64,000 bases of DNA from assembly GCF_009834535.1 (NCBI RefSeq), contig NC_045725.1:1302001-1366000 (forward strand), given 5' to 3'. Within the stretch, counting starts at the first letter, position 1. Each line of letters opens with the position of its first letter. The DNA is from Camelus ferus (lineage: Eukaryota). Made by a program: the position numbers and the translations under genes. The notes beneath the pieces are model-generated. The model had not been told where the DNA came from and searched no databases. It saw nothing but the letters and a program-made list of their open reading frames with translations. Of this stretch, positions 1-64,000 are shown piece after piece.

Positions 1-3000
1 CCTTATGAAATTTAGGATGAGTTTTATTACTTCTGCAAAAAATTTCATTGGGATTTTGATAGAGGTTGCATCTCTATCAACCTGTAGATAGAGTGCTTTG
101 ACTAATATTGATGTTTTAATAACAGTAAATCTTCCAATCAGTGAATACAGGATGTTTCCATTTATTTAGGTCTTTTTAAAGTTTTTTCAGCATGTTTTGT
201 AGTTTTCATTGCACAAGTCTTTCTCCTTCTTTGGTTAATTCCTAAACATTTTGTTCTTTTTGATACTATTGTAAATGTAATTGTTATCGTAATATCCTTT
301 TCAGATCATTCATTGTTCATATATAGAAATGCAACTTTTTTGTGTGTGTGTTGACTTTGAATCCTGCTACTTTGCTGAATTCATTTATTAGAGGTAACAG
401 CTTTTTTGTGGTGTCTGTAGGATATTCTACACATAAGATCGTATCATCTGCAAACAGATCATTTTGCTTTTTCCTTTCTNNNNNNNNNNNNNNNNNNNNN
501 NNNNNNNNNNNNNNNNNNNNNNNNNNNNNNNNNNNNNNNNNNNNNNNNNNNNNNNNNNNNNNNNNNNNNNNNNNNNNNNNNNNNNNNNNNNNNNNNNNNN
601 NNNNNNNNNNNNNNNNNNNNNNNNNNNNNGAGGTGCGTTTTTCATATATAGATTTTATTATATTAAGGTAATCTTCTATTCCTATTTTGTTAAGTGTTTT
701 TTCATGAAAGGGTGTTGAATTTTATCAAATGCTTTTTCCACATCATTTGAGATGATCATGTGGTTTCTCCCATCATTCTGTTGATGGGAAAAAGACTGAC
801 TGACTTTNNNNNNNNNNNNNNNNNNNNNNNNNNNNNNNNNNNNNNNNNNNNNNNNNNNNNNNNNNNNNNNNNNNNNNNNNNNNNNNNNNNNNNNNNNNNN
901 NNNNNNNNNNNNNNNNNNNNNNNNNNNNNNNNNNNNNNNNNNNNNNNNNNNNNNNNNTTTTTTTCCTTGTAGTGTCTTTGTGTGGCTTTGGTATCTGGGT
1001 TGTGCTGGCCCCCTACAACAAACTGGGAAGTGTTCCCTCTTCATTTTGGGGGGGAAAGTCTGAGANNNNNNNNNNNNNNNNNNNNNNNNNNNNNNNNNNN
1101 NNNNNNNNNNNNNNNNNNNNNNNNNNNNNNNNNNNNNNNNNNNNNNNNNNNNNNNNNNNNNNNNNNNNNNNNNNNNNNNNNNNNNNNNNNNNNNNNNNNN
1201 NNNATTCCTTTGTGATTTAGTCTTGGTAGGTTTTGTTTCTAGGAATTTGTCCATATCAGCAGCGTTGTCCAATCTGCTGGTGTGAAACTGCTCATAGTAC
1301 TCTCATAAATCCTCTTTGTTTCTGTAGAATCAGTAGTAATTTCTCCATTTTCATTTCTGATTTTAGTAATTTGAGTCTTTTGTCCTTCATCTAGCTCAGT
1401 TTGTCAATTTTGCTAACCTTTTTGAAGAACCAACATTTAGTTTCATTGATATTGTCTACTGTTTTTTTATTCTCTATTTCCTTTATCTCTGCTCTAATCC
1501 TTCTTTCTTTTCTTCTGCTAACATTGGGTTGTTTGTTCTTTATTTTTCTAATTCCTTACATTGTAAAGCTACATTGTTGATTTGCAAAAAAAATTTTTTT
1601 ACATCTTTTTTTAACAACGGAGGTATTGGGGATTGAACCTAGGACCTCCTGTATCCTAAGCATGAACTCTAGCACTGAGCTATTCCCCAACTCCAAGAAC
1701 TTTTTTATTTTTTAATGTAAGCGTTTATAGCTATAAAGTGAAACAGTGTCCCGTAAGCTTTGGCATGTTGTGTTTTCATTCATCACTAAGAATCTTCAAA
1801 TTTCCCTTATAGTCTCCTTTGATGCATTGGTTTTTTTTTTAAGAGTGTGTTTAGTTTCCAATTGGTGAATTTTCCAATTTTGTCATTGATTTCTTACTTG
1901 ATCTCATTTGGTTTTAGAAGATACGCTGTATGATAGCTATGTTTTTTAATCTATTGAGACTTAATTTGTGGCCCAACATATGGTCTATCCTGTAAAATGT
2001 CCCACATGCACTGGAGACTGTGTGTGTCCTGTTGGGTGGAGTGTTCCGCGTATGTCTTTTAGATCTATTTGGTTTAGTGTGTTAAGCCCTCTATTTCCTT
2101 ATCTTCTGTCTGGCTGTTCTAACCACTACTGAGAGAGGGTATTGAGGTCTCCAACTCTTATTTTGGGACTACTTCTTCCTTCAATTCTGTCAGTTTTTGC
2201 TTCATATATGTTTAAGGTCATTAGGTAACTAAATATTCATAATTGTTATATATCTTATTTCATTGAAACTTTTATATAATTGCTTCCCTTGTCTCTTGTA
2301 ATCTTTTTTTTTTTTAAGATAAGTTTTTATCTGATATTATTATACTCACCCCTGCTACCCTTTGGTTACCGTTTGCATGGAGTATTTTTTTTTACATCTT
2401 TTCACTTTCAATCTATTTATGTATTTGGATATAAAGTTAATCTCTTGAGACAGCATATAGTTTGATAATGTTTTTTATTCATTGTTTCAATCTCTGTCTT
2501 TTCACTGAGGAATTTAATCCATTTACATTTAAAGTAACTACAGACAGGGAGAGACTTCTGTCATTTTGCTGTTTGTTTTCTATATGCCCTGTAGCTTTTT
2601 TTGTCCTTCATTTCCTGCATCAGTATCTTTTGTGTTTAAGTTGATTTTTTAATAGCAAAACATCTAAATTCCTTTCTCATTTCTTTTTATATATATTCTA
2701 TAGCTATTTTCTTTGCAGATTTTATCTGACACTCCACAGTTATAACACTCTAATCTGAATTTATACTAGCTTAATTTCAGTAACACAAAAACATTCATTT
2801 AACAGCTCCACCCCACCCCTTCTGGCTGTTGGTCAACATCACAAAAATACATCTTTATACACTGTGTGCCCCTAAGCATACACTAGTAATTCTTTTAAAT
2901 GCATTAGTCTCTTAAATTATGTAGAAAACAAAATGTGGAGTTACACTAATACTAGCCTTTAGACTAATAATTTTTTTAATGTATTAGTCTTTTAAATAAT

Positions 3001-3790
3001 ATAGAAAACAAAAAGTGCACCTAAGAACCATTGTTTTTGCCTTAAAAAGTTATACTTGCCCCGTGTTAACAACCCTGACTGAGGTCTTCATTCCTCCACA
3101 CAGCTTCAAGTTACTGTCTCCTGGCCTTTCATCTCGCTTGCAGGACTCTTAGAGCATCTCTTGCAGGACAGGTCTAGTGAGTTCAAGTTTTCTGGATGTT
3201 TCATCAAATTTGGGCAAGTTTCAGACATTATTTCTTCAAATATTCTCTCTAGCCCTTTCTCTCTCTTCAACCTCTGGAACTCTCAGAATGCGTATGTTGC
3301 TTCTCTTCATGGAGTCCCACAGGTCCCTTAGGCCCTATTAACTTTTCTTCAATCTTTTTTGTGTTCCTCAGACTTAATAATTTCCATTATCTTCAAGTCT
3401 TCTGATTCTTCTGCCTCCTCACACCTGCCTTTGAATCCTACTATTGCATCTCGGTTAATTTACCTTTAGGCTCCAGATTTCTTTATGGTTTCTTTTTATG
3501 GATATTTCCATTTTGTTCACCTATCACTTTCTCGGCTTTCTCTGTATCTTCCTTTAGTTCTTTGAACATCTTTAAGACAGCTGTTTTCAAGTCTGTCTAA
3601 TTTTTCTACCATTAGATCTTTTTTCAGGAACAGTTTCTGTTGATTTTTTTTTCTTTTGAAAAGGCCATACTCTCCTGTTTCTGTGTATGCCTTGTGATTT
3701 TGTTGTTGTTGTTGAAAACTGTACATATGAATCCAGAAACATGTAACTCTGGAAATCAGATTCTCTCCCTTTCCCAGAGTTTGCCATTTT
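1..3790 (-). mobile_element. Degraded LINE-1 (ORF2 and ORF1 remnants), interrupted by N-runs and a SINE
   Basis: Minus-strand translation near 682-800 gives NHMIISNDVEKAFDKIQHPFMKK, the L1 reverse-transcriptase signature. The plus strand is T-rich throughout and has many stops. Boundaries are approximate. Confidence 0.85.
1592..1688 (-). mobile_element. Camelid tRNA-derived SINE (Vic-1-like)
   Basis: The reverse complement reads GGGGAATAGCTCAGTGCTAGAG...GGTCCTAGGTTCAATCCCCAATACCTCC (Pol III A and B boxes) followed by an A-rich tail. Confidence 0.8.
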
Positions 3791-5839
3791 GTGGAGGTTT
3801 TATCCCCTTGTTGTAGGTTGTCTCTGCTGAAGATCAGCAAAATCCTTCTCCCAATTCTCAGACACCCTTCACACCCACCACCTTATCACAAATGGACAAG
3901 GGCCAGATCCTCATGAGACCCAGGGGCCAGGGTAGCCATTCTGTCTAGGTCTGGATCCTAGTTGTTACCACAGCCCCAGAGAGGGATCCAGACACTGCTG
4001 CTCACCAGGACATTCTTGAAAGTTATTATTTTGTTATGGAAGAGTAGAAGCCTCCAGTGTGTTTCTACAGTTTTGCAACAATATAGGACCCCACCTTCAA
4101 GCCCTGTTTTCTCCGACTTTTATGGGTTAGGGTCTGAGGCTTCCTGAGATGGAGCCAAACCCACTAGACAAATACTGGTGGCAATGGCGAGGCAAGGATG
4201 CCTGTTATGAAAGTTGTGCCATAAGACCTTGGTTGTGCACAGGCACTCCCACAAGCACACACAAAGGCACACAGACACACACACATGCTTGCATATGGGC
4301 ACTCACACAGACATGAACACCCAAGCACCCAACAGAGGTTATATGTAGCACAGTGTCAGGCTCTGCAAGTTTACACAGGTAGCATTCAGGAAGACTCTGC
4401 AGTGCATCTTTTGTCATTTCTCACTGGGTCTTCCTCTGCGGTTCCCTTTCTGGTAACCAAGATACACTCAGACACAATTACTCCTTGCTTTGTGACCGAC
4501 ATTAACGTACTCTAATAAAACTGGCCTAGAAGACCCAGTAGTTGAGTGTGGGAGCTGCAGGGGGTGCTGACTCCCCTGAACCCTCTTTCCCCAATGACAT
4601 GTGATGCAGGCAACCAGCCCAGTGCCAATCTGCAAGTCATGGGCCTGAGCAGGGACTGACATCCGGAATTCAACTCATTCAGATGGAAAGACCAGCCTAT
4701 CCAGCGCGGTTGCCACCATCATGCCAGTCACCATGATACGAACACAGTCGGCTGCTCTTCTGATGAGGTTCTCAGCCCCTGGAAGGTGTGCCAGCTGCAG
4801 AGGCATCTCCCTGCTGCATTTCTCTGACTTACCTCTGCAGAGCCTGCATCAAGCACTTCTCCAGAGCCAGTGAACAAGCCATCTGCATGCAGAGTGGAGG
4901 CACACAGGGGAATTTCATGTTTACGGCTGATTGAAGAGGCTTTAATGGACATTTGAAAGTCCCTTCTATATGCATTCTTCCTTTCAAACCCCGTACCTAA
5001 TAACCTCATGCTCTGTGTTGAGATGCGCTATGCATAATGGAATCTGAAAATCCTTACAGAAATCAGTGTTGCAGGGACACTCATTCTATAAAACTGGGGA
5101 GTGTTATCCAGAACTAAATGAAATACTATAGGCTACAATTTTCTCCCTTCAGTCACTGAAAACTTATTTTTAAAAAACAGATGGAAACTAGATTGCTTCC
5201 TTATTTACCAGAACACTTGGGTTCTGATCTCAGCAGCAGCCTCACAATGACTGCACATCACTGGGGTTAAGTGGCAGGAGGTGTCCCCATCCAGCTTCCA
5301 CCAAAGGTTCCTCAGAGCTGTGAAGGCAAGTGCAGTCTCCTACCTGGCCTGATCACCTGCATGCACCTTGTGGAGGGTAAAGTGAGGTGCCCAAAGGCCG
5401 TGAGTCAGAACCGCTTCCTGCGCCAGCATGTCCTGCAAAGTGCCTGTTTTTCCAGGGAAAGAAGCTGAGTACAAGCTGCTGCTGCTTGGATGTTTCTAGA
5501 GGAGAGGCCTCAGGCACCTGCAGCACCCAGGGGACCTGACACTGCCTCCCATCTGCCCTCTGCACCTGGCAAATGGACTATCACTCCTGATATCATGTGT
5601 GGCCAAAATCTTGGAAGGAGATGGGCCAATCTGCAGAGTTCCTGCCCCCAACCCTTGTCTCACCAAGATTCAAAGTTTCAGAAACCAAGGTCCAGTGGCA
5701 GGGGAGGCTATCGAGACAGCTGCACTCACACACTGCACGGGGGTGGAGGGGGAGGTTACAATGGGAAGGAAGGTGCCCTGAGATCTTGGAGAGCTGGAAT
5801 TCTGCTCCTCCCAATGGAAGCAGCAGAAGATACACGTTT

Positions 5840-5979
5840 GGGGGAGGGTAAAGCTCAAGTGGTGGAGTGCGTGCTTGGCATGCACAGGGTCCTGGGTTCA
5901 ACCCCTAGTACCTCCTCTGAAAATAAATAAATAAATAAACCTAATTACTTCCCCCCCAACAAACTTTTTTTTAAAAAAT
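5840..5979 (+). mobile_element. Camelid tRNA-derived SINE (Vic-1-like)
   Basis: GGGGAGGGTAAAGCTCAAGTGGTGGAG...GGGTTCAACCCCTAGTACCTCC with an (AAAT)n tail. Imperfect flanking duplication AGAAGATACACG/AGAAGACATATG. Confidence 0.9.
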
Positions 5980-6483
5980 AGAAGACATATGCTTTCTTTA
6001 ACATGAATGCCACTGCAGTGCTATGAATTTTCACGTAGAACTGAGACGTCTTTTCTTCAGACTCTAAGGGCGTGTGTGTGAGTTTTGATTTCAGCCTGGC
6101 AAGACAGGAGAACCAGAAACACCCAGGAGGCATCCAGAAAAACAAGGCACTGTATCTGAGCATGTGGGGCTGGAGGACTGCAAGTGAGACTTGCTGGGGA
6201 GGGGTGCTTGGAGACTAAAAAGTCCTTAGTGGGACCTGATGGGTCTTCTGTTGGCCGCTGGCCTTAGGCTGTGTGACGATTTGCTGCCTCTTTCCATCTC
6301 CTCCATACCCCAACCCCAGGGTACCTGAGCCCCATCTCCCCCTAGATCCTACAGCCCTCGGGACAAGTGGCAGCTCGGGACTCTCAGCACAGGAGGTTAA
6401 AAGGAGCCTGCTCTGTACAATCACACTAGGCTTCACGTTTCAGGATGAAAACCATTTGTGTCTCTTCAGGTTCCTGTTCAAGT

Positions 6484-6489
6484 TTTATT
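6484..6489 (-). terminator. RBFA: Candidate RBFA polyadenylation signal (AATAAA)
   Basis: TTTATT on the plus strand, about 820 nt past the RBFA stop codon. Usage is inferred. Confidence 0.45.
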
Positions 6490-7307
6490 CAAATCCAGAG
6501 CCATCTGGTACCCACAGTAATGCAGACAGCCACACAGGTGTGCTCAACCCTAAGAGTGGAGGACTGCCTACTCTGCCTTCCCAACAGGACTTACTTCTGG
6601 ACGCAGAGCTGTCCGCACGTAACCTCTTCAGGTTTACCGCTGGCACCCCAGGGTACTGATGAACACATTCTACCTCAAACAGGCAGGACTCTGATCTGCT
6701 CCTGTCGTCTGGGACGTCACGGGACATGAAAACCCAGCCATGTGCACAATTCTGCCACGTCTGCAGGGCCACCAGCTTCAAACAGGAGCACCTGCGTCCG
6801 GCTCTGCATGGCCTCACAAAGCAGGTTATGCGCACATCCACCAACGAGTCAATTACCCCTCCTTCCCTTAGCTTGTCACAGAAACCAAATTCCTAGGAAG
6901 GCGGCGTCAAGATGAGGGCCCTCTGCATGCAAGGCTCTGCTAAGTGCTTTCACACACGTCACCCTGCAACCCTCCCAGCAACCCCTGAACAGATGCCATT
7001 AGTATCCAGACCACCAGGAAATGGAGCAGAGAGGTCATTCAGCTCCAGCATGGCGGGGTAGGGCCGGGTGGCTGCAAAGCCCTGCTCTGTCACACGTAAG
7101 CAGACAAACCTTCAAATACAAAGCCCGGATAATGAGGACTGACTGCACTGCGTGGATCCAAGAGCTATTTACACTTTCCACAGCCCATGCATCTTCTCAC
7201 AGTAACACAAGGAAAAGGGCTCAGACCACCCCTACATGAGGGCTTCCAGGCCAGTTCCTGCCCTGTGCACACGGGCATCTGGTCAAGACCCTCTCCCTCC
7301 ATGACCC

Positions 7308-7683
7308 CTAACAGTCACCTCGATCTTTTCCCTTTGCCTCCAGTTCCTGCTCCGCTCCCGGGAGCCCCCACTCGCACCCCAGGCCGTGCTCCTCAGGAAG
7401 GGCCCTTCTGCCGTCCAGGGGCTCCTCACCCTCCAGCCCCAACAGGAAGCTCTTGGGAGAAAGGTCATCGTCCACAGGGGGGTGGGCCCTCCTCTTTCTC
7501 ACTTGCTTCATCAGCACAGCCACATGCTCTGGCCGTGCTGGGCTGGTGCCCCCCCGGCCCCGGCCCCTCTTGTACTCCAGGATCTGCTGGTTGAGGGCCT
7601 CGTGGTCAATTCCACACAGACTGGAGGGCACGGCAGGGCCCGGGGTATCACACGGCGATGCTGCATCCAAGGCCTTGGGGTCC
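7308..7683 (-). CDS. RBFA: RBFA coding exon 7 (last), mitochondrial ribosome-binding factor A
   Basis: Acceptor TTCCCCTGCAG|G. Encodes (R)DPKALDAASPCDTPGPAVPSSLCGIDHEALNQQILEYKR...GDC* with TAG at 7308-7310. The LCGIDHEALN motif matches RBFA. Confidence 0.95.
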
Positions 7684-8618
7684 CTGCAGGGGAACAATGG
7701 TCTTCACACCAAGCACAAACACCCCTACACCCCAACATCTGTCCAGGGAGACTGGGGAGATGGACGAGCTGGCTTGGCTGGGTGCTGCAGTCTAGAACCA
7801 CTCGCCAGCAGACTTCCAGTGCAGCCGTTCTGTGCTGTCATTAAACACACTGTCCTTTTTTCCCACTGGAATGTGGCCAGTGCACCAGGCCAGTTAAACA
7901 GAGGTATGGGTGGGGTCTTTTAGATCCATCACACAGGCTACTTGATGAGTTAGAGGTATTCTGAGAGCAAAACCAGAGCAATCCTTTTAAAACCCAAACC
8001 TGGCCACATCATACCTCTGAGTCCTCTAACTCTGCTCCGGGAGGGGTCTCCACCTGCCCCTTACCACTGACCAGTGCCTTTGCTCCAGCTCAGAGGTACC
8101 AGGCAGGCCGGCTCCTGTGGGACCTCCCTGAGGCCCTGATGGAACACAGGCCAAGAACCCGCCACAGCTGTTCCCTCTGCGGGAGCAGGCCCTTACACAC
8201 ATGCCCCAGATCCTCACGTCATCGTCTGAGAGGCCGACGCTGATGTTTGCTGCTTCCAAGCAGAAAACAGGTTTCAGAGACTCTGCCATGTGCTCACAGA
8301 GGTGCCCAGTGGTGAGGACGCAGCCCGGCTCCCAGCAGGAGCCCAAGACAAGCATGCCGAGTGGACGGCGAGGGTGAGCAGCTACGGCCAGCACTTGGAA
8401 GTCAAGGCTCAGCCCTGCTGGGGGGCCCACTGAGGCCACCCGACAGCCTCCTGGGGTGCTGGGTGTGCCACCAGGCTGCCACTGGGGCCTGCTGATGCCA
8501 GCACCGGCGGGGCTCCAGGGCAAGACCCAAGGGCACAGTGCGGCCCCCACCCCAACCAGCAATCCCACACCTGGGTGTCTGTCCGAGAGAATCAGAAACA
8601 TAAATCCACATGTGTTAC

Positions 8619-8692
8619 CTAAAGTCATCTTGCACCAACTCTTCTTTTTCATCACGGGGTCCAAAATCAGCAACTGCCAGTAACCGATCAAC
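8619..8692 (-). CDS. RBFA: RBFA coding exon 6
   Basis: CTTTTCAG|GTTGAT...TTTAG|GTAACA. 74 nt encoding VDRLLAVADFGPRDEKEELVQDDFR. Confidence 0.95.
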
Positions 8693-10743
8693 CTGAAAAG
8701 GAACAGAGGGTAATCTGGCAAGCCATGCCTCTCCACACCTACGTCCAAGCCTGGGGCCAGTGAGCATGGGCATCATGCCACCTGTGCCAGCGACTGCAGG
8801 CCTCACCCTGCTTCACATGGGTCCTTCCACTGATGCTCCGACACCTGTCACCTTAATCACATTTGCTCTGATAATGAATTGAGGCTTTTTGAAAACTACC
8901 CTTAAAACTTGTAAATGTCAAACTTCAAACTTACAAAGAAACCAGTTAAATATTAGTTGAATTACTAGCACTTACTCGTTAGTAAGATGCTTTAATTTTG
9001 CCACAGAATTTGTCTGGGTTAAAAAGCCTCCCAGCATGGCAACATGAGAGTCACAAAGTCTGGCGTGTGAATCCAGCTCCACGGTGGCTGATGGACCCAG
9101 GCTGGAAATGACTGCTGCTCCTTAGCGGGGCCACCACGGGCCTCTCCACCCCCACCTGCCTGTACTGACTGCCTGCGGATCGTCCTGCCCGGCTGTGCAC
9201 TGAGACCCAATGTCGCAGCAGGGGCCACTTCTCTGCAAGCCCAGGAGAGCCTGGACCAGAAACAGGACCCGTCGCTCCCAGCAACTGAAGCATCATCACC
9301 AACCACTGAGGTACCAAAAAAAACTACAAAGGTGAAAAGCAGCAGAAGCAGAGAAAAACCAGTCCACAGAAACTATTCACAACGCATATTTTGCCAAGGG
9401 CCCTGTACCAGGCACGGAATGAACCTGCATGGCTCGATGATAAGCAAACCTTATAAAAAACGGGCAAAGGTCTGAACTGGCCACAAAAGAGGGACCAACC
9501 ATGGGCACAAGGAAGACGCCCGGCGTCACTAGTTGTCGAGAAGATGCAAGTCTGAATCCCAGAACGGCAACCCTGAGTGTTTACTGGCGGTAACATCAAC
9601 ATTGCTGAGTTACTCAGGGCTCAGTCTGGACAGAGCTTATTACTGCTCCTGCTTCCCATGTCCAGTCACCTGACCTGAAGACTATCCTGAGGCTGCAAAG
9701 TAAGCTGAAAGTACCGTCACAACTCCCTGTGATTATTCAGTACGGTGCTGACCCTGACTACGTGGCAGGGCAGACGCCGGGTGGGCCTGAGGGAGCTTCC
9801 AATGGCATGATCTCCAGAGAGAGAGCCACCCAAACCCACAGAGCCAGGCAGGAACTTTCGGCTATTAATTCTTCCTCTACAGAGACAGGGACAAGTCACA
9901 GCACAGTGAAACCAGAGGGCGCACTGCTGGACAGATGGGACTCCATCTGCCAGCTACCCCATATGCTCACGGGTGAATTCCATGCCGAGTACCCGCACGG
10001 CACATGCCTGACCTAAACTCCACCTGAACTGGAAAGCACCAGTGTACTGTCACCCCTCTGTTCCCCGTTCTAGCAAGGAAAACCAGACACCTACAAATGT
10101 TATTATCTGCATAATGTTTTTGGTATTGCTTGTATAATAAATGACAAAAGACAACAATGTAATTAGATTCTTTCCCCTCTGTGGAGCTAAAGACTACCTA
10201 GTCCTACAGTGAATAACAGCCCCCTCATCATAATCTTGTAAACGCCACTTTCTGGGTTTTCAGTACACTTTTTAAAGGTATAACGTACCTTAATAACCAC
10301 CAAGTAACCATCACCTAGATTAAAAAATACGTATTTTTTAACAGGTTTTAACTTTTGTAATTAACCTACAGCTAAAACAAGGAACATAATCATGACAATT
10401 GCAGCTACAGGACAGAAGGTAAGTGTCAGCCTTGTTGGTGTGAAGCAGCCACAGACAGGGGGAAACCCGGGAGGTGGGAGGAGCAGGCAAGCACAGGAGA
10501 GACTGAGGGCTGGTTCACTCGTTAGGGCTCTACTGACAAGCCCTCAAAAGTTAAAGCCACAGAAGTGGTTACCAGGGAATCAGGCAAAGAACAGGGCAAG
10601 GGAGCCTAACTCTTCATTTGCACCCTGCCGAGTGTTACCTGCAAACACTGTGTACATCATCTTTTGAATATTCAGAAATTAAATTTAAAATCTTACTCAT
10701 GTGAAAGTTTACATCATAAAAAGGTCATAATGTGAAAGCTCAC

Positions 10744-10828
10744 CTCGGCTACTGCTGCGTATTTTTTGTCCTGAACAAACACAATCGGCGGCATGTTCCT
10801 CAGGATCTGCTGGGACATCACAAGATGC
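10744..10828 (-). CDS. RBFA: RBFA coding exon 5
   Basis: TCTCCCCAG|GCATCTT...GCCGAG|GTGAGC. 85 nt encoding [28 protein letters not shown], with the RbfA P-x-I-x-F-x-x-D motif. Confidence 0.95.
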
Positions 10829-11706
10829 CTGGGGAGACAGAGGTCACAGGTGACACTCAGTGGAGGGTGACAGTGACAGAAACGTCACCTCACAAGGAGG
10901 CATGAGATCTGCTCATCACATCAGAAAGTCTTCTTTAGCCAATGCCATGTTATGAAGGGGATACAAAAATGTATCACCAAATCCTTGTAAGTAGTCTTAT
11001 CCGAATCTGGACACACCCTTGAGCATAACATGGCCGTGGACTCCGTGGTCCGGGCACCAGCAACAAGCCAGGGCTCCGTCCCTCTGTTCAGAGGACACTC
11101 ACCAGTCAAGTGTGACTGACAGTCCTCAACTACCCAGGTGCCAGATGCAGAAATGAACTTTGTGTCCTTCAGTCATGCAGTACATGCAAGTTCAGGTGCC
11201 AGAGGTATCCAGTGAAAAGACTGCTGTGACACGTGGCATGTCTGCTCAGTGACAGCGGACCTTGGTGCAAAGTTATGGAAAAACCTTTACACTAAACCTT
11301 GGGGAGAAAAAGAGTTGGGAAAGGGACATTCTGTTCAACTGAATTTTCTGACTAGCTAAAAACTGATCAGAAAACAATACTGTCACCTCAATACCTGTTG
11401 GAAATCTCTCATTTTATTTCCGTTAAATATCAAAAATGAAATTAATTGCCCATTCTTCAATATACAACTTTAGAGACTCAGGGTTAGTGTGATGTGTCAG
11501 TGATCGCCAGCAGGTGGGGAAGGAGATGGCTTATGAAAATGCCACACCTGTCCCTTCCAAAGGGAAGGATGGCGACAGGGAGGCCAAGGAGGGACAGAAC
11601 GGAGGGAGGTGGGAAGGGGGAACCCAACGTGAGCGCTCGTCAGTTGGGTCTCTGCATTTTAAAGACTGACAAGAAAACCGAGTAACCTCTTTAATATCAC
11701 CCAGCT

Positions 11707-12921
11707 CGGTGGTTCTCAAAATTCTTGGTCTTAGGACTGCCTTTACACTCTTAAAAGTGACTGAGAACAACAAAGACCTTCTGTTTATGTGGGTTCTATC
11801 CATCAATATCTACTGCAGTAAAAGTTACAGCTGAGAATTTAAAAAATACATACATATTAATTCACTTAAAATAACAAACCCACTACATGTTCACAGATAC
11901 TGAGTAATCAGTAAAAAATAACCACTACGTTATTTTAAAACTAAGCAGAGTCGCACTGCTTATGTAGTTCCAAACTTCTTCAACACCCAGCATAACAAAG
12001 ACAGCTGGGTTCTTATCTCTGTCTGCGTGTAATCTGATCTATCACTTTGTTTAAAACATAAGAAGATCGGGCCTCACATAGACCTGTAACTGAAAAGGGG
12101 GCATATGAACAGCCCTTGAGAAAAGTGTGGATTTTTGACGCTACACAAAAACCCAACAAATAGTCATTTATTAAAAGTCAGCAGCAAAGTGAGATCTGCA
12201 GGCAGATCACTGAACATGTCACTCTCTGCACGCTGGAACCCACTGGTCGGCTTCCCTTTGAGCCGCCCTCTCCCCGTGCATGACTCTGTAACCTCACCAA
12301 GTCACACAGATTCTCAGAATGAAGCCAAATGTTACATCACCACCACCCGCATCAAAGAGGTCTTCTCTGCCGCAAGACTGTCAAATTCACGGTGCTGGAT
12401 ACACGTTTTCCAAAACCCTGATGTTCACTGAAAGCTTAAATTTTATCACTGGCAACAAACACGGTCAGTTGGTTTCCCTGACGTGACAGGTTTTTTGCTA
12501 ATTTTGGAGAAAATGTCAAATCCCACATCTGAGTAACGGTGGTCATTTCACTTGTTCTTTCAAGTGAAGAAGTGTCCATTTTGGTTCACGATCCACAACT
12601 GCAGTGTTTTTCCAAGACAATCATCAGTTTCATGCATACTTCCCACCACACAGAATAATAAATAGATGTGCCCAAGGGTCGAGACTTAGTAAAATTAGTA
12701 ACTTCTGCTTATTCATCAAGGATGTTCTTAAACAAAGCTGACAGCTTTTTACTGAGAGCACATGGCTGAAGCTACAACGACCACCAGGACATCTGACACA
12801 GCCCGCCCCGCCCCTGTGGCTTCAGTGCAAACGGAAGACAACACCTCACCATAAGAACTTTAACTCACAACCTCCCCGCACAAAGGACGTGGGACCCAGG
12901 ACCAAACCCTGAGAACTGCTG
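11707..12921. mobile_element. hAT (Charlie-like) DNA transposon in RBFA intron 4
   Basis: Terminal inverted repeats CGGTGGTTCTC.../...GAGAACTGCTG and an imperfect 8-bp target duplication ACCCAGCT/ACCTAGAT. Subfamily not certain. Confidence 0.7.
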
Positions 12922-13050
12922 ACCTAGATTATGGCCGACAGAAAAATGTAAATTCTGCTCTGAAATCCAAGAAAACGCTCCCCAAATTTTCCTTAAAGGC
13001 AGAAATACTGGACAAACAGGCTGAGGGTCAGGGTCAAGTGGAGGCCTCAC

Positions 13051-13163
13051 CTCATGTGTGCAGCGCTCCTCTGCAGCACGGCCTCTGTGTGCGCATTCTG
13101 AGCTGCAGAGAGACTGGCCTTCCAGGACACTCGGCAGGCGGAGAAGTCTGCAGTCAGAGAGAC
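13051..13163 (-). CDS. RBFA: RBFA coding exon 4
   Basis: GGCTCAG|GTCTCT...ATGAG|GTGAGG. 113 nt encoding [38 protein letters not shown]. Confidence 0.95.
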
Positions 13164-13747
13164 CTGAGCCCCAACCCCACCCGTATCACTCTCCACTCAC
13201 GTGGGCTTTCCGGGGACAGGTCCGCAGAGAAGCACTAACTCCTGGGCTGTTGTGGCTTTGGGCACCCACCGCCAGGGATAGTGACCCAGCGCAAGAGCCA
13301 CAGGCCACCTGCTGCCCAAGCTTGCATGGTGAAGAAAGCAGCTCCCAACCAGACCCCAGCCCCGCTCACAGAAATGTCTCAACCTGGGCTGCTCCCACTC
13401 TGGGGGCAGCAGCAGCAGAAGCTGCCGCCTCTGTCTTCACACGAGGCAAGGGCAGACATGTCCACCGCCCATCTGACCCCCAAGACTTCGGACGCCCTAT
13501 TTTGGCACTCACGGCTCTGGCGCTCTGGGTGCTGTCTGGGCAAGGAACCCCCCACCACCTCATCACCCCCCCCCAACCGCTGTGCACAGCGAGACCTCTG
13601 CTCTGGCATCCCAAGTGCACCCTCCTCTCCTCAGGACCTAAATGGCCACACCCAGCATCCTTTCTGCTTTTAGGTGACACAAAGGACCGTGGACCGTGAC
13701 TGAGGCCTCAGCAAGGCTGTCCGTCCTCTCTGGCCCCAGCGGGCTAC

Positions 13748-13924
13748 CTTGGAGAGCTCCACATTCAGGTCGCAGACCTCCTGGCTCACTTCAGGGGTAC
13801 ACAGCAACCCCGTCAGCGCTTTGTGGAGGAGGCCGTTCAGGGCCCTCAGGCGCACGTGATCTTCCTTCCTGGCTCTCTTGGAGGTACTCTTCACTAGGGA
13901 TTCCAGCTGGGATGGCTTGTAAGT
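13748..13924 (-). CDS. RBFA: RBFA coding exon 3
   Basis: TTCTTGGAG|ACTTAC...TCCAAG|GTAGCC. 177 nt encoding [59 protein letters not shown]. Confidence 0.95.
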
Positions 13925-13957
13925 CTCCAAGAAGCAGAAAAGCAGACAGAAAGACCA

Positions 13958-14320
13958 AGCACTAGAGACACTGCAGGTTCACTTTCAGACCACCATAATA
14001 AAGCAAACACTGCAATCAAGTGAGTCACATGAATTTTTTGGTTTCTCAATGTACATAAAAGCTATGGTCACCCTGTGGTTACCCTATACTGTAGTCTATT
14101 ACACATGCAATAGAAATACATCTAAAAAACAATGTATATACCTTAATTAAAAATACTATATTCCTGGGGGGGGAGGGTACAGGTCAGCATAAGAGTGTGT
14201 GCTTAGCATGCATGAGGTCCTGGGTTCAATCCCCAGTACCTCCATTAAAAAATAATAATAATTTTAAAAAATACTTTATTGCTAAAAAACACTAACCATT
14301 ACCTGCCAATGCAGGGCAGC
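13958..14320. mobile_element. Tigger1-like DNA transposon fragment hosting a SINE
   Basis: CAGACCACCATAATAAAGC...GAGTCACATGAATTTTTTGG...TATACTGTAGTCTATTA resembles the Tigger1 end as I recall it. Confidence 0.65.
14166..14265 (+). mobile_element. Camelid tRNA-derived SINE (Vic-1-like)
   Basis: GGGGAGGGTACAGGTCAG...GGTCCTGGGTTCAATCCCCAGTACCTCC with an A-rich tail. Target duplication AAAAATACTATATTCCT/AAAAATACTTTATTGCT. Confidence 0.9.
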
Positions 14321-14661
14321 CATCAAGCTTCAATTTATAAAAACCAGAGCTTCTGGGAGACGCAACAAAACAAGCTGCGTCTATGTACCCACACATTCAC
14401 ACGTACTGTACACACACCACAGCGAAAGCTGAATGAACATCACCACGTTAGGGTTTGATGATACATGTGACATTCTGGGAAGCCTGACTGTAATTTTTCT
14501 TAAAGATAAAAATTCCATGTTACTAGTGCATCCAGTCCCACCCACAGACCCTGTGCCCCCCAGTCCTGAAGTGGAAGGCTGGCCAGGCCAGGTGTGGCCG
14601 ACTCTTGGAGCCTCAAGCCCATCAAGGCTCTAAAGGCCTGTGGCTGCTTCTGTATACGTAC

Positions 14662-14704
14662 CAAGTGAGAGCCCAGGGAAGGACCTTCATACCAGAACTT
14701 CTTC
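14662..14704 (-). CDS. RBFA: RBFA coding exon 2
   Basis: CCCTAG|GAAGAAG...CACTTG|GTACGT. 43 nt encoding (K)KKFWYEGPSLGSHL. Confidence 0.93.
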
Positions 14705-15229
14705 CTAGGGGGAGAAAGTGAGAGTGACGCTGAACAATGATGGCAGATCAAGTAAGAAAAAGTTACAAAAGCTAACTCGAGGTTGTCATAACATAACTGT
14801 TTCTAAGGAGCTCAACCTGGACATAGAAATGGTGTTACTGGGGGTCTAAAAGATTCAGATGTCCAGACAGCACAGGTTGTGGGAGAGAGACAGAAGAGAG
14901 TCTTAATTCAAGCTCGTAATTTTGACTAAGGTCTACTTCTACTCCCAAAGGGAGAGAAGGAGAATCTTAAAAATACAGCTACCAAACTGCCCTCTACTTG
15001 ATAAAGCCGTTTCCCGGGGTATAGGGACCGACACCACCACACGTCAACACTGGGATGGAACAACCACGCAACAGAGGGCAAGTGGGGAGCCAGGCTCCTC
15101 TCTGTGCAGACAAGCCAGGGCAGGAAGGGAGGATGGCCCGTGTGCCAGTGGGTAAGAGACGAAGCCTAGTGGCTTCACAGCTGCAGTGGTGACAGGTTGA
15201 GTGTGTACGGATAAGCACACACAGAAACC

Positions 15230-16240
15230 AGCGTCAACACGCTTCTGTGCCTGGTCAGCTGAAAGGGCCTCCGAAACAGACAGACACCAGCAGCAATGAC
15301 AGAAGCTCTCAGATTGTGGTTTCTAATGTCACTTTCCAATCAAAGGAACAAGAGCTCCTTGGAGAAATGGCTGATTCAAGGCTAAGGCATGCTGTAGTGC
15401 CAGAAAGCAAGGCAGTGCTGAAGAGCATTTCAATTTAAAAACCACTTCAAAACTCCATAGTGATGAGGTGTGTCAAAGGGACAGAGGAGCCACCTGAAAG
15501 TGCTCCCAGTGGCCAAAGCTGGAACAATCTGAGCAAAATTATAACCAGGAGTCCACACTGATAGGAATTAATTAATAAATGGAGAAAAGACACATCTCCC
15601 ATGCAGAATTCCAGGTAATTCATAAATATAACTCCCCACTCCCTAGGTGTGGGCTGCATATGGTGACTTCCCCTGCAAAGAAGACAGAATGGAATGGGGA
15701 AGGGGGACTTTACAGTGGATAAACCTGAGACACAGATGACCTCAGACAGTGATTAAGACTGACACCAAGACTGAAAAGCCATGTTGACAGCATGCCCCTT
15801 GGATATAAGACAAAAACGGCACTTCACAGGGGTGGACTTCCTCCCCAAAACCAAGACCGCAATATAATCACACAAATCCCAACACAGGGGCAACCTACAA
15901 AATAGCTAACCAGTACCCCTCAAGCTGTCACGGTCATCAAAAACAGGGACAATCTGAGAAACTGCCATAGTCAAGAGGAACCTAAAAAGATGACAACTAA
16001 ATGTAATGTGGTCCCCGGATGGGATCCTGGAACAGAAAAGGACATGAGGGCAAGACTAAGTAAACATAAATAAAGCACGGACTTTAATTAATAATAAGGT
16101 ATCAATATCCATTCAGCAATTGTAACAAACACGCCACACTAACCTAAGATGCTAACATCGGGGAAACTGAGTGTAGTTAATGGGAACTCGGTACTGTCTT
16201 GCTAATCTTTCGGTAAATCTAAAACTATTTTTAAAAGGTC
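15230..16240 (+). mobile_element. Old LINE-1 3' end (L1MC-like)
   Basis: Motifs such as GGATGGGATCCTGGAACAGAAAAGGACAT and GGTAAATCTAAAACTATTTT are typical of L1MC 3' UTRs. Boundaries are approximate. Confidence 0.65.
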
Positions 16241-16477
16241 TATTAAAAACATACCTACAATAGAACTAACAATGATATGGAAATCAACTTATTTCACTAT
16301 ACTTTTCTCTCATCATTAAAAAACCTATCCTGACATGCCTTCTTTACTCTTCAAGTTAACCCCAAATAGAAAACGTTAATATACAAAGAAACACTTTACA
16401 TATTTCCCTTCTTTCTCTCTTTACTTGATGAGAACTACTCTCCTTAGAAACCCTTCTAAGTAACAAGAATCAACATA

Positions 16478-16734
16478 CAGTCTCCCCTCCGTATCTGCAG
16501 GGAATTGGTTCCAATCCCACAGATACCAAGATGTGAGGACACCTGAGGCATACAGTGTTTGCATATGATCTACACACATCCTCTGGTACACTTTAAAATC
16601 TAAATGCTATATAAGTAGCTGCTAGCATAAATTCAGGTTTTGCTTTTTAGAACTTCCTGGAATGTTTTCCAAATAGTTTCAATCCAAGGTTGGCTGAATC
16701 TGAGGTTGTGGAACCTCGGACCCAGGGTGGACTA
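16478..16734. mobile_element. MER2-like (Tigger-derived) MITE
   Basis: TA|CAGTCTCCCCTCCGTATCTGCAGGGAATTGGTTCC...GGTTGGCTGAATCTGAGG...GGTGGACT matches MER2 termini as I recall them. Confidence 0.7.
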
Positions 16735-16949
16735 CAAATGTACACAGCACTTTGCTTCACACGTTCACGATATCCGTTTAGGACATGATGACAACTTTTA
16801 GGACACTTAACACTTAAAACTTTAACATCACAACTGGATGAAAAAACAGAAAAACGGCTGGGTGGGAAAAACGGCAAACGTTGACGTGACGGGTGGAATT
16901 ACAGGTGATCTTTCAACAACCATAATCTAACAGGCAAAGACTGCCCTTA

Positions 16950-17950
16950 CGGACTCGGCTGGAAGCTTGAGCTCCAGGGTAACGCCCAGGCGGAGTACCT
17001 GCCCCGCGCTGCCCCTCGTCCCGCACAGCCCTCGCCCCGGGGAGCATCCCCGCCCCGCGCAGCCCCTGCCTCGGGGCCCCCAGTCCAGTGGAGCTACCCG
17101 GTCCCAGGGAACCCCCCCCCGCCCCCGCAGCCCCCAACTCCGGGGCACCCCGTCCCGCGCAGCAACCTGTCCCACGGAGCCTCCACCCCGGCGCCCCCAA
17201 CCCCCACTCAGGGAGCATTACTTGGTCTTGGAAGCAAATTTCTTGAGCAGGTTCTTGCGGCAGGAGACCGGCGAGCTATGCAAGCCTCGGGCGCCGCCCA
17301 AAACGAGCCCCGCGTGGACCCTCAACAGTTCTTGGAGAACCGCCCACATGTCCGCCAGCGACCAGCGACCGGACATTACCGGGAGGCGTCCGCGGGGCGA
17401 CGTGACGTGGGGGCGGGCGACGTGGAGCGACGGGGGCGGGGCGATGTTAGCGTACCGACGTGGCGCGGGGGGGACATGCGGCGGGGCGACGTGGGCGGAG
17501 CAACGTTAGTGGGAGATCGAGGTGGGACGGTTGGGGGCGGGGCGACACGATGGGACTTGAGGCGACGTGCACTCGGGGAGACACAGGGGTCTACGGGACG
17601 GACGAGAGGACCAGTGCCTAGAGGACTGGTAGGCGAGACGTGAAGCGGCGGGGCGGAGCGATGTGCGGGAAAGGCCGGAGCGGGGCCGGGCGACACGCAA
17701 CACGTGGGGGGATAGGCGGGGCCGATGGCTCGGAATCGGACGCCTGTGGGCGGGGCCAGGCAAGTGAGACGAGCCTGGTGACGTACTGAGGGCGGGGCCT
17801 GATGGCGTCTGGGCGGGCGGGCCACGCCTCCGTCACTCTCCCAGAGCTAGCCGGGCTCAGCCAGGGGCTAGGGGGCGCAAGGTGTGTGGGACTCGGTGGT
17901 GAAGCGCACGCACCCCCTAGATGTGGCGATTGCAGAGCGAGGAACACAGT
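16950..17950 (-). promoter_or_regulatory. RBFA: RBFA CpG island / promoter
   Basis: Dense CpG and many GGGGCGGGGC boxes around RBFA exon 1. Confidence 0.85.
17222..17349 (-). CDS. RBFA: RBFA coding exon 1
   Basis: ATG at 17349 gives MWAVLQELLRVHAGLVLGGARGLHSSPVSCRKNLLKKFASKT(K), with donor ACCAA|GTAATG. The seven exons sum to 996 nt, or 331 aa plus stop. Confidence 0.92.
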
Positions 17951-18754
17951 TTACGCTAACGTACGAAGCTAGGAGAGAAGCGTGCGCTGCAGCTCCCTAA
18001 CTACAAAATATCAGATGAAGAAAGCAAGGGGTGAGAGGTCTAAACCGGGCAGTTTATGTGAAAGGTGGGTGTCCTGGAGCAGAGCCCCTGCTGCCTGCAC
18101 GACTGGGAGGGACTCGGGTTTTTCTGTCTGCACTGCCAGTTCGTTTGCTCACTTCCTCACCGGGCCACCTGGGGAAAGACAGCGGCTTCGAAACTACTCC
18201 AGAAAGGAGGCGTGCGCACCCCCGAACCCTCTTCTATCCCGCACTGGCGCACACAGCTCCTGGCCGTGTTCGGCCTTCTCCCCAGTAGGAAGTAAACCCC
18301 TTGAGGGTGGGGACTTTTTTCCTGTAGCAGCCCCAGCTCTTAGAACAGGGCTTGGCACATCGAAGGTGCACAAAAATCTTTTTTTTTTTTTTTTAATGAT
18401 AGAAACAAATAGTGATTAGGGTACTAGCGGACTATGTAATCCAGTAAAAGATCGGAATTTAACAGGATTTATAGCAACATAGCTCACTGGAAAATCCACA
18501 GGGTTTTAATACAGAATCAAGTATTTGCAGACTTTTGGGCTCTACAGAAGTAATTCTCTGTGCTCAGTTTCATCGTGAATAACAATAGAACTTCCTTCAT
18601 ACAGCTGCCTTGAGGATGAAAAGAAGGAAAGCATTTAGCAATCTCTCAACAAGTGGTAACAATTATTACTATTCCTCAAGTTTTTCATCGAAATAGTATT
18701 AATCCAATCTATATAAGGGACTCTAATATATATAAAGTACATGTTCTTTTCCCA

Positions 18755-18760
18755 TTTATT
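18755..18760 (-). terminator. Candidate polyadenylation signal of the 2-hydroxyacid dehydrogenase gene
   Basis: AATAAA on the minus strand, about 40 nt after the TGA at 18802-18804. Confidence 0.6.
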
Positions 18761-18801
18761 CTGCCATGTTTTCATCCCACTGACTTCTCAGCCCACAAAA
18801 A

Positions 18802-18958
18802 TCATTCAAGTAGCACTTCATTAGGAATAGGAAGGCCATTGAGAGAAGCCAGGATGCTTTCAACCAGACTCTCCATCATCTGTCGTCTGGCTTGATGAGT
18901 TGCACTTCCAATGTGAGGTGTCAGAGTGACGTTCTTCAACTTGAGCAAAGGGTGATCT
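18802..18958 (-). CDS. GRHPR-like D-2-hydroxyacid dehydrogenase, coding exon 5 (last)
   Basis: CGTTTCAG|AGATCAC... encodes (R)DHPLLKLKNVTLTPHIGSATHQARRQMMESLVESILASLNGLPIPNEVLLE*. Contains the catalytic His motif TPHIGSAT. 157 nt. Confidence 0.93.
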
Positions 18959-20436
18959 CTGAAACGCAGATTATTTGGGAAGACTATTCAGAATCGTTTG
19001 GCCTCTTTAATTTCATATTCTGGTTTCATACCCCTACCCTGAGATGGTGAAGGTCTTGTAGCGAAGTCTAGATTACACCTAGGTGTGACCACTGCTTATC
19101 TGACCCTGGTACAGGTGACCCAACATTTCTGGGTGTAAAACACATACCCTAACTGCACCCAGGCCATTAGTACACAGTGGCATAACATGCCTGCTGGACT
19201 AAACGACACTGACCCACAAGACAAAAGGGCCTCGGGGAGACAGGCCCCATGGGACAAGCTGAATATGCCTTTAATGGGAGTGGCCTTCAGAGGGAAAAGA
19301 CTGATTAATTAGAGTTGGCAGATTAGAGGGAGATCCCGTCCAGGAAGAAGGCCAAGGATGGGAGTCAGCCTGGAAAGATAATGAAGTTTCAGTGAAGTGG
19401 CAGACTCAGAATGACGGATGATACTGAAACCCAGGGTTGGGGAAGTGCTGTCACCTGGCCCAAGAGGGCTCTTTAGCATTTTAATACAGACAGAAGCCAA
19501 AGTAGCCATGCAGCAGCCATCCTCCAACCTAGCTACTGAGGCTCAAGGGACACACCTTTGGGAATCTTGTGGACAACCCCCAAGCCTATGGAAGCTCTCT
19601 GGAGGCACCTGTAATTCCTATCAATGCACTACACCTGCCCTCACCTCCAGGAATGACTGAAATAAGACACATCCTGGGGCACAATTAGGGATAGGAACTG
19701 TTCTGAACAACACTTGTCCTCCCCACATGAAGGAGGTGGGACCCACTTTATAACAGCATGTGATGGAAACCAGTCTCAGTACAAGTGTGTGAACTGAGAC
19801 AGGGTGACTGGCTTTGTCCTGACTCGGAACCCAAAAGGAGCTGAATCATGGCCAGTTGTACCAACACCTGGCCGTAATGTCATCTGGTACACAGGCTAGA
19901 TACAGTTCTGTTGAGAAGGCATAGCAAATACTTCTGTAACTGCTACTGATTTGTCATGTGATGAAACCGAATTGTGCCATGACCTTGCTGCAATACGGTG
20001 CAATGCTGGAATTGTTCGTAAGACGCCTCCTGTAAGTACAGCATATGATAATACTGATGTTGAAGATCAGTGGTGCTGAGAGACTGAGTTAAAGCCTCCT
20101 TGGGATGTTAAACCAATGGGAAATGACTGGCCTGAGGGAAAACTGGATTTAGCTAAATAGCGAATTTATATACTAAATAGTGCTACACAAGTTCATCATA
20201 AGGTACAAATAGTAGTATATCAAGGGGTGTGGGGAACAATCAAACTAGCGCAAAAACACAATGGTTTAGTTGTTTCTTTAAATCTATCCCTGCTCCACAT
20301 TGGCTGCTCTGAATGTCAGGCATACTGATATTATTGCTGCATCTGTCACAAAAATACTGTAGTAAATGTAGGTGTTCCAAGAAATATGATCATTTTGCCA
20401 TAAGACAGCCTAGGCCCAGGGCCAGGGGGTGGCCTG

Positions 20437-21037
20437 TGTAGTAAATAATTAATTTACAGGCAGGCTTAGAGCTCTAGAACCCTGCACATTCCAAGATAAG
20501 GCTGGCCTTTGGTCTCTGGGAGATAACCTGGGAGCCCTGGAGACATACTGCCTGATAAGAGTGTCTTCTTATACCTGGGGCCTTGGGCAGAGCTGGGTAG
20601 TTTACACTACAGTGTAATTTGTGGTGAATGCCTGTTTTGGTTTGCCTAGGCTCTAGTCCACCTGTAGCCAGTTTGACCTCTGCAGCAGCTAGAGACTAAG
20701 AAGCCAGTGTCAGAAATGTGGGCACTCCATGCCTGCATACCTGACCCTTGCTCCCAAGGCTCGGGTGAGTGTCCCTGGTTGGAGATACTTCACATGTGTT
20801 GTCACTCATCATTGCTGGAGGCAGTAAGTGCTGCCCACGCAGCTCCACTGGGAGGACACCTGGAAGTTCAGGCCTGGTTCTCCTGGACACCACCCTATCA
20901 GTTTTCTGCTTTTGCTGATTTTAAACTATGTCTTTTCACGTAATAAGCTAATTGTGAGTATGAAAACTTTTCTGAGTTCTGCACACCTTTCTAGCAAACC
21001 ATTATGCCTGAAGGTGATCTTGGGGACTCCTGGCACT
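20437..21037 (+). mobile_element. ERV LTR (MER21-like)
   Basis: Starts TGTAG. The 3' part TGTGAGTATGAAAACTTTTCTGAGTTCTG...GAAGGTGATCTTGGGGACTCCTGGCAC resembles MER21 ends. Confidence 0.65.
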
Positions 21038-21732
21038 ATTGGCAAATAAACTTTTTCTTTTGAAAATAATCTGTAGTGAATCCTTTTGTAAAGCAAAGAA
21101 TATTTATGTAGTGTGACTAATATAACCCTAGATTTCCTACTTTTTAAATAATTTTTTTCATAGTAAGCAGAATCAGAATGTCTCCCTGAAAAACCAAGAT
21201 GAAACCTGAAACATATCTGATAAGTACAGAGATTAGAAATTAATATAGATATCTAAAGATTGTTATTCTTGAGAAAATTGCTAAAGCTCTTGGCCACAGA
21301 AATGATTTCATGTGGGACATGGGGAGTGCATCACCTGTTAGGATAAACTAGACTTCGGGATGTGACCCTGGTATTTGCCCTGTGACATGTGAGTAAAAGG
21401 CAACAGGGGTGATCACATGACTTCTAGGTGTCTGAGTAAGTTGATGGCTGTCAGAAATGGTCATGCTTCTTAATTTATATCGTGATTATTTTTTCATCGT
21501 AGATTAGTGGCTCTCGTATATCTATCAACACTTTTTGTATTAGAAAACTGGAATTTGACACAACATTGTAAAATGATTATAAATCAATAAGAAATGCTAA
21601 AAAAAATTAATACAGCACAGGAGCACATTCCCTTAGCTGTCAGGGTGTCCAGAAGACTCCAGTGTGCACTTGTGACAAAACTTGAGTGGAAATAAGTGAC
21701 ATCTTACAGTATCATGAAAATAGTTTTGACTT

Positions 21733-21816
21733 GTAAGTTCCTCTCTACCTGCTAGAGTACTGCCTGATTCATGAATTATTAAATAAAGCCAATTAGATCT
21801 TTAAAATGAAAAGAAA
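21733..21816 (+). mobile_element. 84-nt retroposed insert with AATAAA, A-rich tail and 17-bp target-site duplication
   Basis: GAAAATAGTTTTGACTT occurs at 21716-21732 and 21817-21833. AATAAA at 21782-21787. Confidence 0.8.
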
Positions 21817-22743
21817 GAAAATAGTTTTGACTTCACAGACCCCCTGAAAGGGTCTCCAGACCACATTATGAGAAACTCTGTTCTGAATAAATTGCTGTTT
21901 TTCTCAGAAATGTCTGTAAGTTCTATGGTCAATCTTGATACACTTAGATAGTAAATTTGGCTATAATGTCAAGCATTCTGCTGACAGTAATTTGCTCAGT
22001 GGATAGAAATCAAAGTTGGGGGAATCAAAGGTCAGAACAGCTGGTGTAATGAGTGGCCGGATCCAGATGTCCCAACAGGCTGGATCACTGGGTCAAAACA
22101 CACAAGCAAATGAAATTAAATACAAGTAAATGTAAAATTCTACACATGCACTTAAAAACAATTGAGGGACTAACAATTCCAGTTTTAGCTGACTAAAAAC
22201 TCAATGAGCTACGGTGCAATGACCCTCTAGATACAGGCTGTGGCCACAGCTCTGTCCCCCTCTCCCCAGGGCTCCAGCCACAGCACGGGTCCTGGATGCC
22301 AGTCTCACGGGCACACTTTCAAAGGACCTGAAAATCTAAGTGCTGAAACACAGTAATAATGATGAGGTGTCTGTAAATGATATCAGTCAGGCTACAAGTA
22401 AAGGATGTGAAGATATTTAGCCTCAAAAAAAAAAAAAGACCAAGATAAAATGTAGTGATTAAAATAATGCAGGTCTGTAGAAGAATGATCAAAGTCGGCC
22501 TTCGATGCTCCATAGAGCAGACTGGGGCCAGTGGGTAACCGGAGGACGTGAAAAAGACGGTTCTGTGCAGCCTCCATCCTTGCGATCTGGGCCCCAGGGC
22601 CCCAAGCACCCTGTCCATGGAGGTGTTGAGGCAGACGCCTGACACCTGCAGAACTGGACAACACCAGACCCTGCACGATCACAACATGTGACTCTGAGAC
22701 CTGCCCCCTGGAGCCGGAGAACTGCAACTGTCGGCTTCCTTAC

Positions 22744-22840
22744 CTGGGTAGGGGTTCGGGGGACGTCACATCCAGCGCTGCCGCTTTAATGACCCCGGTC
22801 TGAAGGGCTTCCACCAGGGCGTCCTGATCCACTAACGGAC
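22744..22840 (-). CDS. GRHPR-like dehydrogenase, coding exon 4
   Basis: ATCCATCCAG|GTCCG...CCCAG|GTAAGG. 97 nt encoding (G)[31 protein letters not shown](R), with the ALDV-x-x-x-EP motif. Confidence 0.93.
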
Positions 22841-24018
22841 CTGGATGGATGAGACACCTCCTCTGTAGGAACCACGGGAAGGATGCTCTGGTCGCATGAG
22901 CTACTGTTCAGACACATCCTGATCTCATCAGAAGTCTGACAGAGCACGTGAACTTTGTCCTGTCAAGCGCCTGCCACATGCCCAGAGAGGCTCAGCCCTT
23001 CATAGACACTGTCTTGCTGAATCGTCCACTTACCCAGGAAAAGGAAACACTCATTTTACAGATAAGAAAACTGAGGCTCACAGGTTACAAGCTCCCCAAA
23101 GTCACACTTTCCTACCACATTCCCCCGGATCCGAGCCCAGGTCTGTCTGACACCAGCCTGGGCCTTCTCACTGCACTGCACCACCTCCCAAACCACCAAA
23201 GGGTCCCAGCTAAGGAATGTGTAGTTTTAAATACACATTAAAAACTGGAACAGTCACAAACACGATCCACAACTGCATTTCAAATACAAGACATCAGGGT
23301 GAGCAGCAGCAGCTGAGAAGGAGACACTCTCCTTCCAGCAGAGACCTACGAGGAGCCTACTTCCAGCTGACAGGCTGTGAGCGGCCGCCCACCTGGCAGG
23401 ACAGGGAGCACCCACGGCAAGCATTCCTCTCCTTGTTTTACAGATGAGAGACACAGGTGGATGTTGTCACCTATTGTTGGTCATGCCAGGTGCTCCAGCC
23501 CGAGACCCCCAAAGGCAAACCGCCTGCATGTCTGATGTCAGCACAAACCCTCCCATGTGTGTCGAGGGCTCTGCCTGTCTTCTTATAGATGCCACAGCAA
23601 CCCACCAACGCTGGTTATAGCACAGGGCCTACTGCCTCCTGCACACATGCACAAAGCTCTACACCAGTGTCAAATGACCAAATAATAAAGTGAAGGCTCA
23701 GAAAATTCATCCCCATAAATTCTGCTTAATTACCTGGGAGATCAAACTGTGATGCCCCCCACAAGAAGACATCCAAACTTGGATGTGAGACCTGCCACAG
23801 TGGAATGTTACCCTCTGTTGCTAACTTGAGGTTCAAAAGGATGTGGAGATAAAAATCAGAAATATCCCTAAATAGAAAGTAAAATCCCTTTAACTCAACA
23901 CCCCCCAGTCTACGTGGACCCTTCAGGCCATGCAGGGGAACGGCTGACTGGAAATGATGAGGGGTATTGGGGGGGGGTTCTCCTGCAGGGTCCTCAGCAC
24001 ACAGCAGGGGGCAGGTAC

Positions 24019-24197
24019 CTCTGCCGATGTTGATGAGAGTGGCGCTGGGCTTCATCAGACTCAGCTCCCGCCTCCCAACCAGCCCCTGGGTCTGGGGTGT
24101 CAGGCTCACAGCCAGCATCACAAAGTCTGACCACTGAAGCAGGTCATCCAGCCTCGCACAGTAAGTGGCCCCAACAGCTCCCTCCTCCTCCAATTTC
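24019..24197 (-). CDS. GRHPR-like dehydrogenase, coding exon 3
   Basis: TTCTCTTAATAG|GAAA...AGAG|GTACCT. 179 nt encoding (R)KLEEEGAVGATYCARLDDLLQWSDFVMLAVSLTPQTQGLVGRRELSLMKPSATLINIGR(G). Confidence 0.93.
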
Positions 24198-25547
24198 CTA
24201 TTAAGAGAATAAGGAAGAAAAACCACATTCTCCAGTTAGAAATTCATCAAGTTGCCCCAGGAGGAGTTTCTGAGGGCCCAGAGGACAGGGGTCACCCAAG
24301 ATACCCTGTGGACGCCTCTGGGTTCTCCAAGGTGAGACCTCAGCATCTGCGTGGCTTCACCCCAGTCTGAGAGCCCCCTGAGGTCATGAGCTTCCTGTCG
24401 CTCATCTGTGAACCCCCAGGGTCTGCTACAAGCCCACTTGTGTGTCAGACATGCTTTCAATGATGTCAAGTATTGCTGAATGTGGGCAAACACATCAAAG
24501 TTTCCAGAAAAAACAGAGAAACAGGAGAGGGCCTAGGAGTGCCGTCTGCTCAACAGAGAGGACGGATCCAAGGGTCCAGTGCTGGCAGGATTGTGTGCTT
24601 TATTCTGGGTCCAATCTTACCTCCTGCTCTGGCCACACCAGAAAGCTGATTATTTAACAGAAATTCCAAGCTCCAGGAGGTCACAGTATCCCTGGTAGCC
24701 ACTACTGCCCTCCAGATAAGGAATATAAAACTATATGAATTCTCTCCTAACATGTCTTGGCCAGGGGATGGCCTGGAGGAACAAGGAACGGCCATGTGCT
24801 GGCCGCTGTGAATGCCCCGCCCACATCACACACCTAGAGCCCTGGCCGCTGCGTCTGCCTTCCTCGCACTGAGAGCTGTGACAACTACCCGAGTCTCTCC
24901 ACTGTCCACTGAGCAAACACAGTGACTGTAAGGGAGACAGCCTCCCAGCTCACCACGCCTCCATGAATGGAAATCTACACTACGGCAACAGAAGCCACTG
25001 AAAGGCTGTGAACCATGCCATCCTCTGGCTGGTCTGCAGATGGGGCTGGAAGTCTGGGAGTGGGTGTGTGTTTCAAGTGAGGAAGGACGGGGCCTGAGGT
25101 GTGATGGGTGGCGACGGTGAAGTGAGAGAGAACAGGAGGTTTGAGAGTCGTTGTTTGGATGGAATCAACAGGACCAGGTGTTGGGCTGAGTGCTGCTGGC
25201 AGTGCCAGCGGAAGGGGGCCTCAGCCTGAGTACCATGGGGGGGGGGAGCGGACACCTCAGTGTGTTGTGTGTAGTAGAGTGTGGACAGCATCTCCCAAGA
25301 GCAAAAAATCACTTTACAAATAAAAAAGCACAATTGTAGGTGAGCCAAAAATCTCTTTTCTTTCTGGTGAAATTTTTTCAAGGTAATCATAAAAAACCAC
25401 AGTGCCTTGATCATCAGTCCTACTCTTTGGAGAGAAAGAACAGGGGAAGTGTATGAAAAGTGGAGGCATAATACCTCTAAGCCGTGTTTAAGGCAGGGAT
25501 GGTGTAAGTGCTGCTCGTTAATTTCAAGTCCATTTTCTGAATTTTAC

Positions 25548-25719
25548 CTCCGTTTCCTATTGTGGTACAAAATCTTCATTTCAAACGCTCTGGCCCTCTG
25601 GGCAATCTTATAGCCGATGCTGCCCATGCCGATAATTCCCAGAGTGGCCCCGGTCACTCCCTGACCCATCCAGTTTATAGAAAATTTCTCCGTATCTGGT
25701 GAAACAGCCAACTGATGAC
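25548..25719 (-). CDS. GRHPR-like dehydrogenase, coding exon 2
   Basis: TTTTTAATTTCAG|GTCAT...CGGAG|GTAAAA. 172 nt containing the Rossmann motif [11 protein letters not shown] and LYHNRKRR. Confidence 0.93.
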
Positions 25720-25900
25720 CTGAAATTAAAAAGGTGCAGATTGGGCAGTGGGCAGTGTGCACAGCACACACGGAAACCCCACAACCCGCCCTGTGACATC
25801 GGGGCAGTGATGTAACAAACCAGAGCCTCCTGGTGGAAGGCTTTAAAATAACAACTTCTTTCGCATTCAGGGAGGATTTTTGGTAAAAATTTGGTTTTGC

Positions 25901-26000
25901 AGTGTGTGTGTGTCTGTGTATGTGTGAGTGTGTGTGCATGTGTATGTTTGCATGTCTGAGCATGTGACTGTGTGTGTGTGTGTGCATGTGTGACTGTGCA
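25901..26000. repeat. Compound (TG)n/(CA)n microsatellite
   Basis: About 100 nt of interrupted TG dinucleotides within an intron. Confidence 0.9.
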
Positions 26001-26511
26001 AGTGTGAACCAGCAGCAGCGGGAACAGCACTGGCCTGGTTCCCGCTGCCTCCTTCCTCAAGCCGCTTCACCCCGGGGCTCCGTCAGGACAGTGTGAAGCA
26101 CTGCATCACTTTGCTGCCTTCCTGGAGATGCTCCCAGCGATGATGTCCAGTGTGTGGAGAGGTGGGATTCCGCCACTCGCTTGTAGGCCTCCACCCCGGT
26201 AGCGTGGCATGCTGAGTGGCCAATGAATCACCCCAGGGGCCTTTTCACAGTGGTGCTGAAGTTACTTCATGCACACAGTTACCCACTGCTGCGTAGTGAG
26301 TGGAGCTCGGTGGGGAGAAACAGGGCATCAGACAGAGGCCACGTGCCCCAGACACTGAGCTTGGCACTGAGGGGGCTATAATCCACTAAGAGTGGCTCCG
26401 ATCCGCAGGGCAGTATGAGGAACTCAGAGCCAGAAGATAAAATTGTACCATGCGTGGCATTGAACATGTCACCTGATCTCCGGAAAACCAGCATCTCCAA
26501 TGGCTGCTTAC

Positions 26512-26893
26512 CTTCCACTACTCTCCGGGCTGCAGCCAGCAGCAAGGCCATCCCCAGGTCTGCCGTGGGGCTGGAAACAGCATGTGGTGTGCTGGCCACC
26601 TTCACGCCAGAGCTGGCAATGAGCGCCAGGTCCAGGTGGTCCAGCCCGGCCCCCGCGCTGGCAACGATCCTCAGGGAGGGCAGGCTACGCAGGAGCTCCC
26701 GGTCAACAGCTGGCCTCCCGCCCCAGACGAACACAGCGCGGATCTTCGGAGCTAGTTGTGTTTTATTCTCCAAAAATTCTTCCATGGTGATGAGGTGAAA
26801 GTGTTTCTGCAGATCTCTCACGTGATCTTCACATATACCATGCGGTCCTTTAAACCCAGACACCAAAACTCCAGGTAGGTCCTGATCGCCCAT
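26512..26893 (-). CDS. GRHPR-like dehydrogenase, coding exon 1
   Basis: Acceptor TTTCTGCAG|GCCATGG gives a strong Kozak context. 382 coding nt MGDQDLPGVLVS...SAGAGLDHLDL...TADLGMALLLAAARRVVE(G), donor GAAG|GTAAGC. The five exons total 987 nt, or 328 aa plus stop. Confidence 0.93.
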
Positions 26894-27364
26894 GGCCTGC
26901 AGAAAGTTGAAAGCGGTGTCTGCTGTCAAAGAGTCTTCATGAGAATAACCGCTACGTTATTCTATCACTCTTTAGATTTTCTAAATGGCAACAGGGCAAA
27001 TTCACTTTACTTCCTGGATACATTCCCATAAAAACTGAACACAACAGACCCAGAGCTCTGCGGGTACCAATGTTGGCACCGTGCCCACTTTCCTCCCTAC
27101 CTCACCTGGGTCCTTACTTCTGCCCTGCGGCGGGGGTGTGTGTGTGTGTGTGAGGGGGGCGGGGGAGGGAAGCCTCCCAGCCCCACTCAGGTCCTCATGC
27201 CTTTGTGTGACCCCCCCACCCTGGAGTCTGCGTCTAGTGAAGGGAACACAGTGGAGCGAGGGAGTTCACTGCCCTCTCCCACTGTCCCCTCTCCTAGGGC
27301 AGCCCAGTGCCAAGCTGGGGTGCAGCCCTGTGCCCAGGCCCAAGTGAGTGAGAAGTAAAACTCA

Positions 27365-27535
27365 GAGGCCAGCTAACGGCCTGGTGAGCCCTGCAATGAC
27401 CGTGGCCCTGGCCAATGCCTTAACTAAAGTTTCCTAAGACCCTGAGCCAGAACCACCCAGGGAAGCCACATCTGGATTCCTGGCTTGAAGACCTAGGAGA
27501 TAACAGATGTTTGTTCTTTTCAGCCACTAAAATAA
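27365..27535 (+). mobile_element. MaLR (MLT1-like) LTR fragment
   Basis: GAGACCCTGAGCCAGAACCACCCAG-type and GTTTGTTCTTTTCAGCCACTAA motifs. Confidence 0.55.
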
Positions 27536-28605
27536 AACTGACCATTTTTTACTGTGAAAGTAAAAGACATTTGTTATTGTCTGTCAAATGATTAAATAAT
27601 GTTTTATGTTCCTTGTTCCAAATTAAAAATAAGATATTTTTAACATTTTATAGCTTTCCTCCAAAAAGAAAACCGGTTGCTTTTCAAGAGTTGAGGCTAA
27701 TGAATGCATTTTATCTTTGGGTCATGAACTTAGCTGGAAATGTTTAAAATATGTTCAAAGCTCAGAGCATAATTGGCTAAAAAACAATTTGTGTTTACGT
27801 TTTGGACATTGAATAAAAGATTAAAAGAGCTTCATTCCAAATAAGATCTTATTTTTCCAGAGAGGAGGCTCAATTTCTGACTGCTTTAATACTGGTTACA
27901 GAGCAAGGACACACACTGATTACACCGTTCCTGTCCGTGGTTGTATGTGGAAAAGATCCAAGACCCTCCAAGTGAGTCATGGCTGTTCCAACTGTGAAGA
28001 GGGTGGAGAGTCCCAGGTGGGAGAAGTGGGTGTAGCAGGGATGGGAGCACCGGGAAGATTCAGGAGATCACTCCATCCTTGGTCTCTGTCTTCTGCTCTG
28101 GCATAGACCCTGACCATCTCCAGTCACAGCCAAGAATCCAGCAAAGGAGCTTGAGACAGGAAGGGGGACCAACCATCAACAACTTCCTGAGAAGGGAGCC
28201 TGAGCCCAGTGGACTGCTGGGGCTGAGCCCAGTGCTCAGTGGTGGGAGGGTCGAAAGATGAGGACTTTGGCTCTGGCACAGCTCTGTGGCTGATCAGAGG
28301 TCCCCAGCCTTCCTGGGTTCTTGGTGAAGCTTGAGTGATAACAGGTAGTGTTTTATAATTGCAGCCTAAGGTCACATTGCCTTTTCCTCCCCTAATTTCT
28401 GTGAAAAGAGAGCTCAGTGGACATGTCTCTGCAGGTGTCCATGGATGGACAGCATTAACGTGATGGTTAGGCTGGGAACATTCTGACAACAAAGGAACAT
28501 GCCACAAAGTATTACTGGGTGTGTTATTAGACACTGGCAGTTTGTCCAAGTCAGAGGATAAACCCACGTGTGAAATTTGGAAAAATCAAAAATTTTACAG
28601 CTTTT

Positions 28606-28750
28606 GAGGGGGAGGGTATAACTCAAGTGGTAGATAGCACGCTTAGCATGCATAAGGCCCTGGGTTTAATCCCCAGTACCTACACTGAAAGACTAACTAA
28701 ATAAATAAATACTTCCCCCGGCAAAAAAAGAAATAAAAAATTTTTAAATT
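28606..28750 (+). mobile_element. Camelid tRNA-derived SINE (Vic-1-like)
   Basis: GGGGAGGGTATAACTCAAGTGGTAG...GGGTTTAATCCCCAGTACC with an A-rich tail. Flanking duplication AAAAATTTTACAGCT/AAAAATTTCACAGCT. Confidence 0.9.
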
Positions 28751-28924
28751 AAAAAAAATTTCACAGCTGTTTTTGTTAACAGAGTGATAGTTCAGACATG
28801 TACCTTTTCCAAATGCTATGTGCATTCTCCTCATGCTGTTTAATTTGAACAGCTAAACATAAATTAAAAGTCAGCTTCCTCCTTGCAAAATGATTGCTTA
28901 ATTAAAAAAAAAAACTCATATTAC

Positions 28925-28989
28925 CTTTGTTGAAATCGCCTTCAACAGATCCAAGGCTATAAAGTCAGGATTTTTTTCTTGTAAAGCCC
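28925..28989 (-). other. Candidate 65-nt non-coding 5' exon of the dehydrogenase gene
   Basis: Long pyrimidine tract ending GATTTTACAG|G and donor CAAAG|GTAATA. No ATG inside. Usage is inferred only. Confidence 0.4.
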
Positions 28990-30410
28990 CTGTAAAATCG
29001 ATACCCAGAAAGAAAAGTAAAGGAGAATGAACTTCCAACTTCTTCCTTCAAAGGCAAATAAGACCGACGCCTGTGCAGTACTCAGGAGGGTGAGGTGAGG
29101 AGGGAGGCATGCAGACCCTGACCTGGCCCTGAGGCGGCGGGGCAGGAGGAGCGAGGAGATAACACAAGTACACAAGAGCTAATTCAGTTCGCAGAAGTGA
29201 GGGCAGGCAAGGGAGTGGGGAGTAAAGAAAATATTTTCAACTTAAAAAGCAAAAACGAGAAACAAAAACCAAATGCAATCAATACAAATGTTTGGTTTTG
29301 GGGACAGAGAGAAAGAGACAAAAAAGGTGGGGAGAGGGCAGGAAAGAGGACAAAGCGGGGCCAGGTGCAAAGGAGGAGCTGGCGCTGGCCTCACGCTGCT
29401 CTGCAGGCGGCGCTTCCCTCGGAAACTCGCTCTCTTCCAGCACAAGGGGAGGGAGGCAGACAGCCGTGCCCGGCGGCCCTGACGGTAGAAGGGAACCTGC
29501 AGGGCCTGGAGCGCCAACTGCAAGCTTTCAGCGAACAGGAGTTATTAACGTTTAAATCTGAACAACAATTTAGATATTTACCCAAGTGTCTAGAAACAAG
29601 CTTACACCAAAGAGGGAGGCTGAATTCATACAATGCAATAAAACTTCTTAAAATCCTATTTCCTCATGACAGTTCCTCTCTTAATATTTGACAGGCGAGC
29701 CCAACACTCCCACATCATCCTGCCAAGTCCCCCTGCCACCCTGTCCTCTTGTCCTCCAACACCTTCTGAAGTTTCGCCGCCCACAGTAGCCCTCTGCCTC
29801 TTCGTGAGTATAAAACCAAAGCTGCTTGTCCTCTGTCATCTACAGATCCCTGTACAGATTCTGTGCCAAAGAGGCTCAAAAAACAACCTGGAAAAAAGAT
29901 TCCTCCTTTACAGGAGGTAGATGATGCCATGTTTAGCCCCTCTGATCACTTATCACCCTCAGCATGACATTCTGGACTTGATGGAAGTGACCTAAGCACT
30001 CATGACTACATGAGGCCACCTAAAAGATAAAGATACACCAAAGGGCGTGCCCGTGAGGATGGGTTTGCTGCTTTGGGATTAATGAAAACTGCACTGTTTA
30101 CACCCTTTATGTGAGGTTTCTCCAGGCACCAGGTGTCAATTAAAAAAATTGCGTTCATATAAGAGATTAAACCATAAACTATAAAATCTAATGTTGGTAC
30201 CTGAATCTTATCCATTTAAAGCTTAATCTGCCACTGCCTGAAGCTTAGAAAAAGAGTGAATACCTTTAGGTTCTGGCAGTCTCTGAAGCCGCCTTAAGTC
30301 TTCTCTTCAACAAGGCAGGTATAAATAGTAACACTGGACTTTCCTTGTTAAATCCTTTAGGATCGTGCCCTGCAGGCCCACATGACTTTCAGAATTCTGA
30401 TGCTACCCAC

Positions 30411-30720
30411 CTGTCCCAGGTAAGGCCGGAGGTCAGTCACACCCACGCGGCAGAGGTCCAGTCTCCCGCCCACAAAGCAACATCCTAGGGACACATTGAC
30501 CTTTTTAAAAAGACTCAAGATTTAAGGACCTGACCCAGCCTCCCAGGCACGAACCTGACCAGGAAGGCGGGAGGTCAAAGGGCGCGGCCACGCCCCCTGC
30601 CAGGCCACACCCCAGCCATGCCCCCAGCCCCAGCAGCCTCTGCGAGCCCCGCCTGCGGGACCAGGCCCCGCCTGCCGGCCCACCCCCCGCTGCTCTGCAG
30701 GACTGCGGACGGAGCCTCTC
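30411..30720 (-). promoter_or_regulatory. Candidate proximal promoter and first exon of the dehydrogenase gene
   Basis: Small GC-rich patch with GGCCACGCCCC and GGCCACACCCC boxes and the DR1-like AGGTCAAAGGGCG (30572-30584). Minus-strand donor CAG|GTGGGT at 30411/30410. Confidence 0.4.
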
Positions 30721-30826
30721 TCAGAGCCGAGCTGGGTGGTGGACTTGGGGACCTGGGTGGTGGGGAAGGTTGCTGGCCTCAGCCTCAGTGTGGGGGTGAA
30801 AAAAACAAACAGAAACCTCATTTAAG

Positions 30827-30925
30827 AGGGAATGAGGAGTGTATATATGTATAACTGAGTCACCATGCTGTACACCAGAAACTAACACGACATTGTAAAT
30901 CGACTATACTATAATTCAAAAAATA
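30827..30925 (+). mobile_element. Truncated LINE-1 3' terminus
   Basis: TATATGTATAACTGAGTCACCATGCTGTACACCAGAAACTAACACGACATTGTAAATCGACTATAC followed by an A-rich tail. Confidence 0.75.
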
Positions 30926-31011
30926 ACAGGTTAGAAAAAAAAGATGGATCTGTGGCCAGAAGGGGAAGGTCTCACCTGCCCCCTCTGCCTCCACTGGAGG
31001 CCCACCCTTAC

Positions 31012-31656
31012 TGTTAGGTAGGCAGATAGCTAGTTATGAGCAGAGAAAGGGGGACACAGACCAAATGGCAGGAATTGGGCAGAAAGGAGGGGCACAAGCC
31101 AAATACTGGAAACCATACATCATGTAAGCACCAGGGGTCCCTTGGGCAGAGAAAGAAAAGCAGGAACATTTGGGCTGATAGGCGGCCACACCTTTTGGCC
31201 TGGAGACCAACAAATAAAGGCGAAAAAAAGGCTGGAATTTTCAGTGTCCAAATGTAACCTTTTGCACATTATTCCCTCATTTCAATAAAATTAGCCTTGC
31301 AGATCAGAAGTCCCCATCATGCACCGACGCCATGACACTTCTGATCCAGACTAAAAAAGGACAAAAATCCCTCCTCCCTTTGGGAAAGTGGAGTTGGGAT
31401 GATAATCAGGAAATACGACCCCAAGCCCTTCCCTCCACAATGAATATTCCACCCATTCATTTTTACACCCTATGTAACTACCTTGCCAAAGAAACTGAGG
31501 GCAGCGTCACCTGAGCCTGCCCGCTCTCCCCTTGAGAGTGTATTATCCATCCTTTAATAAAACCTCACTCTACTTTTTTAACCGCTACGTCTTGTCTCTG
31601 AATTCTTTCTGGGACGGGACAAGAACCTGGAACACCGGTTGCATCCACTGGCAACA
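31012..31656 (+). mobile_element. ERV1-class solo LTR
   Basis: TG...CA termini, 4-bp target duplication TTAC (31008-31011 and 31657-31660), AATAAA at 31556-31561. 645 bp long. Confidence 0.85.
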
Positions 31657-32329
31657 TTACTATCAACTCAGTAATGGAAGGAGGAATTCCTCCGTCAGGC
31701 AACAGCCGGCCTGTGGGGAGCCAGTACTCTCCCAAAGCCCCCTTGCCCTCTCTGAAGTTTCTCCTCTGTTCTCTGGACTTGCCAGTGGTTTGCCATAGAT
31801 GGCATGTCCTACATTGCAACTTTTTGCTGTTCTCGAATAAACCCATTTTGCTTATAAAACAATTGGCTGTTTTATTGTTTTAAGTCAAGGGGGTGGGGGA
31901 AGGTGTGGGGGACTACACTGGTGGGCAGGGTCTCCATGCTGGCACCTGGTAAAAAGCAAGTCTCACCCTGAGGTCAGGACTGCTTTTGTCTGGGAAGGTG
32001 GGAGGTAGGTGACACAGGCCCTCCCTGTAGGACAGTGGCACTGCCCCACCATGCTCTAAGTCACCCCCCAAGGGTTCACTCCCCCACTTTGTCTCTCTTC
32101 TGTTCTGGGTGCACGTGTTACAAATTCAGTCATTTTGAGGCAGTAGGGAAGGGGGCAGGGTATAGCCATTAAAGAATGACACAGCCATTAGCACCAAGAT
32201 AGTGGAAGACTCAACCCCCAGTAGGCCTTGAGCTTCAACATAGGCTTCTTGAAATACAGTAGCTGCTAAATGGCACTCCCATAGGTGCCACAGCAGTTTC
32301 AAGGCTGACCATACAAAGTCAGAAAGTGG

Positions 32330-32713
32330 GTGATGGCCCAATTCCTGGGAATCCCAGCCCCTTCCCCAAAGTAACTAGAATAATCCCCCCACTTGTTAGC
32401 ATATGAAGTTACCAAGCGCATAAAAGCTAACAACCCCCACAATTCCTCACCGATCTCATTTTTCCTAGCCAACCCCGTGCTCTCCCTTCTGAGTAAGATG
32501 ACCTGCATTGTGCCTATGGAACGTGTATCTCCTAGGTCTTTCTTCTTTCTTTCTTCTGAGACAGCCTGCACTCCGTCTATGGAGCGTGTATTTCTTTGAA
32601 CAAAATCCACCTTTGGTCTACTGTGGCTCACTCTTGAATTCTCTCCTGTGTGAAGCCAAGGACCCTCGATTGATGGGGTGTGTCCCAGGGATTCGACTGA
32701 GATGTGCGACACA
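32330..32713 (+). mobile_element. Second ERV1-type LTR fragment (MER41-like 3' end)
   Basis: CTCTTGAATTCTCTCCTGTGTGAAGCCAAGGACCCTC and a duplicated CTATGGARCGTGTAT motif. Ends are not firmly defined. Confidence 0.55.
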
Positions 32714-33374
32714 GCCATCCTCTCATGCCCCACATTTTTTCTGCATCAACTTTTCATAGTCATACACCACCTATGTTGTTACTTACTCGTTTTTCCCCTA
32801 AATAAATTAAAAATCAACCCTGTGTTTACTTACCTAGTCAAAAATATTATCTGGGGAAACCTCTGGTCTTATTATTGTCTTTCAAGCAGACTAAACGGCA
32901 CTACCGACCCAAACAGCTCTCCAGTGTTCATCTCCAGCCCAGACCTCTCTGCAGAGCTCACGCAGCAGCTTTTCTTACTCTGGTGCTAATCTCCCAACTC
33001 CCCTCTCTCTACACACTCCCTCTGCAATCCTCTCCTGTCCATGGCAGCCTAGGGGCTCGAAGGGGTTAAATCTGACCTGTTAACCCCCAGCGTGAAGGCC
33101 TCAGCAGCTTGTCTCATGCATGTGGTGAAGTCTGAAATCCTAACTGAGTACAGCCTCAGAGGCCCCATTTTCCGGCCTGTCCATCCTGCAAACCCCTCAT
33201 ATGCTCATTTCCACTGCAAATTGTCCCAAACTGCCACACTCTTAGCCCTGGACTTGTTCCCACGCTGCCAGGACTCGACCCCAGCTCTTCCCCAAGTTCT
33301 CACTCATCTTGCAGGTCCCCATTTAAGTATCACATCCATAGGGAAGCCTTTTCTGAACTCAAAGTCAGAGGATT

Positions 33375-34950
33375 CAGACTAACTGATTTCAAAACTTACT
33401 ACAAAGCTACTAATCAAGACAGGGTGGTATAAACATAAGGCTAGACTTACAGATCAGTGGGATAAAGTTGAGACTACAGAAATAAATGCTTATATTTAAA
33501 TTAAGTTGATTTTCTTATAAATCCAACACGTAACCAGTTTTAAATACATATGTACAAAAAAGAGGAGAAAATGAAGTCAATTGATTTTCAACAAGGGTGC
33601 CAAAGCAATTTGATAAGGAAAGAATAATCTTTCCAATAAGTAGTGCTGGGGCATCTGGATAACCACATACAAAAGAATAAAGTCGGACACCTACCAAACA
33701 CCATACACAAAAATTAACTTGAAATTATCATAGATCTAAAAGTAAGAGTTAAAACTATAAAACCCTTAGAAGAAAACAGGAGTAAATATTCATGACTCTG
33801 AGTCAGGCAATGATTCTTAGATATGACACCAAAAGCACAAACAACACAAGGAAAAAGATACATGGGATTCAATCAAAATTTAAAAGTTTTATGCTGAAAT
33901 GATTATCAATAAAAAATAAGAAGTCAGTCCACAAAACTGGAGGAAATATTTCATATCATGTATTTGATGATGGATTTCTATCCAGAAAAATAAAGAACTC
34001 TTACAACTCACAAATAAAAAGACAACTAATTCATTTTTAAGTGGCCAAGGAACTGAACAGACATTTTCCAAATGGCCAATAAGGACATTAAAAGCTCTGT
34101 ATCACTAGCCATTAGGGAAATGCAAGTCAAAAATCATAAGACATCACTTCACACCTACCAGGATATCTTTTTAAAAAGACAACAAATAAGTGTAGGCAAA
34201 GAAGTGGAGAAATTCAACCCCACTACATGGCTGTCGGAATCGTACTACTTCTGAAAAGTTTGGCAATTCCTCAAAATGTCAAACAGTTACCGTATGATTC
34301 NNNNNNNNNNNNNNNNNNNNNNNNNNNNNNNNNNNNNNNNNNNNNNNNNNNNNNNNNNNNNNNNNNNNNNNNNNNNNNNNNNNNNNNNNNNNNNNNNNNN
34401 NNNNNNNNNNNNNNNNNNNNNNNNNNNNNNNNNTGGACAGATAAAATGCAGTATATCCACATAATAGAATATTAGTGACCAATAAAAAGGAACTAAGTAC
34501 AGTTGATCCTTGAACAATGACCCTCCACGCACTCAAAATCCACGCACAATTTTACAGTGGGCCTTCATATTCCCGTTCCCTCCTGTAGACTCTACCACCT
34601 GCAGGCCACGTGGTCCCCGTGTAAGTGGCTGCATCGATCAAACCCCGTTGTCCCAGGTCAACTGTACTGATGAGTCTACAGTGCAGGTGAGCCCCGAGAA
34701 GAGCATGCTCAGTGGGAGGTCGGGAACAGAGGACTTAAAGTGTCTGGCATAGGCGGGGGTTGCCAGCGCCAAAGGATGGAGGGAAACGGGGCTGAACGCT
34801 TATAAGCAGGGGGTTTGGGGGCTATGAAAGTCTTCTACAATCGGACTGTGGCGTTGGTTCCACGACTCTGTGAGAAACTACCTCACTGTAACGGGTGAGT
34901 CACTTCACGGTATGTGAACGTACCTCGACAAAGCTTCCCACGGAAGAACC
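33375..34950 (+). mobile_element. Old LINE-1 ORF2 3' part and 3' UTR, interrupted by a MITE and an N-run
   Basis: ACTTACTACAAAGCTAC...CAAGACAGGGTGGT, CCATTAGGGAAATGCAAGTCAAAA and other L1 3' motifs. Confidence 0.8.
34500..34664. mobile_element. Tigger2-derived MITE inserted in L1
   Basis: Terminal inverted repeats CAGTTGATCCTTGAACAA / TTGTCCCAGGTCAACTG, flanked on both sides by TA. Confidence 0.75.
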
Positions 34951-35530
34951 ACCTGGAGCGCGGGCGGCAGCACGACCACGTGGGAGCACCGAGCTGGACC
35001 GTTCACGTGGGAGCTTTACCACAACAAAACACGTTTAAAAATACTAATTTCAATACACTATTTGTGGGCATCTGAGTCTTACCGGTACCCTCCTGCCCAC
35101 CCCCACCCCGGGTCCCGGGGCACCGATCGGGGAGCAGTTCTGAGGCGGCGCAGCCCCGCCGCCGCTCGCACCGCAGACGTCCAGCCGCGGCCCCGACTCC
35201 ACCACCCCTGCCGGGCGCGCGCACGCACCTGCCACCTCCCACGCACTGCCGACGGCGCGCGTACAGGCCGGCGCTCACGCACTGCGGACGCGCGCACGCA
35301 CACGCCGGCGCGCGTCCTCGCCCGGAAGGACGGCTACGCGGGAGGGCCCAGTGTGGGCGGAGGAGGTACGTGCAGGGCTCCCGGTGAGAGGAGGGGACAG
35401 CGGGTGTGGGAGCCCGGGGGTCCTTTCGCCCTGGGTTCTGGGCCGGGGGCGGGGGCGTGCCGGGGGCGGGGGCGGAGTCGGGAGGACAAGGTGGACCCGG
35501 GCCTGGCCCCTCTCCCTGGCACACCGACTG

Positions 35531-35668
35531 GTGAGGCCCGGGACGGGTGGGGTCCCCGTGGGGTGAGGCCCGGGACGGGTGGGGTCCCCGTGGGGTGAGG
35601 CCCGGGAGGGGTGGGGTCACCGTGGGGTGAGGCCCAGGAGGGATGGGGTCTCCGTAGGGTGAGGCCCC
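35531..35668. repeat. 32-bp GC-rich minisatellite, about 4.3 copies
   Basis: Unit GTGAGGCCCGGGACGGGTGGGGTCCCCGTGGG starts at 35531, 35563, 35595 and 35627, with a partial copy at 35659. Confidence 0.95.
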
Positions 35669-35747
35669 GCCGGTGCGCTGCAGTGGAGCTGGATGGAACT
35701 GACTCTTGGGTTCCCGCCACCCCGCTCGCAGACCCTTCGGCCTCAAG

Positions 35748-35900
35748 ATGTCGTACATGCTCCCGCACCTGCACAATGGATGGCAGGTGGATCAGGCCAT
35801 CCTTTCAGAAGAAGACCGCGTGGTCGTCATTCGGTTTGGACACGACTGGGACCCTACTTGTATGAAGATGGACGAGGTTTTGTACAGCATAGCTGAAAAG
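35748..35900 (+). CDS. TXNL4A: TXNL4A (DIM1, U5 snRNP 15-kDa protein) coding exon 1
   Basis: MSYMLPHLHNGWQVDQAILSEEDRVVVIRFGHDWDPTCMKMDEVLYSIAEK, donor AAG|GTAGCG. 153 nt. Confidence 0.98.
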
Positions 35901-38900
35901 GTAGCGCAGCCCCGCTTCACGTCGCGTCATGACCTCCGCTTGGTCTTTTCATGACGTTGGATTGCTTTTGCTTTGCCATTTGACAGTGAGATTTAGACGT
36001 GTGCGCTGTACTCATTCTTCTTAAATGATTTTAAGTCTTAAACGACTGTTAGGCAACACGTTTACCAGTTAAAGAGAAGCGGCAGGGTTCACAAAGGGAC
36101 AGAGATGTGAGGACGTGCTCCCTGAAATTGGTCAGAATAGCTTATGGCTTTTTCTGGGAGAAGTTTCCATAGATTTTCAAATTTTTAAGAGGTTCATGGT
36201 CGCTCTCCCTAAATAAGTTAGTAATTTCTATTGACAGGATGTTTTTCAGAATTTATCTCTATAGTGCCAAGAGCAAAACACATTTGCAGACTGGCAGGAG
36301 CATTGGAGCTTACTTTGAGTAGCTTAATTTAAAAGGATGATCCTTTCTTCGGGTACATGTTTGTTTGTTGTATTCGTAAAGCGGAACATTTATGTTGGTA
36401 GCATAGTAAATCTATTCCTTTTTCTTTTGGTTGGTTTTCTTTTTTTCTTTACCCCACCGTACTTTTTATGAGTGACTTTGATTTATATCTTAGAGCGACT
36501 CAAATGCAGGAAACATTGAGAGGAATTGGAATTGCACTTGTTAGAGCTAGTTTTCCCAACTCTTAACATTAGTACACCACGTTGTCTGTGGCTTTTGTTT
36601 GCTGACAGTGAAGTGCAACTGGAGGGCACTTGAATAACCAGGGCTTAATTCTTTTTATGTAATTTCTTCATAGGGACTTTAAGATAACTTTGATTTGGAT
36701 TTTTGCAATTGTAGCATTAGGGCAAAAGGCAAACATATTAGGGTGTTAATAAGGTATTTAACTTATTAATATCCTATACTAATTTGAGAGGTCATTTATT
36801 TTGATGAAGAGTAAAAATAAGGAAACTGAGCCATCTTTTCTTTGGCAGGAATGTGAGATGTTAATATCGGCTGGATTAAAATAGCAACTTGAGTAAAGAG
36901 TAGCAGGTATAAGGATGTGCTTTGTGTTTAGGAAAGGAAACGCTGTCCGGTCTGCCGTCAGTAGCTTTCACTGTCTCCTACTTGGCGGGCGAGGCGGAGT
37001 GAGGTGGGGGTGGTTTCACTGTGAACGCTGGGGGCCGTCCTCTGTCAGCAGAAGGGTCACTTGGAACCTTACCAAGGTGCATCTCAGAGGTTCTGATTCT
37101 ACAGGTCTGGGGTGAGGTCCAGGTAGCTTTCTAAAGAAGTGCCCGTGGAATTCTCGTGTGACTTTCAGAATCCTGTCCACGAGGTCAGGGTCAGAGTAGG
37201 AGTGCTGTGATTGTGGCCATTTCCCTCCTCTTCCTCTTGGACAGCAAGTTATTGAAGGAGCTTGAGGAGGTGCCTGTGGAACTCAGGAGAGTGGGGCTCT
37301 CACATGGGGGTCCTCCCAGTCGGGGAGTCGTTTCTGCGTGGCCTAGGCTGCAGTGTCCAGGTGGACGAACTCTGTTCTGGCAAGTGAATCACTGCTGTGT
37401 CCACTCTGGAGCCATGAAGGGTGTGTGTCCTGGATTCTGCCTTGCAGGGGGAGCATCAGCACCGGGTGATGTGCAGACCCTGTCGCCCTCAGCATGGGGC
37501 TAGGGTGGCTGGAGGTGTGAGGGTCGTTTGCTCTTCATGTCTGAGCAAACTCAGCAAGATGCTCTCGGCTAGGAGACAGATTTTGTGTTAACGTGAGTTT
37601 TTAGGGACTTTTACCCGAATACTTCTTTTCGAATACCTCTGTATCCGTCAGAGACCAAATCTCTGTCGAACCAGCAGGCATGCTCTTTTTGGTATTGAAC
37701 CTGTCGGTAAGAACAGTTCAATTGGACTCACTTTGGTCTTTTAAGTTACTCCTTTTCTTTTGTCCAAAACTTGGATTTCTATTTAATAAACTTTAATACT
37801 ATAGTATAGTATAGTTAGTCAAAATGGAAACTTGATATACATTACAAAACAATGTTTTATTTTCTTCTTAGTATAAGGGCAAAATATGGGTCTGTGATTC
37901 TGGAAGCCCTTTTTGGGGTTGCTCAACAGGAATTTTTGAAATTGAAGGTTTCAGTATCAAGAACAACTTAACTGTTTATTAAAAATCTCCCTCTGCAGAA
38001 ATGGCAGATAGTGGGGGATCTTCCTCATCTTGTTACGAGCCCTGTTTGGATTCCCCAGCTGTTTTAAAGTGAGTAAAAGTTCCAATGTTGAGGCTGGACT
38101 TGATTCTACTGCTTCTCCTAGAAGGTGGTTCATGGACTTGATGCTTCGACAGCACCAACCCCCTCCTCACGGTCAATCAGTTTTGAGCTGTACTGAAAAC
38201 AGAGTTATGCTTGAAGATTTTACAGATGTCTGGAGTTCGATAGAGTGATCATAAAAACAGAGTTCCCTGCTTGGTGGCTGGTCCTGTGCACAGCCTTGAA
38301 GAGACTATTTTGTGTGCTTCTCAGCTGCCTTGCCATTTTGTAGGAACACACTCTGCCGCGGTTCACTGTTACCTGAATCCCACTGTGGGTGAGAACAAGT
38401 GGGGTGTTCAATTTCTGTGTGTTTAAAAAGCCCATACAGATAGAGTTCAAAATAAGCAAACTCAGTGATACTGTCTCATAGTAATGCATTCTAATACAGT
38501 TGTATATAATGTAAATGTATTCATGGAGCTAATTGGGAATGACTTCAGGGTGTCATTCTTCAGGATCACGTAAAGTCGGTTAAACCAGCAGAAATTTATG
38601 CTCAAATGTGGAATCTCATAGAAACCAACAGCCAATCTGAGCAAACAGTTGAGACGTTATCATGCAGTTTTTTGATGGGTTTGAAATGAATTACCTAAAA
38701 ATGTAAAAATTGACCCTTCAGAAATACATGGTGCCAATTGACAGTCAAGAATATTTTTTCCAGGAGTTCAAGTGGGTTTTTAGCTGATGGAGGAGCTCCA
38801 TGCAGGGGGTGGGGCCTCCAGTCTCATGCTGTACGCTGCACTGACCTGCAGGAGGGCCGCTGGGCTGCATGGATGCTGACTTGCTGAAGAAGCGACGTGC

Positions 38901-41553
38901 TTGTACAATGTGCGGCAGCAGAGTTGGAAAGGATATTTACTATTTTAGACAATCGAACTTGAGAATAGAAGTGAAATTTGTACATGTGGTTCTTGCTTTA
39001 AAAAAATACTTTCCAACAAGCAGTTAAAATTACTGCAAACATAGAAGGCAAATGTTATTGTAGATGCAATAAACATCTGCAGGTAAGTTTAAAGTACCAT
39101 TTAAAAAAATAAGACTCCCGCGGGTAAATGGGCAAAGAACTTGAAAAATGAGGAAATTCCAATGGGTAAATAAACTCCAAAGACCCACACAGTAAAGTAG
39201 TGTACTGTCATTTTGTAGACATAGCAGAGATAAAAAGGTTTGCCTATTAGTGGATGCAGAAGCTCAGAGTAATATTCAGCTAGGAGTAAACTGATATCCT
39301 TCCGGAGAGCCGCTTGACATCGTATGCAAAGCATTAAGCGTAGTCGTACTTTATGCTCAGTAACCATGCCTCTTCAGTGGCCAGAGTTTTAGGCCCTCTG
39401 AGACTTTTGCTGTGATTGATGGCAAAATTGGAAATAACCACAATGTGCAGTGAAAGGAGAACATGGTAATGACTGTACTCTCTGGCTTTTGAGCACGCAG
39501 GCCAGCCATGACGACCGGATGCCCGGTGTGGGCCTCATGACAGCCCCCTGAGGCAGGTGCTTCCACGTAGTTTGCTCGGAAATGGAGATTTGGAATTTAA
39601 AGTGGAACGTTCTCTCCACTGGATGGAAGATTGTTTGGCTGTTAGAGATGATTTTCTAAGAGCTTTATTTGACAATCTGGGGAGAGCTGGAGAAAAGCAG
39701 AACGTATGAAATTTCCTCACGAGGGCACGTGGATCTGGGGAGAGGGGAACGTTTACTTTCACTTTGAAACACTGATACACTGTTGATTTTATTTGACTGT
39801 CATATTCTTTTTAATTATATAGCTTTTAAAAAATACTGGGTTGGAAACAAAGCAATGGTGTTTCTACTCCATTTCTATGTTTCCAAAATGAACATTTTTT
39901 AAATAGAGAAAAGATTGTAGACACCTATCTTGTTTCAGTTTTATATAAAAAATACACAGGGGTTTTAGTTAACTGCAGATTCATTAATGGATGTGAAACA
40001 CTCAGGAGAAATAGTTGAGACCATGTGGAAGGCATCATGGCAGAATCCACGCCACCCCTTTAGGAGAATCCATGCCACCCCTTTAGGAGGAAAGGGGCTG
40101 GGAGGGTTCCCAGAATTAGAAGAAGGCAGGTTGGTGCTGTGTGCGCAGTGCTCCCAAATGGGGTGAACCATGGCTGAGGTCATGACCTGTCCCCACTGCA
40201 AGCATCTGGCTGCAGGGGCAGGAGCACCCTTGTCCAGGCGCTTCCTCCGAGGAGGATGTCGACCAGCCCATTTCCTAATGCAGGTCTCTTTGAACTTGGG
40301 ATTATATAATTAAGTCCATACTGTCCACAAACACATTTTTAGTGACAACAGTACATTTTTTGAGTTCTGAAATACAGGTTTATTGTTAAAATTCACTCGT
40401 TCAATAAATACTTACTGGTGCCTTGTGTGTGTTGGGTACTGTGTGGGCTCTGAGGACACATCAGTAAAGACAGCACCTGTGGCCTCAGCCTTGGGAGGCT
40501 TCACAACTGCCTGAAGAATCATGATGTAACTTATACGGAGGGGAAGAAAAATTAAGCCCTGTAGTGTCAGTTGTTTGTTTCACTTCTAAGTGAGCTACGG
40601 TTCTCTTACTCATCATTGACAGCAACAGAGAACATTTAGAAGACTGTATAGTGATCACAGTACAGCACTTTGTATCTTGCTGTAATTATGAGCATTCTTA
40701 CATCAACTGCATACTGCCCAAACATACATTTTATGGCTGTGTAATAGTTCATCAAATGGCAGTGCCACTACTCTACCATTCTTCTGTTATTTTCTTTGAG
40801 TTTTCATGAATATAAATGATTAAAATTTTTATTAGTATCAATTCAGCTAATGAAGTATATATATAAATGTAAGGGTAATAATGTTCATAGGTGAATAACT
40901 GATATCACTGTACAACTGCATTTTGTTAAAAAACAGTATAAACAGATTTTACACCCCCCCCCAAATGGGAAAGAATATAGTAAAAATGTCATTCTTAGCA
41001 ATAACCTCTGGGTGTTGGGATTGGAGGTTTTGTTTTATTTATAGTTTTCTAGGTTTTCCAAATGTCCTGTGATGAACTTGTAACTAAGGGAAGAAATGGA
41101 AGAACATGTGCTATACACAGTACGACTTGGGTGCTGGTCCACTGGTATGTGCAGGTGTTCAGACCTAAACGACGGAGGGGTGAGGCTGTGTTTTAAAGCA
41201 GTTATTTAATGCACGTAACTCAGTGTTTGTGAAAGTGCAAGTTGGAAAAGTCCATGTGGGGTATTCCTGGTTCAGAGTGAATAGTCTAACTGTGGACGTT
41301 TTATGCAGGGTTCTCATAAATGGCTATTCTGAACGATGTTGAATGAGGTGTTACTGGCCAGTAGTTTAGGACCCTGATCGTATTGAATTATCTTCCAAAT
41401 GTCAGCTCTGCTGAGAAAAAACGTTGGAGAGTTAGTTTGGAAATTGTCCTGTTATACACAGATTCTTTCGTTTCTGTGTTCTAATGTGTTTTTACAGAGT
41501 AAAAAAGTTGATATGTTATTTTAGTTTTTTCTCCCAATCTCTTTTACTTGTAG

Positions 41554-41657
41554 GTTAAAAATTTCGCAGTAATTTATCTTGTGGATATTACAGAAGTACC
41601 TGACTTCAACAAAATGTATGAGTTATACGATCCGTGTACTGTCATGTTTTTCTTCAG
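41554..41657 (+). CDS. TXNL4A: TXNL4A coding exon 2
   Basis: TTTTACTTGTAG|GTTAAA...TTCAG|GTATGT. 104 nt encoding VKNFAVIYLVDITEVPDFNKMYELYDPCTVMFFF(R). Confidence 0.98.
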
Positions 41658-43500
41658 GTATGTGCCCTTATCTTAAAGTTGTTATTTAAATTAAGTAGGT
41701 GATCTGGAGGTTTCATGTAATCAAAATAGCTTCAGATTTTTTTATTTAGAAGGAAGTTAATTATAGTCTTATCATAATATGGTTTGTATTACCAGGCAAT
41801 CGATATTATCTTTTAAATAATTTTCAAAGTAACAATTCCAGTTTAGCATTTACTCAGTAACAAATTACTCCTTTGAATTGAATTTGAATTTGAAACTGCC
41901 CAAAAACCTAGGTGGAGTGTAAATAAATGGAAGACATCCTTATTGACTTGTAAGATACCTCTAAATATAATGTTGATGAAAATGTGTTTTAAAGTCACTC
42001 ACTTTTAAAATGTGACATCAGTGTCGTGACTTAGTGTCCTTTTGTGATACCCAAGAGGGAAACCTGTACTGAAGCAGTTTGCTTGTAAATGCAAGATTAT
42101 GGTATCAGCCGAAAAATCCTGTTGTGGACCCTAGTCAGTCAGTCATTGGTTTCAGGAATAGAATTTCCCTCGTTGCCTTAAATTAGCTTGTACTCCTGAT
42201 TTGCAGGCTTTGCATGGCAGGGAAACGTGGAGTGGCTGCTGGTTAGGCACACGGGGGTCTGATGGAGATGCAAATACGCTTGATGATATTTGTGTAATAA
42301 AGTTAAGTGACATCATGAGTGAAAGGAAATTCTGTTGTGGAGATTTAATTTGGAAAGAAATCACATTTGATGTTTTTACTTGTCATATTTTCTTACTGTT
42401 TATCATTATTACAAAAGTGAGTAAACAGCAGTGTAGACATTAGGCCGTACTCCAGAAGTGGAGCTTCTCGGCTGGTGAGGACAGTCTGGGTGGAGTGAGT
42501 GCACAGGGTATGTAACAGTGTGCACAACCTGGTGGCAAGACACCACCACTTAGGAGTCAAGGCCTGTAGGTCAGAATCTGGCGGCTCGGTGGGTTCTGTC
42601 TCGGGGCCTCATTAGGCCAGCGTTGCAGGCTGGGCTCTTCTCTGGGCAGTCAGTCGGGGAAGGATCCACTTCGTGTAGGGGGGGCAGGCATGGGCGGGGC
42701 ACAGGGGCAGAAGAGCTTGCTTTTGGGGGGACCTGGGAGGACATGAGGGGACTGACAGGTGAGGGGTGGAGTGGCAGGTGGTGAGAGGTGAGTGGGAGGG
42801 TCCAGGTGCACCGATTTCTGGGCCAGTGAGAACTTGGAACAATGCCTAGAAGTGCACCTGCAGCAGGAGGGTAATATCACATTTGCCCTTTGGAAGCTCT
42901 TCTGGCTGAAAGGAGGCCAGGGCTCGACCTCAGGATGGAGCACTTCCCAGGGAGTAGCAGCTGGGAGCCAGACGTACAACCTTGCAGAAGCGAAACGTTA
43001 AATTGATAAAAATCAGTGCAGCCAGTACAACATGGGTTAATATCTTTATTTTTATAAAGTGTACATATAAATTTATCTTAAAAAGTAGCCTCTTGAAAGA
43101 TAAGTTTGTGAAGAATCATGGAAATACAAAGTATCATTCATTTCAGTCAGTTGGAGTTTTAGTAGAATTTACACTAAGTGCTCATAAGAACAGCACAACA
43201 AACTCATACATTGCTTTCTTCAGGTAAATTAGGAAAACAGTTCGGCTTTCCCAGGGGCTAAAACTGTGTGCTTTGACGCTTCGATTACCCTGTGGGTCAA
43301 ATGCAGAAGGACCTTTGTGTATTTCTTTAAATAGCACTTAGCTTGTTTCCTGTCTCCTCCTAAATGCTGTGCTCTCTAGATCACATGTCCTTGTCTTCAC
43401 TGAGGTGCAGCGGGAGCTCTAACGGTGGAAAACCCAAGGCGCTTTTTCGTGGGATTCTTTTTGGGCCAGGCTTTCACAGCGCGGGCGTCTCCCTCTGCAG

Positions 43501-43672
43501 GAACAAGCACATCATGATCGACCTGGGCACCGGCAACAACAACAAGATCAACTGGGCCATGGAGGACAAGCAGGAGATGATTGACATCATCGAGACGGTG
43601 TACCGGGGCGCCCGCAAGGGCCGTGGCCTGGTTGTGTCCCCCAAGGACTACTCGACAAAGTACAGATACTGA
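43501..43672 (+). CDS. TXNL4A: TXNL4A coding exon 3
   Basis: CCCTCTGCAG|GAAC... encodes NKHIMIDLGTGNNNKINWAMEDKQEMIDIIETVYRGARKGRGLVVSPKDYSTKYRY*. Total 429 nt, or 142 aa plus stop. Confidence 0.98.
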
Positions 43673-43877
43673 GCTGCCCTGGCCCCGCACATGGACGCTG
43701 TGTGCTTGTGCTCACGTGGAAGTGTTTACACTCTTTAAGCCTTTGAGGAAGCGTTTGGAAAAGCACGCGGCGCTCACGGCGCTGGAGGGTTTGCAGTGAG
43801 GGTGGCATTGCTTTGACTTTCAGTCCACCTGGTCGTTGTATTTTTGTATCAGCAACTCTCTGTAAATATCCAGCTGA

Positions 43878-43887
43878 AATAAATAAA
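43878..43887 (+). terminator. TXNL4A: TXNL4A proximal polyadenylation signal (two overlapping AATAAA)
   Basis: AATAAATAAA about 205 nt after the stop codon. Confidence 0.7.
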
Positions 43888-44039
43888 ACAGATGGTGCTG
43901 GAACAGTCATAATCATTTATTTCTTAGGAAACGTGATGTTTGGGCCAGTGAGCCTGGCAGTCAAGAACTGACTCAGCCGTTGGAGTGAAGGTCAGGTGAG
44001 CATCTTTTGCGGCCCCTGTGCTTTGCACACTTGTGGGTG

Positions 44040-44400
44040 GGAGTCTGTCTGAGTTTCCTGGGGCCGCCATAATCAAGGGCCACAGATGGTGCCTTGGCGG
44101 AGATGTGTTGTCTCAGTGCTGGAGGTTGGGGTCAGGTCCAGGTGTAGGCAGGGCTGGTCCTCAGGCTATGATGAGACGCTTCCTCTCCTCCCCGGCCCTT
44201 TGTGTCCCTTGGGTTTGATGTTTCCCCCAGTCTAGGCCTTGGTGTTCCCGTGGTGTTCTCCCTATGTGCGTCTGTCCAGATGTCCACACTGCATGAGGGC
44301 CACCCACTCCAGCATGACCTCATCTCAGCGTTACATCTGCACCAGCCCCATCACCAAATAAGGGCACATGCTGAGGTCTTGGGGTTAGGACTCCCAACCC
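44040..44400. mobile_element. MaLR (MLT1-like) LTR
   Basis: GAGTTTCCTGGGGCCGCCATAA...CCAAATAAGGGCACATGCTGAGGTCTTGGGGTTAGGACT are typical MLT1 motifs. Confidence 0.7.
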
Positions 44401-46709
44401 ACAACAGAAAGGCTTCAGAAAGATTACACACCTAAGGAAAAAATCTTTTGTCCTTCTAGTTAACAACAACAACAACAAAAAGTCAAATAATGATTTCTGG
44501 AGCCTTTCTTTTAAATATAAACAGTAAGAGCTGTTTCTTATTCCTTCTAAGATTGTACCTTATGTACTTAAATCCTGTACTTAAATTCTGGAGAGTCTGT
44601 AGAAACCATGACCCTTCAGTGCATGTAGCTAAGTCGTTTCCTTATCACAGCCTTGGGTTTCTCTCCTAAATCTCCTCCCAGCAGCAGGTTATTGGCATTA
44701 TGTACAATAGCACAAAACTGGGAAATAACCTCAAAATCCAAGGAATGGTTAAAGGGATGGTTAAGTTACTTCAGCCACACGATAGAACATTAAAAAGTAT
44801 GAAACTTTCACATGGGGAGAAGTGTTCATGACATGAGAACATAAATTATAAACAATATGACCAACTATATAAAATCGCCTGCACAGAAGAAAGTGTTGAC
44901 GGTGGTTAATTCTAAACTGTAGAATCGTGAGTTATTTTGACTTTTGTATAAAGCGTCTGATTTATGTTACATGCAGGAATAATGTTATTTTTTACAATGA
45001 GACCTAGAACTGACTCACTCTTTAGGTGGTCGTAGCTCTGTTTGACTTCGGCTGAGAGGGAGCTGAAATGGACAATAGTTTGAAAGCATCTCCAACAAAA
45101 TAAACTTACATGTGATCTTTGTGTGCCTTCTTGGTGACTGCCTACACATCACGGAGCTCCTGCATCACCTGTTTCTTTGGTTTTCCTTTGATTTGGTTTT
45201 GTTTGGTTTGGAGAATGTACTGTCAGAATATGCTTGTTCTGGGCAGATTAAAACGAGTCTTCCCCAAAACTGTGACTGGAGTTGTTGAATTGGAATGCAG
45301 TTATTAAAAAAGCAACTTCTATCAGAAAACTGCTTATGATATTTTAAAGAAAGAGCTATAAAGAACTTAATTCAGGAAAAAAATTGACCTAATATAGTGT
45401 ATGCTTTTCTTCCATGATTTATAAGTATTAGGTATGCATTGAAAAATACTTTTCCATTTTACAACCATCTTTGCTAAGTGGTTAATGATCTGAATCACAT
45501 CCTTATTGCATTGCCTTTGTTCTTTTAATCTTTCATTTTACTAAAATGAATTTTTAAATTAAATACTAAAAATCAGAATCGTATTATGTAGATTATTACT
45601 CAAAAAGTACAGTTTTCGTTTTCTCACATTTTCAAGTGACTGGTCCACTGTCTTCAGGTCTGTAAGAAAAAAATAAGTAGTGGTTGCTTTATGTATCAAT
45701 TACTGTACAGTTAAATACACTGGAATCCAAAGCTTTCAATAAAAGTACCTTAATTTTCTATAATTCCTAGAAGAGTTTTGTATAGGAAAAGTTCAGTAGG
45801 TACAAAAACATGAACGTTAGGTGATTTTCAGTTAAGTCGGATGGAGTCAGATGGATTCGTGGCTGAAGGTGAACAGACCGTGGGGTTGCTTCACGCCACC
45901 AAGGCGAGGTTCTCCTCTCACAGCAGCCCGTCTGCCTCCCCACACGCGGGGAAGGTGCTCAGATGCCACAGAAGCCAAATCTGCCTAGTTTTTACCATCT
46001 TGGGGTCATGGACTCCCCTCCCCATGGCAGCGACGCAGGTTAGGGGTTTTGCCGAATCCCCTGAAATCCACCGGCACAAGCCCTATGTTAGGATGCACTG
46101 ACCCAGCACAACCAACAGGCACAGAGGGAGCCGAGCAGACCTAAGCCGGTCTGTTAATTTAAAAGGCACCAGCAGCCTTAAGCAGACTTTAAGATACCTG
46201 ACCTCTCATGCAGCTTTAAATAATGGCTGTAAGTGCATCAAAATAGTGACATTTTAAAACCTACTTCACCATTTAAAACAACCAACTGGAGTCTGGGTGC
46301 TGATGGGAAGGAACTGAGTTACCAGCCGGCATCCCCTCCCTGGCAGCATGTGCAGCACTGGAGCAGGTGCCCTGGGAACCTGGCCCTGGGGGTAGGGCGT
46401 GGTCGAGGCTCTAGGGCAGGCGGGCTGTCTGCTGCGACCTCCCTGGGTAGAGCTAATCGTTCACAGAGGTGGGGCGCCCTCCCCAAGACTGCAGCTCATG
46501 TGTGCAGGATACAGATTCCAGTTATCCTTTGACCAGAACACCGGAGGTAGAAACAGAAATGTAAAGGTAAGTCACTGACAGGTGGACTCACTCTCATTCA
46601 TTCAGCAGGATAAGCATGGACGATCTGCCTGCTGACCTGGACGACTGACCAGGAAATGGGAAAGCAGGGAAACAGCGGCATCTAATTGTTCAGCTAAAAT
46701 CAGGAACAG

Positions 46710-47215
46710 CCTAGTGTCCATCCACAGATGGCTATGTAAAGATGACGAGGTGTGTGCAGAATACTACTCAGCCGTAAAAAAAAGAATTAAATTTTGCTGC
46801 TTGCAGCAATGAGGATGGACTTGCAGGCTCTGATGCTGAGTGAAATAAGTCAGACAGAGAAAGAAATACTGTATGATATCACTTGTATGTGGAATCTAAG
46901 AAATACAGCAAAGTAATGAATATTTTTAAAAAGAAGCAGACTTATGGATATAGAGAACAAACTAGTGTTATGAGTGTGGAGAGGGAAGGGGGAGGGGCAG
47001 TATGAGGGTGGAGGATTAAGAGGAACAAACTATTAGGTATAAAATAAGCTACCAGGATGTATTGTACAATACAGGAATACAGCCAACATTCAGTAATAAC
47101 TATAAATAGAGTGTAACCTTTAAATACTGTGACACTATATTGTACACCTGGAGCTTATGTGATATTGTACATTGATTATACTTCAATAAAGATAAAAATT
47201 AAAAAATTAAATGAT
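46710..47215 (+). mobile_element. LINE-1 3' end in HSBP1L1 intron 3
   Basis: GAATACTACTCAGCC, GAGTGAAATAAGTCAGACAGAGAAAG and TATACTTCAATAAA followed by an A-rich tail. Confidence 0.85.
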
Positions 47216-47597
47216 AAAGATTAAGTGTGAAATTCTGCTGGAGAAGAAATGTTTGCATCCTGGGGCGGGGGGTGGGGTGGTATCCTCAGGAACCACTCAG
47301 GAAATGGGGTGAGAGCCTCATGTGTCTTTTTCAGTTACGTGCACACACTGTCTCACACAGAAGCCACCAGTCGTAATTCCCAATCTCTCATTCATCATGA
47401 CTTGTGTTTTGATTGAAGACTAATTTGAGAGATGAGGGTGAAAATTCAATTTAAAACAGTAGTTTCTCATTTAAAATGTGTACCTTTTAAGGACCTATGA
47501 CAAAGAATGTTTCTGGTCTATTTAGAAAAGAGCATTTGTAAATTCTTTTCTTATTCCTGAAGATTTTTCACGTAGTGCAGAGGCAGTGGTTCCCTTA

Positions 47598-48767
<1,170 letters not shown>

Positions 48768-48834
48768 TTCTGAGGTTTAATGTTGCAGCCAGAGCTTGAA
48801 AATGTTCTTGAAGTTCCTTAAATAGATTTTCTGC
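48768..48834 (-). CDS. HSBP1L1: HSBP1L1 coding exon 2
   Basis: TTTTTTTCAG|GCAGAA... 67 nt encoding AENLFKELQEHFQALAATLNLR plus one A. Confidence 0.92.
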
Positions 48835-49559
48835 CTGAAAAAAATGAACCATGAGAAAACCGAAAAGCATTTACTTTTGATGCAGGGTAGAACCACCCAT
48901 ATGTGTAGTTAGTGGATTTCTGATAAGGTCTGAGGCCTTCCCACTCAAGGGGTGAGGAAGATCTTGTCAACCAACAGTGCTGGCGCGCTGACAGCCAATG
49001 CACAGCTGAAAAACAAGCCGGCCCAAACCTTACCTCACGCCATACTTGAAGAGTACCTCAAAACGATCAGACACTTAATGTAAGCATTAAAACTATCAAA
49101 TGTCTAGAAGCTAACACAGGAGAAAAGCTTACTAACCTTGCGTTCCTCAAAGAATTCCTAAGAGTAGCTGAAACCCTCGGCCGGAGCACAGCCACAGCGG
49201 GCATCTTGCCTTCCCTGCACTTTGGGGTATTTATTAGCTGGTGTTAGGTTTCAGAAATTGTTTACAAGGCAACACAGAAACAGCAACTGTTACTACTGGC
49301 CGTGTTCTATGTTGCCTTATAGTTTACAAATTGAAATCTCGTACCATTTATGACATAACTCTCTCCTCACACCCGTGTAATGCCTCCATTTCAGAGACGA
49401 CGAGGATGGACGCGGATCTCCAGCCTGAGCCCACATCTGTGTGCGAAAGCGGCCCTCTACCCCGAGTTCCTCGCCTTGCATCAGAAGTTTTTCACTTTGT
49501 CAGGAAAATGTGGGTTTAAGTATGTGCATCTAACCGATTTCTTTCACCAAGACAAACTC

Positions 49560-50170
49560 ATCAGCCTTTAAGTGCCGCCCCCGCTCGCCGGCTCTCTTCT
49601 CCGGCGGAGGGCCTCCTGGCGCAGGGCCTCCCGGCGCAGGGCTGGTGTCTCCGCGACCCGGGTGGCGAGGTGCTGCCGCCCCGAACAGAGCGCCCGCGCC
49701 GGGTCCGCCCGGGAGGGACGCGGTGCCGGTGAGGGTCGGGCGGGGAGGGAGGGGTGGAGGGCCGCGGGGGTCCCCACTCACCGCGTCCCGCAGCGCGCGC
49801 CCGCCGGAGGCTTCGGGTCCCCGCGCGTCCATGTGGACCGGCGCCGGCAGGGACTCGGGCGCAGGGATGCGCCCGACAGGTCCGGGGTGGTGGGCCCGGC
49901 GGATGTGTTGGTTCGGCTCCGCCGCCACCCGCAGCTCCCAGCAACGATGGCCGCCCAGGCTGCGGAGGCAGAATCCGAGGGCCGGGAGATGCTCCCGACG
50001 CCGGCGGAGCCGCTGAGGAGCCCAGGAAGCAGTTCCAGGGCGGGGTGCGGACGTGAGCGTGGGGAACGCGGGGCCGAAGAGGTGCGCGCGCGGTGCTGTC
50101 CCTGGCAGGGGGGACCTCCTTGGGCTCAGGCCGTCCGCAGCTCGCCCGGCGACGCTCCACTGTTTGCTTT
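49560..50170 (-). promoter_or_regulatory. HSBP1L1: HSBP1L1 CpG island / promoter
   Basis: CpG-dense, with a GC box at about 50040. Confidence 0.8.
49782..49832 (-). CDS. HSBP1L1: HSBP1L1 (heat shock factor binding protein 1-like 1) coding exon 1
   Basis: MDARGPEASGGRALRDA, donor GCG|GTGAGT. 51 nt. Confidence 0.92.
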
Positions 50171-50204
50171 GTTTTCATTGCGCTGGAGCCCAGAGTTGGC
50201 ACGC

Positions 50205-50430
50205 TCTTTTTATTATCATTGTGGCCAAGAACACACAACATAAAAGTTGCCATTTTCAGTTTTAAGTGCGCAGTGCAGTGGCTTTAAGTACACTCACGTG
50301 GTTGTGCATCCATCACCATCATCCACCCATGCAACTTTCTAATTTTCCCAAACCGGCGTTCTGCACCCATGAGACATCAATTCTCTAGGCTCCCAGCCGC
50401 TGGTACCCGCCCTTCCACTCTCTGTGCCCG
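50205..50430 (-). mobile_element. LINE-1 3' terminal fragment
   Basis: TTTTAAGTGCGCAGTGCAGTGGCTTTAAGTACACTCACG...CATCACC pattern of an antisense L1 3' end. Confidence 0.65.
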
Positions 50431-50929
50431 TGGTTTTTATGCGATGTTGTCACCTCTCTAATGGGGGGATGGGGGGAATCTGGCTGCAGCACACACACAG
50501 CCCAAACTCCCATCAACGTCAGGGCCCTGGAATCATCCATCTCTCTGATGAGAGACTCGGCCATCTCTCGGAATCATTGCCATGTCTGCAGTCAACTTTA
50601 AGATTAAGAGTTATGTTCTGTGACCAACTCCCGACACACAGCCAACGTTTGCATCTTGATTTTAATTTTATGGAAGATCGGAAGGAAGACCTCACAGCGA
50701 CTTTCTCTGCCTCAAGTGTCCTTTAGCCTGGCTGGATTGTGGCTCGGGGTCACTTTGTGGTTGAAGTCCCAGGACCCTGTTCTTAGCAGGTATCTTTGTT
50801 TACACGTCTGCCCCCCACCGACTCAAAGCTCTGTGGGGCAGGACTGTCTGTCCCAGTCAGCCCAACACCCGAACGTCCCAGAGGCCTAGACGAGTGACTT
50901 ATGGAGACCTGGTTGCTGAAAGTGTGTGA

Positions 50930-51680
50930 AACACAGCCACGTATGCAAAGACGCCCAACAACCTTAGTCATAAGGAGAATGCAAATAAAACCACCAGATC
51001 ACCTCACACCCACTGCAACGGCTGGAATGAAAAGACAGAAGGTAACAAGCGTGGGCAAGGGTGTGGCAGAGTTGGGTCCTCACACTGGTGGGAACTTAAA
51101 ATGGTGCAGCCAGTGTGCCTATAAAAAGTTAAACATGAAGTCACCATGTCACCCCAGCTCCACCTCTGGACGTGTACCAAGGGGCATGACAGCATGTGTC
51201 CACACAGAAGCATGCATGCAAGTGTTCACAGCAGCACCGTCAACAATAGTCAAAAGGCGGCCCAGATCTCCATCAGCAGACAAATGGGTCCACAAAGAGT
51301 GGTCCCTCCATACAACAGAACAGCATTCAGGCACAAGGAGGAATGAAGCCCCGACGCACACACAACACAGATGCACCTCAGGAACACGGTGCTCAGGGAG
51401 AGAAGCGGGTCCCAGGGGATCGAAATCCACTCACCTGACGGGTCCAGGTGGGCAAATCCCCAAAGACAGGAAGTGGAGGAGGGAAGGGGGGACCGTGCCG
51501 AACTTTAGGGGTTTCCTCTTGGGGGGCAGAGATATCCAGATCTATTTCAGATATTTAATCAGATTGTGGTGACGGTTGCACAACCCTTCAAATATACTAA
51601 AAATCATTGAATTGTACACATTAAATGGGTGGATTGTACCTCATATATGTGAATTATATCTCACTAGAGGTGTTAAAACA
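50930..51680 (+). mobile_element. Old LINE-1 3' region (L1MB-like)
   Basis: Translation LVIRRMQIKPPDHLTP matches the L1 ORF2 C-terminal region, followed by typical 3' UTR motifs. Confidence 0.75.
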
Positions 51681-51689
51681 GTAACTTAA

Positions 51690-52615
51690 AAACTGAAGTG
51701 TAGTTGATTTACAGTATTGTGTTAGTTTCAGGTGTACAGCAAAGTGATTCAGTTACACATGTATTTTTTAGATTATTTTCAATTATAGGTTATTACAAGA
51801 TATTGAACACAGTTCCCTGTGTTATGAAGTAAATACTTGTTGCTCACTAGTTTATATGTAGTAATGTGTATCTGTTAATCCCGAAATCCTAATTTATCCC
51901 TCCCCTTTCCCCGCCTTTTCCTTTGGTGAACAAAAATTTTGTTTTCCATGTGTGTGTCTGTTTTCTGTATGGATTCATTCATATTATACTTTAGATACCA
52001 CATATCAGTGATGTATATTTGTCTTTCTCTGTCTGACTTACTTCACTTAGCATGATGATCTTCACTTAGTATGATGATCTCCAGGTCCATCCACGCTGCT
52101 GCAGATGGCAACATTTCATTCTTTTTCATGACCTGGTAGCATTCCATGGTGTGTATAAACACCCACATTTTTATCCAGCCATCTGTTGGTGGATGCAGGT
52201 TGCTTCCATGTCGTGGCTATTGAGTAGTGCTGCTGCGAACACTGGGGTGCTTGTATCTGTTTGAATTAGGGTTTTTGTCTNNNNNNNNNNNNNNNNNNNN
52301 NNNNNNNNNNNNNNNNNNNNNNNNNNNNNNNNNNNNNNNNNNNNNNNNNNNNNNNNNNNNNNNNNNNNNNNNNNNNNNNNNNNNNNNNNNNNNNNNNNNN
52401 NNNNNNNNNNNNNNNNNNNNNNNGAGGGTTCCCTTTTCCCCACACCCTTTCCAGCATTTGTTATTTGCAGACTTTTTGATGATGGCCATTCTGACCACTG
52501 TGAGGTGATAACCCATTGTGGTTTTGATTTGCATTTCTCTAATAATTAGCCATAATGAGCATCTTTTTATGTGTCCGTTGGCCATCTGTATGCCTTCTTC
52601 AGAGAAATACAATAA
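51690..52615 (-). mobile_element. Younger LINE-1 3' end (antisense), contains an N-run
   Basis: Minus-strand translation [17 protein letters not shown]...[41 protein letters not shown] is the ORF2 C-terminal Cys-rich region. Confidence 0.9.
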
Positions 52616-54094
52616 CTTTTAAAAAGCATGGCTATTTGTGTGCAAGAAGCTAAAAGAGCACCTTCCTCTTTTTCTCCCAGGAGAGTCTGAGGATGCAGGG
52701 AGCGCAGTGTGAGCAGCCCCTGCAGTGGCTGGGGGGGGGGGGGGTCTTCCGTCTGGCTAGTTAGGGAAAGAGGGGGCTGGGGAGGGTCACTGGCCCCTTT
52801 GAGGAATCCCATCAGATAGCTTCTGACTTCTCTTTGAAGGAGGTGCCAGGTGCCAAGTGCCAAGGAGGAGGAGGAGGGGGTGGGCCAGGCAGGAGGCCCC
52901 CAGGAAAGGCCACTCTCACAGCAGGGTGGGGCAGTCTCTGTGTTCTCTGTCTCCCAAGTTGCATCCAAAGCGGCCAGTGCCCCCGGGGGTGGGCCCGCAC
53001 CCAGGAGGTGGCCCCTGAGGACACAGCGGGAAAGCCTCCTTGGAGAGAGGGGCGATGGCCGAACAGGGCCTAGCCAAGCCCTGGAGGGTTCCTGGGGAAT
53101 GTTCTAGTCTTTGGGGGTGGCGGGTGCAGGGCACCGGAGCCCCTCACATTCCGCAGGCTGGAAGCAGCCTGTTCTGGAACCTCTGCCCTCACCCTCCTCT
53201 GCGGCCCGCCGATCTGAGGGTTTCACCAAGTCGCGGCAGGACCCACCTCCACCTGCCGTGCTTAGGGCGCGCCCCTGTGGAACCAAACAGCTTTCCGGAC
53301 ACTGTGCAGAGCTGTGACTGAGGTAGGGGCCTGCAGAGCCAGAGCTAACGGCGGGCCTGGGCCCCGGGCGCAGCTTCCTCCACGCTGCACAGACCGACCC
53401 CACACCCGTCCATCTGCCTGGTGTTTAATGGCCCGCAGGGAGCTGGGCCAGCCAGGGCCTGGAAGGAGACACGCTGGAGGGGGCCACCCGCCTGTCTCTC
53501 TGCTCCTCCCAGGCCACTGGGCTGTCTCTCACTGGCCTGGGTTCCTCTCTTCTCCAAAGGGCCTGTCTGTGAGGCTGCCCACTGGGCCTGAGGTTGTCTT
53601 CCAAGACAAGCTTCCAGAAAAGCCTGACCAGGGGGATTAGCAAATGATGTGTGCAAACAAAGGGCAGGCCTCAGCCCAGAAAGCGGTGGGGGTCTGAGTG
53701 GCTGGTCAGGGTCCCCGGGGTGGATCTGGTGGGCATGGCCCAGGACCAGCCTTCTGGATCAGAGCCCCAGGAGCTCCCGTCAGATTCTGAGGCAAGCAGG
53801 CTCTCTGAGGAGAGCGGGGACCAGGACAGTCCTCATGGCGAGCTGGGAACGTAGGGAAAGCAGAGGCATCGCAAGGGGTGGGGGGCTCATGGGATCACCA
53901 GGAGAGAGAAATGGAAGCTTCCAGCAGTGGAGCTGTGGGGGTGGGGCAAAGTGCCTGATGGCCTTGGTGACCCTGGTTGGCCTGGAAAAGAGGCAGAGTC
54001 ACCCAGGAGTAGTGGTCAAGTCTGGAGGTTAAAGCAGAGTGGTTTTCAAGCTACAGCCTCTGAGTCACATACAGGGGCTGGGGGTGGGGAGGTT

Positions 54095-54330
54095 GAGAGA
54101 CAAGGAGTTAGCCTTTAATGAGAACAGAGTTTCAGTTTGGGAAGATGAAATGTTCTGGAGATGGTGGCGATGGTCACACAGCAGTGTGTATGTGCTTAAT
54201 GCCCCTGAACGCTGCACTTAAAATGGTTAAAATTACACCTGAAACTAACACAATACTGTAAATCAACTATGCTTCAATTAAAAAATGGTTAAAATGATAA
54301 ATTTCGTGTTACATATATTTTATCACTATA
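54095..54330 (+). mobile_element. LINE-1 3' end with a nested 48-nt younger L1 tail
   Basis: GAGTTTCAGTTTGGGAAGATGAAA motif. AAAATGGTTAAAAT is duplicated at 54220-54233 and 54282-54295. Confidence 0.75.
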
Positions 54331-56124
54331 TATATTTTTTATCACTATATATATATATATATATAGTACATTTTCCCAGCTTCAAACCCTAGGCTAAGAA
54401 TTCCAGGACCTAGGAAACTTGTGACTCTCTTTCCATAAGCTTTCATATTTTTAAATATATATTTTATCTTTCTCAATTGGAATCTCTCTGGTCTGATGGG
54501 AACCTACTCAGAAACTCTCTGATAACCCTGAGAACCTGGTCTCTACTGGAGAAACAGGATCTGTCATTCTACACCTAGCACCTGAGTGATTTTTCACCTA
54601 TACTGCCTAATTAGGGGTCAAATTCTTAGTTCTGCATCCATGGGAAATAAATTCATTAATATGGAAGCAAGAATCACTGAAGAGAAACTCATTTTGTTAA
54701 GAATATTAAATTTCAGGAACTAAGTTCAGGGGAAAAATTCCTCAAATGCAACTGACTGCAAATCTACAGGAGGAGAGTCTTGAAGTGTGCTGTGAGGGTG
54801 TAGAAATCAGATGGCGTTTCACTGGTGCAGATGTAGATCGGGGAAGACAGCAGAGTCTGGTAAGGAGTACATATTTATGAAATCAAACACACAGACCACA
54901 AAAGCAGCAGCTAAACACGAAACAAAACTTTCAATTAGTCTGAGGCTGGCAAGCAGGGGTGGGGGCTCTGCCCCATGCTGCCAGTCAAGAGTCAGATCCG
55001 TCCAGCCAGGAACTGGGCTACCTCCTGCTGGAGTTCTCCACTACCTTGTTTGCACCTGGCCAGCAGGTGAGAGTGAGCAAGAGGGGTGGCCAGAGCTCAG
55101 ACACATGGCTGCACCAATGCAAGAGGTGGGACTGGAGGCCAGCAGAGAGCCCAGCCTCCAGCAGTAAAGGCACAAGCTCAGAACACATGAAAATGGACGG
55201 ACATTCTCCACACTTGAGTCACCAGGCAGAGGCCAAAGCCAGGTCCACGAAGGCCTCTGGTGCCTGGGGCCACTCTTCCCAGCTGCCCAGCTTCACTGCC
55301 CTCTAACAATCTCCGCTGGGTGCTTTGTCCACAGTCCCTGGATTCCATTTCAGCTATGTTCAGAGTCAGAATGAATTCTCTAAGACAAGCAGACATGGGG
55401 GGCATGGACTCTCAGGTGACTCTCACCCAAGTGTCCTCATGCTGGCTCTGCACAAGCCATCAGCTTAGCGGGTCCAGTGACTTCAGTGAGAGTTTGCCTT
55501 TCTTGGTGTCATTTCCATATTCTCAGCTAGTTCCAAAAATAGCACCTGTAAGCTGGAAAGAAAGTTCACACCTGGTGCCCATCTGTCCCAGCTAGAGCCT
55601 TGGAGCACTGAATCCACAGGTGTCCAAGAAGAGGTGTGTGCTGGGCTCAGGGATGAAGGGGGGACACATTCGGACACCACACAACTCAAGCACAGTCCTT
55701 CATTTCTGGGGAGAACAAGCAATGCAGGAACTCACTTTTTCTTTTGGTAAAGTGGAGATGTATATTTTTTTCAATTGGAAAAGTCATATATACTCACTGT
55801 AAAAAATTTAAACCACAGACAAGTGTATAAAATACAGAGTCACATTAGAGACAACTATTAAGAATTTATATTTTATCTGTCTAGACTCATTTCCTATGTA
55901 CTTACTCAAATACATATGAATAAATCACTACATGGTCTTGCTGATGCTCTGCAACTTTTGCAGCACAGAAGCAGCTCCCTCGGGAGGGCAAAGGGCCAGC
56001 ATCACTACCTGGAACAGCTGTTCCTGTCACCCATGTGCTCACTGACCTCCATGGTCCTCTTCCTTGTGTTCCTACTGCACAGAACATCAAATACCCCAGG
56101 GACAGTGGCACTTGCAGAGGTTTA

Positions 56125-56760
56125 TTTCTGAATTTCATACACTCTGACAGTCTTTGACTTTCAATTGGTGTGTTTAGACCATTCACATTTAAAGTGATTA
56201 TTGATACAGTTGGATTAAAATTTACCAAGTTATAACTCTTTTCTATTCATTGCATTTATTCTTTGTTTCTTTTTCCTCTTGTTCTGCTTTCTTTGGTTTT
56301 AACTGTATACTTTATATGATTCCATTTTATCTCCTGTCTTTATTTGTGCTTAATAAAAACCTTTTTAGTGGTTGCCCTAGGGTTTATAATATACATTTTG
56401 AAATTATCTAAGTTCAGTTTCAAATAACATTTACGGCTTCATGTGTAGTGCTTGTACCTTATAAGGGAATATTCCCATTTCCTCCCTTACATCCCTTGTC
56501 ATTCATTTCATTTATTCATGTGCTATAATCACCCAGTACATTGTTACTTTATTGCTTTAAGTAAACAGTAGTCTTTTAGATTAAGAATAAGAAAAAAAAG
56601 ATTTACCTTCACTTATTCCTTCTCCTGGCCGCTTCTTTTCATTATGTAAATCCAAGTTTCTGCCCGATATAATTTTCCTTTTGCCTAAATAACTCCTTTG
56701 AACATTTCTTACGGGGTTGGTCTGCTGGCAATAAATTCCCTTGGTTTTGTTTTTTCCTGA
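56125..56760 (-). mobile_element. LINE-1 ORF1/ORF2 junction fragment
   Basis: Minus-strand translation NPTVSIITLNVNGLNTPIESQRLSE is the start of the L1 endonuclease. Confidence 0.85.
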
Positions 56761-56791
56761 GGAAGAGTTTCTCCATCACTTTAAGTATTCC

Positions 56792-57310
56792 ATATTAGTT
56801 TCTGGTGGCTGCTGTGACAAATTACCACAAGCTGGGTGGCAAAAAACTGCAGAAATCGTTCTCCCCAGAAATGAAAGACTGTGCCCCGTGCTTGGGTTGT
56901 GTGGCAGAAATTTATCCTCTCACAGTTCTGGAAGCCAGAAGTCTGAGATCAGTTTACTGGGGCTGAAATCAAGGTGGTGGCAGGACTGTGCTCCTTCCAG
57001 AGGCTCCTGGGAAAATTCATTCTGTGGTTTTCCAGCTTCTGGTGGCTGCCACCATTCCTTGCTGGTAGCTGCATTCCCTCCAACTTCAGGCGGCGTCTTC
57101 AATCTCTCTGCTCCATCTTTACGCAGCCTCTGTGTGTCTCAAGTCTCTTTCTGCCTTCCTCTTATAAAGATATGTGTGATGGCACTGATGTCTGGGGCTG
57201 TGTCAATCCAGGGCCCCCTCCTCATCTCCAGATCCTTAACTTAATCACTTGTGCAATTTTTTCCTTTTCACATAAGGTAGCATTCACAGGTTCTGGGGTT
57301 AGTAGATGAT
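56792..57310. mobile_element. MaLR (MLT1-like) LTR
   Basis: GGCTGCTGTGACAAATTACCACAA, TCTCACAGTTCTGGAAGCCAGAAGTCTGAGATCA and TTCACAGGTTCTGGGGTTAG motifs. Confidence 0.8.
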
Positions 57311-59666
57311 GGTTGGCTATTTTTGAGCCTAGCACAGCTTGGTTGGCTTTTTTCTTTTTTCTGTTTGGGGATGCAGGCAGCCAGGGAACATGCAGCATTG
57401 CAGATGAGCCATGTTTCCTTCTGCTTGACTGATGGTTCTGGACCAGCAGGTGCCCCTCTGATTCCAGACAGGTTTGAAAGGATTACAAGCCACTTCTGTG
57501 AGGTGAAGCCTTGGACCAAGAATGCAAGACTGCATGCCCTTGGCTGGACTCTGGAGGTGCTCGCTAGTGTGGGTCCTCCACCTAGCACACCTGATGGATC
57601 CAGAGTGGCATCTGGCCAGGGGCTGGCACCTGTTTGTCCACATCTGCCAGGACAAACAGGGCCAGATGCCGTGACCCCAGTGCTCTAGTGAGATGGGATG
57701 GAAGCCTGTATTCTTACTCTGTTGCTTACAGAAGAGAGAAAGTAGACCATTCTGGAGGCCCCAGAGCTTGGGGGACAATCTGGCTGAGGAGGAGCATCCA
57801 TGTTTCTTAGCCCAGCTTGGCCTGGATGTCCTTCTGTGTGTGTGTGTGTGTGTTTCATTTCCCTAGACATTGCTGGTGCTGTGTTCTCAGTCTTTCTGGT
57901 GGATACTTTGAATAGTGATGACTCAGAAATACACTGGCATCAGCGGCTGGAGAGTGAGAGATACTCTTTGTCTGATCAAGGGCCTGCCTTATCGCCAGGT
58001 TTGTTTGCGAGTTGCTCTTAGTGAGGTTGTAACTGTTCTTATGATTTCCCACGAAACTGTCCAGGTAGGAGGCTGGCTGATTAGTTATCTCCCCACCCCC
58101 ACCCTGGGGCCCTCCTCTCTCCTCTACCAGGCCTTCCCTTTTGGGGTGCTTTGGGTTTGCTGTGGTGGAGATGGAAGCCGGGAGGGGAGCTATTCTGTAG
58201 ACAGAATCTAGGGCCTGCAATTGGTTTTCTCTGTCTTGAGCCCCGCCCGCACAAGGTCCTGGGTCGGGGGCGGGGCGGGGGGAGGTCTTCTCACAGGGTC
58301 CTCCCTGCCCCCGCCCACCTGACCTGGGCTTCAGGTCCACCCCTCCCCCAGAACCGGTGTCCTGAGCACCTCCCTCTCCCTCCCTCGAGCCCGAGCCCCT
58401 GGGGGCTCACCTTGGTCAGGTGACAAACAGCAATTCCTATTTCTGTGTAAACGGGCACATATTGACGCACCTCACAGAAAGTGCGGTTGAGCTAAAGCTA
58501 TGAAACAGCAGATTAGAGTCCAATGTCCAGCACTTTCTTCAGTATCTCACGCACTTGGGGAGGCCAGTCCTGGCTGCTGCTGGCCTGGGCCGGAAGAGAC
58601 AGGTGGACCTTCAGAGGCTCCAGGCGGCAAGGTGGGCTTTCGTTTCCCCAGAGGAGAGCGCCCCCGGCCCCCAGCCTGGCCTGAACTCCCCGGCCCTCTG
58701 CATACTTCTGAGCGCCGCTGGTCAGGTATCCCCTGGGTCGAGGTAGGGAGCCCCACAGGCCCGGTCAGACAATGGACGGTGGAAAGACTCCTGGAAACAC
58801 CGGACGCCAGACCCCCAAGAGGGGCCGTCCCCGGGGCGGCGTCAGGACCCCATCCTCCGCTCTCGGGGGCGGCGCGCCGCGTCTACACGACCACTCGCCG
58901 CGGGACAGGTGGAGCCGCGGCCACGTGGGCGCCTGGCCGAGAAGGAGCGGCCCCGCCAGGCAGGTATTGCCTAACCCAGGCCGGTTGGGCCCGTGGGGCA
59001 GCGCGCACAGGGAGGGCGGAGCGGCCTCGCCGCGACCCTCGACCCCTTACCTCATCCCTGCGCCCGCCTCCACTTTCACCACTTGTCGGCGCTCTTTAGG
59101 ACCCAGCGGTGCCCGCCCGGCCGCCCGGCGTGGGAGGGGCCACGCATTGTGACGTCACGCCGAGGCGGGGCAGGCGCTCGGACGGACAGACAGACGGGGG
59201 ACGGACGGCGGGGAGCACTGCGCACGGGTGAGGCTGGGCGGGGTCGGCGGAGCGCGTGGATGCCGGCGCCGCGCTGGGTCCGCCGGGCTTGGGGTCGGGG
59301 TGCGGGCGGACGTTCCCCGACTGAGCGTCCACCTCGGTCCGGGCCCCCTGGGGCAGGGGGTTCCCCCATCCCCCCGGCCTGTGCGACCCCTCCCCCAAAA
59401 CCGAGCCCGCACCCCGGGACTTGGTGTTCACCCCGGGCCGGCCCCGCCCCCAACCCCGAGCGGAGGCCGGTGTGCGCGCCAAGGGCTCCCGGAGCCGTGC
59501 GTGTCCGGGGAGGGGTTGGCCCCCCAGCCGTGAGCCCCGCGGTGCGCCCGGGGCGCGTCCTGCCGAGCGCGGCCCCACTCGGCCTCCAGGAGGGTTCCGA
59601 GTCCTTCACCGCTTTCCCTCTCTTGCCAGACTCCTAAGGAGGAGGACTGCGCCGGGCAGCAGCGGC

Positions 59667-59702
59667 ATGTTGGGTGACAGCGCGCGTGCCGGGAGCCTGT
59701 GA
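59667..59702 (+). other. SLC66A2: Upstream ORF (MLGDSARAGSL*) in the SLC66A2 5' UTR
   Basis: GGCATGT...TGA inside the exon that starts at 59630 (acceptor CTCTTGCCAG|A). It ends 63 nt before the main ATG. Confidence 0.6.
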
Positions 59703-59969
<267 letters not shown>

Positions 59970-62679
59970 TAAGTTGGGGGCTTTCTTGCGGGGGTGCTCC
60001 CGGAGAGATGGCCTTTTCCTTTTCTGAGTGAGGCCAGCGGGGCGGAAGTGTCTGTACTTCCTAGGAAGGAGCTGGTGAACTGGGTGAGATTATTTCCCAG
60101 GGAAAATGGTGGGACTGGAGTGAAGAAGCTCACGTAATCTCAGATCTGCTTCTTCATTTCGTGGGGCTCATACGTTCATCGGAGACTTTCCCAGGGCCTT
60201 CTCTGCGGGGCTTTGTCCCAGGACGGGGTCCCTGCCCTCAGGAATTCACATGGGGGCTGGGCGGGAGAACGGAGTGATCAGATGGACGCCAGTGATTATC
60301 AGCATGGGAAGGACATCCCACTGGCCAGCGAGGCCCCTCGGGAGGGGACCCCTGAGCCCGACAGGAAGGCGAGCTCAGGGGTTGCTGTAAAGGGCTGTCC
60401 TTCCTGCCGTCTCTGTCGTGTGTGCTGTTTTCTTTTTAAGTAGGAAGTCAACTTTCTGGATAATACTTGAGACTATTTTTTCTTCCTCCTCCCAGCCCAA
60501 CTTCCGCTTATTACTATTTGCATTCTGGTAAGGAACTCGGAGGTAATTTTAACAATTGTTGAAGCCAGACATAATTGGAAGGGTGTATTTTAAGAGGAAA
60601 TGAGAAGAGGTCTCGTAGCCTCATTCTGAGGCCAGAAAAGTCTAGACCTTTCCTTCCTTTCAGACAGTCCCAGCATGACAGGACAGCCTGGGCAGGGGCG
60701 AGGACAAGGGCTCTGGGCAGCTGGTGTCCAGAGCACTGCTTCTGGCTCCTCCTTTTGATTTTTTGGTCACTATTTGAGTAATTGTGCTTTTTTGCTAACT
60801 GATTTTGTCAGCTTTACTGAGGTATGATTTACATTAAATAAAGCCACCCAATCTAAGTGTGCAGTTTGATGAATTTGTGTAGATGTCTCCACTGAGGTCG
60901 TCAGGGTGTGAGTCCTCTGAGTCCAGAAGTTCTCGACTCCTTCACATTCGGTCTGCTCAGTGCCAGGCAGCCCTTGATCACTTTCTCGGGGTTTTTGCCT
61001 GGTTTGGGGTTTTAGAAAGTGAGCTGGTGAGTCGACTGACTCCCCGCCCAGGAGAACTTGTCCTCTGAGCCCTGTCTCTGGGCTGGTCTACTTCTGAGGG
61101 AGGGGTCGGAGGGCACTTTTTTTTGTTTGGCACAAGTTGAAAAATAGCATACTGAAGATTTCTCCTTTCCCGGGCCACTTCCCTTTTCTCAGATGGCTGT
61201 AATTAAGCCTCAGGTTGAACAGAAGCAGGTCACAAACTATAATTGGTGTGCAACACCGCTGTTAACCCTGAGCATGCTAGGGTGTGGTGAGCACGCAGGT
61301 GAAGGGTGGGGGTTGCCCCAGGAGCTCCCAGCCCAGGCTCAGGGTATTAGGTTGGGAAGCACGTCTCCTTTAGGCTGTGGGAAGTTTTCTGTTGGAGGAG
61401 GATTGCCTGAGGTTGGATTACTTTATGGGAAAATAGCTCCTTTGAGAGATCTTTTCCCTCCAATATGCTTATCATTTAAAATTGCAAAAAGAAAATAGAA
61501 TATCTAATTTACATGTAAATATCTGATGAGAAATTAAACCAGTTTCTTGAGTGCCATCGCATCAGTGCTTCTGGGCTGAACTGGCACTTAAGGCGTTTGG
61601 ACCCAGAGTTCTCTCTCTACTGCAGGGCCTGAGACTTTGAGAAAGGGCCTTTGGTGGAATTCTAAACTGTGTCCACTGGCACGCCTGTGTCTGCATATCC
61701 GATTGCTCCTTTCCCGTGGAGTTGGTGTTCAGTGGCTACCGTGTGAAGACACAGGGCTTCAGCCAGGATTCCAGAAGCCTGTGGAATTTTGGGGATGAAG
61801 GGAGGGCTGGCGGAGGGTGCTGGCCTCTTCTCGAGGGTCTCTCTGACCTGGGATGCACTTTCCCCTCACTTCACACCTGGCAGGGCTTGCGTGGTAAAGC
61901 CCAGCAGAAATCAGGGCTCCGTCTATGACTTGTGACAAATGTGCACCTCTCTGCCCAGCTGGTCCTCAAATCCCACTGCTCTGAGGCTGATGCACTGCTC
62001 CCCTTTCTTCCTCTCTCTGGAGCTTCTGAAGCCCCTACTCCTGGGTCCCTCCAGGCTTCATAGATTAGCAGCCCACTTGATTTAATAGGTTTTTGAAGGT
62101 TTCCCATGAGACAAACACTGGGCCACACGCTGCAGGGTTAATACTTTAGCAGAAGTGCTGTATGGAACGTACCAGATGAATATACATGGGTTGTGGTGGG
62201 TGAGGGGGTGCTGTGGTGGGTTTCAGGTGGGATGGGATCTGGATCTGCACTAGAACAGTGCTGGAGTTGGAAGAAATGAAGAGTTTGTTTCCCAAGGCTG
62301 GCCAGCAATGCAGTCCTCAGGACCCCAGCCTGCCTGGGGAGCCCCGTGGAGAGTTGGGGTGTAAGGCACATAAGTGGCTCTGCAGGACTGCAGGAGGGGC
62401 TGATCAATCTGTGGAAATCCCAGGTTTTCTGAAACTTGTGAAACTAATGTCTTTGTTTCTTACAGTCCTTACCATCCTTTTGCAGAATCAGCATTCAGCA
62501 GATCATATAAATGCTGATGTGCAGGATTTGGCCTTTGTGGGGCCAGGAGGAGGGCTAAGCGATTTTGTTAAGGAGAAGCAGAGGGGGCCAGGGTGTGAGG
62601 ACAGTGCCACAGGGTATTCTGACCCAGAGCCTCATGCATTCACTGAGTTCCCGTCCCTGTATGATGAAAACAGCGGATC

Positions 62680-62811
62680 AGAGATATGGTAACTTTGTAC
62701 TAGAGATGTGGCAACACTGTATCAGAAGTACAGTGACATTGTATCTGAGATGTGGCGACATTGTACTGGAGACATAGTAAAGTTGTATCCAGGATATAGT
62801 GACACTGTGTC
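62680..62811. repeat. Degenerate 22-bp minisatellite, 6 copies
   Basis: Units start at 62680, 62702, 62724, 62746, 62768 and 62790. Consensus is approximately AGAGATRTRGTRACAYTGTAYY. Confidence 0.85.
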
Positions 62812-64000
62812 ACCAGGGAAGGGCCATCATTCACAAGGAAATGGATGCACAGCTTCTCTTCCATGTGAGCTTTGAAGAGGTGGAGAAGGTGGTCCCTGTA
62901 GAAACTTTGGTTCAGGCTTGGTGGAACACAGCACATTCTCTGTAGTGTGCATCTCCCTGGGAGCCAGACAGTGCGCTGCCACCAAGGGAGAATCTCTTAG
63001 ACTGGCCCTTCTGAGCCCGAGGCCCCATGTTGTCCAGGGGGCTGCTCCATCGTTTGCAGCAGAAGAGCTTTGCCAACCGTGTTCTCAGGGCAGGAAAGAA
63101 AGTGCTCTGTGACATCCATGCCAGTGCAGACTGTTAGCATTGAAGGAAGAAGCTGAACTAATATAAGTAAAAAATAGTATCTTTTTAAGTTAATTAGCTT
63201 TTAAAAATTACTAGTGACATTGAACTTTGTTTCCTATTTATCTTGTCACTTGTATATCTTTCGTGAAAAGTGCTTTTTGGAATATCTTGTTTAACCTGTC
63301 TTTACCCTAAAGGCAGTTAAACATTCACCTGTCCTCTCTCACTTCACTTTAAATGTCTTTTTTCCTGTAAATACTGAGTTCACCTAGATTTGACTTTTGG
63401 TGCACAGTATAAGGGAAGCACAAACCTTGATACTTTTTCCCATAGTTTTTCTGGTCACTCATTGTTTCTATTGAACATTTAAGATGCCAGAAGTGGCATT
63501 TGTTACACAATGGCCAAAACTGCGTGTCTTCAGCCTTGCAACTAACTGGTGTGAGCATGGTGTGGGGACCCGTAGAGTAATTTGTTATTGTCATGCCCAC
63601 CTGCTCCAGTCTCCCCAACCTGACATGGAACCTTCTCTGTCTCCTCTGACTTTTACCTGTGGATAAGTCAGCCCCTAAGGTCAGCTAGGTACCAGTGGGG
63701 ACCAGTTTCTAGAATTGGCTAGAAATGTCCTCAGACAGCCATAGGGGTTTTAGCTGCACGTTATAGAAGAGATGAAGCTGGGAGGTGGTGGGTCACAGCG
63801 CAGCCTGTGGCAGAGCACGTGCGTGGCCCCAGTGGCCAACTCTCTCTCAGTGACCCTCTCCTTGGAGGGACAGGTGTGAGAGAGAGGCAAGCAGGGAGGG
63901 GAGCTGGGTGGTTGTTTCCATGTCTCCTGTCCAGGAGAAGCTGGGAGATCAGACTGCCATCCAGGGCCTCCCGACTTTGACCTTTCGGCCACCAGCTCAG

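Follow-up and report, generated by a model that had tools for sequence, protein, structure and literature searches.

Does the DNA between RBFA and TXNL4A in Camelus ferus hold a working 2-hydroxyacid dehydrogenase gene, and if so, what does its product do? A first-pass annotation of the window (the whole 64,000-nt stretch analyzed here) had proposed a hidden, intact gene at this location. Both flanks were verified: TXNL4A starts at 35748 and runs on the plus strand, RBFA starts near 17376 and runs on the minus strand, and the gene ends approximately 1 kb upstream of RBFA. Joining the proposed exons reproduced the model: five minus-strand coding exons (382 + 172 + 179 + 97 + 157 nt; 987 nt) with GT...AG borders at all introns encode a 328-aa protein, and the frame contains neither stops nor frameshifts (Table 1).

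The ends of the gene were delineated more closely. The start codon is the ATG at 26893, within the context GCCATGG. The span originally given for the gene ended instead at 26896, which is a genuine boundary, the exon acceptor edge (CTGCAG/GCC), but not the ATG itself; as 26896 is the first base past the acceptor, this span includes 3 nt of 5′ UTR. An AATAAA had been placed about 40 nt beyond the stop codon and was located 41 nt past it (18760-18755). Assembled transcripts run past this motif to at least 18414, crossing an ATTAAA at 18510.

The camel gene is transcribed and spliced. Spliced transcripts, on which the first-pass annotation had made its proposal depend, were found as three independent assembled contigs (L003, L016, and L017, from three runs). 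These share the same seven-exon junctions, with 99-100% identity, and are cDNA-derived, since none contains any intron. The full mRNA thus comprises seven exons, five of them coding, separated by four coding and two 5′-UTR introns. All three transcripts use exon 5. In addition, all sampled exon 1 words were present in 20 runs of unlabelled kind (14 guessed to be RNA).

The most distal transcript 5′ ends lie at 35185, inside a CpG island and some 560 bp away from the start codon of TXNL4A (35748). Across four 200-nt bins of this island, G+C ranged from 0.62 to 0.79 and CpG observed/expected from 0.54 to 1.09 (approximately 1 in 35000-35399; 0.54-0.64 in 35400-35799). The island is likely a bidirectional promoter common to both genes.

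Table 1. Features of the locus, in window coordinates.
Feature	Position	Strand	Description
Non-coding 5′ exon A	34924..35185	-	contigs L003, L016, L017 at 100% identity; donor GAG/GTACGT; 5′ end at least 35185; inside CpG island
Non-coding 5′ exon B	28925..28989	-	65 nt; same contigs (L003, L016, L017); acceptor TTTTACAG/, donor AAAG/GTAATA
Coding exon 1	26512..26896	-	3 nt 5′ UTR + 382 nt CDS (26893-26512); residues 1-127, substrate-binding domain; Pfam 2-Hacid_dh (PF00389), E 9.5e-15
Coding exon 2	25548..25719	-	172 nt; GMGSIG dinucleotide-binding loop and Arg182; Pfam 2-Hacid_dh_C (PF02826), E 5e-12
Coding exon 3	24019..24197	-	179 nt; Arg185 at start, NIGRG (catalytic Arg244) at end
Coding exon 4	22744..22840	-	97 nt; 11-residue block including Asp268 and catalytic Glu273
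Coding exon 5	18414..18958	-	CDS 18958-18802 (157 nt with stop); TPHIGSAT, catalytic His292; 3′ UTR to at least 18414 (contig L016)
Candidate polyadenylation signals	18760, 18510, 18397	-	sequence motifs
Alternative 3′ exon, RefSeq isoform X1 (363 aa)	22392..22727	-	tblastn of P0364 against the window
Alternative terminal exon, RefSeq isoform X3 (318 aa)	21964..22092	-	tblastn of P0416
CpG island	35000..35750	.	between divergent first exons of the GhrB-like gene and TXNL4A; G+C and CpG observed/expected
TXNL4A, divergent upstream neighbor	35748..43660	+	Dim1 peptides matched exactly in three exons
RBFA, downstream neighbor, same strand	7311..17376	-	Pfam RBFA gene call adjoining the gene in L001 and L002; exons mapped via protein P0455

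The gene is not hidden, because a protein identical to the 328-aa product is already present in RefSeq as "glyoxylate/hydroxypyruvate reductase B" for Camelus dromedarius and C. ferus (LOC105103846; XP_006185743, XP_010959864, XP_031297551, and XP_064336541). Automatically named orthologues exist in more than 60 mammals as well as in birds, reptiles, frogs, and fish, with names that switch between '2-ketogluconate reductase' and 'GhrB-like', and public annotation covers well over a hundred other vertebrates. The camel gene is therefore known through public annotation, and it has no weight as a gene discovery because RefSeq and UniProt hold it for C. ferus and many other species. The remaining interest is modest and concerns the function of the enzyme and its loss in some mammals. 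The description of the enzyme as uncharacterized held up, in that our literature search found no enzyme assay or functional study of any vertebrate member of the group. Alternative camel models in the annotation are isoforms X1 and X3 plus a fusion with RBFA. None includes the catalytic His292; in isoform X1 it is lost together with exon 5. RBFA fusion models are annotated in the manta ray too.

Family assignment was facilitated by conserved domains and residues. The whole protein carries both the Pfam 2-Hacid_dh catalytic and 2-Hacid_dh_C cofactor-binding domains, and four of the five exon pieces matched these families separately (E 1e-8 to 1e-15), with individual pieces matching PF02826 at E 5e-12, 3e-14, and 3e-8. 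The motifs listed by the first-pass annotation were located at residues 158-163 (GMGSIG), 241-245 (NIGRG), 266-274 (ALDV..PEP), and 290-297 (TPHIGSAT). G158, G160, G163, R244, D268, E273, and H292 did not vary across 40 sequences ranging from camel to sea urchin, and R182 and R185 were each retained in 39 of 40 orthologues. Two motifs described for the GHRB subfamily by Matelska et al. 2018 (PMC6303947) are present near the catalytic His: Gly294-Ser295 and Arg-x-x-Met (R301-R-Q-M304). An AlphaFold2 model (pLDDT 92.8, pTM 0.88) adopted a two-domain Rossmann-type fold with TM scores of 0.84-0.88 against solved glyoxylate/hydroxypyruvate reductases, and the top PDB and Swiss-Prot matches were GhrB, TkrA, archaeal glyoxylate reductases, and GRHPR. 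Domains, sequence matches, and fold matches thus agree with the earlier assignment to GhrB/GRHPR-like D-2-hydroxyacid dehydrogenases. Scores against the NCBIfam equivalogs for bacterial GhrB and archaeal glyoxylate reductase (NF011938 and NF009714) fell below cut-off (247 vs 492 bits and 250 vs 455 bits, respectively). As these are about half of the curated cut-offs, function is not simply transferable from those models.

Comparison with characterized enzymes placed the protein outside the GRHPR orthologue group. Human GRHPR (PDB 2GCG and 2H1S) has the same two-domain fold, a similar length (328 aa), and a common Gly-Ser motif and 10-residue block, and its R245, E274, H293, and S296 align with camel R244, E273, H292, and S295. 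The GRHPR counterparts of camel R182 and R185 are R185 and R188, which bind the NADPH 2′-phosphate in the 2GCG structure; the camel pair is a candidate determinant of NADPH preference. The N-terminal domain diverges, however, such that the phmmer alignment begins only at residue 63. Camel Phe140 replaces GRHPR Trp141, which limits substrate size, and the locus between RBFA and TXNL4A differs from that of GRHPR. Overall, the camel protein is no closer to human GRHPR (35% identity, 193 bits) than to bacterial and archaeal enzymes (36-40%, 199-206 bits). The best matches were bacterial GhrB/TkrA enzymes (E. coli GhrB and the Bacillus subtilis enzyme, PDB 9M0T; 206 bits, 37-40% identity, TM 0.87), which have the YHNR..R cofactor segment in common with the camel protein. 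Unlike them, the camel gene is eukaryotic, intron-bearing, and vertically inherited in deuterostomes, and its product reaches half of the NCBIfam GhrB cut-off. The archaeal glyoxylate reductases (Pyrococcus; PDB 6BII, 2DBQ, and 5AOV) show 37-40% full-length identity and the same catalytic set, but belong to another domain of life and have a longer loop ahead of GxGxxG. A processed GRHPR retrocopy was rejected, as had been argued before, because the gene has six introns in all; identity to GRHPR is also only 35%. The first-pass annotation contrasted the five coding exons with a nine-exon layout of GRHPR.

These identities and the relatives found in amphioxus, a tunicate, and echinoderms agree with the earlier view of an ancient paralogue. 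Annotated orthologues range from a ray to mammals, with RBFA linkage extending back to the manta ray. A tree of 51 orthologues matched the species tree (support for vertebrates 99/96, mammals 100/97, and Laurasiatheria 99/97), with a camel branch length (0.11) equal to the tree median. The orthologue group is thus old, vertically inherited, and RBFA-linked since the cartilaginous fishes. Within it, the camel gene is an ordinary member that differs in nothing of substance from the zebrafish zgc:136493 family, pig LOC100157017, or the chicken 'probable 2-ketogluconate reductase-like' protein (57-85% identity, same length).

Selection was assessed by dN/dS, a check that the first-pass annotation had proposed. 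Pairwise values among eight mammalian mRNAs were 0.13-0.30 (camel vs others, 0.15-0.27), far from a pseudogene-like value near 1. The camel gene is under purifying selection, as judged from these comparisons. Between the two camel species, the coding sequence carries one synonymous difference in 987 sites, compared with 0.38% in flanking and intron DNA, and the protein is unchanged. An unprocessed (unitary) pseudogene was rejected given the intact 987-nt frame, the retained catalytic residues, and the dN/dS of 0.13-0.30.

Our data suggest that the locus is very probably a functional, annotated seven-exon gene for an enzyme of the GhrB/GRHPR subfamily, predicted to be an NADPH-dependent reductase of small 2-oxoacids. 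Transcribed head-to-head with TXNL4A from the likely CpG-island promoter, it encodes a D-isomer-specific 2-hydroxyacid dehydrogenase with two domains, a GHRB-subfamily member that is presumably dimeric and cytosolic. Glyoxylate and hydroxypyruvate would be the most likely substrates. NADPH would supply the hydride, His292 paired with Glu273 would perform acid-base catalysis, and Arg244 would hold the carboxylate. The enzyme deficient in primary hyperoxaluria type 2 belongs to the same subfamily as this conserved, putative vertebrate 2-oxoacid reductase, whose motifs would be compatible with the role in oxalate-precursor handling that the earlier reading had raised.

It is possible, if somewhat unlikely, that the active enzyme has a different physiological substrate, such as a 2-keto-aldonate (2-ketogluconate or 2-keto-L-gulonate), an aromatic 2-oxoacid (hydroxyphenylpyruvate), or a branched-chain or 'damage' 2-oxoacid. 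The automatic names carry the 2-ketogluconate reductase label too, as does the best solved match, 9M0T, which is filed both under that name and as GhrB-like. Such activities occur within the GHRB subfamily, which is promiscuous and a poor predictor of substrate (PMC6303947). Phe140 is less bulky than the Trp141 of GRHPR, and only 30 of 40 orthologues have Ser at position 295. Nevertheless, position 140 is aromatic in most orthologues, and the camel protein retains both Arg-x-x-Met and the Gly294-Ser295 pair, a feature associated with the highest hydroxypyruvate activity (PMC6303947). Reduction of glyoxylate and hydroxypyruvate remains our preferred reading.

The gene is independently lost in some mammals. 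The Arctic fox copy is a pseudogene when judged by stops, frameshifts, loss of catalytic residues, and dN/dS, and toothed whale copies are decayed. No anthropoid protein was present among the best 120 matches to the tarsier orthologue, no muroid orthologue appeared among the matches, and a family review tallies just four human 2HADH genes (PMC6303947). These observations are consistent with the proposed loss on the human lineage. The gene is apparently absent from standard biomedical species, directly so in the fox, a relative of the dog, and by inference in human. Its repeated loss shows that mammals can do without the gene in some settings. We consider it rather doubtful that most mammals possess a second, GRHPR-independent NADPH glyoxylate/hydroxypyruvate reductase, with separate losses in anthropoid primates, muroid rodents, canids, and toothed whales. 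Were this the case, GRHPR would be the sole enzyme for glyoxylate detoxification in human and mouse, whereas a back-up would be available to pig, rabbit, cat, horse, and camel. This would then matter for deciding which animals to use as models of primary hyperoxaluria type 2, and for species differences in oxalate stone disease.

Decay in fox and toothed whales also raises the question of whether the camel copy is transcribed yet has recently lost its function, or gives mainly non-catalytic products such as isoforms without exon 5 or RBFA read-through. The three annotated alternative models without His292 would fit this, as would the RBFA fusion models that recur in manta ray. We regard it as very improbable given the intact frame with every invariant residue, the protein identity across two camel species, the use of exon 5 in three of three assembled transcripts, the median branch length, and the low camel-to-other dN/dS. 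A non-enzymatic NAD(P)H-sensing regulator is scarcely credible: the 2HADH superfamily does include CtBPs, whose dehydrogenase activity is weak (PMC6303947), but the nearest relatives by sequence and fold are metabolic GHRB reductases rather than CtBP, the full catalytic set is invariant, and the protein has no extra domains or tails. Expression extends to the pig orthologue: 74 blocks of the sequence collection contain it on contigs that lack introns, and it is among the proteins identified by a pig proteomics study (PMC11083045).

Five coding exons on the minus strand, separated by canonical GT-AG introns, formed an open reading frame of 987 nt, comprising 328 codons and a stop codon, and their sizes (see table) were exactly those reported in the first-pass annotation. 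Translation starts at an ATG at 26893 in the context GCCATGG. The upper limit proposed earlier, 26896, was a genuine exon edge, being the first base past an acceptor (CTGCAG followed by GCC), but not the start codon itself. This position directly after an acceptor hinted at further exons upstream.

To obtain evidence of splicing, intron-free assembled contigs were retrieved by exact protein look-up. Three such contigs from three sequencing runs, L003 (1612 nt), L016 (1535 nt), and L017 (1337 nt), carried the frame uninterrupted. All aligned to the window in seven blocks at 99-100% identity with identical junctions. As they lack all six introns, these contigs must come from spliced RNA. They also revealed two non-coding 5′ exons and a 3′ UTR that continues beyond the first AATAAA, 41 nt downstream of the stop codon, to at least 18414. 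All sampled words of exon 1 were present in 20 runs, the kind of which was unlabelled (14 were guessed to be RNA). Two of the three assembled transcripts encoded Met rather than Leu at codon 118 (window 26542; protein P0422), reflecting either a polymorphism or a difference among camelid samples. A run of N at 34301-34433 falls within the first intron, between both non-coding exons.

Features of the gene, its alternative models and its neighbours (window coordinates)
Feature	Position	Strand	Detail
Non-coding 5′ exon A	35185-34924	minus	three intron-free contigs, good splice sites
Non-coding 5′ exon B	28989-28925	minus	three intron-free contigs, good splice sites
Coding exon 1	26893-26512	minus	382 nt
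Coding exon 2	25719-25548	minus	172 nt
Coding exon 3	24197-24019	minus	179 nt
Coding exon 4	22840-22744	minus	97 nt
Coding exon 5	18958-18802	minus	157 nt
Isoform X1 alternative exon	22392-22727	minus	public camel model, 363 aa
Isoform X3 alternative exon	21964-22092	minus	public camel model, 318 aa
RBFA part of fusion model	7311-14709	minus	C. bactrianus UniProt entry, exons 1-4 joined to RBFA exons 2-7
TXNL4A	from 35748	plus	neighbour
RBFA	from ~17376	minus	neighbour

The 5′ ends of the transcripts lie inside a CpG island with a G+C content of up to 0.79 and a CpG observed/expected ratio of ~1 in its upstream half. With the TXNL4A start codon ~560 bp away from this island, the two genes most likely share a bidirectional promoter. 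At the other end of the gene, isoforms X1 and X3 and the C. bactrianus fusion with RBFA all skip exon 5 and consequently lack the catalytic His. Some manta-ray RefSeq models are also fused with RBFA, which dates the linkage of the two genes to jawed vertebrates. Together, the camel and manta-ray fusion models hint at conserved read-through transcription or a recurrent annotation artefact.

The full-length camel protein was reached by searching a representative library with exon 1, which mostly returned unspliced exon-1 fragments, followed by protein-cluster look-ups. Protein P0415 was identical, letter for letter, to the spliced product of the window. Its RefSeq name is 'glyoxylate/hydroxypyruvate reductase B' for Camelus dromedarius and 'B-like isoform X2' for C. 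ferus, so the gene was not hidden, contrary to what had been proposed. It adjoins RBFA at the same locus in two camel assemblies, one differing from the window by 1 base in 14 kb and the other by 0.5%. The gene belongs to a known enzyme family as an unremarkable, already annotated member with a putative specific function. Describing it as essentially uncharacterised was nevertheless fair, because literature on the locus and the automatic product names yielded nothing beyond incidental listings in pig proteomics and chicken liver transcriptomics, and three human gene-loss papers did not mention it.

Paralogy with GRHPR was judged from bit scores and identities. The camel protein shared 35% identity with human GRHPR (193 bits), compared to 37% with a Bacillus enzyme (9M0T; 206 bits), 37-40% with archaeal glyoxylate reductases (199-206 bits), and 38-39% with E. 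coli GhrB (not scored). On these values, the gene is a deep paralogue of GRHPR inside the GHRB subfamily, in agreement with the old age first attributed to it. A recent GRHPR duplicate was rejected given the 35% identity, as was a GRHPR retrocopy, given this identity and the six introns.

Across 40 orthologues from camel to sea urchin, the glycines of the GxGxxG loop (G158, G160, and G163), N241, R244, D268, E273, and H292 were invariant, while R182 and R185 were each retained in 39. In a phmmer alignment, camel R244, E273, H292, and S295 fall opposite R245, E274, H293, and S296 of human GRHPR, and camel F140 opposite W141. R182 and R185 pair with GRHPR R185 and R188, which bind the 2′-phosphate of NADPH (2GCG structure). 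With the 40-sequence alignment as input, AlphaFold2 produced a model (mean pLDDT 92.8) that superposed on the Bacillus, Pyrococcus, human, and Thermus glyoxylate/hydroxypyruvate reductases (TM scores of 0.83-0.88), and also on E. coli GhrB. The camel protein contains both the Gly-Ser and Arg-x-x-Met motifs, which are associated with GHRB enzymes and hydroxypyruvate activity (PMC6303947). Scores against curated bacterial models were half their cut-offs, and the GHRB subfamily is promiscuous (PMC6303947). From the conserved residues, GRHPR pairing, GHRB motifs, and fold model, we infer that the enzyme is an NADPH-dependent reductase acting on small 2-oxoacids, with glyoxylate and hydroxypyruvate the most likely predicted substrates. 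The family assignment and intactness claimed in the first-pass annotation both held, the former through the 2-hydroxyacid dehydrogenase motifs, residue pairing, and fold match, the latter through the uninterrupted frame and retained catalytic residues.

Orthologues were sought using a whale model and the tarsier orthologue as queries. Full-length matches of ~328 aa came from pig, peccary, hippopotamus, ruminants, horse, and rhinoceros; many bats, cheetah, hyaena, and shrew; elephant, dugong, tenrec, aardvark, sloth, and armadillo; rabbit, pika, several non-muroid rodents, and tree shrew; and lemurs, galago, and tarsier. Outside placental mammals they were found in marsupials, birds, crocodilians, turtles, lizards, tuatara, and frogs. 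Separate searches also identified fish and ray orthologues, while amphioxus, a tunicate, and echinoderms have more distant relatives. A maximum-likelihood tree of 51 orthologues matched the species tree with strong support for the main nodes, and placed camel on a branch of median length. Several marsupials have two copies on a single chromosome record (P0356/P0361, P0358/P0378, P0357/P0367, and P0374/P0395). In birds, several models reach 467-563 aa (P0152, P0153, P0194, and P0208), a length suggestive of tandem copies merged during annotation.

The coding sequences of the window and of spliced contigs, eight mammalian sequences in all, gave pairwise dN/dS values of 0.13-0.30 (Nei-Gojobori). 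With the intact frame, these values led us to reject a pseudogene reading of the camel copy. Two camel species differed by a single synonymous change in the coding sequence, compared to 0.38% divergence elsewhere in the locus. For the pig orthologue, spliced mRNA assemblies were present in 74 blocks of the collection, and the protein is among those identified in a pig proteomics study (PMC11083045).

Some other mammals carry damaged copies. In Arctic fox (GCA_963924105.1; contig L013:10001-15048), the syntenic TXNL4A-RBFA interval holds a unitary pseudogene with a deletion of five residues in exon 1, an in-frame stop and replacement of the catalytic Arg by Ser in exon 3, and an Asp to His change in the ALDV motif of exon 4; exon 5 was not detectable in this interval. 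Neither the GxGxxG loop nor the NIGRG motif is present in two toothed-whale database models (P0282 and P0297), which have STSAAVR in place of INIGRG. A whale exon-1 contig (L014) has a one-residue deletion and an altered Arg123, which is otherwise invariant. The gene seems to be inactivated in toothed whales, whereas hippopotamus has an intact protein.

The first-pass annotation had also proposed loss on the human lineage. The tarsier query returned no anthropoid primate, mouse, or rat among its best 120 matches, which were at most 85% identical among those listed. A review of the 2-hydroxyacid dehydrogenase family puts the number of human members at four (PMC6303947). Both observations agree with the proposal and fall short of proof, leaving human loss plausible. 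Considered as possible human or mouse remnants, the closest fragments among the exon-1 matches proved to come from pig, bat, whale, fox, horse, and other species, and were uninformative on human. Literature on TXNL4A together with RBFA held nothing on the human arrangement, and that on the human lncRNA RBFADN was limited to expression lists.

Two tRNA-like Rfam matches on the plus strand of the RBFA interval (5844-5916 and 14173-14244; 37.3 and 29.7 bits) are probably heads of tRNA-derived SINEs, not tRNA genes. The highly G+C-rich segment at 58001-60000 (0.676) presumably marks a CpG island belonging to the gene that follows TXNL4A.
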